64,000 nucleotides of DNA. It comes from Hyphococcus sp. (lineage in GTDB: Bacteria; Pseudomonadota; Alphaproteobacteria; Caulobacterales; Parvularculaceae). The stretch spans positions 301,431-365,430 of the forward strand of contig JAJFGB010000001.1 in NCBI GenBank assembly GCA_021776335.1. Direction: 5' to 3'. Positions within the stretch are counted from its first letter, which is position 1; each line of letters opens with the position of its first letter. The notes beneath the pieces are model-generated. The model had not been told where the DNA came from, made no database searches, and saw only the letters and a program-made list of their open reading frames with translations. The position numbers were made by a program, and so were the translations under genes. This document shows positions 1 through 64,000 of this stretch, one piece after another.

Positions 1-2563
1 AACAGCAGCAGCAAGCTTTTTCAACGCGCATGATGTATTCGTTGCATTGAATGAGTCGCGCAGCGAAGCAATGTCGCTGCAAGCGATCGGGTCGATTTAC
101 CGCGATGCTGAATCATATGATCAAGCGCTGGAATATTATGAGCGCGCGGCGGAGGTTTATTCGGATGACAGGTCTCTCGATCTTTCTTCGTTCAACAATC
201 AGGCCAATATTTTAAAGGAGCTCGGTCGGTTCCAAAAATCGAGAGGTCTTTATAGCGAAGCGCTGAAGATTGCCGTAGCAATCGACAGCAACGTCCTTCG
301 CGCACGCATTTTAACGAATGTGGCTGATATGGAAGTGCTGGCGGGAAACTATCAGTATGCTGAAGACACGGCCGCTAAAGCGCTGGCGTTGCTCGAGGGA
401 GAAGACGGAACCGAGTGGGGCCGCTTTGTGTTTGGTGTCCAGGCCCACGCGAAGCTAAAACAAAACGACTTTGAAGCCGCGGAAATGCTTATCCGTAATG
501 CATTTGAAGGTGTTGAAGTCGCACATACCTCTCTTTCCTATGAAGAGATGCATGACGTCGCTTATCAGGTTTACCTGGAGCGCGGGAATTATGAGGAAGC
601 AGTTGAGCATCACCAGAGCTTCAAGCGTCTGTCAGATGACGCGAAAAAAGTTTCGTCATCTGCCAACCTTGCTCTCCTCGGCGCACGCTTTCAGACCGCA
701 GAACACAGGCTCAACATAGAGCGGCTGGAAAATGATAAGCTGCATCAGGATATGTTGCTTGAGGAAGCCTATCGGCAGCACGCTATACAGATAGCTGTTA
801 TTGCTTTTGGCGGCGTCATAGTGCTCTTCTTCTTCATTGCCGCTGTCAGCACGCGTCGGAACCGCAACCACATCACCGGCATTAATGACCAGTTGAGTGA
901 AACCGTTGAGCGATTGAACGACGAGATCAAGCAGCGAGAGATTTTTCAACGCGATCTTGTTGTCGCAAAAGATGAAGCCGAACAAGCTAGCCGAATGAAA
1001 TCAACATTCCTGGCGACCATGAGCCATGAGCTCCGGACACCAATGAATGGAATACTCGGTTTCAGCAAGCTGCTGCAAACAAGTAACCTGACCGGTGAAC
1101 AGCGTGAGCAGCTCCAGGTTATCGAACAGTCGGGCGAATCGCTGCTGGTATTGATCAATGATATCCTTGACCTTTCCCAACTCGAGTCGGGCAAGTTGAG
1201 GCTCACAAAATCGCCATTTGATCTGCGCAATACAATTGAAGGCGCCGCTAAGCTCCTGCAGGCGAAGGCGCAGGAAAAAGATCTTACGCTTGCGGTTTAT
1301 GTGGACCCGGGGCTTCCGACTATTGTCAACGGCGATAGCGGCCGCGTTCGCCAGATAGCGGTTAATTTGTTGGGCAACGCCGTCAAGTTTACCGAGAAGG
1401 GCAGTATTGCGGCATTTGTTTCTGCCGGAGAGTGTGAGGACGAGATTAGAATTTCCGTCACCGACTCCGGTATTGGTATTCCGGATGATAAAGTTGACGG
1501 CCTTTTCGAGCGCTTTTTTCAGGTCGATGGGTCGAGTTGCCGCAAATTCGACGGTAGTGGCCTCGGTTTGGCTATTTGTAAGGAGCTCGCTGATGAGATG
1601 AACGGCGAGATCGGCGTCAATACCGTTCCTGGCGAAGGCAGTGAGTTCTGGATTACTGTTCCGCTTCCTGAAGTGCATGATGTGGCTGCCCTTAGACATA
1701 GCGGTACTGAACGGTTTGGCGAGGCGAAACCTGTTGTTGTTGTCAGTGACGAGAGAATTCAACAAAAAATATTTGCAGCTTTGCTGCCGACAATGAACCT
1801 AGAACCAATAATTGTGGATGATGGTAAATCTGCCATCGAAGCGCTTGGCATGATGAAGAAAAATGGAACGCTTGCTGAGGCCGTGATCGTTAGTGACAAA
1901 CTGCGTGACATGTGCGCTGAAGACCTCAGTAAGCATATCAGGCGCAACGCATTATGTGATGACGCGAAACTTGTTCTCAATACTGCAAGACCGGTTTTTC
2001 CAGACGTGTTGGCGTCGATGGGTTTCGACCAGCATATCGACCAGCCGATCACAGCAGATACAATTTTTGCAAATTTGAGACCGGCTACGGAGCAGGCGTC
2101 TGTATCAAAGGAAATTACAAGATCGTCTGAACCCGTATGCGAGGTCGTCTCGCTTGCGCGGCGTTCCTCGGTTGCAACTGTCCTCGTCGTCGATGACAAT
2201 TCGACCAACAGACTGTTGATGTCAAAAGTACTGGCGTCAGTTAATGTCAATGTGGAGATTGCGACCAATGGCGCCGAAGCTGTCAAAGCTGTCCGGGATA
2301 ACCAATTCGATATGATCTTTATGGACGTTCATATGCCGGTCATGGACGGCATAGAAGCGACGAAGCGTATCAGGCGGATTGCGGGACCGTGTGCGTCGAC
2401 GCCGATTATAGCGCTGACGGCATTGGCGATGCCGGGAGATCAGGCAAAATTCCTTGAGGCCGGCATGGATGACTATATGGCAAAGCCTATCGATATTGCC
2501 GCGCTGCGCTCTAAGGTTCAGGCGATTATGAATCAGCGGCGTAATTCAGCAGTTGGCGCGTGA
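1..2563 (+). CDS. TPR-repeat hybrid sensor histidine kinase/response regulator (5' partial)
   Basis: Frame is open back to the window edge. TPR-like helices, one TM (IAVIAFGGVIVLFFFIAAV), H-box FLATMSHELRTPMNG, HATPase N/G boxes, a degenerate REC and a canonical REC (DMIFMDVHMPVMDG). Confidence 0.93.
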   Translation, partial: TAAASFFNAHDVFVALNESRSEAMSLQAIGSIYRDAESYDQALEYYERAAEVYSDDRSLDLSSFNNQANILKELGRFQKSRGLYSEALKIAVAIDSNVLRARILTNVADMEVLAGNYQYAEDTAAKALALLEGEDGTEWGRFVFGVQAHAKLKQNDFEAAEMLIRNAFEGVEVAHTSLSYEEMHDVAYQVYLERGNYEEAVEHHQSFKRLSDDAKKVSSSANLALLGARFQTAEHRLNIERLENDKLHQDMLLEEAYRQHAIQIAVIAFGGVIVLFFFIAAVSTRRNRNHITGINDQLSETVERLNDEIKQREIFQRDLVVAKDEAEQASRMKSTFLATMSHELRTPMNGILGFSKLLQTSNLTGEQREQLQVIEQSGESLLVLINDILDLSQLESGKLRLTKSPFDLRNTIEGAAKLLQAKAQEKDLTLAVYVDPGLPTIVNGDSGRVRQIAVNLLGNAVKFTEKGSIAAFVSAGECEDEIRISVTDSGIGIPDDKVDGLFERFFQVDGSSCRKFDGSGLGLAICKELADEMNGEIGVNTVPGEGSEFWITVPLPEVHDVAALRHSGTERFGEAKPVVVVSDERIQQKIFAALLPTMNLEPIIVDDGKSAIEALGMMKKNGTLAEAVIVSDKLRDMCAEDLSKHIRRNALCDDAKLVLNTARPVFPDVLASMGFDQHIDQPITADTIFANLRPATEQASVSKEITRSSEPVCEVVSLARRSSVATVLVVDDNSTNRLLMSKVLASVNVNVEIATNGAEAVKAVRDNQFDMIFMDVHMPVMDGIEATKRIRRIAGPCASTPIIALTALAMPGDQAKFLEAGMDDYMAKPIDIAALRSKVQAIMNQRRNSAVGA

Positions 2564-2626
2564 AAATGCTGAAGTGCCGGGATGACGATATGGCCGTCAT
2601 TCGTCTGGACGCCGGCCTTTCGTAAA

Positions 2627-4135
2627 TCATTCACCGTCACGCTCTGCGCTTCGTGCCGACAGGTCTTCGCGCGCAACTGCGTTGCCCGCGACAATGACAA
2701 GATTGATCGTGTCATAGGCGGCCACATTTTCTAACGGGCTTTCCGCCAGCAATAAAAGATCAGCGCGTTTTCCGATCTCGATGGTTCCTATTTCATTTTC
2801 CAGGCCAAAAAACTGCGCATTTTCGATGGTCGCGGTGCGAAAGAGTTTTTGCGGCGAGACGCCTGCGGCAACCCAGTTATTCATTTCCAGGCGGCCATTG
2901 AGGCCCGGCGGATTGGCAAAGGTCGGATCGCTCGGCGTGTCGCTGCCGAAGATCAATGCGCCGTTGTTTTCCGCAAGAAATGAGAGTGTGGCGGTAACGC
3001 GGGCGATCGCATTAGCATCGAGATCTTTCCAGCGCCCTTCTTCGAGCAGTTCCGTAATGTAAGGGTTTTCCGCCATGCGTTTGCGCCACCACTGGCCGTC
3101 TTCGGTTGCATACCAGTCGATAAGGCTCTGGGGCAGCACGTCGCGCAAAGCCGGGTTTCTCAAATAGTCCGGATTGTGCAAATCCCGCTCGCCATAGAGA
3201 ACCTGAATTGTCGGTTGTGTCGCGATATCACGCTCGTTGATAATATTTAAAACATTGATGACCTCAGGGTTTAAAGTGGTGGTGGAGCGATCATTCCACG
3301 TCCACATGCCGTGCGCGAAGGCGTCAACGCCCGCGTCGATGCCGAATTGCTGTGCGGTTTGTTTATTGGCATGCAGCAACACCGGAATGCCCGCTTCATG
3401 CGCAAATGAAATAAGCTCGCGGATGATGTCTACCGTCGGAACCGGCAAATCTCCGCGCCCGCCAAAGCCGCGCTCGAAATGTGTTTTGACGCAAATTGCG
3501 CCATCGGCCCGCATTTTCGTGACGACAGCTTCAGGAGAGTGCTCTGTGGGATCAGCGTGTTCAGGAAATTCATCGGCGCGGCTTTCATCATAAAGAAAAT
3601 ACGGCATTATTTTATAGCGGGCGGGCTTCGGCATAAAGCTCATGGGATAACCGTCAAACACCGGCGCGGCGCCGCAAAAATGGGCCTGAGGTCGAATGTC
3701 CCGGCGATTCCAACGGGCGATGTAGTCAGGCGTCGCGTTCAAATCGATGACTGTCGTAAAGCCATGATAAAGATAACTGCGCGGAATTTGCTGCTTGGCG
3801 TCGCGGGCAATTTTTTGGTTTGCCTGCTCATGCTGGTATGTCATTCCCGGAATCTCGCTCAGATGCGTATGAGCATCGATCAGTCCGGGTGTCAGATAAC
3901 GCCCACCGCCATCAATCACCTTTAGGGATGCGCTGCCGTCGTTGGGAATATCTGGTGCGATGGCGACAATACGCCCATCACGGATCAGGATGTCGGTCGC
4001 TGTCGATGGTTCCTGGCGCTCCGGCGATATGATGATGACATTGTGAATCAAGAGATCATCGGTTGGAGCAGGACCCAGGGAGGCGGAACATCCCGCGGCA
4101 GCGGTGAGGCAGATTACGGTCATCAGGCGGTGCAT
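2627..4135 (-). CDS. Amidohydrolase family protein, probable lipoprotein
   Basis: PGLIDAHTHL metal-binding HxH, GSD motif, C-terminal GTIEIGKRADLLLL; N-terminal lipobox-like AAGC. Confidence 0.88.
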   Translation of the reverse strand: MHRLMTVICLTAAAGCSASLGPAPTDDLLIHNVIIISPERQEPSTATDILIRDGRIVAIAPDIPNDGSASLKVIDGGGRYLTPGLIDAHTHLSEIPGMTYQHEQANQKIARDAKQQIPRSYLYHGFTTVIDLNATPDYIARWNRRDIRPQAHFCGAAPVFDGYPMSFMPKPARYKIMPYFLYDESRADEFPEHADPTEHSPEAVVTKMRADGAICVKTHFERGFGGRGDLPVPTVDIIRELISFAHEAGIPVLLHANKQTAQQFGIDAGVDAFAHGMWTWNDRSTTTLNPEVINVLNIINERDIATQPTIQVLYGERDLHNPDYLRNPALRDVLPQSLIDWYATEDGQWWRKRMAENPYITELLEEGRWKDLDANAIARVTATLSFLAENNGALIFGSDTPSDPTFANPPGLNGRLEMNNWVAAGVSPQKLFRTATIENAQFFGLENEIGTIEIGKRADLLLLAESPLENVAAYDTINLVIVAGNAVAREDLSARSAERDGE

Positions 4136-4263
4136 CGAATCGAACTCCTTAAAACAGGTCGCCGCAATCTGGCTGAGTTCACATCAAATACGACCGAAAA
4201 CATGTTTTCGGTCGCGATTTTTAGTGCTTGGTTCGTCGGGCCGAGATTTGATACAAGCGGCGA

Positions 4264-5313
4264 ATGAAATCGCTCATACAATATCTCGGCTATGCGACCT
4301 CATTTGGCTGTCTCCTCTTCGCGGCGCATCTTTTTGCTGCGCGGCCGGCTAACCGGACGCCGTCACTGTTGCTGGCGGCGCTCTTTTTAGTCTTTGCCGC
4401 GCAACCTGTGCTTTTGAGCATGCTTTTGGAGGTTGGAAGGCCGAGTTTTGCGGCCGTCGCCCGGCCGTCCCTGGCCATGACCATCGGGCCGCTTATGCTG
4501 TTATATTTCATGAGCGCCGCTGACCCGGTTTTTCGGTTGCGGTGGCGTGAGGGGCTGCATTTCGTGCCGGCTTTTTTCGTTGCTTTCGAAATGACCAGTT
4601 ATAATTTCTGGATTGATATAGATCTTGCGATCATCACAAGCTTTACCGCCTATGCGATCGCTCTATGGCTGCGGGTGCGACGCGGCGCTCAGCAATTTAA
4701 CCATCTGGGTGAGGGACGGCGCGATGCGTTTCGCGTGTTGTTGGCTGGCGCAGCGCTTTTGTCTGCATCGCTCGCTGGTGAAATGATTATCGTCGCGGAC
4801 TTTTTGCGCAATGGCGCGTTGTCAAATTCAGTTCCGTTGACGCTTGCGTTGGTTTTTGACCTTGCTGTGATCGGTGTCGCAATCCTTGCTGCTATGCAGC
4901 GGCCTTCGCCATTCGACTGGCTCTATCAATTTGGCGCGGCGTTGACGGGTGGTGAGCGGTCGTCAATGAGTGATGTCGACTGTCGAACCTGCATCGATAA
5001 TTTTGAAACACTGGTCGAAAAACATAACCTCTTCAGCGAAGAGGGCCTGGGATTAAACGCTGTGGCGAAACGCCTTGGCGTGCCGGCCCGGCGCCTCTCT
5101 GAAGCGATCAACCGGATTTATGGCGAAAGTTTTTCCCGGCGTATGAACCGTTGGCGGGTCGAAGAGGCTAAGCGGCTGTTACGAGATCATCCGGAGACGC
5201 CGATCACGAATGTGATGTTTGACGCGGGTTTCAGGACGAAATCGAGTTTCAACAGGGAGTTTCGTATGATTGAGGGCGTCTCGCCCACGGAATATCGAAA
5301 TGCGCTTTCGTAA
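4264..5313 (+). CDS. Membrane-anchored AraC-family transcriptional regulator
   Basis: Several N-terminal TM segments; C-terminal AraC HTH (ITNVMFDAGFRTKSSFNREFRMIEGVSPTEYR); divergent from the amidohydrolase. Confidence 0.9.
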   Translation: MKSLIQYLGYATSFGCLLFAAHLFAARPANRTPSLLLAALFLVFAAQPVLLSMLLEVGRPSFAAVARPSLAMTIGPLMLLYFMSAADPVFRLRWREGLHFVPAFFVAFEMTSYNFWIDIDLAIITSFTAYAIALWLRVRRGAQQFNHLGEGRRDAFRVLLAGAALLSASLAGEMIIVADFLRNGALSNSVPLTLALVFDLAVIGVAILAAMQRPSPFDWLYQFGAALTGGERSSMSDVDCRTCIDNFETLVEKHNLFSEEGLGLNAVAKRLGVPARRLSEAINRIYGESFSRRMNRWRVEEAKRLLRDHPETPITNVMFDAGFRTKSSFNREFRMIEGVSPTEYRNALS

Positions 5314-5379
5314 AGCTGATCTGGTTTGTTAAAACGTTTGGCTATTGTTGTGCGCTACAACTGCCCCACAGGTATTAAC

Positions 5380-5823
5380 ATGACAAGCTTTCGCGAAATG
5401 ACTGCCGCCGATATGCCGCAAGTTTTCGATGTACGGCTCGCGACTACCGAGAATGCTGTCACCATAGAACGGCTAGAAGAAAAAGGCGTGACCCCGGCAT
5501 CGCTTGCGGCGGCAATTGAGGCTTCCGCGAAAGGCTGGGTGTGTGAGGAAGATGACAAGATCGTCGGCTTTGCCATGGGCGACAGCAAGAGCGGCGAAGT
5601 AACAGTTCTTGCGTTGCTACCCCGTTGCGAAGGCCGCGGCATTGGCAAGCAATTATTGCTCATGGTTCAGGACTGGCTCTTTGCATCAGGCCATGAGGAA
5701 ATCTGGCTTGTAACATCGCCCGACCCGGTTTTTCGCGCTTATGGTTTTTATCAGGCGCTTGGCTGGCGACCGACTGGTGAGATTATTGACGGCGATGAGA
5801 AGTTCGTGTTGCGGCGTCTGTAA
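5380..5823 (+). CDS. GNAT family N-acetyltransferase
   Basis: Acetyl-CoA motif EGRGIGKQLL and AYGFYQALGW; ATG 5380 chosen as the likely start. Confidence 0.88.
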   Translation: MTSFREMTAADMPQVFDVRLATTENAVTIERLEEKGVTPASLAAAIEASAKGWVCEEDDKIVGFAMGDSKSGEVTVLALLPRCEGRGIGKQLLLMVQDWLFASGHEEIWLVTSPDPVFRAYGFYQALGWRPTGEIIDGDEKFVLRRL

Positions 5824-5835
5824 GAAAACTTCGCG

Positions 5836-6177
5836 CTATCGTGCATCGACGGTTTCGCGTTCCATCTCCTTTTTCATTTTATCAAGCATGTTGACGGCCT
5901 CGGCAGCGTAAGCGCCGATCCATCGGTCATGAATACCCTTGATAGGAATGGCGTTTAAATAATTCCAGCGTTGCCGGCCAGCGCGCCTGGCGATAATCAG
6001 GCCAGCCTCTTCAAGCACGTCGAGATGTTGCATCACGCTGCAGCGGCCGAGGTCGGCAAAGCACGCGCAAAGCTCGCTCGTGGTTTGCGGATTATTGCGC
6101 AAAGCATCCATTAAATCCCGGCGGATTGAGGAGGCGAGCGCCTTGAATATCTTGTCATCTTGAACGCGATTTGACAT
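5836..6177 (-). CDS. ArsR/SmtB-family transcriptional regulator
   Basis: IFKALASSIRRDLM...VMQHLDVLEEAGLI...RQRWNYLN winged-helix signature. Confidence 0.88.
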   Translation of the reverse strand: MSNRVQDDKIFKALASSIRRDLMDALRNNPQTTSELCACFADLGRCSVMQHLDVLEEAGLIIARRAGRQRWNYLNAIPIKGIHDRWIGAYAAEAVNMLDKMKKEMERETVDAR

Positions 6178-6198
6178 GTTATAAAAATATAACATAAT
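6171..6198 (+). promoter_or_regulatory. Perfect 8-4-8 inverted repeat overlapping a sigma70-like promoter (likely ArsR operator)
   Basis: ATGTTATA-AAAA-TATAACAT at 6176-6195; TTGACA 6171-6176 and CATAAT 6193-6198 (16 bp spacer), between the divergent ArsR and SRPBCC genes. Confidence 0.7.
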
Positions 6199-6220
6199 AT
6201 GAAATAATGCAAGGAGGCAG

Positions 6221-6685
6221 ATGATGGAATTGAAATTTGAGGTTAGCGCCCGCATCAACCGGCCGGTCGAAGAAGTCTTTGAAGGCATCGTCAATCCGGA
6301 AAAACTCTCCGGCTACTTCACCACTGGCGGCGCCAGCGCCCGGCTGGAAACCGGCGCGACGGTGCAATGGGCTTTTCATGATCATCCGGACGCCTTTCCG
6401 GTAAAAATCGTCGAAGTCACAAAGAACCGGCGCATCATCCTTGAATGGGAAGCCGATGACGCGGGCAAGGACGGCGAGGCCGTCTATAACACCACCGTCA
6501 CCATGCGTTTTGAAGCGCTCGAAGGCGGTCGCACGCTGATTTCAATTGCGGAAGAAGGCTGGCGCAAAACTGACGCTGGTCAAAAAGCGTCCTACAACAA
6601 CTGCATGGGTTGGTCACAAATGCTGTGTGCGATGAAAGCCTATCTCGAACATGGCATCAATTTGCGCGAAGGGATGTATAAATAG
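6221..6685 (+). CDS. SRPBCC (AHSA1/START-like) domain protein
   Basis: ARINRPVEEVFEGIVNPEKLSGYF start and C-terminal GWSQMLCAMKAYLE helix typical of AHSA1-like proteins. Confidence 0.88.
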   Translation: MMELKFEVSARINRPVEEVFEGIVNPEKLSGYFTTGGASARLETGATVQWAFHDHPDAFPVKIVEVTKNRRIILEWEADDAGKDGEAVYNTTVTMRFEALEGGRTLISIAEEGWRKTDAGQKASYNNCMGWSQMLCAMKAYLEHGINLREGMYK

Positions 6686-6821
6686 GGTGTTGCCACCCGT
6701 CGATTCGACGCCATGACAAAATCATTTTGACCGATTTCGTTTGCGCACATGATGCGCTTCCAGGCGCACTTGGTACGTATGCAGAGGGCATTCATATAAG
6801 TTTTAGATAACGTTCAAATAT

Positions 6822-6850
6822 CTGTCATCGATCTGCAAAGAAGCTGTCAT
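6822..6850 (+). promoter_or_regulatory. Pho box (PhoB site), three 11-bp-period units
   Basis: CTGTCAT at 6822, CTGCAAA at 6833 and CTGTCAT at 6844, upstream of porin-pstSCAB-phoU. Confidence 0.85.
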
Positions 6851-6917
6851 CGAATGTCGCCAGATAGCCCGTCATATTCAGCCGCCAATGGGGCGGGTGA
6901 AAATGCACGAGGGCAGA

Positions 6918-8147
6918 ATGACGACGAAACTGGGGATAGTAACAGCGGCGATCGCTGCGGTGGTGAGCACCGGGGCTGCCGGTGAAGAATCAGCTGGGCG
7001 CATTTCCAAATGGGACGCCGCGCCGGTGTTTAAGGGCGACGGCTGGGAGTTCAAAATTGGCGGCCGTGTGCAGCTGGATTACTCTATTGTCGATACCGAC
7101 ATTTCGGGCGCCAACTGGAATGCGGGAGAGCTTCGGCGGTTAAGGCTCGGGGTCGCTGGCAAATTCGGCGACAATTTCAAATACAAGGTGGAGCTCAACA
7201 CAAATTCCAGCGGCGATGTCAATCTTGAGGACGGCTATGTCCAGTGGACACCGACCGGCGGCGGCTGGAATGTGAAACTGGGGCAGTTCAAAACGCCAAA
7301 CTCGCTTGATGAGCAGACATCGTCACGCTTCATTTCCATCCTGGAACGCGCGGCGTTTACAGATGCATTTGGTTTTAACCGTCGGCTTGGCGTCAGCATC
7401 AATGCCAAGGGTGACAACTATACGCTGTCCGCCGGCATTTTCGGTGACAATGTTAATGTTGCAAACCAACAGGAAGGCTACGCACTGGCGGTGCGTGGTA
7501 CGCTGAACCCCGTCAAAAGCGATGATTTGCTGATCCATCTCGGCGCTTCGGTCCGGTATCGAAGTGTCGGCGATTCACAGGGCGATATCAGATACCGGCA
7601 GCGGCCAGTGTCGCATATTCCGGGGCGTATCATCAGCACCGGCTCCATTGCAGATTCAGATCTCTTTGTGGGCGCCGAAGCGGCGGCGATTTTTCAAAAT
7701 TTCTGGGCCGCTGGTGAATATGGCGTTACTTTTGCCGATTGTAGCGCAGCGGCGGCTTGTGCTGACCCAACGCTTCAGGGCGCTTATGGTGAAGTCGGCG
7801 TCATTGTCGGCGGTAAGCGGGGTTACAAGGGCGGAAAGTTTAATCGCCCTAAAGTTAACAATCCCGTCACCAAGGGCGGCATGGGCGCGCTCGCTTTCAT
7901 TGCTCGTTTCGACACCATCGATCTCTCCGACAGCGGCGTTAATGGCGGCAGTTATAATTCCTACACGCTGGGCGCCGATTGGTGGGCGACAAAATATACG
8001 CGGCTTGGCGTCAATCTCTTCAAAGCCGATGCTGATCTGGGTTCATCAACTTCCGGCCTCGATTCAAGTTTTGCAGCGCTCGTCACTGGCGGCGTGCTTA
8101 TGGAAGACGTCACTGGCGTCATGTTTCGCGCACAGTTCGACTTTTAG
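6918..8147 (+). CDS. OprO/OprP-family phosphate-selective porin (copy 1)
   Basis: GGRVQLDY, ELRRLRLG, GQFKTP..LDEQTSSRF..ILER motifs; C-terminal QFDF; first gene after the Pho box. Start is uncertain (6888/6903/6918). Confidence 0.9.
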   Translation: MTTKLGIVTAAIAAVVSTGAAGEESAGRISKWDAAPVFKGDGWEFKIGGRVQLDYSIVDTDISGANWNAGELRRLRLGVAGKFGDNFKYKVELNTNSSGDVNLEDGYVQWTPTGGGWNVKLGQFKTPNSLDEQTSSRFISILERAAFTDAFGFNRRLGVSINAKGDNYTLSAGIFGDNVNVANQQEGYALAVRGTLNPVKSDDLLIHLGASVRYRSVGDSQGDIRYRQRPVSHIPGRIISTGSIADSDLFVGAEAAAIFQNFWAAGEYGVTFADCSAAAACADPTLQGAYGEVGVIVGGKRGYKGGKFNRPKVNNPVTKGGMGALAFIARFDTIDLSDSGVNGGSYNSYTLGADWWATKYTRLGVNLFKADADLGSSTSGLDSSFAALVTGGVLMEDVTGVMFRAQFDF

Positions 8148-8182
8148 TCGCTACTCCAAAAAAACCAATAAGGACAAAGACC

Positions 8183-9256
8183 ATGAAACTGAAATCACTA
8201 TTAGCGAGCGTAATCGGCGTGCTCTTTGCCTTCGGCTGCGGCTCTGAAGATGCGCAAGTATCGGCGCCCATAGCGACAGCGGAAGCGGCCGACGAAATCC
8301 GGATTGTCGGATCATCCACCGTCTATCCGTTTTCCACAAAAGTCGCCCAGGAATATAAGAATAAAACTGGCCAAAGCGTAGTTGTAGAATCAACCGGGTC
8401 AGGCGGCGGCCATAAACTCTTTTGCGAGGGTGCTGGCGCCGATACGGCCGATGTAACGAACTCCTCGCGGCGGCAAAAGAAAAGCGAGTTTGATAAATGC
8501 GGCGCCAACGGCGTCCAGGAAATCGTTGAAGTGAAAATCGGCTTTGACGGCATTGTCGTGGCAAATGCCCTCGACAGCGTTGAAATCGACCTCACATTGA
8601 AGCAAATCTACCAGGCCTTCGCGAAACGGGTTCCGATCAGCGACAGCAACTGCACCTTGCATGACAATCCATACGAGAAATGGTCAGACATTGACGCAAC
8701 TCTTCCTGGCACGGCGATTGAAGCCTTCGGCCCGCCGCCAACGTCGGGCACCCGTGACGCCTTTGTGGAAATCGCCATGGAAGGCGGCGCCAAACAAGTC
8801 GCTTGTCTCGCTGCCTTGCGCAAAGAAGACAAAAAAGCTTTTGCAACAATTGCCCACACGCTGCGTGAAGACGGGAAATGGATTGACGCTGGCGAAAACG
8901 ACAACGCTATTGTCCAAACATTGACCAACACGCCAAGCGCCGTGGGCGTCTTTGGTTATTCTTTCCTCGACCAAAATGCGGACATGATTAAGGGCGCGCT
9001 GGTCGGCGGCGTTGAGCCGACCTTCGAAAATATTGCGGACGGCTACTATCCGATTTCACGCTCGCTCTACTTTTATCTGAAAGCTGACAATGTGGCTGTC
9101 ACCAATGGTCTGAAGGGATATGCGCTGGAATTTACATCCGACGAAGCATCAGGCCCTGGCGGTTATCTTGAGGAGATCGGTCTTGTGCCCTTACCCGATG
9201 ATGAACGCGCACGATACCGCGCAGCGATCGAAAATATGACTGGCTACAGTCAATAG
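8183..9256 (+). CDS. pstS: Phosphate ABC transporter substrate-binding protein
   Basis: IVGSSTVYPF, ESTGSGGG, GPPPTSGTRDAF motifs; lipobox FAFGC. Confidence 0.95.
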   Translation: MKLKSLLASVIGVLFAFGCGSEDAQVSAPIATAEAADEIRIVGSSTVYPFSTKVAQEYKNKTGQSVVVESTGSGGGHKLFCEGAGADTADVTNSSRRQKKSEFDKCGANGVQEIVEVKIGFDGIVVANALDSVEIDLTLKQIYQAFAKRVPISDSNCTLHDNPYEKWSDIDATLPGTAIEAFGPPPTSGTRDAFVEIAMEGGAKQVACLAALRKEDKKAFATIAHTLREDGKWIDAGENDNAIVQTLTNTPSAVGVFGYSFLDQNADMIKGALVGGVEPTFENIADGYYPISRSLYFYLKADNVAVTNGLKGYALEFTSDEASGPGGYLEEIGLVPLPDDERARYRAAIENMTGYSQ

Positions 9257-9282
9257 GTCAGCGCTGAAAAGCGCAATGGAAC

Positions 9283-9314
9283 AAAGGGAAGGCGGCATCA
9301 TGCTGCCTTCCTTT
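9283..9314 (+). other. Intergenic stem-loop between pstS and pstC
   Basis: AAAGGGAAGGCGGCA-TCA-TGCTGCCTTCCTTT inverted repeat; probably stabilises pstS mRNA or attenuates transcription (inference). Confidence 0.7.
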
Positions 9315-9348
9315 AGTCGTTAGAAGAGACAGAGAGCAGTCTGAAGAC

Positions 9349-10569
9349 ATGATTTTAGAGATATTCCTGTTGATCGCGGTTTCCTCACTCGGCGCCTTTT
9401 TCTTCGGAAAGCATCTGGCGCAGTCACGCCTGGCTTTGGCGCCGGTCGGCGGGTTGTCGGACCGCGCCCATTCCTTGCCGGGCTATCATGGATATTTCGC
9501 CGCCTGGCTCGTGGGTCTTGCGGGTTTTGCCGTTGCTGCTTTGGGATTGGCCTATCCGAAGCTTTTTAACGGGGGCTTGTTATTGGCGCTGTTTGTTGCA
9601 GCGGTTGGCGGCGGCTTTGCCTTTAGCTACCGGCAGATCGGCGCCGGCTTTCGCGCGCGTATTCAGGTCGAGCGATTTGTTAAAGGCGCGCTCCTGTTAT
9701 GCTCGGGCGTTGCGGTGCTCACCACTTTTGGGATTGTTTTCTCATTGGTTTTTGAAAGCTTGCGGTTTTTTGAGCAGGTGCCGTTGCTGGATTTTCTGAC
9801 CGGGTTGCAATGGTCGCCGCAAACAGCGTTGCGCGAAGATCAGGCGGGCCAGTCGGGCGCCTTCGGCGCCGTGCCTATTTTTACGGGTACATTTATGATC
9901 ACGGCGGTTGCGATGTTCGTTGCTGCGCCGATCGGTTTGCTAATTGCGATTTATCTTTCCGAATATGCGACAAAGCGCACACGCGCCATCGTCAAACCCT
10001 TTGTTGAAATTCTCGCCGGTGTTCCAACCGTTGTTTACGGTTTCTTTGCGCTTCTAACCGTCGGTCCCGCGATTAGGGGGTTTGCGGAAGGGTTTGGCTT
10101 TTCGGTGCCCACCCAAAGCGCCATCGCGGCAGGATCGGTGATGGGTGTGATGATTATCCCCTTCATCTCTTCACTGTCAGACGATGTCATCAACGCTGTA
10201 CCACAGACCTTAAGGGACGGTTCCTACGCGCTGGGCGCGACAAAATCCGAGACCATGACCAATGTCATTTTTCCGGCGGCGTTGCCGGGGATCATCGGCG
10301 CGCTTCTTTTAGGCGTGAGCCGCGCGATTGGCGAAACCATGATTGTGGTGATGGCGGCGGGGCGCGCCGCTAACCTGACAGGTAATCCGTTTGAAGCGGT
10401 CACCACAGTGACGGTACAGATTGTGTCGCTGCTGACCGGCGATCAGGAGTTTGATAGCGCAAAAACTCTTGCGGCGTTTGCTTTGGGCCTGGTCCTCTTT
10501 GTCCTCACGCTTGTCCTCAACGTTATTGCGTTGCTGATCGTTCGAAAATATCGTGAAAGGTACGAATAG
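9349..10569 (+). CDS. pstC: Phosphate ABC transporter permease
   Basis: EILAGVPTVVYGFFAL, GSYALGATKSET, SRAIGETMIV motifs. Confidence 0.96.
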   Translation: MILEIFLLIAVSSLGAFFFGKHLAQSRLALAPVGGLSDRAHSLPGYHGYFAAWLVGLAGFAVAALGLAYPKLFNGGLLLALFVAAVGGGFAFSYRQIGAGFRARIQVERFVKGALLLCSGVAVLTTFGIVFSLVFESLRFFEQVPLLDFLTGLQWSPQTALREDQAGQSGAFGAVPIFTGTFMITAVAMFVAAPIGLLIAIYLSEYATKRTRAIVKPFVEILAGVPTVVYGFFALLTVGPAIRGFAEGFGFSVPTQSAIAAGSVMGVMIIPFISSLSDDVINAVPQTLRDGSYALGATKSETMTNVIFPAALPGIIGALLLGVSRAIGETMIVVMAAGRAANLTGNPFEAVTTVTVQIVSLLTGDQEFDSAKTLAAFALGLVLFVLTLVLNVIALLIVRKYRERYE

Positions 10570-10570
10570 G

Positions 10571-11866
10571 ATGTCCGCTTTCGAGTCCATTCATCAATCG
10601 GATCGCGCCGTAAAACGCATGACGAGGCGGCGTGGACAGGAACTGCGGTTTCGCCTGTTCGGTCTCGGTGCCGTCATTGCGGCAATGGTCGTCCTAGCGT
10701 GGCTGACCATAAGTCTTGTTGGCACAGGCTACACGGCGTTTTACCAGCACCACATGACGCTGGAGGTTTTTCTGGACGAAGCTGTCCTTGATCCGACCGG
10801 CGAGCGCAACGCGGAAAATTTACGGAAAGCCAACTTTCGCAAGATTATTCAAGAGGCGATCTATGCGCGCTTTCCTGAGGTCAGTGAGCGCCGTCAAAAA
10901 AGTGCATTGTTCAAGATTGTCTCTGCGTCTGGCGCGACCAATCAGGTGCGCCAAATGGCTTACGCCAATCCCGCGCTCGTTGGGCGGACATTGACGCTTT
11001 CTGTCCCGACATCTGATGACGTTGATCAGCTTCTGAAGGGGTATATCGATCGGGATGCTCCAGAAAAGCGCCGGAAAATATCCAATCAGCAGATTGTCTG
11101 GGTGGATGCGCTAAAGGCGACCGGTGAAATTAAATCGCAATTCAATTGGACCTTTTTTACCGGCGTTGACAGCCGGGACCCCGAACTTGCCGGCATCGCC
11201 GGCGCGGTGGTTGGCTCATTGATGGCGCTTGCCGTCGCCTTTGTTGTTTCAGTCCCGGCTGGTGTCGGCGCTGCTGTCTATCTTGAGGAGTTCGCGCCGC
11301 AAAACCGGTTTACGGATTTTATCGAAATCAACATCAACAACCTCGCCGCCGTGCCGTCGATTGTTTTCGGCCTTCTGGGGCTTGCAGTGTTCCTGAACTT
11401 TTTCGGGATGCCCCGCTCTGCGCCGCTGGTCGGCGGGCTGGTGCTGGCGCTGATGACCCTGCCGACAGTGATCATTGCGACGCGCGCTGCACTGCGCTCG
11501 GTCTCGCCATCAATCATCGACGGCGCCCTTAGTCTTGGGGCCTCCCATACGCAGGCCGTCTTTCATCACAAGGTTCCGCTGGCGGCGCCGGGCATATTGA
11601 CCGGCTCAATCATCGGCATGGCGCAGGCTCTCGGTGAAACGGCGCCGCTGTTGATGATCGGCATGGTGGCGTTTGTTACGGAAATTCCGTCAGGCCTTAC
11701 CGAACCCGCGTCGGCTCTGCCGGTGCAAATTTTTCTATGGTCAGACAGCGCAGAGCGCGCCTGGGCGGAGCGCACATCGGCAGCGATTATCGTTTTGTTG
11801 ATGGTGCTCGTGACGATGAATGCACTGGCAATATTTCTTCGAACGCGATTGGAGCGCAGATGGTGA
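10571..11866 (+). CDS. pstA: Phosphate ABC transporter permease
   Basis: [28 protein letters not shown] motifs. Confidence 0.96.
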
Positions 11867-12726
11867 TGGCGGAAACAAATGTAGTTCGGGCGGACGGAAT
11901 TTTTCAACCGGTTCTGCCGAAAGGGGATGTAGTTGATATGGCAAAGAAACGGCGGGAGCCGGACGCTGAAAAGGCGAAATTTGCGTGCCGCGATGTCAGG
12001 GTTTTTTATGGCGCCAGTGAAGCGCTCCACGGCATTGATATGGAGATCGCCAATAGCGGCGTTACGGCGCTGATCGGTCCGTCGGGTTGCGGCAAATCAA
12101 CATTCCTGCGTGTCTTTAACCGAATGAATGACACCATTCCCAATGCGCGAGTGACCGGCGACATATTGATGGATGGAGAAGACATCTACGGCAAGAAAGT
12201 TGACCCCGTTTTGTTACGCGCACGCGTCGGCATGGTCTTTCAAAAGCCAAATCCATTTCCAAAATCAATCTATGACAATGTGGCCTATGGGCCGCGCATT
12301 CACGGTCTCGCGGTTAGTAACAGCGAGCTCGACTATATTGTTGAGAAAAGCCTGAAGCGGGCAGGGCTGTGGGACGAGGTCAAAGACCGCCTGAAAGAAT
12401 CGGGAACGGGCCTTTCCGGCGGTCAGCAACAGCGCCTGGTGATAGCGCGCGCCATTGCCGTCAGTCCTGAAGTGATTTTGATGGACGAACCGGCATCTGC
12501 CCTTGACCCCATTGCAACGGCAAAGCTGGAAGAGTTGATTGACGAGCTAAAAGAGAAATACTGCATTCTCATCGTCACGCATTCTATGGCGCAGGCGGCG
12601 CGCGTTTCCCAGAGGACGGCGTTTTTTCACCTTGGCGATCTTGTTGAATATGATGACACGCAATCGATCTTCACCAACCCGAAAGACCAACGCACACAGG
12701 ATTACATTACCGGCCGCACCGGTTGA
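11866..12726 (+). CDS. pstB: Phosphate ABC transporter ATP-binding protein
   Basis: Walker [38 protein letters not shown]; TGATG overlap with pstA. Confidence 0.97.
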
Positions 12727-12746
12727 GGTAAGATACGGAGGAAATC

Positions 12747-13451
12747 ATGAAAGAACATATTGTTACATCCTATAATGATGTCATGTCGGATCTATCCGGC
12801 GAGCTGTCTCGTATGGGTGGCCTGGTGCGCAAACAACTGATCGGGGCGCTGAAGGCGCTGGAGACCCGCGACGCCGATCTCGCAAGGCGCATTCGGAAAA
12901 ATGACAAACAGGTAGACGCCATCAATGATGATATTGAAGAGCGCGTCATGAACATATTGGCGCTGCGTCAGCCGGTTGCGGTTGATTTGCGTGAAACCAT
13001 TGCTGCGTTGAAAATAGCGCGGGAGCTGGAGCGCATCGGCGACCTGGCAAGGAATACCGCAAAACGAACAAAGGTTATCCTTGATGATGAGCCGATCGAC
13101 GGCATGGAAGAAATCCTCAAAATGGGCCGCGTCGCCGTTAAGATCGTTGAAGATGTTGTCGCTGCCTATGAGCAGCGCGACGTTGAAAAAGCGATTGCGG
13201 TTTGGAACGCTGACGAAGAGATCGATGAATATTGCAACACGGTCTTTACGCAGTTGCTGTCGGGCATGATGGTGGACAACTCGAATATCAACGCTTGCAG
13301 TCAGATGACCTTTGTTTCAAAGAATCTTGAGCGTGTCGGCGATCATGCGACAAATATTGCTGAGTCGATCCATTATGTGCTGACCGGTGAAAAAATCGAC
13401 GAGCGACGGCCTAAAAGCGATAAGACCAGCTCCACAATCGTTCAGATTTAG
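12747..13451 (+). CDS. phoU: Phosphate signalling complex protein PhoU
   Basis: LALRQPVAVDLR, ELERIGDLA, LERVGDHATNIAE motifs. Confidence 0.97.
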   Translation: MKEHIVTSYNDVMSDLSGELSRMGGLVRKQLIGALKALETRDADLARRIRKNDKQVDAINDDIEERVMNILALRQPVAVDLRETIAALKIARELERIGDLARNTAKRTKVILDDEPIDGMEEILKMGRVAVKIVEDVVAAYEQRDVEKAIAVWNADEEIDEYCNTVFTQLLSGMMVDNSNINACSQMTFVSKNLERVGDHATNIAESIHYVLTGEKIDERRPKSDKTSSTIVQI

Positions 13452-13520
13452 CGCGCCGGACAGCGTCGCTATTCAGGCGGTTTTCGGCCCGCAGCCGAGA
13501 AATGGCGGCCTTGAACCGGA

Positions 13521-13538
13521 CCTTCATCGTTCTGTCAT
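13521..13538 (+). promoter_or_regulatory. Pho box upstream of porin copy 2
   Basis: CCTTCAT-CGTT-CTGTCAT (11-bp period). Confidence 0.7.
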
Positions 13539-13595
13539 CAAACGGCGTCATTGAGCGTATCTTGTTCGGCAACGGCTGGGTGGGGCCGGTTTCAA

Positions 13596-14831
13596 ATGAT
13601 CAAGATGATGACGAGACTGGGGATGGTAGCAGGGGCGACCGCAACGGTGTTGGGCGCCGGTGCTGCCGGTGCAGAATCAACCGGGCCGGATTTCCGGTGG
13701 AATCCTGCGCCGGTTTTCACGGGCGATGACTGGGAAGCCAAAATCATTGGCCGGGTTCAGTTCGACTATGCATTAGTTGATGCAGACATATCGGGCGCCA
13801 ATTGGAATGAGGGCGAGTTACGCGGATTGCGGCTTGGGGTCTCCGGCAATTATGGTGATAATGTCAAATACAAACTCGAGCTCAATACGAATTCGAGCGG
13901 CGATGTTAGTTTTCTAGGCGATGTTCGATGGGCGCCGACAGGCGGCGCCTGGTATTTCAAAGCCGGCCAGTCCAAGACGCCAAATTCTCTCGATGAACAA
14001 ACGTCATCGCGCTTCATTTCAACGCTTGAACGCGCGGCCTTTACAGACGCCTTTGAATTTAATCGCCGTCTCGGCGTCAGCCTGAATGCCAAAGGCGAAC
14101 AATACACGCTTTCTGCAGGCGCCTATGGAGACAGCATCAACGCGCTCAGCCAAGAGGATGGTTTTGCTGTGGCGGCGCGCGCCACGGTCAATCCGATTGA
14201 AAATGACGATGGGTTAATTCATCTCGGCGTCTCGATGCGCTATCGCGGCATTGGCGACGGGCAAAGCGACTTACGTTATCGTCAACGCCCGTTCTCGCAC
14301 ATTCCGGGACGTATCATCAGCACCGGCGCTATTGCTAATGCCGATTTCTTTGTCGGTGCAGAGGCGGCGGCGATCTACAAAAGCTTCTGGGCGGCTGGCG
14401 AATATGGCGTCACGTTTGCAGAATGCAGCGCGGCGGCTGCTTGTGCCGATCCAACCTTACAAGGCGCCTATGGCGAAGCGGGCATTTTCCTCGGCGGCAG
14501 AAAAACCTACAGAGATGGAAAGTATGATCGCCCGATTGTTGATAACCCAATCACCGAAGGCGGCATGGGCGCGCTCGCTTTCGTTGCCCGGTTCGATACC
14601 ATCGACCTTTCCGACAGCGGCGTGAATGGCGGCAGCTACACTTCTTATATTCTGGGCGCCGACTGGTGGGCGACAAAATACACGCGGCTTGGCGTCAATC
14701 TCTTCAAGGTTGATGCCGATCTGGGCTCATCAACCTCAGGTCTCGATACCAATTTTGCAGCGCTCGTTTCTGGCGGCACGCTCATGGAAGACGTCACCGG
14801 CGTCATTGCGCGCGCGCAGCTCGATTTTTAG
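13596..14831 (+). CDS. OprO/OprP-family phosphate-selective porin (copy 2)
   Basis: Clear paralogue of 6918-8147 at protein and DNA level; ends QLDF. Confidence 0.9.
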   Translation: MIKMMTRLGMVAGATATVLGAGAAGAESTGPDFRWNPAPVFTGDDWEAKIIGRVQFDYALVDADISGANWNEGELRGLRLGVSGNYGDNVKYKLELNTNSSGDVSFLGDVRWAPTGGAWYFKAGQSKTPNSLDEQTSSRFISTLERAAFTDAFEFNRRLGVSLNAKGEQYTLSAGAYGDSINALSQEDGFAVAARATVNPIENDDGLIHLGVSMRYRGIGDGQSDLRYRQRPFSHIPGRIISTGAIANADFFVGAEAAAIYKSFWAAGEYGVTFAECSAAAACADPTLQGAYGEAGIFLGGRKTYRDGKYDRPIVDNPITEGGMGALAFVARFDTIDLSDSGVNGGSYTSYILGADWWATKYTRLGVNLFKVDADLGSSTSGLDTNFAALVSGGTLMEDVTGVIARAQLDF

Positions 14832-14838
14832 ACGGCGC

Positions 14839-15510
14839 TCACGCTTTCTCATACCATTTCGTAAAGAGAACGCGGATCATCCAGAACAGCATCAAGAAAA
14901 GAATGATTGGCTCTGGTGCGGACAGAATGCCCGTTTCACGAATGACCTCCGGAAACGCTTTGGCGCCGGGTCCTGTAAAGAGCGAGCCGGCGGCAATGAA
15001 ATAGGCAAAGCACATCCGCCAAAGGTGGCGCGCAATGCGCTGGCGGCCGGCGACGCCGCGGCGAACCAGCACGCTGACGTCGAACGCGGCGGCAAGCAGG
15101 GCCAGCCCGGCGAAGAAATAATAAGGTTCGGCGGAAAATCCGTCCTTTGAGCCGGCCTCGCTATTTGCGGCCTCAAGACCAAAAAACAGGCCGCCGGCAG
15201 CGACACCCAACGCAACAAGAAGCATCGCAAATTCCAGCGCGCCAATTGTGTTTTCCTTACGTTTGACGGTCGTCCAGGCGGTCACCACCAGATAACAAGT
15301 GAAGACGCCCACAAGGACAGAAATCATCATCGGCAGGGTGATCGCCATATAGGCGCCGGCCATCGCCATCGCGAGCATCGAGACCAGAAAAACATTGCCG
15401 GCGCCACGGTGCAACGGGGACCCCTTGCGCACCGTCAGCGCGGTTGCGCCGCTGACCACAGCAATTGTTCCGGTAATCACATGCAGCATTATTATTGGCG
15501 ACATGGCCAT
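14839..15510 (-). CDS. DUF2306-like membrane protein
   Basis: LHVITG..RKGSPLHRGAG and RIARHLWRMC motifs; several TMs; AGGAGG RBS upstream. Confidence 0.75.
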   Translation of the reverse strand: MAMSPIIMLHVITGTIAVVSGATALTVRKGSPLHRGAGNVFLVSMLAMAMAGAYMAITLPMMISVLVGVFTCYLVVTAWTTVKRKENTIGALEFAMLLVALGVAAGGLFFGLEAANSEAGSKDGFSAEPYYFFAGLALLAAAFDVSVLVRRGVAGRQRIARHLWRMCFAYFIAAGSLFTGPGAKAFPEVIRETGILSAPEPIILFLMLFWMIRVLFTKWYEKA

Positions 15511-15735
15511 TCTTTTTGATCCTCCTGATGGGGTGTTGAATGCATAAGTCTACGCCTTGCGGAACCGCCGGTCGCCCGAATGTGCCGGTGCGGACACATA
15601 TTCTGTCTCTCCCTGACGGAGAGGACATGACAGGTTGCCAGCCTGTTGGCCCAAGCTCTTGAGTTGGGTGTTGTCATCGAATGGCGGTTTCACATAGGTA
15701 ACGGGCGGGTAAGCTTGGATATTGGGAGGCATCGC

Positions 15736-16953
15736 GTGAGAGATATTGCAGGTCTTGCACTGGTCATGGCGACGCTCGGCCAGGTCGGTCTTTGCACGTC
15801 AGTCTTGCTGGCGCGCGCGCCTCGGACACGAGCCTATCTGCCCCTTGCAGTTTTTTTTATCGCGAGCGGCGTGATCAGCGCGGGCCCGGCTGTGGCGACG
15901 TTCCTGCCGGCATTGGAAACCCATTTTATCGCTGCGACCCTGCCAGCCTATCTGCTGCTTGGCCCGATGCTGTGGCTTTATGTGGAAGGGCTGACATCTG
16001 AAACCCCATGGCGATTTCAGCAGCGCCATATCAGGCATGTTGTGCTGTTTGGGTTGGGGCTTTTCGCCATGGCGCTCACGATCAGCCTGTCGCTGGAGCA
16101 CCGCACACAGATTTTCATTGAAGGCGTTGAGGTTAAAACTGCCTTTGCATCCGGATTAATGATCTATCTCTTTTTGCTGATCCTCGGATGGGTCGCGCAG
16201 TCCGGTTATTATCTGATCCGGGTTTTTCACCGACTCTCAACCTACCGTCAGCGGTTGAAAGATTTGTTCGCGAGCAATGATCAACGCGAGCTCCAGTGGC
16301 TCACCTCGCTGGTCATCGTCATTGGCGGCGTCTGGCTTTTGTCATTCGCGATGGTCGTTTCGGATAATTTTTTCGCGCATCCTCTTCTCAGCCATCGGGC
16401 CGGCGCCATGATGTCTCTTGTTCTCGTCTGGTCGCTGGGGCTCTGGGGTTTGCGGCAAAAGCCGGGGTTCGAAGGACGCTATCTTGATGATGCGCCGTCA
16501 CCCCAATCATCCGCGCCATTGGAAACGCCTGTGGCTGATGCGGCGCCGGATAACGAACCTGATGCATCGGACCAGAAATATCAGCACTCAGCGTTGGGTG
16601 ATGAACAATCGCGCCGCATCGCCGGAAAAATTGACGCCGCCATGAGCCGGGATGAGCTCTATCTTGACCCGGCGCTGTCATTGCACCGGCTGGCCGCCCA
16701 TATCGCCGTGTCGCCAAATTATATCTCGCAGACATTGAACGAAACGATTGGCGCAAGCTTTTTTGACTATGTGAACCAAAAGCGGATCGAGGCCGCAAAA
16801 CCGCAAGTCATTTCGGGGGAGGCGACAATCCTCGCCGTTGCGTTGAATGTGGGCTTTAATGCGCGCTCTTCTTTTTATAAAGCCTTCAAGCGCGAGACCG
16901 GACAAACCCCGAGTGAATATAGAATGACGCATGGCGCTCAACAAAATGCGTAA
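15736..16953 (+). CDS. Membrane-anchored AraC-family transcriptional regulator
   Basis: About seven TMs, then LYLDPALSL..SFFDYVNQKRIEAA..GFNARSSFYKAFKRETGQTPSEYR; GTG 15736 follows a GGGAGG RBS. Confidence 0.9.
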   Translation: MRDIAGLALVMATLGQVGLCTSVLLARAPRTRAYLPLAVFFIASGVISAGPAVATFLPALETHFIAATLPAYLLLGPMLWLYVEGLTSETPWRFQQRHIRHVVLFGLGLFAMALTISLSLEHRTQIFIEGVEVKTAFASGLMIYLFLLILGWVAQSGYYLIRVFHRLSTYRQRLKDLFASNDQRELQWLTSLVIVIGGVWLLSFAMVVSDNFFAHPLLSHRAGAMMSLVLVWSLGLWGLRQKPGFEGRYLDDAPSPQSSAPLETPVADAAPDNEPDASDQKYQHSALGDEQSRRIAGKIDAAMSRDELYLDPALSLHRLAAHIAVSPNYISQTLNETIGASFFDYVNQKRIEAAKPQVISGEATILAVALNVGFNARSSFYKAFKRETGQTPSEYRMTHGAQQNA

Positions 16954-17109
16954 GGCACTGGCGACCTTTACGGGGTTTCTTCTGTTCCGGCGACCTGTTC
17001 CTTCTCTGCAGCACAGGCAGTATCTTGAACGTTCATCGCGCCCGATTACCCCTTTTTTAAGAGGTTTTGGGGATACTTTTCGCCGCATTTCAGAGGGGTA
17101 GGCGGTGAT

Positions 17110-17790
17110 ATGGCGGTGTTCGGTAAGAGGGGTAATGGGCAGGGGAGCGCAGCATATGCCGCGACACCTGCCGCCGGTTCAGCACATATGTGTGATGCGC
17201 ATTATGCGCCATCGCAATATGAAGAAGCCTATAATTCAGGCGCCGATCTCGATGGACAAAGCAACCCGGGACAACGCACCGAATATCGCATTGCGCGCAA
17301 TTGGACGGATCTCGCCTTTGGGGGCGTCATTATTTGGTCTGTCGGCTACTTTCTCTCGCAACCGTTGGGCCCCGAGGGCTGGGACATAACGAGCATATTC
17401 ATCAGATCCTTTCTCGTTCTTGCGTTCATCGGCGGACTTTCCATGGCGCTTGATACGGTGACGGGTAAAGCCAAGCTGGTGCTGGATGATACTGGCATGA
17501 AGACTGAAAGCATCATCGGCAACAAACATATGAGATGGGAAGACATTGGCAAATTTCAGCTGATGAGCATCAATTATAACAAGATGGTCTTTGCTGATCG
17601 CCGCAAAGAGGCCAGGGGCTCGTCATCAAAACGCATCGTTATTCCCGTTAAAGCATTCAAATCGCAGTCAATGGAATTTGCGCATTTCATGGCCAAGCAT
17701 CGGCCTGATTTATTTCCTTATGTGCCGGCAATCATGAAAAAAGTCGGCGCGAAAAAGCTGGTGAAAAAATTCATCGAGAATAATCAATAG
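17110..17790 (+). CDS. Hypothetical two-TM membrane protein with PH-like C-terminal domain
   Basis: Two TMs followed by KLVLDDTGM...MRWEDI (bacterial PH-like pattern); N-terminus MAVFGKRG. Confidence 0.6.
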   Translation: MAVFGKRGNGQGSAAYAATPAAGSAHMCDAHYAPSQYEEAYNSGADLDGQSNPGQRTEYRIARNWTDLAFGGVIIWSVGYFLSQPLGPEGWDITSIFIRSFLVLAFIGGLSMALDTVTGKAKLVLDDTGMKTESIIGNKHMRWEDIGKFQLMSINYNKMVFADRRKEARGSSSKRIVIPVKAFKSQSMEFAHFMAKHRPDLFPYVPAIMKKVGAKKLVKKFIENNQ

Positions 17791-17870
17791 CACTCTGCCT
17801 GTTGCAGCTCCTTGCCGGGAGGGGGCTCCAAGTGGTTTCAGAAAAACGACTGAAATAACCGGATAATCGG

Positions 17871-18851
17871 CTACTCAACTGGATATGGACCAGCTGTAAA
17901 GCTTGCCTCGTGATATCCCTTGACGCCAACCGCATTCGCGAGATCACTAAGCGGAGATCCACCCGAATGGACTCTCGCAAGTACGGATTTGAAATCGTGG
18001 AGGGGACGCCATCCCAGGTCTTCTCGAGCTTTCTTGTTCACATAGACCCGGTCGATTGATTGATACATTGACCAGTTCATTTGAGCGAAGTCATTGTCGA
18101 ATTTGACATAGCGACGCACCACCGCTGCAGCATCGTTGCGAAGCTGTGAAAGATCATTTTCGCAAAAGGGTGTTGTTGCGCTGATGATGTAGCGGCCGAA
18201 ACCGATATCGCTCGCTCGTTGTGCGGCGGTCAAATGAGCGGAGACAACATCTTCAAGATCGACGCGGCGATGAAGGAATTCATTTACCTGTGCATTTTCC
18301 GTACTGAACGCAGATCGCATCGCGGCGCTGTCTTGTTCCTCGGGAAAGAACCGGGAAGTTCTAAGAACGATGCACGGCAACTTGTCTTTTCTATGGGCAA
18401 GCCAGCATAAATCTTCCGCCGCCAGTTTCGTTGCACCGTAGATATTTTTCGATCGCGGGATGGCTTCCTCTGTGATCCAGGCCGCGGCGGCGCCGGGCGG
18501 CGGCGTGAGCGCTTCGCCGAACGCGCTGGTCGTGCTCGTAAAAACGAATGCTGAGACGCCGACATCTCGAGCCGCTTCGAGCAGATTCAGCGTGCCCGTA
18601 ATATTGGTGTCGATAAAGTCCTGGCGGGAATGGGTCGCGACATGTGGTTTATGCAGTGTCGCCGTGTGGAGGACCACAGACACGCCTTCCATAGGGATGT
18701 TGACAAAATCACTGTCGGCGATTGAGCCCACATGATCAGTGAAAGCGCCGGGTTTCACGTCAATCGAAACGACGCCAGCTGCCTGGTTTCGCAGGACGCG
18801 AACAAGCGCTTCGCCAAGATGCCCCGAACTTCCTGTCACCAAATATTTCAT
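17871..18851 (-). CDS. NAD-dependent epimerase/dehydratase (extended SDR)
   Basis: LVTGSSGHLG, FTSTT and YGATK catalytic motifs. Confidence 0.88.
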   Translation of the reverse strand: MKYLVTGSSGHLGEALVRVLRNQAAGVVSIDVKPGAFTDHVGSIADSDFVNIPMEGVSVVLHTATLHKPHVATHSRQDFIDTNITGTLNLLEAARDVGVSAFVFTSTTSAFGEALTPPPGAAAAWITEEAIPRSKNIYGATKLAAEDLCWLAHRKDKLPCIVLRTSRFFPEEQDSAAMRSAFSTENAQVNEFLHRRVDLEDVVSAHLTAAQRASDIGFGRYIISATTPFCENDLSQLRNDAAAVVRRYVKFDNDFAQMNWSMYQSIDRVYVNKKAREDLGWRPLHDFKSVLARVHSGGSPLSDLANAVGVKGYHEASFTAGPYPVE

Positions 18852-18953
18852 GGGCTATTCATGCAGCGGTTTTGAGCCAGTGACAATTCCACGCTTTGGA
18901 ATGTGTACACATGCGTTGCGTATAAGTGATCGACCGGTGTTGTTGGGGTCGAA

Positions 18954-21149
18954 CTATTCGCCCGGCGCATATGTTTTCACTGCGCGCTGTTCAACATCGT
19001 CTTTGTAATAGGCGACGTCTTTGAACGCGCGATCAACATAACGCTGCGCCTGATCATCGAAATGCGGCGAGGCGGGGTCGCCGCTCTGGCCGCCGGCAAG
19101 GAGCGTCTTCGCGCGCACTTTGTCGCCAAACTCAACGACAGCGACGAAACTGTTACCACGATAGCCATAGATGCGTTTCGTATTCGGATGACTGCGCGCG
19201 CCATAGGCGGCGAGCGCGCCCCAGCGGCCGGAAGCCAAATCAACGGGCAGGCTCGGTGCCGCATCGTCAAACCCGGCGTCGATTTCACCAGTGAGGCGCT
19301 GGAACCGGTTAACCTCATCCCATCGCGTATTCCATGCACCAAAATCGGCGTCGAGTTGCGCAATGGTTGAAACGAATGTGCTCAACAATAAGGCCGGCGC
19401 TGCGTCTTCGCCAAAATAGATGATCCGCGCCGTGCGGTTGGCGCCCTTTAGATCAGGAATTGCGCGGGACGCCTCGAGACTATTCATGGCGTAGAAATGC
19501 GCGAGGGTCATCGCGACGGACTCAGCCGAGACGCGACGGTCCCAGTTGCGCAAGGTTTCAATGGCTTCAGCAACATCGGGTTCAGTCGAACCAATTGTGT
19601 CATAGGCTTCGATCAGGCGCGGGAGCAGCACCTCAAAACCCGGCAGATGCGGATCATAGGCAAGGTCGATCAGCCCATCGAGGGTCAGATCATCGGCGTT
19701 CGTCAACATGTTTACCGCATGAATGCCGCGAAAATTATCGGCTTCCGGCGCCATGTAGCGTGGATAATCTTCGGGTTTCGGACTGAACTCGGCAGCGGAT
19801 GTGAACGGTGTCGAATTGGCGTTCTGGATCCAGCCATTGGCGGGGTTCAGAACCGTGATCATTTCGTCGACGTCATGCAGGCCCTGCCAGTCCGTTGCGG
19901 GATCGGCGCCGTCCACGGGGTTGGAATAATCAAATTGCGGATCTCGGCGCGGCATGAAATTGCCGTGATAATACGCAATGTTGCCGCTTGAATCCGCAAA
20001 GACCGTATTATTCGATGAGTTGGTGCGGATATCCATCATCTCGCGGAATTCGTCATGATCTTTCATTTTTGTACGGATGAATGACTGACGAAGGGCGTTT
20101 ACCGGGTCCCAGTTTATTTTGGTCGCGACCCATTTGCCGTCCTCCATATGGGTGATCGGACCATGATGCGTGTGATACATCGGGAAGCTGCGCTCACGCA
20201 TATCATCACCGTCTTTGTAGGAGAGGGTGACCTCGGAGACTTCAACAGCGCGTTTCTCGTCGCCATAGGTGTAAAAGAGTTCGCCGTCCTCTTCGAAGAC
20301 ATCCTCGACAAACTGATCGATGAAGTCGGCATAGGTGGAGGTGTGCATCCAGCCCGTATGTTCATTAAAGCCCTGATAGACAAAGAACTGGCCCCAGGTG
20401 ACAGCGCCATAGGCGTTAAGCCCTTCCTCGCTAACCACATGAACTTCGCCTCTGAAATAGAAACTCGTATGGGGATTGATCAGCAACATCGCATCGCCGG
20501 ACGCGGTCAGGTCGCCGGAAATCGCAAATCCGTTTGACCCGCCGGGCTCGCTATTATCGGCAACGCGGCGCGGCGCTTCGCGCGGCGCACCATCGCCATA
20601 AAACGCAGCGATGCCGCCAAGGGGGATCTGTTCAATGTCGCCGCCAATGGAGCCTTCTGAAAAGAACATCGGCATCCAGGGTTCGAAGCGCGTCAGCAAA
20701 TCCGGCGTGACCTCAGGGTGTGTCGCGAGATAATAATTTAGGCCATCCGCATACGCGTTGCATAAATCCTTGATCCATTGCGGGGCGCTGTCATAGGCCG
20801 CTTTTGCTTCATCGACGGTCATATAAAGCCGGGCGCGTAAGTCGCTGATCAACGCCTCTTCTCCCTGGACCTCCGCCAACCGGCCAGTCGCCCAGATATA
20901 GTTGCGTTCGATACGCGGGAAATCATCTTCGGCTTGCGCATAGAGCAGACCGAAAACCGCATCTGCATCGGTTGCCCCATAGATATGTGGCACGCCAAAA
21001 TCGTCGCGGATAATGGTGATCGTTTCGGCGCGCGCGGCAAGCCGATCGAGTTCGGCCGTCGTTACAACAGGCGTTTCGGATGTGCATCCGGAGAGAATCA
21101 AAATTCCAATGATTGCAGCGATTTTCGCGGCTGATTTATAAAGCTTCAC
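18954..21149 (-). CDS. Penicillin acylase family (Ntn-hydrolase) amidase
   Basis: IIRDDFGVPHIYG, beta-chain N-terminal nucleophile GSNGFAIS..LLINPH, lipoprotein-like signal (ILSGC); GTG start at 21149. Confidence 0.92.
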   Translation of the reverse strand: MKLYKSAAKIAAIIGILILSGCTSETPVVTTAELDRLAARAETITIIRDDFGVPHIYGATDADAVFGLLYAQAEDDFPRIERNYIWATGRLAEVQGEEALISDLRARLYMTVDEAKAAYDSAPQWIKDLCNAYADGLNYYLATHPEVTPDLLTRFEPWMPMFFSEGSIGGDIEQIPLGGIAAFYGDGAPREAPRRVADNSEPGGSNGFAISGDLTASGDAMLLINPHTSFYFRGEVHVVSEEGLNAYGAVTWGQFFVYQGFNEHTGWMHTSTYADFIDQFVEDVFEEDGELFYTYGDEKRAVEVSEVTLSYKDGDDMRERSFPMYHTHHGPITHMEDGKWVATKINWDPVNALRQSFIRTKMKDHDEFREMMDIRTNSSNNTVFADSSGNIAYYHGNFMPRRDPQFDYSNPVDGADPATDWQGLHDVDEMITVLNPANGWIQNANSTPFTSAAEFSPKPEDYPRYMAPEADNFRGIHAVNMLTNADDLTLDGLIDLAYDPHLPGFEVLLPRLIEAYDTIGSTEPDVAEAIETLRNWDRRVSAESVAMTLAHFYAMNSLEASRAIPDLKGANRTARIIYFGEDAAPALLLSTFVSTIAQLDADFGAWNTRWDEVNRFQRLTGEIDAGFDDAAPSLPVDLASGRWGALAAYGARSHPNTKRIYGYRGNSFVAVVEFGDKVRAKTLLAGGQSGDPASPHFDDQAQRYVDRAFKDVAYYKDDVEQRAVKTYAPGE

Positions 21150-21464
21150 GGCTAGCCCCCATCTGTTCTGTCTGCCATGTCCCGACGTCAATTCGAAAAC
21201 AATCGAATAGTGGCGCCGGCAAAATGTGCTCTTCCGGCAACAAAGGCAAAGTGTCCTTTTTCGGTAACAGTTGATACCTCTTTCGTCGACCTGAGCATCA
21301 ATTAAATCTTTATATTTCAATGTCTTGCGTTTTTTGCATTGAGTTCGACTAATTTCGAATTTGAACTTATCCACCAACTTTGACCGTCTAGTGAGGCAGT
21401 AAATCGCGGGAGAGCGATTTGCGTGAACATAAAGCACTAATTTCAGCATTCCGGGAGGGGAATC

Positions 21465-24400
21465 ATGGATAAACTACGTCGAAATTTGCTGGGCTTTTCG
21501 TCCCTTGTGGCGATTGCGCCCTTATTCGCAGCCGGGCCGGCGATGGCTCAATCCGACACTACCGAGGCCAGGGATACGGTTGTCGTGACGGGATCACGGA
21601 TCCCGCGTCCCGATCTTGAGGGAAACAGCCCGATTCAGGTGATTGATGGAGCCGAATTTCAGCTCACCACCAGAATGGAAGTTGACGAACTGCTCAATCA
21701 CGTACCTGCCATTAGCGTCCCCAATGGCGCGACCACCAACTCCGAGGGTAATGGCCGGGCAGCAATTGCTCTGCGAAATCTTGGTACATCGAGAACGCTG
21801 GTGTTGATCAACGGCCGCCGGGTCGTGGGTTCGTCTACAAGTGGTACTGTTGATATCAATGCTATCTCGCCCGGCCTGATCGACAGGATCGATGTGGTCA
21901 CCGGCGGCGCCTCCGCGGTTTATGGTTCGGACGCAATGGCGGGTGTTGTTAACTTCATCACCAAAACAGACTTTGAGGGTTTTTCGGTGAACGGTCAGTA
22001 CGGCGTTACCGAGAGAGGCGACGGCGATCGCTACGGCGTGAATGTCACCATGGGCATGAACTCCGCCGATGGTCGCGGCAACATTATCGTCAATGGCGGT
22101 TACCTGAAACGCAAAAGAATTCTTGCCGGCGACCGCCCCTTCAGTGCGTTCGCGCTGGATGAATCCGATAGCACTTCTTCTTGTGGCAATAATGCTACCG
22201 GTCCGGGTGCGGAACTGGGCCTTGCCACAACGCCGCCTTGTTTTCGAATTGGCGGCAGCTCCAGAATTCCGGGCACGCTGATGCGGTTGAGAGGGACGCC
22301 TGAGGATCTGGCCGGCAACCCGACCAGGGCTACCGATGCGAGCGGCACGTCCATTTCAAGCGGCCGTTTAACTTTCAACGAAGATGGCAGTGTTCGCGCG
22401 CATGAAAGTACGGACGCGTTTAATTTCAACCCATTCGTCAATCTTCTGCTGCCGCTGGAACGCTTCACGATGAGCACCCTTGGCCAGTATGAAGTTACGG
22501 ACAACATCACCTTTTTTGCCGAAGGCATGTTCACAAATTCTGTGCTTGACTGGCAGCAGGCGCCATTCGCCGCCGACGGCGAAGACCGGCCCGGAGATAC
22601 TGATCTGGATGTGCAGGTCAGCATCAACAGCCCATTCATCGATCCAGCAACGCAGGCATTTCTGGCCGGATGGGATGATGGCGGTATTGGCGCAGGTCCC
22701 GATGGCATTCTTGGTACAGGCGATGACACAAGCACCGGGACCCGAGACCTTGTTGCCGGCGATAATATTGTCGTCGCCAGACAGTTTCGTCGCCGCCCGC
22801 TTGAAGCGGGGCCGAGGATTCATGAAAACCGGCGCAACACCTATCGCTTTGTCGCTGGATTTAGAGGCGACATTGGCGAAAATATGAATTGGGAAGCTTA
22901 CTATAATTACGGCAAGCATGAGCGCGTTGTTCGTAATCTCAACCAGTTCAGTGAAACCAGGTTCAGACAGGGTGTTCTCCTGAATGCCGCTGGAGACGCG
23001 TGCGCTGATACGAGTAATGGTTGTATACCGATCAACTTCTTCGGGCCAAACTCAATGTCCGCCGATCAGATCGATTACCTCCGCTTCGAGGCCAACGATC
23101 ATTCAGGCTTAACGCAACAACAGGCTGGCGCTACACTTGGCGGGCAGTTCCCGGGGTTATCTGCTGGACCCATCGGGTATTCTGTCGGATTTGAATGGCG
23201 CTCTGAATCAGCTTTCTTCGAGCCTGATTTTGCCTCAGTTGACCTGCAGGCAAGTCAACCAATCAATGGCGCCTATTCAGTGAAGGAACTCTTTGGTGAA
23301 GTGAATATCCCGGTTCTGTCCGGTCATCGGTTCGCGGAATATGTTGGTATCGAAGGCGGCCTGCGCGTCTCGGATTATAACAACAACGCCGGGACCGTCG
23401 TCACCTACAAAGCCGGCGGCGAATGGCGTCCGGTTGAAGACCTTAAAATACGTGGTTTGTTTCAGCATGCCACGCGTGCGCCGAATATCAACGAGCTGTT
23501 TGCTCCGGAGCGGGGTAATGCAGCTGAAGCAACTGATATGTGTCAGGACACGCCGGGCTCACAACGCGCTACAAATGCGGCGATTGATGCATTTTGTGTC
23601 GCTGAGGGCGTTCCGGTCGGTTACGTTCAGGACCAGAACCAGATCAATATCCGGATAGCTGGTAACCCGAATCTGCAGTCAGAGACTTCCAATACCTGGA
23701 CTGCGGGTTTTGTGTACACGCCTGAATCCCTTTCGGGTCTTCAGATCTCGGCGGATTACTATTCCATCACGATCAGTGACGGGATCAGCACGTTTGGTGG
23801 CGGATTGACGGGAACTTTTGCCGCCTGCTCCGCCAACCCGGTAGCGGGTAACGAGTTCTGTGATGCGCTGGTTCGCAATATCGACGGTGATATCGATAGT
23901 TTCTTCACGCTTCTGCCAAATTCGAATGCGGCCATCATCAGCACAAGCGGGATTGATATGAACGTGACTTACGCAGTTGAGTTGCCAAATGCGCTTGGCG
24001 ATCTGGTGCTGCGTGCGAATGGCACATATGTGATCGACGACATCTTTGCCGCCTCTGAATTCGTTGAGGAAAATGATTGTGCCGGCCTCGTGTCGACGCG
24101 CGGTCTTTGTGGTGAAGGTGTTCCGCATTTCCAGGCGGTCACTGATCTCACGCATAGATGGAAGGATCTAACCACCCGGTTGCGTTATCGGTATGTCGGC
24201 GGCGTGGGCAGCGAATTGGTTGCATTCGATGCGGCCAACGGTCTCGATCGACAGGATGCGTTCACCACTGTCGGCGCTGAACATTATTTTGACCTGTTCT
24301 TTGGATATCAGATCAACGATAATTTCACCGCAAACGTAACGGTTCGTAATCTGTTTGATAACGATCCGCCGCTGATCGGTGATGCGGGCGGCGAGCCGAA

Positions 24401-24467
24401 TATCGACTCGCAGTTGCACGACCCTTTAGGTCGCCGCTTCACATTCGCAATACGCGCCGAATTCTAA
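21465..24467 (+). CDS. TonB-dependent receptor
   Basis: Signal peptide, TonB box DTVVVTGSRI, plug RTLVLINGRR..IDVVTGGASAVYGSDA, C-terminal IRAEF. Confidence 0.95.
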   Translation: MDKLRRNLLGFSSLVAIAPLFAAGPAMAQSDTTEARDTVVVTGSRIPRPDLEGNSPIQVIDGAEFQLTTRMEVDELLNHVPAISVPNGATTNSEGNGRAAIALRNLGTSRTLVLINGRRVVGSSTSGTVDINAISPGLIDRIDVVTGGASAVYGSDAMAGVVNFITKTDFEGFSVNGQYGVTERGDGDRYGVNVTMGMNSADGRGNIIVNGGYLKRKRILAGDRPFSAFALDESDSTSSCGNNATGPGAELGLATTPPCFRIGGSSRIPGTLMRLRGTPEDLAGNPTRATDASGTSISSGRLTFNEDGSVRAHESTDAFNFNPFVNLLLPLERFTMSTLGQYEVTDNITFFAEGMFTNSVLDWQQAPFAADGEDRPGDTDLDVQVSINSPFIDPATQAFLAGWDDGGIGAGPDGILGTGDDTSTGTRDLVAGDNIVVARQFRRRPLEAGPRIHENRRNTYRFVAGFRGDIGENMNWEAYYNYGKHERVVRNLNQFSETRFRQGVLLNAAGDACADTSNGCIPINFFGPNSMSADQIDYLRFEANDHSGLTQQQAGATLGGQFPGLSAGPIGYSVGFEWRSESAFFEPDFASVDLQASQPINGAYSVKELFGEVNIPVLSGHRFAEYVGIEGGLRVSDYNNNAGTVVTYKAGGEWRPVEDLKIRGLFQHATRAPNINELFAPERGNAAEATDMCQDTPGSQRATNAAIDAFCVAEGVPVGYVQDQNQINIRIAGNPNLQSETSNTWTAGFVYTPESLSGLQISADYYSITISDGISTFGGGLTGTFAACSANPVAGNEFCDALVRNIDGDIDSFFTLLPNSNAAIISTSGIDMNVTYAVELPNALGDLVLRANGTYVIDDIFAASEFVEENDCAGLVSTRGLCGEGVPHFQAVTDLTHRWKDLTTRLRYRYVGGVGSELVAFDAANGLDRQDAFTTVGAEHYFDLFFGYQINDNFTANVTVRNLFDNDPPLIGDAGGEPNIDSQLHDPLGRRFTFAIRAEF

Positions 24468-24495
24468 CAATCGGCGCAACAAAACTATCCCTCTT

Positions 24496-24532
24496 GGCGG
24501 CGGGCTGCGTATCAGCCCGCCGTCTTTTTTTT
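24496..24532 (+). terminator. Rho-independent terminator
   Basis: GGCGGCGGGCTG-CGTAT-CAGCCCGCCGTC followed by T8. Confidence 0.88.
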
Positions 24533-24613
24533 GCGCAGATAATGACTTTGCGGTGAATGTTGCCGAGTCTCCGATGAAGATCAGCGCAGTCGGCCGCCAA
24601 TGTGCCGGGCGCC

Positions 24614-24662
24614 TTGACAGTCGTGTTTACGCGTGTAATCAATACTGATTACAGGTGTAAAC
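24614..24662 (+). promoter_or_regulatory. Double BlaI/MecI/CopY-type operator with -35 TTGACA
   Basis: GTTTACGCGTGTAATC (24625-24640) and GATTACAGGTGTAAAC (24647-24662), each TACA-NN-TGTA-like and inverted relative to each other; TTGACA at 24614. Confidence 0.8.
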
Positions 24663-24664
24663 AC

Positions 24665-25033
24665 ATGAAAATCTCTGACGCTGAATGCATTATCATGGAA
24701 GTCTTGTGGCGATCCGGTGAGGCAACCGCGGATCAAATTGTAGGCGCGTTAAATTCCGAACAAGATTGGAAGCCGGCCACTGTCAAAACACTCCTAAACC
24801 GGCTTTTGACAAAAGGGGCCATCACAGCCCGGCAAAATGGCAGACGATATATTTATACGGCATCCACTTTGCGCACTGAATATGTTTATGAGCACAGCCG
24901 CGGATTGATCAACCGTTTTTTCAATGGGCGCGTTGCGCCGCTGGTCAGTCAGTTTTCAGAACAAGAGGCTTTGACGCGTGAAGATATCATCGAGCTAAAA
25001 CGCTTGGTTGAAAGGCTAGAAGATGAAAGCTGA
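24665..25033 (+). CDS. BlaI/MecI/CopY family transcriptional repressor
   Basis: ISDAECIIMEVLW..WKPATVKTLLNRLLTKGAI..FFNGRVAPLVSQF. Confidence 0.93.
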   Translation: MKISDAECIIMEVLWRSGEATADQIVGALNSEQDWKPATVKTLLNRLLTKGAITARQNGRRYIYTASTLRTEYVYEHSRGLINRFFNGRVAPLVSQFSEQEALTREDIIELKRLVERLEDES

Positions 25034-27026
25034 GATATTTCATCTTCTCACTGAAACAAATCTAGTCGCCACACTGGCAATTGCCTTTCTGATTTGTATA
25101 CGGCCTTTGTTTCGTCGCTATTTTGGGGCGCAGTCCGCCTATAAATTATGGGCAATTTTGCCTGTTTCCCTGATTGCCGCCTTGCTTCCGGCCCGTAGGA
25201 GTGTCGATCCGGCGTCAGGTGGACGAGATGATCTGGAGGTCGTTGCTAATGCCTTTGCGGGAAAATTCCACCACGATGAATTTGGGGCAAGTATCGGTAG
25301 TGGAGAAAATCTTCGCCTTGCAGAAGGCGCAGCAGCTAATGACGTGCACGGGGCAACTGTCGAAACGGTGGGCAACCAGGTTGGGTTCTCAGTCGTAAAC
25401 CCCGATATGATTTTTCTGGTTTGGGGAATGGGCGTCATTGTTAGCTTGTGTGTTTTGGTCTGGCGGCAGAGTGCTTACATAAAGAGCCTTGGAACAGCGA
25501 CGCCTGAAATACTACATGGTGTTGCAATATGGCGGAGCGAGCGCATAGATGTTGGTCCTGCAGTTTCCGGTATAATTCGACCGCGAATAATTATACCTTT
25601 TGATTTCGAAAATTGGTTTGCAGAACGTGAACAAAAGCTCGTTCTGGCTCATGAGAAAGCCCATCTGGCGGCCGGTGATATATATACGAATTTGTATATC
25701 GCATTCATGCAGTGTTTCTTTTGGTTCAATCCGCTCATTTACATCGCCGCCAGAAATATACGCAACGACCAGGAGCTTGCGTGTGATGCAACAGTCATTG
25801 ACCAATTTCCAAACTTAAGACGTCAATATGCCGAAACATTGCTCGCTTCCCAAACTGTCGGCCGCTCCATTCCAGTCGGCTGTATGTGGCCTTCCGCATC
25901 GAAGAGAACGCTCAGGAATCGCATTGCAAACTTGCCAGATGGGCGCTTCAGCATTCGCAAAAGAAAGCTGGGCATAGCTGCAGCCTTGGTGCTTGGTGTT
26001 GCCAGTGGCGCCGCGGCTTGGGCTTCACAGCCGCCGGTTCGTATTGACCGGTTGGGTCTCCTGAGCTTTGAGGTGGAGGCAATTAGGATTGAAAATTTGG
26101 CGGCGAACCTGATCTTTATCGCTGAAGATCGCGATGATGTTGAAGTATCGTTCGATGAGAATTCAAAGCTACCAAGGCCTGCGATCAGCGATGAGAATAA
26201 CGGTCTCTTGATTGACGGCGGCCTGGCGCTGAAAAACAAATCATGCAGTGATTTTTATGATGAAAACGGACGGATTCTTGTTCTGAATGAACGCCCGGTT
26301 CGCAGCGAAGAACTACCAAAAATCATAATCAGGGCTCCGCGCGATGTCGATATTGCAATTCAGGGAATTGTTCGTTCTCAAATCACGGGCGCCTCAGGCG
26401 CGAGGGTTGAAAGCAACAGTTGTGAAGAGACTTCCATACGGCAAGCGGGCGGCGCACTCGCTGTCTATCTATTGAATGACGGCGATGTCGACATTGATCT
26501 GGTTGACGCTCCACTTGATGCGCATCTGTACGGATTTGGCAATATGAACATTGCCGGCGGACGTAGCGCCAGGCTTGAACTGAATGGAGCAGGCATCATG
26601 AATGTTGGTGAATTTTCGGGCGCCGTGAAGGCGCGACTTAACGGAACGGGCAATATCAACATTGTTGGCATTGGATCGGACGCAGATTTAGGTCTGACAA
26701 ATTCCGGAAACATAAATGTTGAAACTATCGAGGGAAATATCATTGCGCGCAGTCGAGGAGAGGGTTCGATGATGATCAATTCGTTGCGTGGACAAAATGC
26801 TGAATATCAGCTTGGCGGGGCAGGGGATATCGTGACACGCCAAGCGAATGTGGAAAAGCTGGTTGCCGTATCGTCCCACAGCGGAGAGTTATATTTCGAA
26901 GGAACTGCAAAGACCGTAGAGGCGTCTTTCATTTCCAGCGACGCTAACATTTATGTCGCTCACGCTGGCCAAATCCGAACAAATAAAATGGATTCCTCAA
27001 ATGGAAAAGTGATTATTTCAAACTGA
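25023..27026 (+). CDS. M56 (BlaR1-type) metallopeptidase with C-terminal GIN/DUF2807-like beta-helical domain
   Basis: LAHEKAH zinc motif, FWFNPL, DQELACD; C-terminal repeats of the type L.G.G.I.V typical of GIN domains. Confidence 0.85.
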   Translation: MKAEIFHLLTETNLVATLAIAFLICIRPLFRRYFGAQSAYKLWAILPVSLIAALLPARRSVDPASGGRDDLEVVANAFAGKFHHDEFGASIGSGENLRLAEGAAANDVHGATVETVGNQVGFSVVNPDMIFLVWGMGVIVSLCVLVWRQSAYIKSLGTATPEILHGVAIWRSERIDVGPAVSGIIRPRIIIPFDFENWFAEREQKLVLAHEKAHLAAGDIYTNLYIAFMQCFFWFNPLIYIAARNIRNDQELACDATVIDQFPNLRRQYAETLLASQTVGRSIPVGCMWPSASKRTLRNRIANLPDGRFSIRKRKLGIAAALVLGVASGAAAWASQPPVRIDRLGLLSFEVEAIRIENLAANLIFIAEDRDDVEVSFDENSKLPRPAISDENNGLLIDGGLALKNKSCSDFYDENGRILVLNERPVRSEELPKIIIRAPRDVDIAIQGIVRSQITGASGARVESNSCEETSIRQAGGALAVYLLNDGDVDIDLVDAPLDAHLYGFGNMNIAGGRSARLELNGAGIMNVGEFSGAVKARLNGTGNINIVGIGSDADLGLTNSGNINVETIEGNIIARSRGEGSMMINSLRGQNAEYQLGGAGDIVTRQANVEKLVAVSSHSGELYFEGTAKTVEASFISSDANIYVAHAGQIRTNKMDSSNGKVIISN

Positions 27027-27115
27027 CGCAATGTAGCCGGTTTGTTGTGCGCGAGCCATTCGATTGAAAAAAGTAACAGTGTAACCCTGCAACGATACAG
27101 AAAAATAGGTGTGCT

Positions 27116-28519
27116 ATGCGTGAGTTAGGCGTAATGTTATTGACTATCATTTTCCTGAATGTCGCAATAACGCTTCCTGCGAGCGCAATCTCGCGCGAGG
27201 TTGCCAATAGGGAAGTGCTGCAAGCTGTCGAATTCTTAAAGAGTCAACATCCAGACCCCTATTGGCATACGTCACAGGATAAATTCAATTTTGTTGTAAA
27301 CAGCGTTTTGAATGCAGAAGGCGAGCTCAGTGCTGCGGAACACTATTTCAACCTGGCTGAAATCTATGGAATGGTTTTTGATACGCATACACAGCTTTAT
27401 CCCTCCCTAGAGGAGCCCATAGTAGAAAGAACATATCCAATACGTGTCAGGTTATTTTCGGAAGGGTTGTTCGTTGTCGCTGCGGATGATCCATACCGTG
27501 ATCTTGTCGGCAAACGAATTGTCGAAATCGGAGGGCGCAAAACTGAAGGGGTAATAAATACCCTCACGAAGCATTCGTTTTCGGAAAACCACTACCGGAA
27601 ACGCGTATTTGCGGAGATGTTTTTCTATTGGCCGGAAATGTACAAAGTTTTCGGATTTTCGGAACTGGATGGGTCGGTACAGCTTATTATAGAGGACGTA
27701 AATGGCGCTCAGAGCCCTGCGGCGCTGACGCAAACTCAGGCGGTGAGTTTCGCTAAACGTTTTCGAGAAGATTATACAGCAACTGGCACAGATCCTATTC
27801 CGGATGGCTGGACAAGCCTTACGGATATCTTCGAGTTTTCTCCGCCTTTATACCTAAGGAATTTGGATAAGAATTATTCATACTCATATCTCGCCGATGA
27901 AAAAACAATGTACGTCCAGATTAACAGGCCTGACAATCAATCACCAACTGACACGGCCTTAGACTTCAATCTTGAATGGTTTCAGGTTCTTCGGAATTCT
28001 GATGTGGAGCGTTTCATTTTGGACATTCGAAATAATCCCGGCGGGTGGATAAATGTCGCTGACCCAATCCCGACTTTGTTGTCGGCGTACCGGTTGGATG
28101 ATCAAAATCTTCGTACATATGTTGTTTTGGTTGGAACGGATTCTGTTTCAGCCGCCTCTATCGCTGCGGCAAAAATGGAATATGAGCTGTCCTCCACAAT
28201 TACGATAGGTCAGCCAACGGGGTCTGGTCCAAACCTGTTCTTAAATTCGAGCGAAATGATGTTGCCGCATTCGAAGATTGAACTTGAGGTGTCGACGGCG
28301 GTAATGCCATTTCGGTCTGTTGACGACCGTATGTTTATCGCACCGGATATATGGGTTCCGTATTCATTTTTTGACTACATTTCCGGGAAAGACCCCGTGT
28401 TGGACGCCGCCCTGGCCGTAACAGGGGAGGTGCGTGATGGATTTCATGCCGATCGTTTGCCGATGCAAGGCTGGACGCGCAAAAGTCAAAATGTGGCTGT
28501 TCCCAGGTTGCACCGATGA
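27116..28519 (+). CDS. S41-family (tail-specific protease-like) peptidase, exported
   Basis: Signal peptide; FILDIRNNPGG, SVSAAS, IGQPTGSGPN, IAPDI motifs. Confidence 0.75.
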   Translation: MRELGVMLLTIIFLNVAITLPASAISREVANREVLQAVEFLKSQHPDPYWHTSQDKFNFVVNSVLNAEGELSAAEHYFNLAEIYGMVFDTHTQLYPSLEEPIVERTYPIRVRLFSEGLFVVAADDPYRDLVGKRIVEIGGRKTEGVINTLTKHSFSENHYRKRVFAEMFFYWPEMYKVFGFSELDGSVQLIIEDVNGAQSPAALTQTQAVSFAKRFREDYTATGTDPIPDGWTSLTDIFEFSPPLYLRNLDKNYSYSYLADEKTMYVQINRPDNQSPTDTALDFNLEWFQVLRNSDVERFILDIRNNPGGWINVADPIPTLLSAYRLDDQNLRTYVVLVGTDSVSAASIAAAKMEYELSSTITIGQPTGSGPNLFLNSSEMMLPHSKIELEVSTAVMPFRSVDDRMFIAPDIWVPYSFFDYISGKDPVLDAALAVTGEVRDGFHADRLPMQGWTRKSQNVAVPRLHR

Positions 28520-28622
28520 CAAGCAGAACCGATGCGCTTGCCTCAAACGCAATCAGTTGGATTAAGCTTAGCTGACCGCGCCTGGTTTCAGGCTCCAGGG
28601 ACAGCGTTGGTTGATTGATGCG

Positions 28623-31040
28623 CTAATCACTAGTCACGGCGTCTTCCGGTTTCACATAGCGGTCAAACCATTCGATCATTTCAGCAAGTGTGTGCAGCAC
28701 AGACTCGCGCCCGCGATAACCGTGACTTTCATGGGGCAACATCACAAGCTTTGCGCGGCCGCCATTACCTTTGATTGCCGCAAACATGCGTTCTGATTGC
28801 TGAGGGTGCGTGCCGGAATTATTATCATTAGCGCCATGAGTCATCAGCATCGGCTCGTCAATTTTATGCGCCGCGGTAAACGGGCTGAGGCGGTAATAGC
28901 TTTCCGGCGCTTCCCAATAGGTGCGACGTTCAGATTGAAAACCGAAAGGGGTGAGGGTGCGGTTATAGGCGCCCGACCTTGCGATGCCAGCCCGAAAGAG
29001 ATCACTATTGGCCAGAAGGTGCGCGGTCATAAAGGCGCCGTAACTATGGCCGCCGACGCCAACGCGTTTACCGTCGCCAAACCCGCGCCGCACGGTTTCA
29101 TCAATCGCGGCTTCGGCGGATGCGACGATCTGTTCGATGAACGTGTTATTGACGGTATCGGGGTCGGCGCCGACTACCGGCATCGCTGTGCTGCTCATCA
29201 CCGCATAGCCTTGAGTCAAAAAGAATAATTGGCTGTAACGACTGATGCGCGTGAAGCGATATTTCGACGTGCGCACCTGTCCGGCGGTTGCAGCGTCGCT
29301 ATATTCATATGGGTAAGCCCAGATAACGACCGGCAGTTTGTCGCCCTCTTTATATCCTTTCGGCAGATAAAGCGTCGCCGAAAGGTCTATGCCGTCTTTG
29401 CGTTTATAGGTGATGACCTCGCGGTGAATGCCGGTGAGTTCCGGATGCGGGTCAGGAAAATCCGTCACCATCCGCGCATTGTCGCCTTCATGCAGGCGAT
29501 AATTGCCGGGTGTTTTCGGGTCTTCATAATAGGTGACAAAGGCGCCGTCGCCCGCCGCCAGACCAACAATGCGTTCATAGTTTTCGCCGGAATTACGCCA
29601 TAGCTCAGTTGTTTCAAGGGTTTCAAGATCGAGGCTGCGTAAGAACGGGCGATAGCCATCGGGCGATGCGCCGTCGCCCTTAAGAAAGATATGTCCGTCT
29701 TCAACGCGCGCGACGAATTTACCGGATTTTGTACGCGTTGTCAGCGGCTCGCCCGGGTCCGCATATTCATCGCGAAAATTTCGAAATTCCAGAATCTTTG
29801 GCGTTGCGCCGTCTAAATCGATTAATTGTCGGCGAATCTCACGCGTATCGCGATCATAGTCCGTTACAATCAGCGAACTTGAATCTTGAATGCCATCGAC
29901 CTCCCGGTAGCGATCTTCAAGACGAAAGATCTCGCGCGCTTCGCCGGCAAAGGGCGCGGCAAGCACCATGAGCTTGTCGCGAAATGCCGCCTCTGTTTTC
30001 GGATTGCCGCCGTCAAGCGCTTCCGCCCATAGCAGCAGGTTCGGTTCTGTCGGATGCCATCGGACATTGCGGCGTCCGGTGACGACGCCGTTCACCGGAA
30101 GGTTATCCGCAAGGGGCTGGTTTGCGACAGTCGCAGCAATCTTCCCCGTTGGCGTCCAGATTTCGCTTCTTTGCCCAAAACGGTACCAGGGCACCTGATA
30201 GGAAAAGGGCTTTTCCAGGTTTTTGACAAGGAGATATTGCCCGTCCGGCGATGAAGACGCGGATATATAAAGGCCTGGCTGGCCAATTTTACGTTTTCTG
30301 CTGCCTTTTACATCGACGGTCACGATTTGCGATGTTGCGAGCCATTCAAACATCACTTCATCATGGGGGTCTTTCAGCAAATCCCGATAGGTTCGGGTTT
30401 GTGCTTTCTCGCCGCCAGTCGCGTCAGAAACCGCAGGCCCGCGCGGCGTCAATGACCGGACGGGGCGGGGGCCGCGCTTATCAGGCACAGTAAAAACAAG
30501 CAGTCGCCCATCGGGCAGCCAGCGCGACGCGCGGAAGATCGGGTTGACGCCGTTTCTGATAACGGGCTTTGCTGTCGCTTTTTCAACGTCAAGCACCCAC
30601 AGGCCGACACTGCGTTCGCCCGTCATTGTAAATGAAACATAGCGCCCATCCGCCGACCAGCTGACCTGATCGATGTCGGCGTTTTTGGGTAATGCAATCG
30701 GCGTGAGGGCGTCTGATGCAAGATTTTTGAGAGCAAGTCCGATGGTGCCGCGCGGTTGATGCCGGTCATTGGTCGCTGCATCGAGACGCAACCCGGCGAG
30801 CTTTTCCATCGGCTTTGCAATCTCAGCCACCGGCGGCAGGCTTTCGCGAATACTTAATAGCAAGTTTTGACCGTCAGGGGAGACGCTCACCCGTGGGCTC
30901 GGCGCACGGAGCACAATGTCGGTGATTTCCTGCGGCGGCTCTTTGTAGCCTTCTGCGGAAGCAGGTGCGAAAAGGCCAGCAAGCAATGACAATACTGCAG
31001 TGAGACAAATATTGCCGCCAAATGAACGTATCGATTTCAT
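28623..31040 (-). CDS. S9 prolyl oligopeptidase family peptidase (glutamyl endopeptidase-like)
   Basis: GGHSYGAF nucleophile elbow, ARSGAYNRTLTPFGFQ, DNNSGT and HESHGY triad motifs; signal peptide. Confidence 0.9.
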   Translation of the reverse strand: MKSIRSFGGNICLTAVLSLLAGLFAPASAEGYKEPPQEITDIVLRAPSPRVSVSPDGQNLLLSIRESLPPVAEIAKPMEKLAGLRLDAATNDRHQPRGTIGLALKNLASDALTPIALPKNADIDQVSWSADGRYVSFTMTGERSVGLWVLDVEKATAKPVIRNGVNPIFRASRWLPDGRLLVFTVPDKRGPRPVRSLTPRGPAVSDATGGEKAQTRTYRDLLKDPHDEVMFEWLATSQIVTVDVKGSRKRKIGQPGLYISASSSPDGQYLLVKNLEKPFSYQVPWYRFGQRSEIWTPTGKIAATVANQPLADNLPVNGVVTGRRNVRWHPTEPNLLLWAEALDGGNPKTEAAFRDKLMVLAAPFAGEAREIFRLEDRYREVDGIQDSSSLIVTDYDRDTREIRRQLIDLDGATPKILEFRNFRDEYADPGEPLTTRTKSGKFVARVEDGHIFLKGDGASPDGYRPFLRSLDLETLETTELWRNSGENYERIVGLAAGDGAFVTYYEDPKTPGNYRLHEGDNARMVTDFPDPHPELTGIHREVITYKRKDGIDLSATLYLPKGYKEGDKLPVVIWAYPYEYSDAATAGQVRTSKYRFTRISRYSQLFFLTQGYAVMSSTAMPVVGADPDTVNNTFIEQIVASAEAAIDETVRRGFGDGKRVGVGGHSYGAFMTAHLLANSDLFRAGIARSGAYNRTLTPFGFQSERRTYWEAPESYYRLSPFTAAHKIDEPMLMTHGANDNNSGTHPQQSERMFAAIKGNGGRAKLVMLPHESHGYRGRESVLHTLAEMIEWFDRYVKPEDAVTSD

Positions 31041-31127
31041 TGCGTGAAGCCTTCTGCCTGTTTCAGCTGTTGAAACTATCAACAATATTGTTGTCGATGG
31101 CAAATAGAGCGGTGCGCTGGAACAGAG

Positions 31128-31697
31128 TCAGGCGGAAATGGTTTCCGCGTGCGCTTTTATCAACATTAGATCCATTCGGCGCGCTCTTTTCATCAGCAAT
31201 TCGTGATATGACCGCGCAAATTTCCCCAAACCATTTTTATAGACAGTGGTCTCCGCGAGGCTAACGCGGCAACCGTCGTTTTCGGGAATTATCCGATAAT
31301 GACCAGTCGACTCCTCCACACCGCCAAATGGTTGATCGCTCTCGATGATCGATCTGACAGCGATCTCACTGTCCGGTGAGTAAGTTTCGACAAAGAGAAT
31401 AAATAGAACCCCGGGCACTCTATGGTTATGAATTTCATAGCGCCTTTCCTGCGGCGCTCCCTGACTGACCGTGGAGCCGCGCGAGAATTCATGAAAGTCC
31501 GGCGAAGCGGGATCAAGCACGCGAAATATTTCGGGCTGCGATGCGCGTATGAATATATCGCTATCGTAATCGGTTGCCGGCGCGTCACTGCCATGCGCGG
31601 CCGTCTTCGGCGAATAGAATGGCGCCCCGAGCGCTGCGATGATCGGCGCCGTCCATTCAACTAATGAAATGCGTGCACTGGATAAAATCATACCCAA
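31128..31697 (-). CDS. Hypothetical protein, SRPBCC-like fold
   Basis: IFIRASQPEIFRVL start of domain and C-terminal amphipathic helix; weak. Confidence 0.5.
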   Translation of the reverse strand: MGMILSSARISLVEWTAPIIAALGAPFYSPKTAAHGSDAPATDYDSDIFIRASQPEIFRVLDPASPDFHEFSRGSTVSQGAPQERRYEIHNHRVPGVLFILFVETYSPDSEIAVRSIIESDQPFGGVEESTGHYRIIPENDGCRVSLAETTVYKNGLGKFARSYHELLMKRARRMDLMLIKAHAETISA

Positions 31698-31882
31698 AAA
31701 TGATATCTTGCAAATATTGTGCTTTCACTAACCTTTCACCTCTGCCCTATCCACGGCGGGCGCCAAACACGCCTGAACATTTCGCGCAAATTCACCGAAG
31801 GCTTTTCGCCAACATTGTCGAAATTGGCCTTGCGCCAACGTGCCCAAAAACCTCAATTGCTGGCGCGTCGCCGCCCGCTCTG

Positions 31883-32039
31883 ACGCATTATGCAATGGGC
31901 GCCATTGCAATCTGCAACTAAATCCGAGTTGCTTAATAAAGTTTTTACACCATATGCGCTAACTGTTGACGCTAACATATTGAATTATAACAAATTTTCA
32001 ATTTGCAACGCAGGCGGCGTTTAATGGCGCGCAAAATGA
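31883..32039 (+). promoter_or_regulatory. Sigma54-type promoter P1: LuxO-type enhancer pair, IHF-like site, -24/-12
   Basis: ACGCA-TTA-TGCAA 31883-31895; TTGCA-ATC-TGCAA 31905-31917; IHF-like ATTCAATATGTTA (minus strand, 31973-31985); TGGCGCG-CAAA-ATGA 32025-32039. Confidence 0.65.
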
Positions 32040-32071
32040 AACGGTCCTTAGCCAGTGGGTTGAGGAACGTT

Positions 32072-34909
32072 ATGCAACAGACGGTCAAAAGCGACGGCGA
32101 TCAGCAAAGGTCCTCAAGCGCCCAGATGTTGCGCGCAGGCCTGGGCGAGGCGCAGGAAGATCTTGGTCATCTTGCCCGTGTTGCGGCACAAGCACTGTCG
32201 GCGCCAAGCACATTCATAGCGTTGCTCGAAGACGATATTTTGCATTATGGCGCGCAGCACGGTGACGACGATCAAGACAACGATCGTGACAAGAAAATCT
32301 GCCAACGTATCCTTGGCGAGAATGATTTGTTTATCGTTTCAGACGCAACAACAAATACAGAGTTCTCATCCATTCTGGGACTTTCGAAACCGAACACCCG
32401 GTTCATTGCCGGCGCACCCATCGTCGGTGAAGACGGCTGCCGCGTTGGCGCAGTATGCGTTCTCGACACTGTGGTAAGGCCTGATCTAACCCCACAAAAG
32501 CTCAACGTTCTGTATTCCGTCGCCAAGCTTGCAGGGGAAGCGATGAGCAAGCGAAGCCTTAAGCAAAAAGGTGAGACAGCTTTTGCAATTCTGCAAAAAG
32601 CGCAAAAGCTAAGTCGAATTGCCCATTTCGTTTTTGACCCTGTTGGGTTCAAAACCATCAGTATTTCAAAGTCGCTTGGCATTTTTTATGATGGCGACGG
32701 TGAAACCGAGCGCGGCCTTGATTTTGGTGAATTTGTTGATCGCTTGCATCCAGACGATTCTGATCTTGTGCAGCACGCAATCGGAGAGGGCGTTAAGGGC
32801 GGGGCCGCAATCAATATCAAATTTCGTGTTGAATCGCACAAGGGCGCCTATCGAAATATCTGGTTGAATGCTGAGCCGCTTCAACTCGACAATTCGGCAG
32901 CTGCGCCATGGATCGGCATCATGCAGGACGTCACCGATCAGGTTCGAAAAGAACAAGACCTTAAGGAAAATATTGCATTTCGGCGCGCGGCGACCGACAC
33001 GGCGTTGGATTGCGTTATCACAATTGATGCAAGTGGAAAAATCAAGGCGTTCAACCCGGCCGCGGAGCAAATCTTTGGGTATGCAAGGCAAGATGTTGTC
33101 GGCGCTCCCCTGGCAGAAATAATAATCCCTGAAGAACTGCGCGGCGCCCATCTCGCCGGTATCAAGCGGTACCTTGAAACCGGAGAGCATAATGTGCTCG
33201 GCAAGCGCATTGAAGTTGAGGCTATTACAAAGTCCGGCGCCCGTTTGCCAATTGAATTGGCGATCACACCATTCGAGGTGAATGGCGAGAAACATTTTAC
33301 AGCATATCTGAGGGACATATCTGAACGTAAAGCTGCAGCAGTTGAGATCGAGGAATCGGCTGCTTGCCTCAAAACGGCGAAGGAAGAAGCTGAAGCAGCC
33401 AACGCCGCGAAGTCTGATTTCCTCGCGACGATCAGCCACGAAATACGCACGCCGTTAAACGGCATCATAGGCGGCCTCAGTCTCATTAAGGACGAGCTTG
33501 ATCGAACCGATCACCGAAGTCATGCCGAAGTTGCATATAACTCGGCGGAGACGTTACTGGTGTTGATCAATGACATACTAGATTTGTCAAAAATTGAAGC
33601 CGGAAAGCTGGAAATTGAAAACACGAATTTTGATCTTTATGAATGCATCAGAAGTGCGGCTGATCTTTTTAAAGCGAATGCGGATGAAAAAGGGCTTGAG
33701 TTTGCTGTTGAGATTCCGAACGATCTAACCCGATGGCGCGTTGGCGATTCGGGACGGATTCGCCAGGTACTTTTGAATTTTATCTCCAACGCTATCAAGT
33801 TTACCGATGCTGGAGGTGTTGTTCTGTCCGTATCAGAAATCAACAATGAACAAGTCGTGTTGAGCGTTGCCGATACAGGGATCGGCATCCAATCAAAATA
33901 TCAAGACAAGTTATTTACCAGCTTCCAACAGGTCGATGCATCATACAAGCGCCGGTTTTCCGGCAGCGGCCTTGGCCTCGCAATTTCCAGGCAACTTGCG
34001 GAGTTGATGGGCGGTGACATTCGTTTTTCAAGCGTAGAAAGCAAAGGGAGTACCTTTTCCATGACCCTTCCCCTTAAAATAGGCGCCGCTCAGGAAACAC
34101 CATACGCGCAGGAAATAGAGCCCGACCGGTTGAGGGGCAATATTCTCATCGCCGAAGACAGCGCAACCAACGCGCTGGTGGCGCGGGCGCTCCTTCGCTT
34201 GAAAGGCGCAAAAGTCGATCACGTTTCCAACGGCGCTGAAGCTGTGGCGGCCTGCCGCGTGCGGCCTTACGATTTGATTCTCATGGATCTGGCAATGCCG
34301 GAGATGGATGGCTTTGAAGCCACGCGGGAAATTCGCAGCTCCAACACCGCGAACAAGGAGACGCCAATTGTGGCGCTTACGGCCAATGTTTCGGAGGACG
34401 ATCGCAAGGAATGCATGAATGTCGGGATGAATGATCTCGTCGCGAAACCAATTAATCGACGGCAGTTTCTGAATACGGTCGCCGACTGGCTTGGGAATGA
34501 CGAAATCTGTGGGTCAGAAGAGGAGGCGGATTTCGATTCAATTACTGTCTTCGATCCAAACCGATTTGAGACTGAATGGCGTGACCTTCCGCTTTCGGCG
34601 CAGTTTGAAATCATCACGGTCTTTATGGACGAAACGAAAGCCCGACAGATGAAGATTGCGCGCGCGATGCTTAAACAGGACTGGCGCATAGCTGAAAATG
34701 AGGCGCACGCGCTCAAGAGTTCGGCCGGCAATATTGGCGCTGAACGCCTGCATCTGCTGGCCAAACGGATTGAAGCGCATTTGAAAGCAAGTGAACGAGA
34801 CGCTGCCGCGGCGCTCATTCTGCGCGTACCTGGCGTCTGTTCGGATACGATTGACAGTATCGAAAAGCAGCACGCCAGAATTGGCGAGAAGGCAAAGTCA
34901 AATGGGTAA
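32072..34909 (+). CDS. Cytoplasmic hybrid histidine kinase GAF-PAS-PAS-HisKA-HATPase-REC-Hpt
   Basis: GAF (RFIAGAPIV..GAVCVLD), PAS (RLHPDD), FixL-like PAS (FNPAAEQIFGY..AHLAGIKRYLETGE), FLATISHEIRTPLNG, DLILMDLAMPEMDG, Hpt AHALKSSAGNIGA; no TM; GAGGAA RBS before ATG 32072. Confidence 0.93.
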   Translation: MQQTVKSDGDQQRSSSAQMLRAGLGEAQEDLGHLARVAAQALSAPSTFIALLEDDILHYGAQHGDDDQDNDRDKKICQRILGENDLFIVSDATTNTEFSSILGLSKPNTRFIAGAPIVGEDGCRVGAVCVLDTVVRPDLTPQKLNVLYSVAKLAGEAMSKRSLKQKGETAFAILQKAQKLSRIAHFVFDPVGFKTISISKSLGIFYDGDGETERGLDFGEFVDRLHPDDSDLVQHAIGEGVKGGAAINIKFRVESHKGAYRNIWLNAEPLQLDNSAAAPWIGIMQDVTDQVRKEQDLKENIAFRRAATDTALDCVITIDASGKIKAFNPAAEQIFGYARQDVVGAPLAEIIIPEELRGAHLAGIKRYLETGEHNVLGKRIEVEAITKSGARLPIELAITPFEVNGEKHFTAYLRDISERKAAAVEIEESAACLKTAKEEAEAANAAKSDFLATISHEIRTPLNGIIGGLSLIKDELDRTDHRSHAEVAYNSAETLLVLINDILDLSKIEAGKLEIENTNFDLYECIRSAADLFKANADEKGLEFAVEIPNDLTRWRVGDSGRIRQVLLNFISNAIKFTDAGGVVLSVSEINNEQVVLSVADTGIGIQSKYQDKLFTSFQQVDASYKRRFSGSGLGLAISRQLAELMGGDIRFSSVESKGSTFSMTLPLKIGAAQETPYAQEIEPDRLRGNILIAEDSATNALVARALLRLKGAKVDHVSNGAEAVAACRVRPYDLILMDLAMPEMDGFEATREIRSSNTANKETPIVALTANVSEDDRKECMNVGMNDLVAKPINRRQFLNTVADWLGNDEICGSEEEADFDSITVFDPNRFETEWRDLPLSAQFEIITVFMDETKARQMKIARAMLKQDWRIAENEAHALKSSAGNIGAERLHLLAKRIEAHLKASERDAAAALILRVPGVCSDTIDSIEKQHARIGEKAKSNG

Positions 34910-36317
34910 ACCGAAGGCAAAAGTCCTCGTTGTTGAAGACAGCCCGTCACTCGCTCGTACATATACGGCCCAGCTTGAACACAGCGGATATGAAACAAGC
35001 ATCGCTGATACGGGCGCCAAGGCGCGCGCGATTGTCCAGGAGTTTGACTGTGTTCTGCTCGACCTTGGGCTTCCTGACGAAGACGGACTTGACATTTTAA
35101 CGGATTGGAACGCGGCGGAGCGGCCCGTGATCGTGATTACCGGGAATGGATCGATCAACACTGCCGTTGATGCAATGCAGTGCGGCGCCGTCGACTTTCT
35201 CGTCAAGCCTTTCCAGAGTGAACGGCTGATCACAACCGTTGCCAACGCAATTGAGAAAAGTCGCTTAAGCCAAATAGTGAATACATATGAAAGCAAGATC
35301 GACCGAAAATCATTTGGCGGTTTCGTCGGCGACACACTTGAAATGCAGGCGGTTTATCAAACATTGGAAAGCGCTGCGAGCAGCAAAGCGACCGCTTTCA
35401 TCATTGGTGAGAGCGGCGTTGGTAAGGAACTTGCGGCGCGCGCGGTACATGATTACAGCCCCCGTGCGGGTAAGCCATTTGTGGCGCTCAATTGCGGCGC
35501 GATTCCGCGAGATCTGCTTGAGAGCGAGTTATTCGGACATATCAAGGGCGCATTTACAGGCGCTACGTCGGATCGGGAGGGGGCGGCGGCGCGCGCGAAT
35601 GGCGGCACATTGTTTCTGGATGAAATCACCGAGATGGATATCTCGCTGCAACCAAAGCTTCTGCGTTTTCTGCAGCTTGGCAGTTTTCAAAAAGTCGGTG
35701 GCGACAAAACGATCGAAACTGACATTCGAATTGTGGCGGCGACAAATAGAACGCCCCTTGAATGTGTGCGTTTGGGTTTATTGCGAGAGGATCTCTATTA
35801 TCGGTTGAATGTGTTGCCGATTGAGTTGCCGCCTCTCCGGGACCACGCTGGAGATATCGCAAAGATCGCGTCTGAATTCCTGGTCGAATATGCCAATGAA
35901 GAGGGGAAGAATTTCTCGGAGTTCACAAACACGGCAATCGAAGCGCTTCAACAACATGACTGGCCAGGCAATGTTCGGGAACTACAAAATGTCATCAGAC
36001 AAATCGTTGTCCTGAATGATGGCCCTGTCGTGCAGCCGTCCATGGTGATATCGTTGTTAATGGACAAGGTATCGACGGCAGGACGCCTGTTACCAGCAGC
36101 AACGGATATTGAGCCCATAAGCAGCGCATCGGCTGGGTTTTCAAATCGCGAGTTTGAACTGAAACCACTTTGGCAGATCGAGCTTGACGCGATTGACGAC
36201 GCGATAGCGCGTTGTGACGGAAATATTCAAAAAGCCTCCCGATTGTTGGACATCAGTCCATCGACAATCTACCGCAAACGCGAGCGCGCCAGAGGGCGAT
36301 CTTCTGACGTTGCGTGA
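34902..36317 (+). CDS. LuxO-like sigma54-dependent response regulator (REC-AAA+-Fis HTH)
   Basis: LLDLGLPD receiver, ESAASSKA, GESGVGKE, ESELFGHIKGAFTGA, WPGNVRELQN, PLWQIE..AI..CDGNI..LDISPSTIYRK; overlaps the kinase stop codon. Confidence 0.93.
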   Translation: MGKPKAKVLVVEDSPSLARTYTAQLEHSGYETSIADTGAKARAIVQEFDCVLLDLGLPDEDGLDILTDWNAAERPVIVITGNGSINTAVDAMQCGAVDFLVKPFQSERLITTVANAIEKSRLSQIVNTYESKIDRKSFGGFVGDTLEMQAVYQTLESAASSKATAFIIGESGVGKELAARAVHDYSPRAGKPFVALNCGAIPRDLLESELFGHIKGAFTGATSDREGAAARANGGTLFLDEITEMDISLQPKLLRFLQLGSFQKVGGDKTIETDIRIVAATNRTPLECVRLGLLREDLYYRLNVLPIELPPLRDHAGDIAKIASEFLVEYANEEGKNFSEFTNTAIEALQQHDWPGNVRELQNVIRQIVVLNDGPVVQPSMVISLLMDKVSTAGRLLPAATDIEPISSASAGFSNREFELKPLWQIELDAIDDAIARCDGNIQKASRLLDISPSTIYRKRERARGRSSDVA

Positions 36318-36350
36318 CATAAGCTAACACTCTCTGACAACACTCGAATC

Positions 36351-36383
36351 GCGCGCCTCCTGGTGAGGCTGCGCGCTTTTTTT
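36351..36383 (+). terminator. Rho-independent terminator after the activator gene
   Basis: GCGCGCCTC-CTGGT-GAGGC(T)GCGC stem followed by T7. Confidence 0.75.
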
Positions 36384-36412
36384 GGCAGTGCTAACGACAT
36401 TTGCACCGTGTA

Positions 36413-36545
36413 CTGCAAATTGCATCGGTTGCGTTGCATATTGCTTCGCCTGCCATGGCTGCAACGGCTGTTATGCAATCGCTGCAACCATAACCGATTG
36501 ATCTAATTGTATATATTTCCGTTCGCGTAATGGCTCGGTCTTTGA
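36413..36545 (+). promoter_or_regulatory. Sigma54-type promoter P2 upstream of sqdB
   Basis: CTGCA-AAT-TGCAT 36413-36425; TTGCA-TAT-TGCTT 36434-36446; IHF-like GATCAATCGGTTA (minus strand, 36491-36503); TGGCTCG-GTCT-TTGA 36531-36545. Confidence 0.7.
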
Positions 36546-36611
36546 GTGTCTTTGCGCATTGGAAGCGCCGCCATCGGATGCTGCGCACAGTTTGGAACAG
36601 GAGTATCATTC

Positions 36612-37823
36612 GTGGAAAAGAAAATTGTTATCCTCGGCGGAGATGGATTTTGCGGCTGGCCTACAGCGCTCCATCTTTCAGCTAAAGACTATAACGTCAC
36701 CATTGTTGACAATCTTTCGAGGCGCTTGATTGACGTTGAGCTCGGCGCTTCAAGCTTGACGCCGATCAAGTCGACCGAACGGCGGCTCGAGGCCTGGACG
36801 CGCATTACCGGCCGGCAGATTAACTTCGAGAAAATCGACGCTGCAAAAGACTATGAAGCGCTGAAGTCGCTGCTCAATCGTGTACGTCCCGATACAGTCA
36901 TTCATTTCGCAGAGCAGCGCGCAGCGCCCTATTCGATGAAAAGCGCCACCCACAAGACCTACACTGTAGATAATAATATCGGTGCGACACACAACTTGCT
37001 GTCAATTCTCTCTGAACTCGAACTGGATACTCATGTCGTTCATCTGGGGACCATGGGTGTTTATGGTTATGATGATGCTGGTCTCGAGATTCCGGAAGGG
37101 TATTTACCAGTTCAGATAAAAACTGAAACCGGCGAATTTATTTCCCGAGAAGTGCTTTACCCGACAGATCCCGGCAGCGTCTATCATATGACGAAGTCCA
37201 TGGATCAGCTTCTTTTTCAGTTTTACGCCAAGAATGACGGCATTCGCGTCACAGATCTTCACCAGGGCATCGTTTGGGGGACGCAGACCGAAGAAACACG
37301 GCTGTCGGAATCACTGATTAATCGATTTGACTATGACGGCGATTACGGCACGGTCCTGAACCGTTTTTTGATGCAAGCTGCAGTCGGTCATCCGCTTACC
37401 GTACACGGCACCGGAGGCCAAACACGTGCCTTCATCCATATACAAGACACCGTTCGGTGTATTGCGCTTGCGGTGGAAAACCCGCCGGCGCGCGGCGCGC
37501 GCGTAAAAATTCTCAATCAAATAACCGAATGCCATCGCGTTCGCGATCTGGCGAGCATTGTTTCGAAGGTGACAGGTGCGAAGGTCGCGTTTGTCGATAA
37601 TCCACGTAAAGAAGCCGATGAGAATGATCTGCGCGTTTCAAATGCCACCTTCATCGACCTCGGACTGAAACCAACCACCCTTGAAAATGGATTGCTTGCG
37701 GAAACCATGGATATCGCCGTGAAGTACGCGCTGCGCCACGATCCCGCAATGATCCCTTGCGTTTCCACCTGGACCTCAACGCAGCGCCCTGGCGAAGTTA
37801 AAGAACGCCAAGCGATCGCTTAA
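36612..37823 (+). CDS. sqdB: UDP-sulfoquinovose synthase
   Basis: GGDGFCGWPTALHLS, HFAEQRAAPYSMKS, LGTMGVYG, YHMTKSMD, RFDYDGDYGTVLNRF, HGTGGQTRAFIHI, all diagnostic of alphaproteobacterial SqdB; AGGAG RBS before GTG 36612. Confidence 0.95.
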   Translation: MEKKIVILGGDGFCGWPTALHLSAKDYNVTIVDNLSRRLIDVELGASSLTPIKSTERRLEAWTRITGRQINFEKIDAAKDYEALKSLLNRVRPDTVIHFAEQRAAPYSMKSATHKTYTVDNNIGATHNLLSILSELELDTHVVHLGTMGVYGYDDAGLEIPEGYLPVQIKTETGEFISREVLYPTDPGSVYHMTKSMDQLLFQFYAKNDGIRVTDLHQGIVWGTQTEETRLSESLINRFDYDGDYGTVLNRFLMQAAVGHPLTVHGTGGQTRAFIHIQDTVRCIALAVENPPARGARVKILNQITECHRVRDLASIVSKVTGAKVAFVDNPRKEADENDLRVSNATFIDLGLKPTTLENGLLAETMDIAVKYALRHDPAMIPCVSTWTSTQRPGEVKERQAIA

Positions 37824-37844
37824 GGAAAACGGAGGTTTATCACC

Positions 37845-39569
37845 ATGCGTCTCATGATCATTGGCATAACCGCACTTGGATTAGCGGCTCTTGCCATGAT
37901 CATTGCGGATGGCCGGCTGTTTAACTCGCTCGGCTTCGCCTCCCTTTGGGGGGGCGATGTCCGGCAAGTGCGGTTTGCTAATGATGCATGGGCGCCGAGG
38001 CAAAAGCGCGACACAATTGTGATCCCGGTGGCGCATGGACAATGGAAGACGATGTCGGGTTTTCCGTCCTATGCGTCCTTTGTGTTCCCGCTGACACAAC
38101 ACACGCAGATTGAGGCGGGCGCCTTTGTTCTGGAATTTTCATTGCAGCTACCCTCGTCGGGTGGCGGCGCGATGCGGGTGATGATCAACAATGAAAAACG
38201 GGCGGAGCTGCTATTTGAACGGGATCGGACGCGTTACCGAATAACTGTTGAACTGACGGATGCGGATTTAAAAAAAGGGGAGCTGTTTGTAGCGCTGTCG
38301 GCGGACGGATATGGGGCCGGTGGGGAATGTCCCGATGATCGTTCGCGGATCGCGATCATCGAAATCAAGCCGAACACCAGGGTCGAGTTGCGTCTGGCGG
38401 CGCCAATCAGTCACCCGGCAGATGCGGCAATACTGGCTGGCGATCCGATCCGTTTGTTGATGTCGGACGATAATATGCAGCTGCATCGCGAACGAACACT
38501 CGCCCTCGCGCTGAGGCTTGAACAAAAAGGCAGACGGGTTGAATTCGTGGCAAAGGACGCAGTTCGCAACCGGATTTCTATTCGCATCGACCCGAAAACC
38601 AACAAACCACGATTTGACCGTCGCATGAATGAAGTCGTCATGTCTGGACCTCGCGATGCCGCTTTGCTGCGCCCAGCCAATGTCAGCTCGAGCGCCGGCC
38701 CAAATTTCGGCAAGGACGATATTTTGTATGTTGAAGCGCTTGGTGCGGCTGTTCATACGCGCCAGTTTCGCCGCGAAATAAAATGGCGGATCGACTTTGA
38801 CCTAAAGGACATGCCTGACGGTGCGGCGCCGACACAGCTAAACCTGAAGCTTTTTCGTTCAGCCCTGGGCGAAGATCATGCAGGCCTTTTGTCGATCAGC
38901 TTTAATGGCGGTTTGCTTCATAGTGCGAGCAACATCGGGATTTCTAATCCGCTCAGTAAAAAAATCACTCTTCCGCAGAGTGAAATGCGGCTTGAAAATG
39001 CGCTTGAGATTTCAATCCTCACCAACGAAGACCGCATAGGTATTTGCAACCCAGGTCGCGACGCTTTTGCTCAATTATTAAAACCGACAGCGCTTACGCG
39101 ATTTCGGCCCCCTCAGGATATGCGTGCGGAGTCATTGCCTCATCGACTTAGACGGATCGGGCATGTGCAGATCTCAGCGCCTTTCGGGATGCAGAGCTCA
39201 GCCTATCGGGAGAGCATATCGCTTCTGGCGCGCATCACGCCGCCCACAATTAAACTGACAAGCAGCGAAAGACTGGTGCAAGGGCCGACAGTCCGAGCGA
39301 CGATTATTCCACTGCAAGAATTTCGCACTGAGATCGGCAAGTATCTACCACCGCCCGCCGCAATAAGAGCGGCAGGCGGTGATTACAGGCCTGATCAGGC
39401 GCCAATCATATGGGTTGGTGTGGATGCGAGCGCATTGGGATTTGCGGATCCGGCGCAGCAATATGCGCGATTAACGCGGGCATCTGCGAACAAGATTTTG
39501 AATTCAGATCGCAACGGCGTTGCAATCATCTTTGAGCTTCCGGCTATTGACGAGATAGGCGCGTCATGA
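37845..39569 (+). CDS. BcsB-like periplasmic polysaccharide co-polymerase subunit
   Basis: N-terminal hydrophobic anchor; two repeats resembling BcsB carbohydrate-binding modules (F.FPL..F.LEFS..MRVMINN..C.DD..IEIKPNTRVEL and IDFDL..LNLKL..LSISFNGGLL..LP..EN.LEI..C..AQLL). Confidence 0.6.
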   Translation: MRLMIIGITALGLAALAMIIADGRLFNSLGFASLWGGDVRQVRFANDAWAPRQKRDTIVIPVAHGQWKTMSGFPSYASFVFPLTQHTQIEAGAFVLEFSLQLPSSGGGAMRVMINNEKRAELLFERDRTRYRITVELTDADLKKGELFVALSADGYGAGGECPDDRSRIAIIEIKPNTRVELRLAAPISHPADAAILAGDPIRLLMSDDNMQLHRERTLALALRLEQKGRRVEFVAKDAVRNRISIRIDPKTNKPRFDRRMNEVVMSGPRDAALLRPANVSSSAGPNFGKDDILYVEALGAAVHTRQFRREIKWRIDFDLKDMPDGAAPTQLNLKLFRSALGEDHAGLLSISFNGGLLHSASNIGISNPLSKKITLPQSEMRLENALEISILTNEDRIGICNPGRDAFAQLLKPTALTRFRPPQDMRAESLPHRLRRIGHVQISAPFGMQSSAYRESISLLARITPPTIKLTSSERLVQGPTVRATIIPLQEFRTEIGKYLPPPAAIRAAGGDYRPDQAPIIWVGVDASALGFADPAQQYARLTRASANKILNSDRNGVAIIFELPAIDEIGAS

Positions 39570-42325
39570 CCGATGCCGTTGCAACGGAAACAAGGTCTCA
39601 AAATGAATTTCTTTGCGTTGACAGCGCACCGAAACAATATGCCTCTTTAATCCCGATATGGCGTGCGCCGGCGGCGTGTGCGCTATTTCTGGTTATTGGT
39701 TTCGCAGCGATATTTATCGTCAACCAGATCCCATTCCTGAATGCCGCTTTCCCTGATGATGATTTTATCTTCTCGCCATATACAGGCAGCCATTCCATAC
39801 CCATCCGGCTGTTTATTGTCACCTTCAGTGCATCGTTTTGCTGCTTCTGCAATGGCGACCTCAAAAACAAAACCCTGCTGTTTGCCGATATCGTGTTCAC
39901 CTATGCGCTCTACTGCGCGGTGTTCGACCTCATCAACATTATTGTTTATGAGACGTTGCAGGTTCGATATCAGCTAAGCTTCATTGAGATCGTTAGCGGA
40001 TTACTCGGTTTTTGGGTTTTCTCATTGAAACTCCTCCGGCGCGGGCGCATGCCGCCAAAGATTGAAGTCCCTTACAAGCCACAGCGAACATTTTCAACGA
40101 TCGTTCGGCTCGTGGGCGGCGCTGTCGCGGCCGGATTATTTTCGTTTTGGATCGCATCGCTTGATTTGGCGATTGTTCAGGACCTTCGAAATTTTGCACT
40201 GCTGGGCGGGATTGGTCCTGGCGTATTTCTCTTTTTGCCAGTGTTGTTTCTAATCTGGTTTGTTTTAGCGACCTATGACCGGCTGACCATGAAAGTGGGC
40301 GACTTTACGCCTCCGCTGACATTTGTTGTTCCTGCCCACAACGAAGAATACATCATCGCTGATACAATCTTCGCGATGGATGAGGCTGCCTGTAATTACA
40401 ACGGCAATGTGATCATTCTCATCATGAATAACAATTCCGACGACCGAACAAGTGAGGTCGCCGAGGCTGCGCTGGCAAAATGCAAGGCGGCGACAGGAAA
40501 AGTGATCGACGTCCCGAAGCCAGGAAAATCGAATGCGCTAAACGCAGGTCTTGCTGCAGCCGAAACCGAATTTTTCGTGCGCGTTGACGCCGATACATTG
40601 ATTGCGCCGGATTCAATCCACCGCGCCATGCGATATTTCTATGACCCTAAAGTCGGCGTGGTCGGCGGATTGCCTATACCGCCAGGCGGGGCGCTTTTCG
40701 ACAATGCGCGATTCCTCGAGGTGATTGTAAAACACGGTTATTACTCGGTTGCGCTCGGTGCGATCAATGGCGTTGTTGGCGTGCCGGGCATGTTAGCGCT
40801 CTATCGCACCGAGCTCCCAAGGCAGCTTGGTGGATTTGTTGAAGGCATGAACGGTGAGGACACCGACATGTCGTTGCGCATCGGCGAGATGGGATATGAG
40901 GTCGTCGTTGATCCAAAGGTGACCTACATCTCCGAAGTGCCTGCGAGTTACAAGCATATGCGTGAACAACGCATGCGCTGGTTCCGCTCAATCTATCATA
41001 TCTCAAGCAGGAATGGGGATTATCTCGACCGGTCATGGCTGACGATCAGGGGAAAGATTATTTTACCCTATATGCTCGTCAATTCAGCTCGCCGCGCCAT
41101 GCTCACCCCGCTCGTTATGTTTGGCGCCATCGAATATGTGACCAGTTTTAATTCAGCGAACACACTGGAGTGGCAAGCGATCTTAGCGGTGCTCATCGGG
41201 GCGCCAGCAATTGTTGCGGTTTTTGCTTCGCTGATAAACGGCTATCCGAAAGGCATTCTGGCGCTTCCAGATTATTTGGTGTTTCGCGCGATCCGCGCTT
41301 ACCTGACGTTAGAATCGCTTCTCAGCATTATCATTGCGCCGGACCCGGAAACCGTTGCGCGCGCGCAAGTAGTGCGACGTAAAAGGAAGGTATGGATTGC
41401 TCGCGCCCGGGCGGGGTTCGCCGGCGCTGTGCTTTCTGTTGCCGCTATCTTTAACGCGAACGCGAACGATCCAGGCCTTTTAGTTGAGGCGACAATGGGC
41501 GCTCAACGGCAGGGCCTGATCGTCGAGGAAGATGACGTCAAGGCGAGCGGCCTTGCCGTTGGCGTCTTTGCTGACGCATCACTGATTTATGACCAAAGGC
41601 TCAGAAAAAAGGACTTCGTGAAGGTTAAAAGTAACCTGAGGAAGGATATTTATCCGGATCGCTCTGGGTTAGACACGATACACTATCGTGGTGAGCTGCA
41701 ATATCGGCGACAATTGAGTAAAAAATGCAGTTGCTGGTTACAAGCGACAATGCGCTACGACCAAAAAAAACGCGATGGTGAGTTTCTCTTTCGACGGGAG
41801 GCGGCGCAAGTTAAGCTGTGGCGCCGGCACAACAAACAACATAACGGGTTCATACAGCTGGGTGCGAGCAACCTTGACTACAACGACGCACGCCTCGCAG
41901 GGTTTGATCAGCGAAGATACAGAATAGATGTTGGCCATCAATGGCGGCCGGCAGACTCACGGCTTCGATTGAATGGGGTGATCTTTGCGGAACACTCCGA
42001 TGCTGACGCGGCTCGGTTTGATTTTCAATCTCTTGGCGCACAGTTACGCGCAGAGAGGCAATTTGCTAGCTCAGCGACGAAAATGCATGTTGCGCTGTTT
42101 TGGCGTGAACGTCGCTATGAAGGTGTATTCAGTCGAGATTTTCCAATGTCGCGGAGCGATAGGGCGCTAAGAGCGTCGGTCGGCCTTTCACATCCAGTCA
42201 GGAAAAGACTTACCGTGACGGGGGCATTGGGCTGGGAACAAAATCGCTCCAATATTCCCATTCGGCGGCATCAGGGCTTAACGTTTCGGATCACGCTTAG
42301 CGCCAAATTGCCGATCCTGGATTGA
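39566..42325 (+). CDS. Processive GT2 polysaccharide synthase fused to an outer-membrane beta-barrel
   Basis: About six N-terminal TMs; VPAHNEE, KSNALNAG, DADT, GEDTD and QRMRW (D,D,D,QxxRW); further TMs; internal signal-peptide-like segment; C-terminal region of about 290 aa with amphipathic beta-strand pattern. ATGA overlap with the upstream gene. Confidence 0.85.
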   Translation: MTDAVATETRSQNEFLCVDSAPKQYASLIPIWRAPAACALFLVIGFAAIFIVNQIPFLNAAFPDDDFIFSPYTGSHSIPIRLFIVTFSASFCCFCNGDLKNKTLLFADIVFTYALYCAVFDLINIIVYETLQVRYQLSFIEIVSGLLGFWVFSLKLLRRGRMPPKIEVPYKPQRTFSTIVRLVGGAVAAGLFSFWIASLDLAIVQDLRNFALLGGIGPGVFLFLPVLFLIWFVLATYDRLTMKVGDFTPPLTFVVPAHNEEYIIADTIFAMDEAACNYNGNVIILIMNNNSDDRTSEVAEAALAKCKAATGKVIDVPKPGKSNALNAGLAAAETEFFVRVDADTLIAPDSIHRAMRYFYDPKVGVVGGLPIPPGGALFDNARFLEVIVKHGYYSVALGAINGVVGVPGMLALYRTELPRQLGGFVEGMNGEDTDMSLRIGEMGYEVVVDPKVTYISEVPASYKHMREQRMRWFRSIYHISSRNGDYLDRSWLTIRGKIILPYMLVNSARRAMLTPLVMFGAIEYVTSFNSANTLEWQAILAVLIGAPAIVAVFASLINGYPKGILALPDYLVFRAIRAYLTLESLLSIIIAPDPETVARAQVVRRKRKVWIARARAGFAGAVLSVAAIFNANANDPGLLVEATMGAQRQGLIVEEDDVKASGLAVGVFADASLIYDQRLRKKDFVKVKSNLRKDIYPDRSGLDTIHYRGELQYRRQLSKKCSCWLQATMRYDQKKRDGEFLFRREAAQVKLWRRHNKQHNGFIQLGASNLDYNDARLAGFDQRRYRIDVGHQWRPADSRLRLNGVIFAEHSDADAARFDFQSLGAQLRAERQFASSATKMHVALFWRERRYEGVFSRDFPMSRSDRALRASVGLSHPVRKRLTVTGALGWEQNRSNIPIRRHQGLTFRITLSAKLPILD

Positions 42326-42336
42326 TTAACGCAATG

Positions 42337-42486
42337 CCTCAAATTGCGCGCATTCTCTCACATTGCTCTTGCATATTGCGGCAGTTAGCCGGCCATCAAA
42401 ACTCGTGAACCGAACACTGCGCCAATATATTGTTTTTGCTTACTCTTTTGCGACCGCGGGGCTGCGCAGGATGGCCTGGCTTTTGA
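42337..42486 (+). promoter_or_regulatory. Sigma54-type promoter P3 upstream of GT2-cysH
   Basis: CCTCA-AAT-TGCGC 42337-42349; TTGCA-TAT-TGCGG 42369-42381 (11-mer TTGCATATTGC identical to P2); IHF-like AAACAATATATTG (minus strand, 42423-42435); TGGCCTG-GCTT-TTGA 42472-42486. Confidence 0.65.
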
Positions 42487-42514
42487 AGCTCTTGAGGGGA
42501 GAGAAAGGTCGAAC

Positions 42515-43447
42515 ATGCCAGATAAAATGCAAAAACGAAAAGGCGGCCGTTTTGGTTTCCGCAATATACGACCGCGGGCGCGATCATGCTCAGCATACGA
42601 CGTCAGTGTGATCATTCCTTATCATAACGCATCGCGGACAATCCGCCGCGCGGTCGCCTCCATTGTTTTTCAACGTCACGTCAGATGCGAGATTGTTATT
42701 ATCAATGACGGCTCGTCTCTTGAAGAGACCGCGAAGCTGTCGTCGCTTCGTGGAAAGCGGAATATTCGCGTTGTTGATGTGCTTCATCGCGGCGCTGCCG
42801 CTGCACGCAATTTGGGCGCAGAGCTCACCCGGTCCGCCGTCATCGCTTTCCTTGATGCGGATGATGAGATTCCCGCACGCGCGTTTACCAGAAAGATCAA
42901 GAAATTAAACAGCAATCCGGATATCGGCCTCGTTTTTGGACGAACGCGCATTTGCGTTAATACACAAAAACCGACTGATGAAATTACGCCATTTCAGTCT
43001 TCGCTTACACTTGAGGAAGTGCTCGGTTCATTTCCCGTGCTGACAGCGTCAAATATGCTTGTTCGCCGAGCGGCGTTTGAGGATATCGGAGGCTTCGACG
43101 AAGGATTACGTGACGCCAGCGATCAAGAGTGGACTGCTCGGCTTTGCTCGCATGAAAAATGGGACGCTGCCGGCGTTAAAAGCGTGACGGTCCGGAAATT
43201 TGTCGGCCGTTCGTCGCTCTGGGCGAATCCTGATGCGATGGAACAGGCGTGGCGCCAGGTTCTCGCTTCACATATGGCAAAGGGAAACCAACTGGAGGAC
43301 GGGGAAGCGGCGCGAATTTCGGACCTGTTTTATCAGCGCCTCGCCAGTTACGCCGGGCGCTATGTCAATGTCCATAACAAATCGCGCTTCTTTGAACTGA
43401 TCCAAATCTGGAGGGGGCAGCGTGATGCAATTGCATACAGCTCATAG
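42515..43447 (+). CDS. Soluble GT2 glycosyltransferase
   Basis: VSVIIPYHNA, IVIINDGSS, GAAAARNLG, IAFLDADD, GGFDEGL..SD. Confidence 0.9.
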   Translation: MPDKMQKRKGGRFGFRNIRPRARSCSAYDVSVIIPYHNASRTIRRAVASIVFQRHVRCEIVIINDGSSLEETAKLSSLRGKRNIRVVDVLHRGAAAARNLGAELTRSAVIAFLDADDEIPARAFTRKIKKLNSNPDIGLVFGRTRICVNTQKPTDEITPFQSSLTLEEVLGSFPVLTASNMLVRRAAFEDIGGFDEGLRDASDQEWTARLCSHEKWDAAGVKSVTVRKFVGRSSLWANPDAMEQAWRQVLASHMAKGNQLEDGEAARISDLFYQRLASYAGRYVNVHNKSRFFELIQIWRGQRDAIAYSS

Positions 43448-44144
43448 TCCGTCGGGTTTTCATGCGGCGCAACCGATTGTTGATTTGCTGAATGTTGAGC
43501 ACGAAAATGTGCGCGCAGAATGCATTCTCCGAAATGCCCTTGATCTTTTCAGCGGCGAAATCGTTCTGGTGTCATCTTTCGGGGCCGATGCGGCTGTGCT
43601 CCTTCATATGCTCGCAGAATTTGACAAGGATATACCAGTCATTTTCCTGGATACCGGACGTCACTTTGAAAAAACACTTCACTACCGCCAGACCCTGGCG
43701 CACCAGCTCGGCCTTCGCAATGTTCGATCGTCTCTCCCGAATCGACTTGCACTGGCCGAGCTGGACCCGGACGGCAGCCTGCATCAGCTGGACCCAGACG
43801 CGTGTTGCGCCATTCGAAAAAAGGCCGTCTTGAAAAGCGCATTATCGCCATTCAGCGCATGGATATCGGGCCGAAAACGTTACCAGACGGCGGCCCGGCA
43901 AAATATCCGCATATTCGAGTGCGACAATGAAATGCGTATCAAACTAAGCCCTCTTGCTGATTGGTCAGAGCAAGATATTGAGCACTACTATGAAGCGCAC
44001 AAATTGCCGCGACATCCGCTATGGGCGGAAGGCTATCGGTCGATCGGATGCGCGCCATGCACGTCGCCAACCATTCAGGGAGAAGATGCACGCGATGGCC
44101 GCTGGAGCGCCCGCGGCAAAACTGAATGCGGAATTCATTTGTGA
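43425..44144 (+). CDS. cysH: APS/PAPS reductase, Fe-S (APS-reductase) type
   Basis: SSFGADAAVLLHM, FLDTGRHF, CCAIRK, SIGCAPCT, RDGRW, KTECGIH; overlaps the GT2 stop. Confidence 0.93.
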   Translation: MQLHTAHSPSGFHAAQPIVDLLNVEHENVRAECILRNALDLFSGEIVLVSSFGADAAVLLHMLAEFDKDIPVIFLDTGRHFEKTLHYRQTLAHQLGLRNVRSSLPNRLALAELDPDGSLHQLDPDACCAIRKKAVLKSALSPFSAWISGRKRYQTAARQNIRIFECDNEMRIKLSPLADWSEQDIEHYYEAHKLPRHPLWAEGYRSIGCAPCTSPTIQGEDARDGRWSARGKTECGIHL

Positions 44145-44211
44145 AACTGCTCGATATTGGCAATCTGCTGGTCAATTGATTTGATCACACTGTTGGCGCT
44201 TTACGCCGATC

Positions 44212-45246
44212 TCACTCAAACATTTCGCGCAAATTCACCGAAGATTTTTCGCCGACGCTGTCGAAATTTTCGGTGAGCCAGGTGTCGGCGATATCGCGGC
44301 CTTTGTTTTTTAACTCGGTCAGGAAAGCCCAATCCGTGCGGAATTTGCTGGCGATATCAATATCGGCGATCGCTCTGTCGGAACGGATTGAATGGATGCG
44401 GATATCGCGCAGGCGGTCGCGATATTCATCTTTGAGCCAACCATCATCGAGCAGTTTGTGGACAAAACTGATCGCGCGCAATTCGCGCATCAAGGACGAG
44501 TTAAAGCTGATTTCGTTGACACGGTTCATAATTTCCGGCGCCGTTGTCGGCACCTCTTCGCGTTCAATGGGGTTTACATGAACAATAACAACATCGGATG
44601 CTTCGGCTTCGTAGAAGAACGGAAACAAGACCGGATTGCCCATATAGCCGCCATCCCAGAAATGTTCACCGTCAACTTCGACAGCCTTGAATAAAAACGG
44701 CAGGCAGGCGGAGGCGCAAACAACATCGGTAGAGATGTCCTTGCAATTGAACACATGGACTTTGCCGCTTTTGACATTGGTCGCAGCAATGAAAAGTCTT
44801 GTGGTCGTGCAGTGCCGTAAGGCGTCAAAATCGATGCAGTCATCGAGAATATCGCGCAAAGGATTAATGTCGAACGGATTGAACTGATAGGGCGAAAGCG
44901 CGCGCGTCATGACGTCGAAGGCCTGAAAGGAAAGGGCGCTGATCATATCGGCAGCGCCAGGGATCATGGGAAAGAAATCGCTGCGCACAGGGCTATAAAG
45001 TTTGCCCGCATCGCTGACCCGGCGCCACAAAAGCTCCAGGGTTTCGCGGGCGCCGGTTTTGCCGCCGTTGAAAAGTCCGTAAGCCACAGCCGTTGCATTC
45101 AGGGCGCCGGCACTGCACCCGGAAATCGCATCAATTTCGATGCGCGGATCTTCAAGCAGCCGGTCGGCAACGCCCCAGGTGACAGCGCCATGGGAACCAC
45201 CGCCCTGAAAAGCGAGATTGATTTTTTTGGTGACAGTCTCCACCAT
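44212..45246 (-). CDS. Patatin-like phospholipase/esterase
   Basis: FQGGGSHG, SGCSAG (GxSxG), WDGGYMGNP; TAATG coupling to bdhA. Confidence 0.92.
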   Translation of the reverse strand: MVETVTKKINLAFQGGGSHGAVTWGVADRLLEDPRIEIDAISGCSAGALNATAVAYGLFNGGKTGARETLELLWRRVSDAGKLYSPVRSDFFPMIPGAADMISALSFQAFDVMTRALSPYQFNPFDINPLRDILDDCIDFDALRHCTTTRLFIAATNVKSGKVHVFNCKDISTDVVCASACLPFLFKAVEVDGEHFWDGGYMGNPVLFPFFYEAEASDVVIVHVNPIEREEVPTTAPEIMNRVNEISFNSSLMRELRAISFVHKLLDDGWLKDEYRDRLRDIRIHSIRSDRAIADIDIASKFRTDWAFLTELKNKGRDIADTWLTENFDSVGEKSSVNLREMFE

Positions 45247-46040
45247 TATTGGGCGACCCAGCCGCCATCAATCTGATGTGCGGCGCCAGTAATTTGCGCT
45301 GCGTTGTCGGAACACAAAAAGACGGCGAGGGCGCCGATCTGTTCCACGGTCACAAATTGTTTTGTCGGTTGGGCATGAAGGAGAACGTTGGCGACAACTT
45401 CTTCTTCGCTGATGCCGCGCGCTTTTGCGGTGTCGGGGATTTGTTTTTCGACCAAAGGCGTTTTCACATAGCCGGGGCAAATCGCATTGCAGGTGACGCC
45501 ATGTTCGGCGCCTTCCAGGGCGATGGTTTTGGTGAAACCGACAATACCGTGCTTCGCCGCAACATAGGCCGACTTGAAAGGTGAGGCGACAAGGCCGTGA
45601 GCTGAGGCCACATTGATGATGCGCCCATGTTTGCGCTCTTTCATGGCGCCGAATACGGCTTTGGTTGTATGAAACGCTGACGACAGGTTGATTGCGATGA
45701 TCGCGTCCCATTTGGCGTCGGGAAATTCCTCAACGGGTGAGACATGCTGAATGCCCGCATTATTGACCAGCACATCAATATGGCCGAACGCGCTGCGCGC
45801 TTCTTCGACAAGTCCGCGGATTTCCTCGGGCTTGGTCATGTCCGCACCATTATAATGAACGCTGACGCCGTGATCGCTCTCGAGCCCGGCGCGGATCGCC
45901 TCAATCTCGTCAGCATCGCCAAAGCCGTTGAGCATCACATTCCAGCCCTCAGCGGCAAACGCCGTCGCAATCCCGAGCCCGATGCCCGAGGTGGAGCCGG
46001 TGACGATTGCGCTAAGCGGGGCGTTGGCGTGCTGGGACAT
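45246..46040 (-). CDS. bdhA: 3-hydroxybutyrate dehydrogenase
   Basis: TGSTSGIG, NNAGIQHVSPVEEFP..KW, SAHGLVASPFKSAYVAAKHG, CPGYVKTPLV. Confidence 0.94.
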   Translation of the reverse strand: MSQHANAPLSAIVTGSTSGIGLGIATAFAAEGWNVMLNGFGDADEIEAIRAGLESDHGVSVHYNGADMTKPEEIRGLVEEARSAFGHIDVLVNNAGIQHVSPVEEFPDAKWDAIIAINLSSAFHTTKAVFGAMKERKHGRIINVASAHGLVASPFKSAYVAAKHGIVGFTKTIALEGAEHGVTCNAICPGYVKTPLVEKQIPDTAKARGISEEEVVANVLLHAQPTKQFVTVEQIGALAVFLCSDNAAQITGAAHQIDGGWVAQ

Positions 46041-46277
46041 GGGCGAAATCCTTCGTGAGCTGTCGTGTTTCGGGGCTTTGGCCGGTTATTGGGCCGGTAA
46101 TGGCGCACCCTATTTGTTGCGCTGCACAAGAGCAACTCACGGGGGTGAGAGGGAGGGGCGCTGTTTGAAGCGGGCGAAACACAATCTTGCTTTTGCGCTG
46201 GCCTCTGACGCGTATATCAATTCTGGAGCGTGGCGCTGGCGACCTCTTGAATGCTGCGAAAACAAAGAGAGCTTGTT

Positions 46278-46736
46278 ATGCGACGGCGAAATCTTTGGAT
46301 TGCGATTGTAGCAGCTGTTGTTGGCGCCGGCATAATCGGCTTGGCGGGTCCTTCACTGTATTGGGGGGTTGTGTTTTGGGACGCTAATCGCGAGGCCGAG
46401 GCGGAGATGGGTCCCCATGTGCGCGAACTTCGTGATGAGATTCAAGAAAACGTAACAACCGGGCGATGGGGCGAACGCGTTTCGATCGAACCAAAACTGA
46501 TTGTAGAAAGCCTGGAGCGAGGCGCTGCTGAAGCGAAATTGCAGGACTTAAAATTCGAAAAGCCGGACGAGACCTTTCGACAACCTTCGCCACCGATCGT
46601 AAAGAATGTCGAGACCTACAGACAATTCCTTGGCGGGTTGCCATGCAACACGGAATTACAGCTGTATTTACGATTCGACAAAGACGATCGCCTTATCGAG
46701 GCAAGCGGCGCGATATTTGAAGCCGGATGCCTGTAG
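46278..46736 (+). CDS. Hypothetical exported/membrane-anchored protein
   Basis: Basic N-terminus plus hydrophobic segment; no recognised motif. Confidence 0.55.
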   Translation: MRRRNLWIAIVAAVVGAGIIGLAGPSLYWGVVFWDANREAEAEMGPHVRELRDEIQENVTTGRWGERVSIEPKLIVESLERGAAEAKLQDLKFEKPDETFRQPSPPIVKNVETYRQFLGGLPCNTELQLYLRFDKDDRLIEASGAIFEAGCL

Positions 46737-46843
46737 TTTGGGCGCCTATTGAGCGTCCCTTACGCCCCCTCAAATAAAACTGCGTTGAATTAAAGCGTTG
46801 TGCTACCTACGTTCCGCTGCTGACAATTGAACGGAACCAATCA

Positions 46844-47722
46844 ATGACTGATGCAACAGCCTACACGCCGCCGAAAATATGGAAATGGGACGCTGAAAAT
46901 GGCGGCGCTTTTGCCAATATTAACCGGCCCATCGCAGGCGCAACCCATGAAAAAGTACTGCCGGTGGGCAAGCATCCGCTTCAGCTCTATTCCCTCGCGA
47001 CGCCCAACGGCGTGAAGATCACCATCATGCTGGAGGAGTTACTGGCGCGCGGATTTTCAGGCGCTGAATATGACGCCCATTTGATCAGGATTGGCGATGG
47101 CGACCAGTTCAGCAGTGGTTTTGTCGGTGTGAATCCGAACTCAAAAATTCCGGCGCTGATGGATCATTCGACAATAGCGCCGACACGCGTTTTTGAATCA
47201 GGCGCGATCCTTCTCTATCTTGCGGAAAAGTTCGGCGCCTTTCTGCCGTCTGAGTCTAATAATCGAACGGAATGTCTTTCTTGGTTGTTTTGGCTGATGG
47301 GCAGTGCGCCTTATCTCGGCGGCGGCTTTGGTCATTTCTATAGCTATGCGCCGGAGAAATTTGAGTATCCGATTAATCGTTTTGCCATGGAGGTCAAACG
47401 CCAGCTTGATGTGCTCGACCGTCGTCTGGCGGATAATCAATATATCAGCGGCGCCGATTATACGATCGCCGATATGGCGATCTGGCCGTGGTACGCTGGC
47501 GTTGTCTTGAACAAGGTTTATGAAGCCGCAGAGTTCCTGCAGACCCATGAATACAAACACCTCAATCGATGGGTGCAGGAAGTTGCAGAACGGGACGCGG
47601 TCAAACGCGGACGTATGGTGAACCGAACCTGGGGCCCGCTCGAAGAGCAACTCCATGAACGCCATGATGCGAGCGACTTTACTGAAAGAACGCAGGACAA
47701 ACTGGCGCCGGAAGAGGCATAA
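46844..47722 (+). CDS. yghU: Glutathione-dependent disulfide-bond oxidoreductase
   Basis: YTPPKIWKW, LPVGKHPLQLYSLATPNG.K, VNPNSKIPAL, LHERHDASDF. Confidence 0.93.
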   Translation: MTDATAYTPPKIWKWDAENGGAFANINRPIAGATHEKVLPVGKHPLQLYSLATPNGVKITIMLEELLARGFSGAEYDAHLIRIGDGDQFSSGFVGVNPNSKIPALMDHSTIAPTRVFESGAILLYLAEKFGAFLPSESNNRTECLSWLFWLMGSAPYLGGGFGHFYSYAPEKFEYPINRFAMEVKRQLDVLDRRLADNQYISGADYTIADMAIWPWYAGVVLNKVYEAAEFLQTHEYKHLNRWVQEVAERDAVKRGRMVNRTWGPLEEQLHERHDASDFTERTQDKLAPEEA

Positions 47723-47757
47723 CAAACGAAGCCTGTTACCTATTCACCGGAGACGTC

Positions 47758-48300
47758 ATGGACATTCGCATCGTAACGCCTGCGGATAGCGCGTCTGTTG
47801 CGGAGATCTATGCACCCATCGTCCGTGATAGTTTTATCTCATTTGAGCGCGAGCCGCCTGACGCCCAGGAAATTGCGGAGAGAATTGAAAAGACGCTGAT
47901 CAGCCACCCGTGGCTGGTGGCGGAGGAGGGGGAGGCTGTCCTCGGCTATGCATATGCAAACCAACACCGAACGCGTCACGCCTATCAGTGGTCCTGCGAC
48001 GTCAGCGTCTATGTGCGCGAGAAGGCGCAAAGGCGTGGTATTGGGCGGCGTCTTTATGAGCGCCTCTTTACACTCTTAAAACAACAGGGTTTTGGAAAAG
48101 CCTATGCGGGGATAGCACTGCCAAACCCTGGCAGTGTTCACTTGCACGAAAGCGTTGGCTTTGAACCGGTCGGCATATATCGTGGTGTTGGGTTTAAAAA
48201 AGGCTCATGGCGCGACGTTGGATGGTGGGCGCGTCCCATACAAGACCTCGGCGTCGAACCCGCCAGCCCGATATTGTTTCGCAATTGCCCGAAAGCGTGA
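47758..48300 (+). CDS. GNAT N-acetyltransferase (phosphinothricin/ArsN1-like)
   Basis: ISFEREPP, HPWLVAE, YQWSCDVSVYV, AGIALPNPGSVHLHESVGF, WRDVGWW. Confidence 0.88.
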   Translation: MDIRIVTPADSASVAEIYAPIVRDSFISFEREPPDAQEIAERIEKTLISHPWLVAEEGEAVLGYAYANQHRTRHAYQWSCDVSVYVREKAQRRGIGRRLYERLFTLLKQQGFGKAYAGIALPNPGSVHLHESVGFEPVGIYRGVGFKKGSWRDVGWWARPIQDLGVEPASPILFRNCPKA

Positions 48301-48365
48301 GATGCGGTTGACCGTGACAGTATAATGGGCGGGGAAGCGCCCATAAGATTTCGGAAGCACAACCA

Positions 48366-48587
48366 ATGAGCGAACCGCCTTTTACGCCAATATTGCTATC
48401 CACAATTACGTGTCCCGAATGCGGCCATGCTTGCCTTGATACGATGCCGACCGATGCCTGCCAGTATTTTTACGACTGCAAGGGGTGTGGCGCCGTATTG
48501 AAACCTGAGGCGGGCGACTGCTGTGTTTATTGTTCATATGGCGACGTGAAATGCCCGCCAATTCAATCCGGTGATTGTTGTTCTTGA
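48366..48587 (+). CDS. GDCCVxC domain-containing small Cys-rich protein
   Basis: ITCPECGH..MPTDACQYFYDCKGCG..LKP..GDCCVYCSYG..KCPPIQ. Confidence 0.88.
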   Translation: MSEPPFTPILLSTITCPECGHACLDTMPTDACQYFYDCKGCGAVLKPEAGDCCVYCSYGDVKCPPIQSGDCCS

Positions 48588-48647
48588 ATGAAGTTGGAGG
48601 ATCTGTTTTCGTCGGCGTCAGCACGACATTCAGCTGGCATAAAGTTT

Positions 48648-49286
48648 CTAAGCCGCCAGCAGGCCGTCTATGGCAACACGCACCAAATCATCCGGTGACG
48701 ACCACGGATAGCCGCTGATGGTGATGTGGTTATGGGCAATGCCGTGCAGCACACAGATAAGGAGATCGAGCTTCAGTTTTAACTGATCCTGATCGAGACC
48801 GTGTTTGCTGGCATTCGACAAAGCGTCGCCGAAAATCATAAAGCGCGCGATGATATCGGGATTATCCAGGAAAATACTGACTTCCGGTTGGGTAACGCCT
48901 TCCGCCATAAAAACCAGGCGATAGTGATCGGTGTGCTGCAGCCAATATTGTACATAGGCCGTTGAAAGTGTCGTCAGATATTTGGCGGGGTCTTTTTCCG
49001 GGTGCAGCGCATCAAGCGCACGGAACAAGTCATCGAATACGCTTCCCCATAGGGTCTGCAGCACGTCTAACTTGCCGCCGTAATAATTATAAAGCGTCAT
49101 CGGCGTACAGCCGATCTCTTGCGCCAACCGTCTCATAGAGATTTCTGCATAGCCCTCTTCGTTAAAAAGCTGCTGGGCGGTTTTCGCGATCAGCGCTTTC
49201 ATCTCCTCTTTTTTTGCGTCGGACATGGCGGGCCGTCCTCTGCGCGGGGCCTTGGCGCCCGTTTTCTTAGACATTGCCGGGTTCAT
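48648..49286 (-). CDS. TetR/AcrR family regulator
   Basis: AQQLFNEEGYAEISMRRLAQEIGCTPMTLYNYY. Confidence 0.92.
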   Translation of the reverse strand: MNPAMSKKTGAKAPRRGRPAMSDAKKEEMKALIAKTAQQLFNEEGYAEISMRRLAQEIGCTPMTLYNYYGGKLDVLQTLWGSVFDDLFRALDALHPEKDPAKYLTTLSTAYVQYWLQHTDHYRLVFMAEGVTQPEVSIFLDNPDIIARFMIFGDALSNASKHGLDQDQLKLKLDLLICVLHGIAHNHITISGYPWSSPDDLVRVAIDGLLAA

Positions 49287-49311
49287 TTCTCCCGTCCTTA
49301 AAAGGCGGGGT

Positions 49312-49348
49312 TTGACATCATTGAGCTATTTAAATATACGCGTATAAT
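49312..49348 (+). promoter_or_regulatory. Probable TetR operator/promoter
   Basis: Perfect 12-bp palindrome TATACGCGTATA 49335-49346, starting 17 bp after TTGACA 49312-49317. Confidence 0.6.
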
Positions 49349-49352
49349 ATAT

Positions 49353-49805
49353 ATGGAGTTCCCCATGGGTTTCAAGCTGTTTTTCTTTGTTCTGATCATG
49401 GCGCCGACCTCAGTATTCGCCGCGGCCCATGACGTTTATGGGCTCTGGCTGACCGAGGCGAGGGACGGGCATGTGGAGATCAGTGACGCCGGAGACGGCA
49501 CACCGATTGGCACGCTGGTCTGGGTCGATCCGCAATCGACGGACACGCAACAAGACGCGAGAAATCTTGATGAAGCGCTTCGCTCGCGACCGCTGGTTGG
49601 CGTTCCCATCGTCTGGGGTTTCGTTAAAGGAAAATCCGGTTGGCGGCGGGGCCATATTTATAATCCGGAAGATGGCAAGACCTTCAGGTCAAGTATGGCG
49701 TTACAGGATGACGGCTCTTTAAAGGTCAAAGGCTGCCTCGGGCCCTTCTGCAGAACAAATTTTTGGACGCCGGTTCGCTCGTCCAGCAAAGGCGGGCAGC
49801 AATGA
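49353..49805 (+). CDS. DUF2147 domain protein
   Basis: GLWLTE, WRRGHIYNPEDGKTF, LKVKGCLGPFCRTNFW. Confidence 0.88.
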   Translation: MEFPMGFKLFFFVLIMAPTSVFAAAHDVYGLWLTEARDGHVEISDAGDGTPIGTLVWVDPQSTDTQQDARNLDEALRSRPLVGVPIVWGFVKGKSGWRRGHIYNPEDGKTFRSSMALQDDGSLKVKGCLGPFCRTNFWTPVRSSSKGGQQ

Positions 49806-50224
49806 TCGATATTATTTTAAGGGTAATCCTTGCACTGACCGGCGCTGCGATTATCTGGCTCGGGTTGAATGTCGCTCTTGGCGGCATTGTAACGCTTGGA
49901 TGGCAAGGGCCGATTGATTTTCTGGAGGTAACTGATCGCGCCGCATTTGCCGCTCAGGATAGTCATGTGCGTTTTCTCGGCGGCGTGTGGCTTGGGGCAG
50001 GGCTGTTCATGCTGGCAGGAAGTATCTTCCTGAAGCAATTGCGCGGCGTTTTGATGGCAATCATCGCCATGATTGTTGTCGGCGGGCTTGCGCGGATAGC
50101 AGCAAATGATCCTGGCCTGCTTCTTGGGCCCCAGATTGCGCCCTCTTTACTCGCAGAGCTTATCCTTTTCCTCGCCCTCGGTTTGTGGATTCATCGTATT
50201 GCAGGAAAGTCAGATAATGCTTGA
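49802..50224 (+). CDS. DUF4345-like membrane protein
   Basis: DSHVRFLGGVWLG, GGLAR; ATGA overlap with the upstream gene. Confidence 0.8.
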   Translation: MIDIILRVILALTGAAIIWLGLNVALGGIVTLGWQGPIDFLEVTDRAAFAAQDSHVRFLGGVWLGAGLFMLAGSIFLKQLRGVLMAIIAMIVVGGLARIAANDPGLLLGPQIAPSLLAELILFLALGLWIHRIAGKSDNA

Positions 50225-50651
50225 ATGGCTCGGCCCCTTATCGACGATTATCATCGGACTCTATGCCGGCAGTCTCCTGACGGAAGGCGCAATCCTTGTA
50301 CCTTACTGGCGAAAAATGCCGGCGGAGGAATTTTTCAGATTGCACAAAGATGTCGGGCCGAGCTTGTTTCGCTATTTTGCACCGCTGACTTCTGCTGCGG
50401 TTGTTCTCGCCGTGCTGGTGGCGGTTTTGGCGCCCGACGGCATGATGCTGCGCTGGATCGCCGCTGCCCTATGCCTCTCAGCGCTGGGTATTTTCTTTTT
50501 ATACTTTCAAAAGGCGAATGCCGGTTTTGCAAATCACAGCCTTTCAAGCGACGCGCTAAAAATTGAGCTGGGCCGGTGGGCTGCGTGGCATCATTTAAGG
50601 ACGGTCCTCATCATCGGCGCCTTTGGTTGCTCTACATTCGCAGGTATGTGA
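50217..50651 (+). CDS. DUF1772/anthrone oxygenase-like membrane protein
   Basis: GLYAG..LVPYWR..N..RWAAWHHLRT. Confidence 0.72.
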   Translation: MLEWLGPLSTIIIGLYAGSLLTEGAILVPYWRKMPAEEFFRLHKDVGPSLFRYFAPLTSAAVVLAVLVAVLAPDGMMLRWIAAALCLSALGIFFLYFQKANAGFANHSLSSDALKIELGRWAAWHHLRTVLIIGAFGCSTFAGM

Positions 50652-50677
50652 CGCTGTCTCCGCATCTCATTCAGCCA

Positions 50678-51139
50678 TCATAAATTCGGCTTGATGATGA
50701 TCTTTGACAACGGCCGGCCGGGATCGCTCTTTTCGATGAGGCCGACTTTCAACTGCCGTTTTGTTTCTGCGTCCAGTATCTTAATCGCGGGCTTTTTTTG
50801 TCTTTCATATTTGTCGCCCCATTGCGCCAGCGCCAGCAAAGCAAGGCCCAGCTCTTTGCCTGCGATTGTCAGGACATATGCATAACGGGTTCTGGCGCCT
50901 TCTTCGCGATAGGGTTCGCGCTCTAATATGCCGTGCTCCACAAGCCGCTTCAGTCGTGACGTCAGCACCGAACGTGGAATATTGATGTCATCGCGAATAT
51001 CGTCATAACGCTTCACGCCGTAAAACACCTCCCGGATGATCAAGAGCGACCATCGATCTCCGATGATGTCGGCGGCGGCGACGGTTCCGCATTGATCCAG
51101 CGGAATGGGCGAACGGATGCGTCTATCTGAGTTTGACAT
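50678..51139 (-). CDS. HxlR-family winged-helix regulator
   Basis: CGTVAAADIIGDRWSLLIIRE..LTSRLKRLV..YVLT..GKEL. Confidence 0.9.
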   Translation of the reverse strand: MSNSDRRIRSPIPLDQCGTVAAADIIGDRWSLLIIREVFYGVKRYDDIRDDINIPRSVLTSRLKRLVEHGILEREPYREEGARTRYAYVLTIAGKELGLALLALAQWGDKYERQKKPAIKILDAETKRQLKVGLIEKSDPGRPLSKIIIKPNL

Positions 51140-51190
51140 TCGGTTTCAGCTATCCTATCAGAAGCTAAGTTCGAAATAAGGTATCAGCTT

Positions 51191-51577
51191 ATGACCCTAT
51201 TGGCACTCTTATTTTCTGTCAAAATCGCGGTGACCCTTCCATTTGTCGCATTGCCGTTTTTGTTCATGCAAAAGGCGCGGCTGGGCGCGGTGATGTCGGT
51301 TGACGCGCATAAAACGACGTTTTTTCGTCTCTATGGCGTTGCCATGATAGCGCTGCTCACCGGTTATGGCGGGGGCATCTGGCTGCTCTTCAACAACATC
51401 TTTCCTTGGGGTGTCCTGATGATGGGCGTTGTCTCCAATGGCGGCGCATCTTTTATACTTTTCAAAACAGGGGCGGCGTCCCGCAACAAATTTCTCACCG
51501 GGTTTTTTATCGCTGTGACGCTGGGTTTGCTTATCGCCGCCGCGCGCCCCGATCTCGCGATCATCAAAATCTTTTAG
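51191..51577 (+). CDS. Hypothetical four-TM membrane protein
   Basis: Hydrophobic profile; divergent from the HxlR gene. Confidence 0.6.
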   Translation: MTLLALLFSVKIAVTLPFVALPFLFMQKARLGAVMSVDAHKTTFFRLYGVAMIALLTGYGGGIWLLFNNIFPWGVLMMGVVSNGGASFILFKTGAASRNKFLTGFFIAVTLGLLIAAARPDLAIIKIF

Positions 51578-51642
51578 CGCGAGCGGCCATTGATTTCGGC
51601 TGAGCAGCGGTCATTTGAAACCTTGAACAGGAGAATCATTCG

Positions 51643-52455
51643 ATGCCAACACGCGATATGAACAAAGATGACCGGCTTGAGGATTTCACACAACGCGACA
51701 TCACGCTGGATGGCGTGACCAAGGTCGTGCATGTGATGGGCTCGGGACCGGCCGTGATCGTGATGACAGAGATGCCGGGGATCAGCCCTCATGTTGCGCG
51801 TTTTGCGCGCTGGGTTCGCGATGCCGGCTTTACGGTTTATATGCCTTCGCTGTTTGGCAGGGACGGCGCCGTAGCGCTTGTGGAAGACGGCGTGAGGGTC
51901 TTTCAGCGGGCATGTGTCAGCGCTGAGTTTCGCGCGCTTGAGGCAAACAGCTCGAGCCCCGTCACCCAATGGCTTCGCGCACTCGCGCGTCTCGCCCATG
52001 AGGAATGCGGCGGACCGGGCGTCGGCGCTATTGGCATGTGCTTTACGGGAAACTTCGCCCTGTCGATGATGCTGGAGCCGTCAGTTCTCGCGCCGGTTCT
52101 GTCACAACCATCGCTTCCCCTGAATGACCCGGGCGGTCTGGAAATCGCACCCGATGAAATCGCGGCGGTGCGCGAGCGGCTGGAGCGGGAAGACCTTACG
52201 GTTCTCGCCTATCGCTTTGAAGGGGACAAGTTCTGTATGGCGCAACGCTTTGCTGCTTATGAGCAAGCACTTGGTGATCGGTTTGAGGGCAACGTGTTGC
52301 CCGACGAAGCGGCGAACGCCGATGTGCCGCCTTTCTTCGCGCCCCATGGCCCCCATAGTGTTGTGACGGCGCACCTCATCAATGAAGAGGGCCAACCAAC
52401 GATCGCTGCGCGCGATGAAATCCTGTCTTTCTTTCAGCGCCGTCTTGCGACTTAG
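51643..52455 (+). CDS. Dienelactone hydrolase family protein
   Basis: EMPGISP, GAIGMCFTG nucleophile Cys, D.FC, HSVVT. Confidence 0.88.
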   Translation: MPTRDMNKDDRLEDFTQRDITLDGVTKVVHVMGSGPAVIVMTEMPGISPHVARFARWVRDAGFTVYMPSLFGRDGAVALVEDGVRVFQRACVSAEFRALEANSSSPVTQWLRALARLAHEECGGPGVGAIGMCFTGNFALSMMLEPSVLAPVLSQPSLPLNDPGGLEIAPDEIAAVRERLEREDLTVLAYRFEGDKFCMAQRFAAYEQALGDRFEGNVLPDEAANADVPPFFAPHGPHSVVTAHLINEEGQPTIAARDEILSFFQRRLAT

Positions 52456-52508
52456 CAGCTATGGCGGATAGCGACCGTCACAAGCTCAAGGAGTTTCACG
52501 GAGTCTGA

Positions 52509-53471
52509 TCACGGTAAGACATCGATGACAACAATCCCGACCTTTTGTTCGGTTCCAACATAGCGATAGGCGTCTGCGATCTCTTGCAGCGGATATCTTC
52601 GGTCGATCACGGCATTGAATTCGCCAGCGTCGATGCGGGCTTTGATGAAATCAACAACAGTCCGGCTGCTTTCAGGCATCGGGAACACGACCCGTCCATT
52701 GCCGGTGATCGACGACCACAATGGCAGAAAAATGTTTTGCCAGTATGGTCCGAGATCGGTGGCGGCGAAAACGCCATCGGGTTTTAAGAGCGGGCGGCAT
52801 TTGAAAAAAGTGGTTTTCCCGACGGCGTCAAAAACAAAATCGAACTGTTCGCCGATTTTGGTAAAATCTTCGACGGTATAGTCAATGATACGATCAGCGC
52901 CGAGGCGTTTTGCAAGGTCAAGATGGGGCGTTGAAACAACTGCGGTCACTTCGGCGCCATAAGATTTCGAAAGCTGTACCGCCGATGTGCCGATAGCGCC
53001 GGAGGCGCCGTAGATCAGAATTTTATGGCCTGGTCCGATTTTGAATTTTTTCAAATTCGTATCCGCATACCATGCACCTTCACAGACGACGACATCGCCA
53101 AAATCCTTGCCTGCCGGCATGGCTGTGATCGGCCCGCCTTCCGGGACACACACATATTCAGCATGGGCGCCAAAGCCGTCCGGCGTCAGGCCAAAAACGC
53201 GATCTCCCGGTGAAAATCTGGTGCAGCCTGACCCGACGGCGTCGATGGTCCCGGCGAAATCCAGACCGAGGATTGTTTTCTTCGGCCGCCATAGGCCGGT
53301 GACAAGCCGCATAAAAAACGGATGCGCTTTCAGCGCGCAGCTATCGGTGCGGCCGACCGTCGTTGCGTGGATTTTGACCCGGACTTCACCACTTTTCGGT
53401 TCTGGTTTGGGCGTCTCGCGGATGTCGAGCACATCCGGCGATCCGTATCGTGTGTTGATGGCTGCCTTCAT
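52509..53471 (-). CDS. NAD(P)-dependent alcohol dehydrogenase / quinone oxidoreductase (MDR family)
   Basis: YGSPDVL, LGLDFAG, GAHAEYVCV, YGASGAIG, VIDRRYPL. Confidence 0.88.
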   Translation of the reverse strand: MKAAINTRYGSPDVLDIRETPKPEPKSGEVRVKIHATTVGRTDSCALKAHPFFMRLVTGLWRPKKTILGLDFAGTIDAVGSGCTRFSPGDRVFGLTPDGFGAHAEYVCVPEGGPITAMPAGKDFGDVVVCEGAWYADTNLKKFKIGPGHKILIYGASGAIGTSAVQLSKSYGAEVTAVVSTPHLDLAKRLGADRIIDYTVEDFTKIGEQFDFVFDAVGKTTFFKCRPLLKPDGVFAATDLGPYWQNIFLPLWSSITGNGRVVFPMPESSRTVVDFIKARIDAGEFNAVIDRRYPLQEIADAYRYVGTEQKVGIVVIDVLP

Positions 53472-53489
53472 CGCTTCACAGACATAAGA

Positions 53490-53888
53490 TTAACCGGATT
53501 TGCTGAGGTTAAAAAGAAACGGGATCGGCCAGAGCATTAAAAACAAATTTGGAATCCACCATGTCACATCAAAATCTTGCACAATCAACCAATAGCTGAT
53601 GGCCATCAGCCCTGCGCATGTGGTCAAAGTCATCGACACCGCCGCCCAGATCTTCCAGGCGGGATTACCGCGTCGTTCAAGACGCAGGGCCCAAAGTCCG
53701 GTGAACGACAACAGCAAATCCAGCGGGAGGAACGACCAGTTCCAGGCCATAACCCGCGGATCATGGTAGTCTTTAAAAAGCCACTCTCCGGGAAGGGCGA
53801 TGATCGACAGCGCCATGAGTGCGGTGATGCTCCAATAAAGCAGCATACCGATATCGGTGGCGAGCATGAGAAAGCGTCTGATCATCAA
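53490..53888 (-). CDS. YvaD/DUF5360-like membrane protein
   Basis: TDIGMLLYW, WNWSFLPLDL, CAGLMAISYW, WWIPNL. Confidence 0.75.
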   Translation of the reverse strand: MMIRRFLMLATDIGMLLYWSITALMALSIIALPGEWLFKDYHDPRVMAWNWSFLPLDLLLSFTGLWALRLERRGNPAWKIWAAVSMTLTTCAGLMAISYWLIVQDFDVTWWIPNLFLMLWPIPFLFNLSKSG

Positions 53889-53948
53889 GAGAACGTATTG
53901 ACGTTTTCCGTCGATGTCACGAAACCGATATCGGGCAGTGCGTGAAAT

Positions 53949-55118
53949 TTATTCCGCTGAGCCGCCTTCGAGGAGGGTTTCCATCATTTCCTCAGCAAAT
54001 ATTTTAGCGGAAGTTCTAATTAACGTGCGATCCGTATGATCCCCGAGCTCGTAGGTGATGCCCGGCGCGCCGAAGCGGCCAAAGATATAGTTTTTTGACG
54101 TCGCGAGGTCGGAATGCGGTCGTAACGCGTGTTCATATTCGTAACCTTTGAGACGCTCATTAGCGCCAGCGAACCAGTTTAAAGTAAAGCCCGGTGGATT
54201 CGTCACTTCATCATTGGACTGCGTATAAAAAACGTTTCTGTTCGTTGAATGAAAATCGAGCATCAATCTGAATTGGCTGTTCTCGTCAGCGTCGATATCA
54301 TCTAGGAGCTTTTTGACCGCCTGTGTTTCGGGCTGGGTGAATGGGCCCCAGTCGCGATTAAGATCAACGCCGTTCATATTGTGCCGCCAGTGACCATTGG
54401 CGACACCGTCAGGGTTCATCAAAGGCACAGCGATGATATGAAACCGTGCTCTGAATTTTTGGGCAAGCGCGGTATCGCCAAAAACTGTCTCGAGAAATGG
54501 CAGCATTGCAAAGGCGCCTGTAAGCTCCGGCGGGTGCTGACGTCCAACAAAAAGCACAAATTCTTTTTCGGGGCCCTGGGTCTGGGGCGCGCTCATGAGG
54601 GCTCTGATAGGACGGCCCTCAACGGATTCGCCGATGGTTTGGAGGTTGAGATTGGCTTTTTCAGCAATGTTGCCTGACCAGTTTTCGTAACCGCCGGTTA
54701 AAAGCAGTTCCTGCCCGGCAATGATGAACGGGTCCGTCTCCATTGCGAGGCGCATCGTGACCCGCTTACCGCGCCGCCTTTCGCGAATACGATTTGGATC
54801 GATCGGGCGCCAATTCCTGACGTCGCTGCTGCGCTTGGGCCAGTAGCGGTGCTTGGCGTCGGAATAGCGTATGATGATTTTGAGATCGCCCGTCTGTTTT
54901 GGAGTGACGCGAAATGCGTACCAGGGGCTTGGATTGATGGGTTTGTTTTCAGGATCAATTCTGACAATGAAATTTTTGCGCGTTGCTTCGCATGATGACA
55001 TCCGGGCGCCTTCAAAGTCAGCGTCGAGAATGGCCAGGGCGTTTTCACATTTTTCATCTTCTTGCGCATGCGCGGCAAACCCTGCGAACGCGAAAAAAAG
55101 CAATAGCAATATGCGCAT
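53949..55118 (-). CDS. M14 zinc carboxypeptidase, exported
   Basis: Signal peptide; GRQHPPE, NPDG, DLNRDW, DFHST, TYELG. Confidence 0.9.
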   Translation of the reverse strand: MRILLLLFFAFAGFAAHAQEDEKCENALAILDADFEGARMSSCEATRKNFIVRIDPENKPINPSPWYAFRVTPKQTGDLKIIIRYSDAKHRYWPKRSSDVRNWRPIDPNRIRERRRGKRVTMRLAMETDPFIIAGQELLLTGGYENWSGNIAEKANLNLQTIGESVEGRPIRALMSAPQTQGPEKEFVLFVGRQHPPELTGAFAMLPFLETVFGDTALAQKFRARFHIIAVPLMNPDGVANGHWRHNMNGVDLNRDWGPFTQPETQAVKKLLDDIDADENSQFRLMLDFHSTNRNVFYTQSNDEVTNPPGFTLNWFAGANERLKGYEYEHALRPHSDLATSKNYIFGRFGAPGITYELGDHTDRTLIRTSAKIFAEEMMETLLEGGSAE

Positions 55119-55182
55119 AATCTATACGCCTTTCCGAACGTTAGGCGATTAACTGACTTCGTGATCTCTTGAACGCAACAAC

Positions 55183-55216
55183 AAAAAGGGCGGCCGATTT
55201 CCCGGCCGCCCTTTTT
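55183..55216. terminator. Rho-independent terminator (A/T tails on both sides) downstream of the TBDR
   Basis: AAAAAGGGCGGCCG-ATTTCC-CGGCCGCCCTTTTT. Confidence 0.88.
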
Positions 55217-55227
55217 GGTACTCGTCA

Positions 55228-58200
55228 CTAGAACTCTTTACGGATGCTGCCATACCAGTAGCGTCCGCGGCTCGAATGCAGTTCTTCGTAAAAGCCTGTA
55301 GCAAACTCATCCGCAAATGGCGGTCCCTGGTCTGTCAAATTGCGAACGCCGAAGCGCAGTCTTGTATTGGACGCAACGCCTGCGTTCTCGATCGTGTACT
55401 GGGCGTATAGGTTGATGGAGTACCAGTCATCGACACGGAATATCTCTCCGCCTGGTCCAGTGACAGACGTATCGACAACAGGGCCGACATACCGTCCGAA
55501 CACGCCGGCGCCGAACGGGCCGTTTCTAAAGCGTATCCCCGCTGAACCGCGCCATTTTGGCCGGCCATTTTGTTCAACGAGTGAATCCTGACCCGGAACA
55601 TCGACGGCGCTGTCAATTATTCCGGCGTTAACCGCCGCCAGCAACGCGGCGCCGTCTGCAGACGGATCCTGGAAGAAATTCAACAAGTGCGCCGCGTTTG
55701 CGGAGAAGTGGAATTCGCCGATGCTTGTATCAAGATCGTAGAACAAGCCGAAATCCAGGCCTTCCGCCTGGCGTGGGTTAAGATTGGTATAATCGTCAAC
55801 CACTTCCAGGATATCACCGGCTGGCGTTAATCCGGCCGCCGTAAACAATGCGACCGCCGCAGCATCAGGCGTGTCGCGTATAACATTCGGGTTTGAACTT
55901 CCCTGTACGCGCAAAAGATAGTCAAGCGAGATCTGATTTTGATCGCTGAAAATGCCAACAACATCTGTTTGCTTAATTTTCCAGTAATCGACGGTTAACG
56001 TCAAACCGGAGCCTTGCGGCTGGAAGACGGCGCCAAGAGAAAAGTTCTGATTGCTCTCAGGCATCAGGTTTGGTCCGCCGCCGCGAACACTTTCGACAGA
56101 GTTGCCGTCGCAATCGCCAGTATTAAAAGCTGTCATATTGGCGCGTGCTGTCGCCTCGCAAACGACCCAGTCTTCGCGGCCTCCATTAACCCGTCGAATG
56201 CCATTGGCATTGATTTGCTCGAGGTTCGGCGCCCGGAATCCACGAGCGTAAGCGCCGCGAATTTGCAGCCATGACGCTGGATACCAGGAAATGGCGACTT
56301 TCGGCTTCAGCACTTCGCCAACATCTGTAAAGCTTTCAAAGCGCGCTGCCAATTGCAGGTCGAGACTCTCAACCAGAGGGATATTCATCTCGGGGCTTAT
56401 GACTGGAACAGCAGTTTCAACAAACGCCGAGTAAACGGTCCGGGCGCCGCTCGTATCCGGCGTTGGACTGGTGCCCATCACGTCGCTGCCATTCGTTACG
56501 CCAGTGACAAGGTCAGTAAATGTAATCGTTCCGTCGAGGCGGTCATCCCTGTCGTCAAGAAAACTTTCGCGCCGTGCTTCCAAACCAAAAGCGACTCCGA
56601 GGCCGCCCGCTGGAAGCTCCATGAAGTCAGCATTGGAGAACTTCATGTCGGCGAGCAGCAAGGTGGTTTTGCTCCGGCGCGACACGTCAACGATAAAGCT
56701 GTCGATCGTCGCTTGTGAATTAATCCCCGCATTTGGCGCGTTGGTATCAAGGGGATCACCACCAATAAACGGGTTATATGCATCCGGTGTCGAAAGTGCG
56801 AGGGATTGCTGAAACAGCGTATTGCTGATTCTGTTTGTAACGCTTTCGGTCGTCGCCTCGGAGTACAACACCGCGCTGTCGACGTCCCAGCCGCCAGCGA
56901 TTTCACCGCGAATGCCGCCTAAAATCCGGACACTGTCATTGTCGACATTGATGTTGCGCTGACCTGTATCGATCGGTCGCAAGTCGCGAATTTGCAGGTC
57001 GTCACCAAACACATTGTGAAAATTCGACAGGGGAACGACAATTCGATTGCTTGACAGCATTTGCGCTGTTTCGCGACGGCGGAAGAAGCTTGAGCGGTAA
57101 TATGAGGCTTCCGCAAAGAGCTCCAGATCATTATTGAGGTCATGATTGAGGAAGATAAATCCATTACCGCGTTTCGTATCGCCAATGAGATCGCGGTAGC
57201 GGGCGCGGTCCAGCCGCAACGCCGTATCAATCGATCCGCCATTATCGGCGCATACGCCATTGGGTAACGCCACGAGGCATCCGGACAAAGTGTCCGGCTG
57301 AATATGGAAATCATCATCGCCAATCGCTGCAATGGATCCGTTAAGGGCCCGGAATTCGCCAAAGGGCGTCTGGGTTGATAGATTCCTTAACTGCGTATCG
57401 CCTTCAAAGGGCGTGCCGACGAAGAAATCGCGCAAATCTTCTGTGGAGGAGTTGATGAGATCTGTCGCTGGCATGCCATTGCGGTTGAGAAAATTGCCGA
57501 AGAAAGAAATATTGGTCCGACCATCGTTGAACGTATGGCCCGCTTCGATCGTCGCCTTCAGCTCATCAAGGCTGGTGCCTTCGCTTGCGCCATATTGAAC
57601 GGAGCCAATCAGTCCTTCGAAATCGCTCTTGAGAACCGTATTGATAACACCCGCAACAGCATCAGTGCCGTAAAGCGCCGCCGCGCCGTCTCGCAGCACT
57701 TCGATCCTTGAAATTCCGGTTACCGGTATCGCGTTTGAATTGACCGAATTCACGGGCACCAGATTTTCGACCTGGGTGCCGGGGTGCAACACCATCCGGC
57801 GGCCGTTGAGGAGGACAAGCGTATTGCCCGTGCCAATAGCCCTAAGATTAATCGAGGAGATATCACCCTGGGCGCCATTGACGCCTGTGAAGCCAATGCC
57901 ATTGAACGTTGCCTGACCAATCTGCGGGATTGACGCGAGCAATTCATCGCCGCTGACCGCTCCGGTCAACTCAATAGCCTCTTGGTCTAAAACCGTTACC
58001 GGCAAGGCGCCCGCGATATTGGAGCCCTTAATCTGCGAGCCTATGACAACGATTACATCCTGGTTTTCACTAGCTGGTGTGGTGTCCTGTGCGATCGCCG
58101 CGGTTGCCGCCAATGTCGACAGTGCAGACGTTAAAAAAAATCTTGATCGTTTCACGGGTCTATCCCCTCCTGACAGGTTTTCAATTTTGCGGGGCGATAC

Positions 58201-58506
58201 GGTGATCACCCCGTTTTCAGTCAGGCCGCCTTGCAGGCTGGTGCCCTCAAACATCTCTTCGAGAGCCCGCCGCAGGGTGAAATCACCCTTTAGCGGTTTG
58301 GAATTTATCGCCGTAACATCTTCAGTTTGAAACAGGACAGATCGTCGATGCGCACGCGCAAGCGATTTTACTGCGTCCTCTGCGTTCTGCGCAGGAATAT
58401 TGAGCGACTTGACTGCTTGTTCCGCGCTTCGTGCTGTCGCGCCGTTCGGAAAAAAGAGCCCACCCAATATCGCTACAAGAATCGCGCATCGAATTACCAA
58501 TCGCAT
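55228..58506 (-). CDS. TonB-dependent receptor with N-terminal STN signalling domain
   Basis: LNIPAQ..LARAH..LKGDFT..ALEEMFEGTSL (STN), TonB box DVIVVIGSQI, NTLVLLNGRR, C-terminal IRKEF. Start is uncertain (58506-58539). Confidence 0.92.
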   Translation of the reverse strand: MRLVIRCAILVAILGGLFFPNGATARSAEQAVKSLNIPAQNAEDAVKSLARAHRRSVLFQTEDVTAINSKPLKGDFTLRRALEEMFEGTSLQGGLTENGVITVSPRKIENLSGGDRPVKRSRFFLTSALSTLAATAAIAQDTTPASENQDVIVVIGSQIKGSNIAGALPVTVLDQEAIELTGAVSGDELLASIPQIGQATFNGIGFTGVNGAQGDISSINLRAIGTGNTLVLLNGRRMVLHPGTQVENLVPVNSVNSNAIPVTGISRIEVLRDGAAALYGTDAVAGVINTVLKSDFEGLIGSVQYGASEGTSLDELKATIEAGHTFNDGRTNISFFGNFLNRNGMPATDLINSSTEDLRDFFVGTPFEGDTQLRNLSTQTPFGEFRALNGSIAAIGDDDFHIQPDTLSGCLVALPNGVCADNGGSIDTALRLDRARYRDLIGDTKRGNGFIFLNHDLNNDLELFAEASYYRSSFFRRRETAQMLSSNRIVVPLSNFHNVFGDDLQIRDLRPIDTGQRNINVDNDSVRILGGIRGEIAGGWDVDSAVLYSEATTESVTNRISNTLFQQSLALSTPDAYNPFIGGDPLDTNAPNAGINSQATIDSFIVDVSRRSKTTLLLADMKFSNADFMELPAGGLGVAFGLEARRESFLDDRDDRLDGTITFTDLVTGVTNGSDVMGTSPTPDTSGARTVYSAFVETAVPVISPEMNIPLVESLDLQLAARFESFTDVGEVLKPKVAISWYPASWLQIRGAYARGFRAPNLEQINANGIRRVNGGREDWVVCEATARANMTAFNTGDCDGNSVESVRGGGPNLMPESNQNFSLGAVFQPQGSGLTLTVDYWKIKQTDVVGIFSDQNQISLDYLLRVQGSSNPNVIRDTPDAAAVALFTAAGLTPAGDILEVVDDYTNLNPRQAEGLDFGLFYDLDTSIGEFHFSANAAHLLNFFQDPSADGAALLAAVNAGIIDSAVDVPGQDSLVEQNGRPKWRGSAGIRFRNGPFGAGVFGRYVGPVVDTSVTGPGGEIFRVDDWYSINLYAQYTIENAGVASNTRLRFGVRNLTDQGPPFADEFATGFYEELHSSRGRYWYGSIRKEF

Positions 58507-58695
58507 CCTGTTCAAACCCAACGTCATGGCGATCGTCATCGCGTAGCGAGACGGCCATGTTAACCCGTGCGAATGGCAGCGCAAATCCGCCAGTGCACCG
58601 ATTATATTCCCGGCTTTGGGGTCCAGGTGTTGCTGAACTGCATCATTGCTGCAGTGCAATGAAATGGGGGAGGGTGTTGAAATCAATGCGCAAGA

Positions 58696-59784
58696 TCAGG
58701 TGTTTTCGGCCTTGCGCAGCAAAATACGGTCATCGCCGGCGTGTTCAACAGCAATGCCGAGGCCTTCAAGTGCTTCAAGCAATTGGTCCACATCACCGGT
58801 GCGAAACATGCCGCCAAATTTCAATGCTCTCAAATCAGCATCGACAATCTCTATCGTGACATTGTTATGGCGCGAAATCTCAGCAACGACTTCGTCAAGC
58901 GGCGTTTCGGAAAAATCAAATAACCCTTCGGTCCAGGATAGTTTTCGCTGGATTTCTCGCGTCTCTATGGTTGGCAAGTCCGGATTTGGATTACCCGCCG
59001 CTTCGATCGGTATTGTCTCTGAAGTCAGTGTTTGGCCCGCGCCGACGATCACGCCGCTCGTCGTGAGCGGTTCTGGCATCGATGTCGCGATCGATGAGGG
59101 CTGCGCGGGCGCGCTCACCGTTTTCGATAGGATTGAAAACGCCACCTTCCCCTCAACAACGGCCAATTCAGTAATCCTGTCACGAAGGCGGACAACGAAA
59201 GATGTGCCAACGGCCTCAGAAACAGTCTCACCCGAATAGACGATGAATGGCCGGTCAGGATTGCTTGCGACATCAAACAGGGCCTCACCGCTGATGAGGC
59301 GAACGCTTCGTGTGCGTTGCCTGAAATCAACTTCTATTTCACTATCAGTATTGAGTTTAATAATCGAACCGTCAGCCAATTCTATTGTCTGTATTTCGCC
59401 CACGGCTGTTCGGTAGTGTACCGGCGATTGAGGCGTGGGCGAGAGAACAAAAATCGAGACAATCAGCGCAAAAATTGCCGCCAAACCGCCGGCCGCCGCA
59501 AATGCTGGCGCTCCCAAAGCGCTGCGCCAGCGCGGCTTTCTCAATTCATTGTCGAGAGCCGCCGCCTTGGCCAAGGGCTCAGCCATCTCGGTTAAAATAC
59601 TCAACTGACCGGAAAGCGCGGCGATCTCTTTTATTTCTCTTGCATGCTGCGGGCTGCGTCCCATCCATTCCTGGAGCGCTGCGATATCTGAACCAGACAA
59701 ATCACCGGACTCTATCTGCGCAACCCAGGCGCAGGCCTCGTTTGTGATTTCACTGGATGATCCAATATCAATTCGTTCAGACAT
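58696..59784 (-). CDS. fecR: FecR family anti-sigma factor
   Basis: EACAWVAQI, YRTAVGE..LADGS..LNTDS, GEALFDVA, VGTSF, LSWTEG. Confidence 0.92.
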   Translation of the reverse strand: MSERIDIGSSSEITNEACAWVAQIESGDLSGSDIAALQEWMGRSPQHAREIKEIAALSGQLSILTEMAEPLAKAAALDNELRKPRWRSALGAPAFAAAGGLAAIFALIVSIFVLSPTPQSPVHYRTAVGEIQTIELADGSIIKLNTDSEIEVDFRQRTRSVRLISGEALFDVASNPDRPFIVYSGETVSEAVGTSFVVRLRDRITELAVVEGKVAFSILSKTVSAPAQPSSIATSMPEPLTTSGVIVGAGQTLTSETIPIEAAGNPNPDLPTIETREIQRKLSWTEGLFDFSETPLDEVVAEISRHNNVTIEIVDADLRALKFGGMFRTGDVDQLLEALEGLGIAVEHAGDDRILLRKAENT

Positions 59785-59794
59785 CTATCTTCTC

Positions 59795-60388
59795 TTACTC
59801 ACTACTCGTTCGGCTTTGGAGGCCAAGGACGCTGGTATCACCGGCGTCACTGTCCGACGAAAGCGCGCGCAACATCATCTCGCGACTGCGTCGAAGCCCA
59901 AGCGCCACGTGCTTTTCCACGGTGCTCACGGCTATATCCAGCTTTTGCGCAATCTCTTTGTGAGAGGCGCCATAGACATTCTTCAGCACAAAAACCTTCT
60001 GGCACTGGGGCGGCAGCGTCGACACAGCCTCCCAGAAAACTTGCATCCTGTGACGCCCGTCGACCACGTCATCAACAGGCGGCTCATCTGATACGTAGGT
60101 TTCCAGCGAAAAATCATCTAGTACGTCGAGGGTCATTTTTGACCGACGTTCCAATTCTGACCGGGCAATATTTTTGGCGATGCCCACCAGAAACCGGCGC
60201 GGTTCCCTGATTTCGGTGCGTTTTTCCGCTTCGAGCGCCCTTAAAATCGTCTCTTGTGTGATGTCGGCGATATCAAGCTGATGCAGCGAATAACGGCGCA
60301 CAACGCTGGCAATCAACCCTTTATTGGCCTGGAATACGCCAAAGATGCGGGATTCACGGGATTCCTGATCTGGTCTGACTTTGGCCAT
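59795..60388 (-). CDS. ECF RNA polymerase sigma factor (FecI-like)
   Basis: DIADITQET, LPPQCQKVFVL..GASHKEIA..L.IAVSTVEKHV; immediately upstream of fecR. Confidence 0.92.
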   Translation of the reverse strand: MAKVRPDQESRESRIFGVFQANKGLIASVVRRYSLHQLDIADITQETILRALEAEKRTEIREPRRFLVGIAKNIARSELERRSKMTLDVLDDFSLETYVSDEPPVDDVVDGRHRMQVFWEAVSTLPPQCQKVFVLKNVYGASHKEIAQKLDIAVSTVEKHVALGLRRSREMMLRALSSDSDAGDTSVLGLQSRTSSE

Positions 60389-60419
60389 TCTGAATTAACT
60401 CTATCCGGCAAGCGCGGGT

Positions 60420-61496
60420 TCAGAATGCCGATGTCGGCACGGATTTGCAATCGACCAGCGGCGCATCTCTGGTGAGTGCACAAAACATCAATGTCGCTTT
60501 TTCATCGCCATGCTGAAGCTCCAAAACGCGTTTGAACTCGGCGAGTTTTGATCGCGTATCGAGAACCGCTGCGCTGACCGAACGCTCAAAGTTATTGTTG
60601 ATGGCGCCGCGTCCGGCTTTGCCGGGGCCGATCAACCCGATGCCTGGATATTCAGTGGCGTCGTTATCGGCGTCAGGGTCAACGACGCCTTTGTCCTTGT
60701 TTAGAAACATGTGCTTTACACGATGATGGCGCTGACCGGCTGCGTCTTTGTATTTGCAATTACGGCTCTCAAACACGCCCTCATAACAACCGGTGATAAG
60801 GCCATCGGGAAACGGATCAGTTGAATTTGGCATGTGAAGCCAGGGCGCCGGCGCATTCTTACTTAATCCTGGCGGATTATCCGGTGACGTTGTCGATGCT
60901 GTGTCGGCAATATCAGTCCAGTTGGAGTGTGAGTAAAAATCCTGAACCGCGTGCAGCATGATCCCGATATGTGTCAGCGTTCTGCATTTTGCGCTGTTTT
61001 TCTTTTTAGGGTTTCTGATGCATTTTTTTGAAATCTCTGTTTGGCCCGTGTGTAGATTTCCATTGGCGTCCAACATATCCGCGGCGGCGGATATCGCGGC
61101 GTTAAAATTTTCCTCCATCCAGTCGCGGCACTCAATAATGATGGCGCGGGCCTCGCCCGACGTGATGACGTCGCCCTCTTTGTTACGTCCGTAATCGGGG
61201 ACATCAAGATAATCACCGCCATCGCAATGGGCTGAGGCCTGTCCCACCAACTTTTTCGTTGGAATGTCGGCAAAGCCAACGCCGCCGAATGTACCTTTCT
61301 TGCCAGCAAGCTCATCGAGCGTCTTTGCCTGAAAACAATTGATTGTGGAGGCGGCGGGATCGCAGGCGAGGGCGCGCCGCGTGATGCGCTCATGTTCCGC
61401 GTCTTGTCCAAGCGCGTGCACAGTACCGTATGCTTGTGCATGCGTGCAAAAACCAAAGCTTAGTGTGAGTATCATTGCCAGATTGAGCGCGCGCAT
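60420..61496 (-). CDS. Secreted protein with HxxQDFYSHSNW motif (zinc phospholipase C/HET-C-like; CinY-like)
   Basis: Signal peptide; EHERITRRAL, HCDGGD, LHAVQDFYSHSNW. The resemblance to actinobacterial CinY is from memory. Confidence 0.6.
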   Translation of the reverse strand: MRALNLAMILTLSFGFCTHAQAYGTVHALGQDAEHERITRRALACDPAASTINCFQAKTLDELAGKKGTFGGVGFADIPTKKLVGQASAHCDGGDYLDVPDYGRNKEGDVITSGEARAIIIECRDWMEENFNAAISAAADMLDANGNLHTGQTEISKKCIRNPKKKNSAKCRTLTHIGIMLHAVQDFYSHSNWTDIADTASTTSPDNPPGLSKNAPAPWLHMPNSTDPFPDGLITGCYEGVFESRNCKYKDAAGQRHHRVKHMFLNKDKGVVDPDADNDATEYPGIGLIGPGKAGRGAINNNFERSVSAAVLDTRSKLAEFKRVLELQHGDEKATLMFCALTRDAPLVDCKSVPTSAF

Positions 61497-61525
61497 GAGT
61501 TTTTCCAGTTGAGTTTCGAGATCTG

Positions 61526-62158
61526 TCAGCTGTTTTCTTTCCAGCCATCATCGGAATGCGTGCCGTCGCAAAAGGGCTTATTTTTCGACTTGCCGCAGCG
61601 ACAAAGCACATATTTTTGTTCCGATTGTCCTTCGGCCCAGTGATCTGCTCTCATGGCGATATTTTTCACACGGAGCGGGCCATCGCGTTCAACCGCGATA
61701 GCGGCATCACTGTCGGCGAGGGTTTGGGCTTCTTCTCCCGGCAGGCTGTAACGCAGCGCGCCCGACGGGCAGGCTTCAACTACGTCTTTTACCTGCGCCG
61801 CCGTTCCGGCGTTGGGCTGCACCCAGGGTTTTTGCTTCGGATTGAAGATCGGCAGGGCGCGCGCACCGCATTCGCCGGCATGGGAACATAAGAGTTTGTT
61901 GTAGTAGACCGTCGCTTCCTTGCCCTCGTAGGAATAGATGCGGTCGCGCGATGAAACGTCCGCGCCAGCGCTGTCAAAACCGATTTTCTGATGCGATCCG
62001 TCACAAAAGGGTTTGTTCTTGGAGGCGCCGCATCGGCAAAGCGCCATCACGGGTTTGGTTTCCCCTCGTGATCCGTCTGCGAGGCGAAAAGAGCTGAGAT
62101 TTTTGACGACCAGCGGGCCATTGTTGCGTTGTTGGATAGTCGGTTTGTCTTCACTCAT
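61526..62158 (-). CDS. CDGSH iron-sulfur domain protein (two CDGSH domains plus a central Fer4_19-like domain)
   Basis: LCRCGASKNKPFCDGSH, CSHAGEC..CPSGAL, LCRCGKSKNKPFCDGTH. Confidence 0.92.
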   Translation of the reverse strand: MSEDKPTIQQRNNGPLVVKNLSSFRLADGSRGETKPVMALCRCGASKNKPFCDGSHQKIGFDSAGADVSSRDRIYSYEGKEATVYYNKLLCSHAGECGARALPIFNPKQKPWVQPNAGTAAQVKDVVEACPSGALRYSLPGEEAQTLADSDAAIAVERDGPLRVKNIAMRADHWAEGQSEQKYVLCRCGKSKNKPFCDGTHSDDGWKENS

Positions 62159-62306
62159 GAAGGCCTCCAATGCCGGGAACGTATCGTTTCGTTGAGGTAG
62201 CTGAAAACCGGACTAAACACCATGCCGGTTGAGTTGGCGCCTGAATCTCAAATTTCCGGGCTGGTCAATGTTGCAACCAGCCATCATGGAAGTTACGGCT
62301 GCAAAC

Positions 62307-62846
62307 ATGGAAATGCCCGACCTTCAGCCAATGCTTACCGGCTCCAATGTGATTGTGCGCCCAGTGTGCAAGGCGGACTGGCCGGGAATGTTTGCCGCGG
62401 CGGCGGACCCGGCAATCTGGGCCGGTCACCCGGCCCGTGACCGCTACACTGAACCGGTGTTTCGCACATTCTTTGAGGGTGCGATCGCGAGCGAAGCGGC
62501 GTTTGCGATTGTCGATCGGCGCGACGGTAAAATCATCGGCTCGAGCCGTTATCATGGGTTTGACGAGACAGCGCGCGAGATTGAAATTGGCTGGACGTTT
62601 CTGGCGCGCGACTATTGGGGCGGCAGCATCAATCATGAAGTCAAACATCTGATGCTTGAGCATGCTTTCAGTTTTGCCGATCGGGTTGTTTTCTGGATCG
62701 GCAAAGACAATCTGCGCTCGCAGCGTGCGACTGCAAAAATTGGCGGCGTAAAGCGCGAGGGAATTCTGCGACGATTACCTCGAGACAACACCACGACATA
62801 TGTGGTGTTCGACATTACGAAGAGTGAATATTGCAAATCTCGCTAA
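62307..62846 (+). CDS. RimJ/RimL-type GNAT N-acetyltransferase
   Basis: IIGSSRY, EIEIGWTFL..YWGG, NLRSQRA..KIGG. Confidence 0.85.
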   Translation: MEMPDLQPMLTGSNVIVRPVCKADWPGMFAAAADPAIWAGHPARDRYTEPVFRTFFEGAIASEAAFAIVDRRDGKIIGSSRYHGFDETAREIEIGWTFLARDYWGGSINHEVKHLMLEHAFSFADRVVFWIGKDNLRSQRATAKIGGVKREGILRRLPRDNTTTYVVFDITKSEYCKSR

Positions 62847-62883
62847 AGGGTGCGAGCGGCAAGATTTGCAATGCGCGCAACGT

Positions 62884-63726
62884 CTATTTTGGCGGCGCCT
62901 GACGTACGCCGTCCCACATGATGGGGTTGGATTGGGCTTCATATTTGACGACATAGGGAATGCCGTCACCGGGTGTCACCGCAATATGATAGATGCCGCC
63001 GGCGCCAGCGGCGCCGGGCTCATAGATGTCACCGCTGCCAAGATCGATCCACTCCGCTTCAACCGCCCAGACATCGATATCTTCGCCAAGCGGTGTTTCC
63101 ATTGTCTCGCGTCCGATCACACGGATAGTCAGGTGATGGACGCCCTTAAAAATATAGGTCGCGGTCGGAAAGCTCGACCAATAACCCTCTTCCAAAGGCA
63201 TGGCCGCGATAGCGATACCGGCAATCCAGCCATCGAACACCGGCATCGGTAGCGGCGCATTGAACGGCTCTTTGGCGCCATCATTATTGATCATTTCGCC
63301 GGTAAGGCCCTCGGGCCCGACGACTGTGCTAACTTCCTTAAAGGGTAAATTTGGTGAATCGATGTGGAACTTTCTTGCCCAGGAAAGAGACCGCAAATCG
63401 GCTCTCGATAAGGTCCGCGTTTCTGTTGCGACCTTGACGGGTTCGCCATCCTTTAACTGATACATGATTTGGATGTGCTTCCAGGTTGCATCATCCACGG
63501 CTTCCAGTGTTTCTTCAAACACGCCGTTCGGTGAATTCCATTTTGCGTTATAGGGTTTGATCACATCGGCGTTCACCTCGACCGCGCCAACCGGGGTTGT
63601 ATAGGCGATAAGCCGCTCGCTGACATATCGGGGGTCTTCCGGTTCAGCGGCATTTGTTCCCGTTAAAAACAGACTGCACGCTACGCACGCCATCGCCGTG
63701 CGGGCGATATTTTGTCCTAAATCCAT
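62884..63726 (-). CDS. Hypothetical exported protein (possibly DUF3108-like)
   Basis: Signal peptide ending TNA; beta-rich pattern; LPxxEGY-like and VWAVE segments. Family call is weak. Confidence 0.5.
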   Translation of the reverse strand: MDLGQNIARTAMACVACSLFLTGTNAAEPEDPRYVSERLIAYTTPVGAVEVNADVIKPYNAKWNSPNGVFEETLEAVDDATWKHIQIMYQLKDGEPVKVATETRTLSRADLRSLSWARKFHIDSPNLPFKEVSTVVGPEGLTGEMINNDGAKEPFNAPLPMPVFDGWIAGIAIAAMPLEEGYWSSFPTATYIFKGVHHLTIRVIGRETMETPLGEDIDVWAVEAEWIDLGSGDIYEPGAAGAGGIYHIAVTPGDGIPYVVKYEAQSNPIMWDGVRQAPPK

Positions 63727-63813
63727 GAATTGGGTTCCTTCGCAAGATGCTGAAAAAACCCTGTGGAGTTTGCGGACGATCCGCAAATGATGTGATCTCA
63801 AAAAAGCTGAATA

Positions 63814-63833
63814 AAAATCAACGCGTTGATTTT
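63814..63833. promoter_or_regulatory. Perfect 20-bp palindrome matching the IHF consensus on both strands
   Basis: AAAATCAACGCGTTGATTTT contains AATCAA-CGCG-TTG (WATCAANNNNTTR). Confidence 0.45.
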
Positions 63834-64000
63834 ATTTTCTTTTTTCAATCAAGAGACTTGTGGTGCGGCCAGCTTCGCTCTCTTTATAGGCGGCAAATCG
63901 CGGGTCGACCTGATAAAACAGGACATAGGATTCCCCGCCACGGGCGGCGCCTTCCAGCCATGCGGTTGTTTCGGCAAAATTCCCGCATTGGGCGTAGAAC
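63832..64000 (-). CDS. 3' end of a CDS running off the window (TPR/TolB-like C-terminus?)
   Basis: Minus-strand frame FYAQCG..AWLE.A..Y.VDPRF..KRK* ending with TAA at 63832. Confidence 0.5.
   Translation of the reverse strand, partial: FYAQCGNFAETTAWLEGAARGGESYVLFYQVDPRFAAYKESEAGRTTSLLIEKRK

Follow-up and report, generated by a model that had tools for sequence, protein, structure and literature searches.

The closest described counterpart of the pathway considered here is that of the plant plastid, in which APS reductase yields the sulfite that SQD1 (structure 1qrr) consumes; plants take this sulfite from the common assimilatory pool, and their APR carries a thioredoxin-like domain. The enzymes known to transfer sulfoquinovose (SQ) belong to different CAZy families, with SqdX/SQD2 placed in GT4 and SqdD in GT8. 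On the reductase side, the nearest described proteins are the bacterial assimilatory [4Fe-4S] APS reductases of the CysH family, represented by the structures 7lhr and 2goy. The in vivo source of the sulfur or sulfite used by UDP-SQ synthases is described as unresolved or assumed (PMC4388408; PMC13436972), and our literature search found no paper describing either the pairing of sqdB with cysH or CysH::SqdB fusions.

The locus that we describe would take the same two chemical steps as the plant route, but with a separate paralogue dedicated to the sugar pathway. It lies in the window (by which we mean the whole 64,000-nucleotide stretch of Hyphococcus DNA that was analysed) within what is probably a mobile cassette for a sulfonated sugar polymer, the product probably being a polysaccharide and not, as in plants, the lipid SQDG. 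No tRNA genes, looked for as markers of island borders, were found in the window. The features are collected in Table 1. The cassette SqdB probably starts at GTG 36612 rather than at the GTG of the longest open reading frame (36546), and aligns over its full length with 1qrr (330.8 bits), the LGTMG and YHMTK (YHxxK) motifs being matched and the catalytic Thr kept; its score against NF041015 (330 bits) is below the equivalog cut-off of 575.

Table 1. Cassette features discussed in the text, in window coordinates.
Feature	Coordinates	Strand	Basis or remark
LuxO/NtrC-type sigma-54 activator of the cassette	34791..36317	+	Pfam, NCBIfam
SqdB, UDP-sulfoquinovose synthase	36612..37823	+	full-length SQD1 similarity; proposed sulfite consumer
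574-aa protein, no Pfam match	37845..39569	+	conserved in all cassettes
919-aa GT2 synthase	39566..42325	+	sole glycosyltransferase found in every cassette
Upstream activator-box region, TTGC-rich repeats resembling TTGCA-N3-TGCAA	42325..42400	+	read directly in the sequence
Sigma-54-like core TGGCCTGGCTTTTGAA (-24 GG, -12 GA), GT2-cysH promoter	42472..42487	+	pattern match, conservation
Small GT2, soluble non-processive GT-A fold glycosyltransferase, 310 aa, optional cassette component	42515..43447	+	Pfam, AlphaFold2, Foldseek
CysH paralogue, [4Fe-4S]-type sulfonucleotide (APS) reductase	43425..44144	+	239 aa from ATG; Pfam, NCBIfam, cysteine motifs

The cassette cysH opens at the ATG listed, which is preceded by GGAGG 10 nt upstream, or at an alternative GTG (43422), and its product is a plain member of its family, matching PF01507 (E 5.8e-43, 147.4 bits against a cut-off of 22.5), NF002537 (253.7 bits, cut-off 154) and TIGR00434 (177.2 bits, cut-off 165.1). 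The model for thioredoxin-dependent APS reductase, TIGR02055, scores 167.2 bits, under its cut-off of 235.3; the housekeeping CysH of the same genome scores 167.5 bits, and because these values are near-identical the model cannot tell the two copies apart, which share 50% identity and have equal family scores overall. The Fe-S ligands are Cys127-Cys128 (in DACCAIRK) and Cys209 with Cys212 (in GCAPCT), all aligning with 7lhr, and the catalytic residue is Cys235, within the ECGIHL that forms residues 234-239; the best solved relatives, 7lhr (E 7.7e-37) and 2goy, carry the same cysteines. The motifs point to the [4Fe-4S] APS reductase subtype, the Fe-S motif being the one ground for preferring APS over PAPS as the probable substrate. 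The cassette protein thus has in common with the assimilatory enzymes the PF01507 fold, the SSFGxD nucleotide-binding motif, the CC...CxxC cluster ligands and the C-terminal ECG(I/L)H with its catalytic cysteine, but unlike them it is encoded outside a cys operon and away from any sulfite reductase gene, falls in a separate clade, and closes a polysaccharide cassette behind a LuxO-type/sigma-54-like promoter. The sequence-only reading had described this gene as one that keeps the CC and CxxC ligands, lacks cys neighbours and overlaps a soluble GT2, and in these respects it was accurate: the ligands are those named above, homologues of CysD, CysN/C, CysI and CysG are absent from the entire window, and cysH, counted from its ATG, overlaps the GT2 by 23 nt, up to the stop codon of the latter, the GT2 having no transmembrane segment.

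The genome holds three PF01507 proteins, namely CysD, the cassette CysH and a second CysH on contig C2, where its gene ends an operon of the order cysG-GST-NIR_SIR sulfite reductase-DUF934-cysH. The presence of a second, housekeeping copy in a cys operon had been proposed as a check on the idea of a dedicated enzyme, and its discovery rules out the cassette gene as the only cysH of the genome; the cassette copy is thus neither the sole cysH nor placed alongside sulfite reductase and siroheme synthase genes, the two arrangements that would mark a housekeeping role. The genes for CysD, CysNC, sulfite reductase and CysG each occur once, CysN being fused to the APS kinase CysC such that both APS and PAPS can be supplied. 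There is, in addition, a resident sqdB on contig C3, which has no cysH beside it and whose product is 64% identical to the cassette SqdB, compared with 80-87% between the latter and its orthologues in other cassettes. Since sqdB and cysH are present twice and the other cys genes once, the cassette duplicates only the steps from APS to sulfite and from sulfite to UDP-SQ.

In phylogenetic terms, the cassette CysH groups with nine proteins from other contigs (P0123-P0131; support 98/94), apart from the cys-operon clade (100/100). All members of the cassette clade keep SSFGxD, CCxxRK, GCxPCT and ECGIH, and all ten end exactly at ECGIHL. On eight other synthase-bearing contigs a cysH of this clade follows the sqdB-X-synthase genes (X being the 574-aa protein of Table 1), which it closes in L170, L171/L173/L174, L172, L175, L176, L187 and L188. 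The exception is L179/L180, where a CysH of the cassette clade follows a cassette-type kinase with neither sqdB nor synthase nearby. Two distant sqdB-X-synthase cassettes (L090 and L134) have no cysH within 10 kb, and these, together with the resident sqdB, show that SqdB does not depend on having a cysH dedicated to it.

The association of the two genes is also found well outside the cassette. In 17 of 49 sister species, the resident sqdB has one cysH no more than about 400 nt away, and in the three genomes checked (G103, G100 and G056) the other cysH copy sits in a cys operon. This pair, which belongs to the same genus, is divergent, with rmlBDA-cysH on one side and sqdB-Thioredoxin_7-aminotransferase on the other; like the cassette, it has a second cysH dedicated to the neighbourhood of sqdB while the cys-operon copy is retained, but it differs in CysH clade (100/99) and in SqdB type (63-67% identity), and includes neither a synthase nor a LuxO-type regulator. 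A metagenomic scan with SqdB showed cysH at 7 of the 80 sqdB loci among the matches listed, where about 0.2-0.4 would be expected (Poisson p < 3e-7), and these loci occupy at least five separate tree positions; true cassette orthologues were not among the matches listed, because SqdB is too conserved. The association culminates in single-chain CysH::SqdB fusions, assigned by Pfam in L121 (716 aa) and L140 (705 aa), both domains being present in more than 120 protein clusters among the matches listed (about 670-770 aa), including Nocardioides, Isoptericola and many metagenomes. The fusions combine the same pair of predicted activities as the cassette and the same Fe-S-type CysH motifs, CC...CxxC...ECG being kept in all those inspected, and the L140 fusion belongs to a polysaccharide locus, close to a Bac_transf priming transferase and a Polysacc_synt flippase. 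The cassette divides the pair between two genes, each with its own transcription unit, but a fusion is a single polypeptide, and the CysH domains of the fusions fall in a distant clade, so their origin is independent of that of the cassette CysH.

The claim that the GT2-cysH unit has its own copy of the promoter motif was confirmed. The core TGGCCTGGCTTTTGAA ends 28 nt ahead of the GT2 start and precedes both genes, and matching cores at 32025-32040 and 36531-36546 precede the kinase and sqdB, respectively, whose promoters share the boxes as well. In L170, L171, L172 and L175 the stretch ahead of the GT2 position repeats the core as TGGC-N7-TTGAA, along with TTGCA-N3-TGCAA-like boxes; those of L172 and L175 are, at the corresponding site, perfect TTGCAACTTGCAA boxes. 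The core pattern is weak when taken alone (the window has 9 matches where 3.3 would be expected), and the claim of a promoter is founded on position and conservation, not on the count of matches. Neither a sigma-70-like promoter nor a convincing terminator came up in scans of 42300-44400.

On the strength of what is directly seen, namely gene content, motifs, paralogy, clade structure, synteny and the recurring sqdB-cysH pairs and fusions, we consider it likely that the cassette cysH is a second [4Fe-4S] APS-reductase paralogue making sulfite for the cassette SqdB and not for cysteine, with the synthase as the main consumer of UDP-SQ and the small GT2 as a dispensable component. The separate clade and the independent linkages and fusions give good comparative support to the idea that SqdB has a sulfite supply of its own, and the earlier proposal that this cysH channels sulfite into UDP-SQ gains support from the housekeeping copy elsewhere, from the clade and from a linkage that recurs up to the point of fusion. 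The enzyme activities, reductant, regulatory logic, polymer and GT2 role that we infer from these data would fit together as follows. Sulfate would be activated by the single CysD/CysNC of the genome, from which the APS for the cassette still comes; the cassette CysH would reduce this APS (possibly PAPS), with thioredoxin as the reductant and an S-sulfocysteine intermediate on Cys235; the sulfite released and a UDP-glucose-5,6-ene intermediate would be joined by the cassette SqdB to give UDP-sulfoquinovose, which would be used mainly by the 919-aa synthase for a sulfonated exopolysaccharide. Because cysH stands under a LuxO-type/sigma-54-like promoter and not in a cys operon, sulfite would be made when the polymer genes are switched on, and the cassette supply would escape both cysteine-responsive control and immediate reduction to sulfide.

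A tentative elaboration is that CysH and SqdB bind each other in a complex, where the S-sulfocysteine carried by the mobile C-terminal tail of CysH, or sulfite produced in situ, would pass directly to the SqdB active site, a case of true channelling. The natural fusions place their ECG(L/V)(H/N) tail directly before the linker to SqdB, and every CysH of the cassette clade stops, as noted, exactly at ECGIHL; furthermore, free sulfite supports little activity of SQD1 and Agl3 in vitro, and how the transfer proceeds in vivo has been called unknown (PMC4388408). Against such a complex, however, cysH and sqdB lie 5 kb apart in the window and in different transcription units, fusion or adjacency may reflect co-expression alone, and the AlphaFold2 model of one fusion is poor (mean pLDDT 58.6, pTM 0.44), with no readable interdomain interface. 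We hold with similar reserve the broader proposition that the sulfur donor of bacterial SqdB is a partner APS reductase handing over sulfite directly, from the S-sulfocysteine tail or within a complex, and not free sulfite of the assimilatory pool. If direct hand-over were true, evolution would have met one need for channelling in three ways, by the cassette CysH, by the CysH encoded beside sqdB across the genus and by the fusions, and the long-open question of the sulfite source of SQD1/SqdB in vivo would be answered.

The small GT2, with which cysH shares its unit, belongs to a very rare lineage. Its PF00535 domain (E 4.4e-24, 85.7 bits) has a DxD motif (D114-A-D116-D117) that is invariant across 34 homologues, and the AlphaFold2 model (pLDDT 88, pTM 0.86) finds its best Foldseek matches in WrtF, TarS/TarP, RmlT and SpsA (E 1e-18 to 1e-14), and also in K4CP. 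Proteins more than 50% identical to it number only two among 5.8 billion; in the contigs of the genome its matches are all generic GT2 genes of at most 33% identity, and neither sqdB nor cysH adjoins any of them, and a family-level search of 151 related genomes gave no orthologue, the best match being 35% identical. The maximum 19-residue Kyte-Doolittle mean of 1.06 leaves no transmembrane segment, which rules out a membrane-anchored polyprenyl-phosphate sugar synthase. With the fucosyltransferase WrtF and with TarS/TarP, RmlT and SpsA the predicted fold shares the GT-A architecture, the DxD motif, solubility and, probably, the addition of single sugars, yet at only 13-22% identity. The GT2 is the least conserved gene of the cassette (40-53% identity), is absent from L176 and L187, and in L175 has lost its whole catalytic domain to a clean in-frame deletion of 797 bp, while each of these three keeps an intact synthase gene, an intact cysH and, if the contig extends that far, an intact sqdB; the distant L090 and L134 cassettes also lack it. 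This pattern makes it an optional decorating or priming enzyme, most likely one that would add a side residue to the polymer or prime it, and dispensable for the core pathway.

Of these roles, initiation alone, in which the GT2 would start the chain on a lipid or a protein acceptor by making its first linkage, for the processive synthase to extend, is in our view an unlikely one. In the Salmonella O:54 antigen system, which is synthase-dependent, WbbE primes for WbbF, and by analogy a non-processive GT-A fold protein, soluble or peripheral and encoded directly after the gene of a processive synthase, might do likewise, but in the natural cassettes without a GT2 the synthase would have to use a different primer or dispense with one, and the best structural matches include the polymer-decorating TarS, TarP and RmlT. 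That the GT2 is itself the sulfoquinovosyl-transferase, with UDP-SQ as donor, would explain its pairing with cysH, to which it is translationally coupled under a common promoter in the window and in L170, L171 and L172; it is also, as had been claimed, outside the known SQ-transferase families, only GT2-type Pfam and NCBIfam models matching and no GT4/GT8-type domain being present. This role is nevertheless improbable, for if the GT2 were the sole consumer of UDP-SQ, sqdB and cysH should vanish along with it, whereas the cassettes that have lost it keep cysH, the synthase gene and, as far as the contigs extend, sqdB, and its low conservation and its absence from the distant cassettes also tell against an obligatory sulfoquinovosyl-transferase. 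Co-inheritance with sqdB holds for the 919-aa synthase, which, as the sole glycosyltransferase in every cassette, is the likelier user and the better candidate consumer of UDP-SQ. Of the earlier suggestion that either this GT2 or the synthase represents a new SQ-transferring family, the half that names the synthase therefore stands as the better candidate, and the half that names the small GT2 is not supported as worded. Should either cassette enzyme use UDP-SQ, this donor would be what it has in common with SqdX/SQD2 and SqdD.

Finally, that cysH is a redundant assimilatory paralogue hitch-hiking on an island with no functional tie to SqdB would suit its ordinary appearance beside the housekeeping copy and the clade member in L179 that lacks an sqdB, but is very improbable given a gene that eight other synthase-bearing contigs keep intact and in place, including those with a decaying GT2 next to it, that lies behind a LuxO-type promoter instead of in a cys-operon context, and whose pairing with sqdB has arisen independently, including as fusions, in unrelated lineages.

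Taken as the dedicated sulfite source of the cassette SqdB, the cassette CysH and its relatives provide genetic evidence that an APS reductase can be reserved for a single pathway, and indicate that bacteria repeatedly duplicate cysH for sqdB, put it beside sqdB, or fuse both. The large synthase replaces the small GT2 as the place to seek the SQ-polymerising enzyme, and the locus adds to the case that some bacteria may place sulfoquinovose in surface polysaccharides and not only in the lipid SQDG.

The CysH at the cassette end is a normal representative of the Fe-S sulfonucleotide-reductase family, and its novelty lies in its likely dedication to the sugar pathway. Its scores exceed the curated cut-offs of NF002537 and TIGR00434; it carries Cys127-Cys128, Cys209-x-x-Cys212 and a C-terminal ECGIHL, and has the Fe-S-type reductases 7lhr and 2goy as its closest solved relatives; the Fe-S motif is the sole pointer to its preference between APS and PAPS. 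The gene closes a series of seven in one orientation, its ATG at 43425 being preceded by GGAGG and its frame overlapping that of the GT2 by 23 nt, and the sigma-54-like core upstream of GT2-cysH, TGGCCTGGCTTTTGAA (42472-42487), matches the cores 5' of the kinase and of sqdB. No further cys genes occur within the 64 kb window, and the sequence-only reading was right in every part of what it observed here: the CC and CxxC motifs, the overlap with a soluble GT2, the promoter copy and the lack of cys neighbours. The longest sqdB ORF opens with a GTG at 36546, the last base of a sigma-54-like core (36531-36546); translation probably begins instead with a GTG at 36612, after AGGAG, and this start yields 403 aa (402-408 aa in orthologues) and fits the beginning of the SQD1 alignment.

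Cassette genes, flanking genes and their counterparts elsewhere in the host genome (C2, C3 and C10 are other contigs of that genome; identities are those of cassette orthologues to the window protein)
Feature	Location	Strand	Identity	Remark
826-aa gene	28623-31103	-		upstream of kinase
Hybrid kinase	~32003-34909	+		
LuxO/NtrC-type sigma-54 activator	34791-36317	+	70-79%	
SqdB homologue	36546-37823	+	80-87%	longest ORF
X, 574-aa protein	37845-39569	+	45-53%	without family match
919-aa GT2 synthase	39566-42325	+	59-76%	
310-aa GT2	42515-43447	+	40-53%	
CysH	43422/43425-44144	+	59-63%	
Patatin-like gene	44212-45246	-		67 nt downstream of cysH
Housekeeping operon	C2:48176-53326			cysG, GST-like gene, NIR_SIR sulfite/nitrite-reductase hemoprotein, DUF934, cysH
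Housekeeping cysH	C2:52583-53326			last gene of operon
Resident sqdB	C3:510487-511659			beside rmlA/D/B
cysD	C10			beside cysN-cysC fusion

The patatin-like gene belongs to the genus core (73-76% identity, eight of eight genomes tested) and the 826-aa gene is accessory (42% identity in two of the eight), which puts the right-hand border of an acquired region at cysH; its left border may lie upstream of the kinase. Cassette-type SqdB is absent from all other genomes of the genus, whose SqdBs are 63-67% identical, and related cassettes lie in varied surroundings, in some cases close to an integrase or transposase gene.

The assembly, 99.5% complete, holds three PF01507 genes, namely cysD, a housekeeping cysH and the window cysH, which is 50% identical to the housekeeping copy. 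The second cysH in a cys operon that the sequence-only reading had suggested looking for is therefore present, and the window gene is not the housekeeping copy. The cysG of that operon scores 569 bits against a cut-off of 400; the GST-like gene that separates cysG from the reductase gene is kept in the sister genomes G103 and G056 and missing in G100. There is one copy each of cysD, cysNC, the reductase gene and cysG, and the resident sqdB is 64% identical to the cassette's, which by its full-length match to SQD1 (330 bits, LGTMG and YHxxK retained) is a true SQD1 relative. As only cysH and sqdB are duplicated, the cassette has private copies of exactly two steps, which would turn APS into sulfite, and sulfite with UDP-glucose into UDP-sulfoquinovose.

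A CysH search returns a discrete top group, P0123-P0130 (59-63% identity, 306-332 bits), below which scores drop to about 270 bits at the onset of ordinary alphaproteobacterial CysHs, and in maximum-likelihood trees this group, P0131 and the window protein form one clade (support 98/94), distinct from that of the genus's cys-operon copies (100/100). The complete kinase-activator-sqdB-X-synthase-GT2-cysH cassette occurs at L170, L171/L173/L174 and L172, and L188 holds the C-terminus of a GT2 followed by cysH. At L176 and L187 the order is sqdB-X-synthase-cysH, the GT2 is wholly absent, and cysH starts 2-3 nt past the synthase stop codon, presumably as part of the sqdB-X-synthase transcription unit. 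L175 (1366-1763) is collinear with L172 (8824-10014) except for a clean in-frame 797-bp deletion that removes GT2 residues ~53-318, DxD included, and keeps the promoter and an intact cysH; the remnant, a 72-aa ORF, still overlaps cysH. The LuxO-type, sigma-54-like promoter before the GT2 is kept in L170, L171, L172 and L175. Selection retains cysH at the cassette end even as its upstream partner decays, and in both layouts we infer that cysH is expressed with the polymer genes and not with the cys operon, whose sulfite reductase would take the sulfite.

All ten CysHs of the cassette clade retain every catalytic motif. All ten terminate exactly at ECGIHL (44100-44144 in the window), and nine carry a further Cys (CGK(T/V)EC) five positions ahead of the catalytic Cys, at a site occupied by Arg in the window protein; this additional Cys, missing in cys-operon CysHs and in the genus CysHs adjacent to sqdB, could be a resolving cysteine allowing sulfite release without thioredoxin.

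The pairing of sqdB with cysH is not confined to this cassette. All genomes of the 49 other species of the genus carry cysH, about 22 of them two or more, and in 17 of the 49 one cysH lies no more than ~400 nt from the resident sqdB, in most cases divergently. In G103 (L181), G100 (L182) and G056 (L183) the sqdB side reads rmlB-rmlD-rmlA, cysH, sqdB, a Thioredoxin_7 protein and an aminotransferase, the other cysH copy being in the conserved cysG-...-cysH operon. These sqdB-adjacent CysHs form a third clade (100/99) that includes metagenomic L095. Among the matches listed, 80 metagenomic sqdB loci with 0.82 Mb of flanking DNA, cysH occurs at seven, against 0.2-0.4 expected by chance (Poisson p < 3e-7), and at two of the seven, L121 (1194-3344) and L140 (4532-6649), CysH and SqdB are a single polypeptide, with PF01507 N-terminal and the SqdB-type epimerase domain C-terminal. 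The L140 fusion belongs to a polysaccharide locus, where its neighbours include a Bac_transf priming transferase, a Polysacc_synt flippase and a NusG-like gene; that of L121 adjoins a sulfotransferase. A search with the fusion protein gave more than 120 clusters among the matches listed (P0242-P0361), all with both domains; the fusions are widespread, measure ~670-770 aa, begin with an Fe-S-type CysH domain and occur in isolates including Nocardioides and Isoptericola. All sqdB-linked CysHs inspected retain CC...CxxC...ECG and occupy at least five separate tree positions, so that the association arose repeatedly; in comparative genomics, fusion plus recurrent, independent gene neighbourhood is the classical sign that two functions are directly linked. 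At L093 (3565-7970), a cysH-sqdB pair is flanked by a Sulfotransfer_3 sulfotransferase and an FkbM-type methyltransferase, which suggests a glycan both sulfonated and sulfated or methylated.

In the scheme we propose, the single CysD/CysNC would activate sulfate and the cassette CysH would reduce APS through an S-sulfocysteine at Cys235 with thioredoxin as reductant, a mechanism established for the CysH family. The cassette SqdB would capture the sulfite and add it across the UDP-glucose-5,6-ene intermediate, an addition whose mechanism has been described (PMC4388408), and UDP-sulfoquinovose would pass to the synthase. Regulation and flux in this scheme are what we infer; the AlphaFold2 model of a natural CysH::SqdB fusion is too poor to show an interface for physical channelling. 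Retention, recurrent pairs and fusions make the dedicated sulfite supply of the sequence-only reading likely. Against a CysH tied to sqdB stands L179, a clade member without sqdB: at L179/L180 (L179:6762-10717) a hybrid kinase of the cassette type (60% identity to the window's) precedes a cassette-clade cysH by ~400 nt, and neither activator nor sqdB, synthase or GT2 accompanies the two; this is either what remains of a decayed cassette or another use for the kinase-cysH pair. A dedicated cysH is helpful rather than obligatory, given that L090 and L134, more distant three-gene cassettes (sqdB, X-like gene, synthase at 48-49% identity), have neither small GT2 nor cysH within 10 kb, and that the resident sqdB of the window's genome has no cysH alongside.

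The other half of that reading, in which the small GT2 transfers sulfoquinovose, fares worse. The protein has a PF00535 domain (E 4.4e-24), an invariant DxD motif (D114-A-D116-D117), no hydrophobic segment and a confident AlphaFold2 model (pLDDT 88, pTM 0.86); its closest solved structures, WrtF, TarS/TarP, RmlT, SpsA and K4CP, are single-sugar GT-A enzymes acting on oligosaccharides or polymers. It is extremely rare, with more than 50% identity in only two of 5.8 billion clustered proteins and at most 39% in the remainder, and no orthologue was found among GTDB species representatives or in 151 genomes of the same family. Since the large synthase alone among the glycosyltransferases is shared by all cassettes and sqdB outlasts the small GT2, the latter is an accessory enzyme, most likely decorating the polymer with a side residue, with chain priming held as the alternative. 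That it founds a new sulfoquinovose-transferring family is improbable: sqdB, where the contigs reach it, persists in cassettes from which it is absent (L176, L187) or deleted (L175), so UDP-sulfoquinovose needs another consumer, and the large synthase may itself found such a family.

The chemistry of the cassette's CysH-SqdB route is also that of the plant plastid pathway, which takes its sulfite from the common assimilatory pool. In recent papers the in vivo sulfite source of SqdB/SQD1 is still either called unknown or assumed (PMC4388408; PMC13436972), and our literature search found no paper pairing sqdB with cysH, nor one on a CysH::SqdB fusion. The enzyme itself is ordinary; it is the sqdB-cysH pairing that makes the long-standing sulfur-donor question of sulfoquinovose synthesis directly testable.
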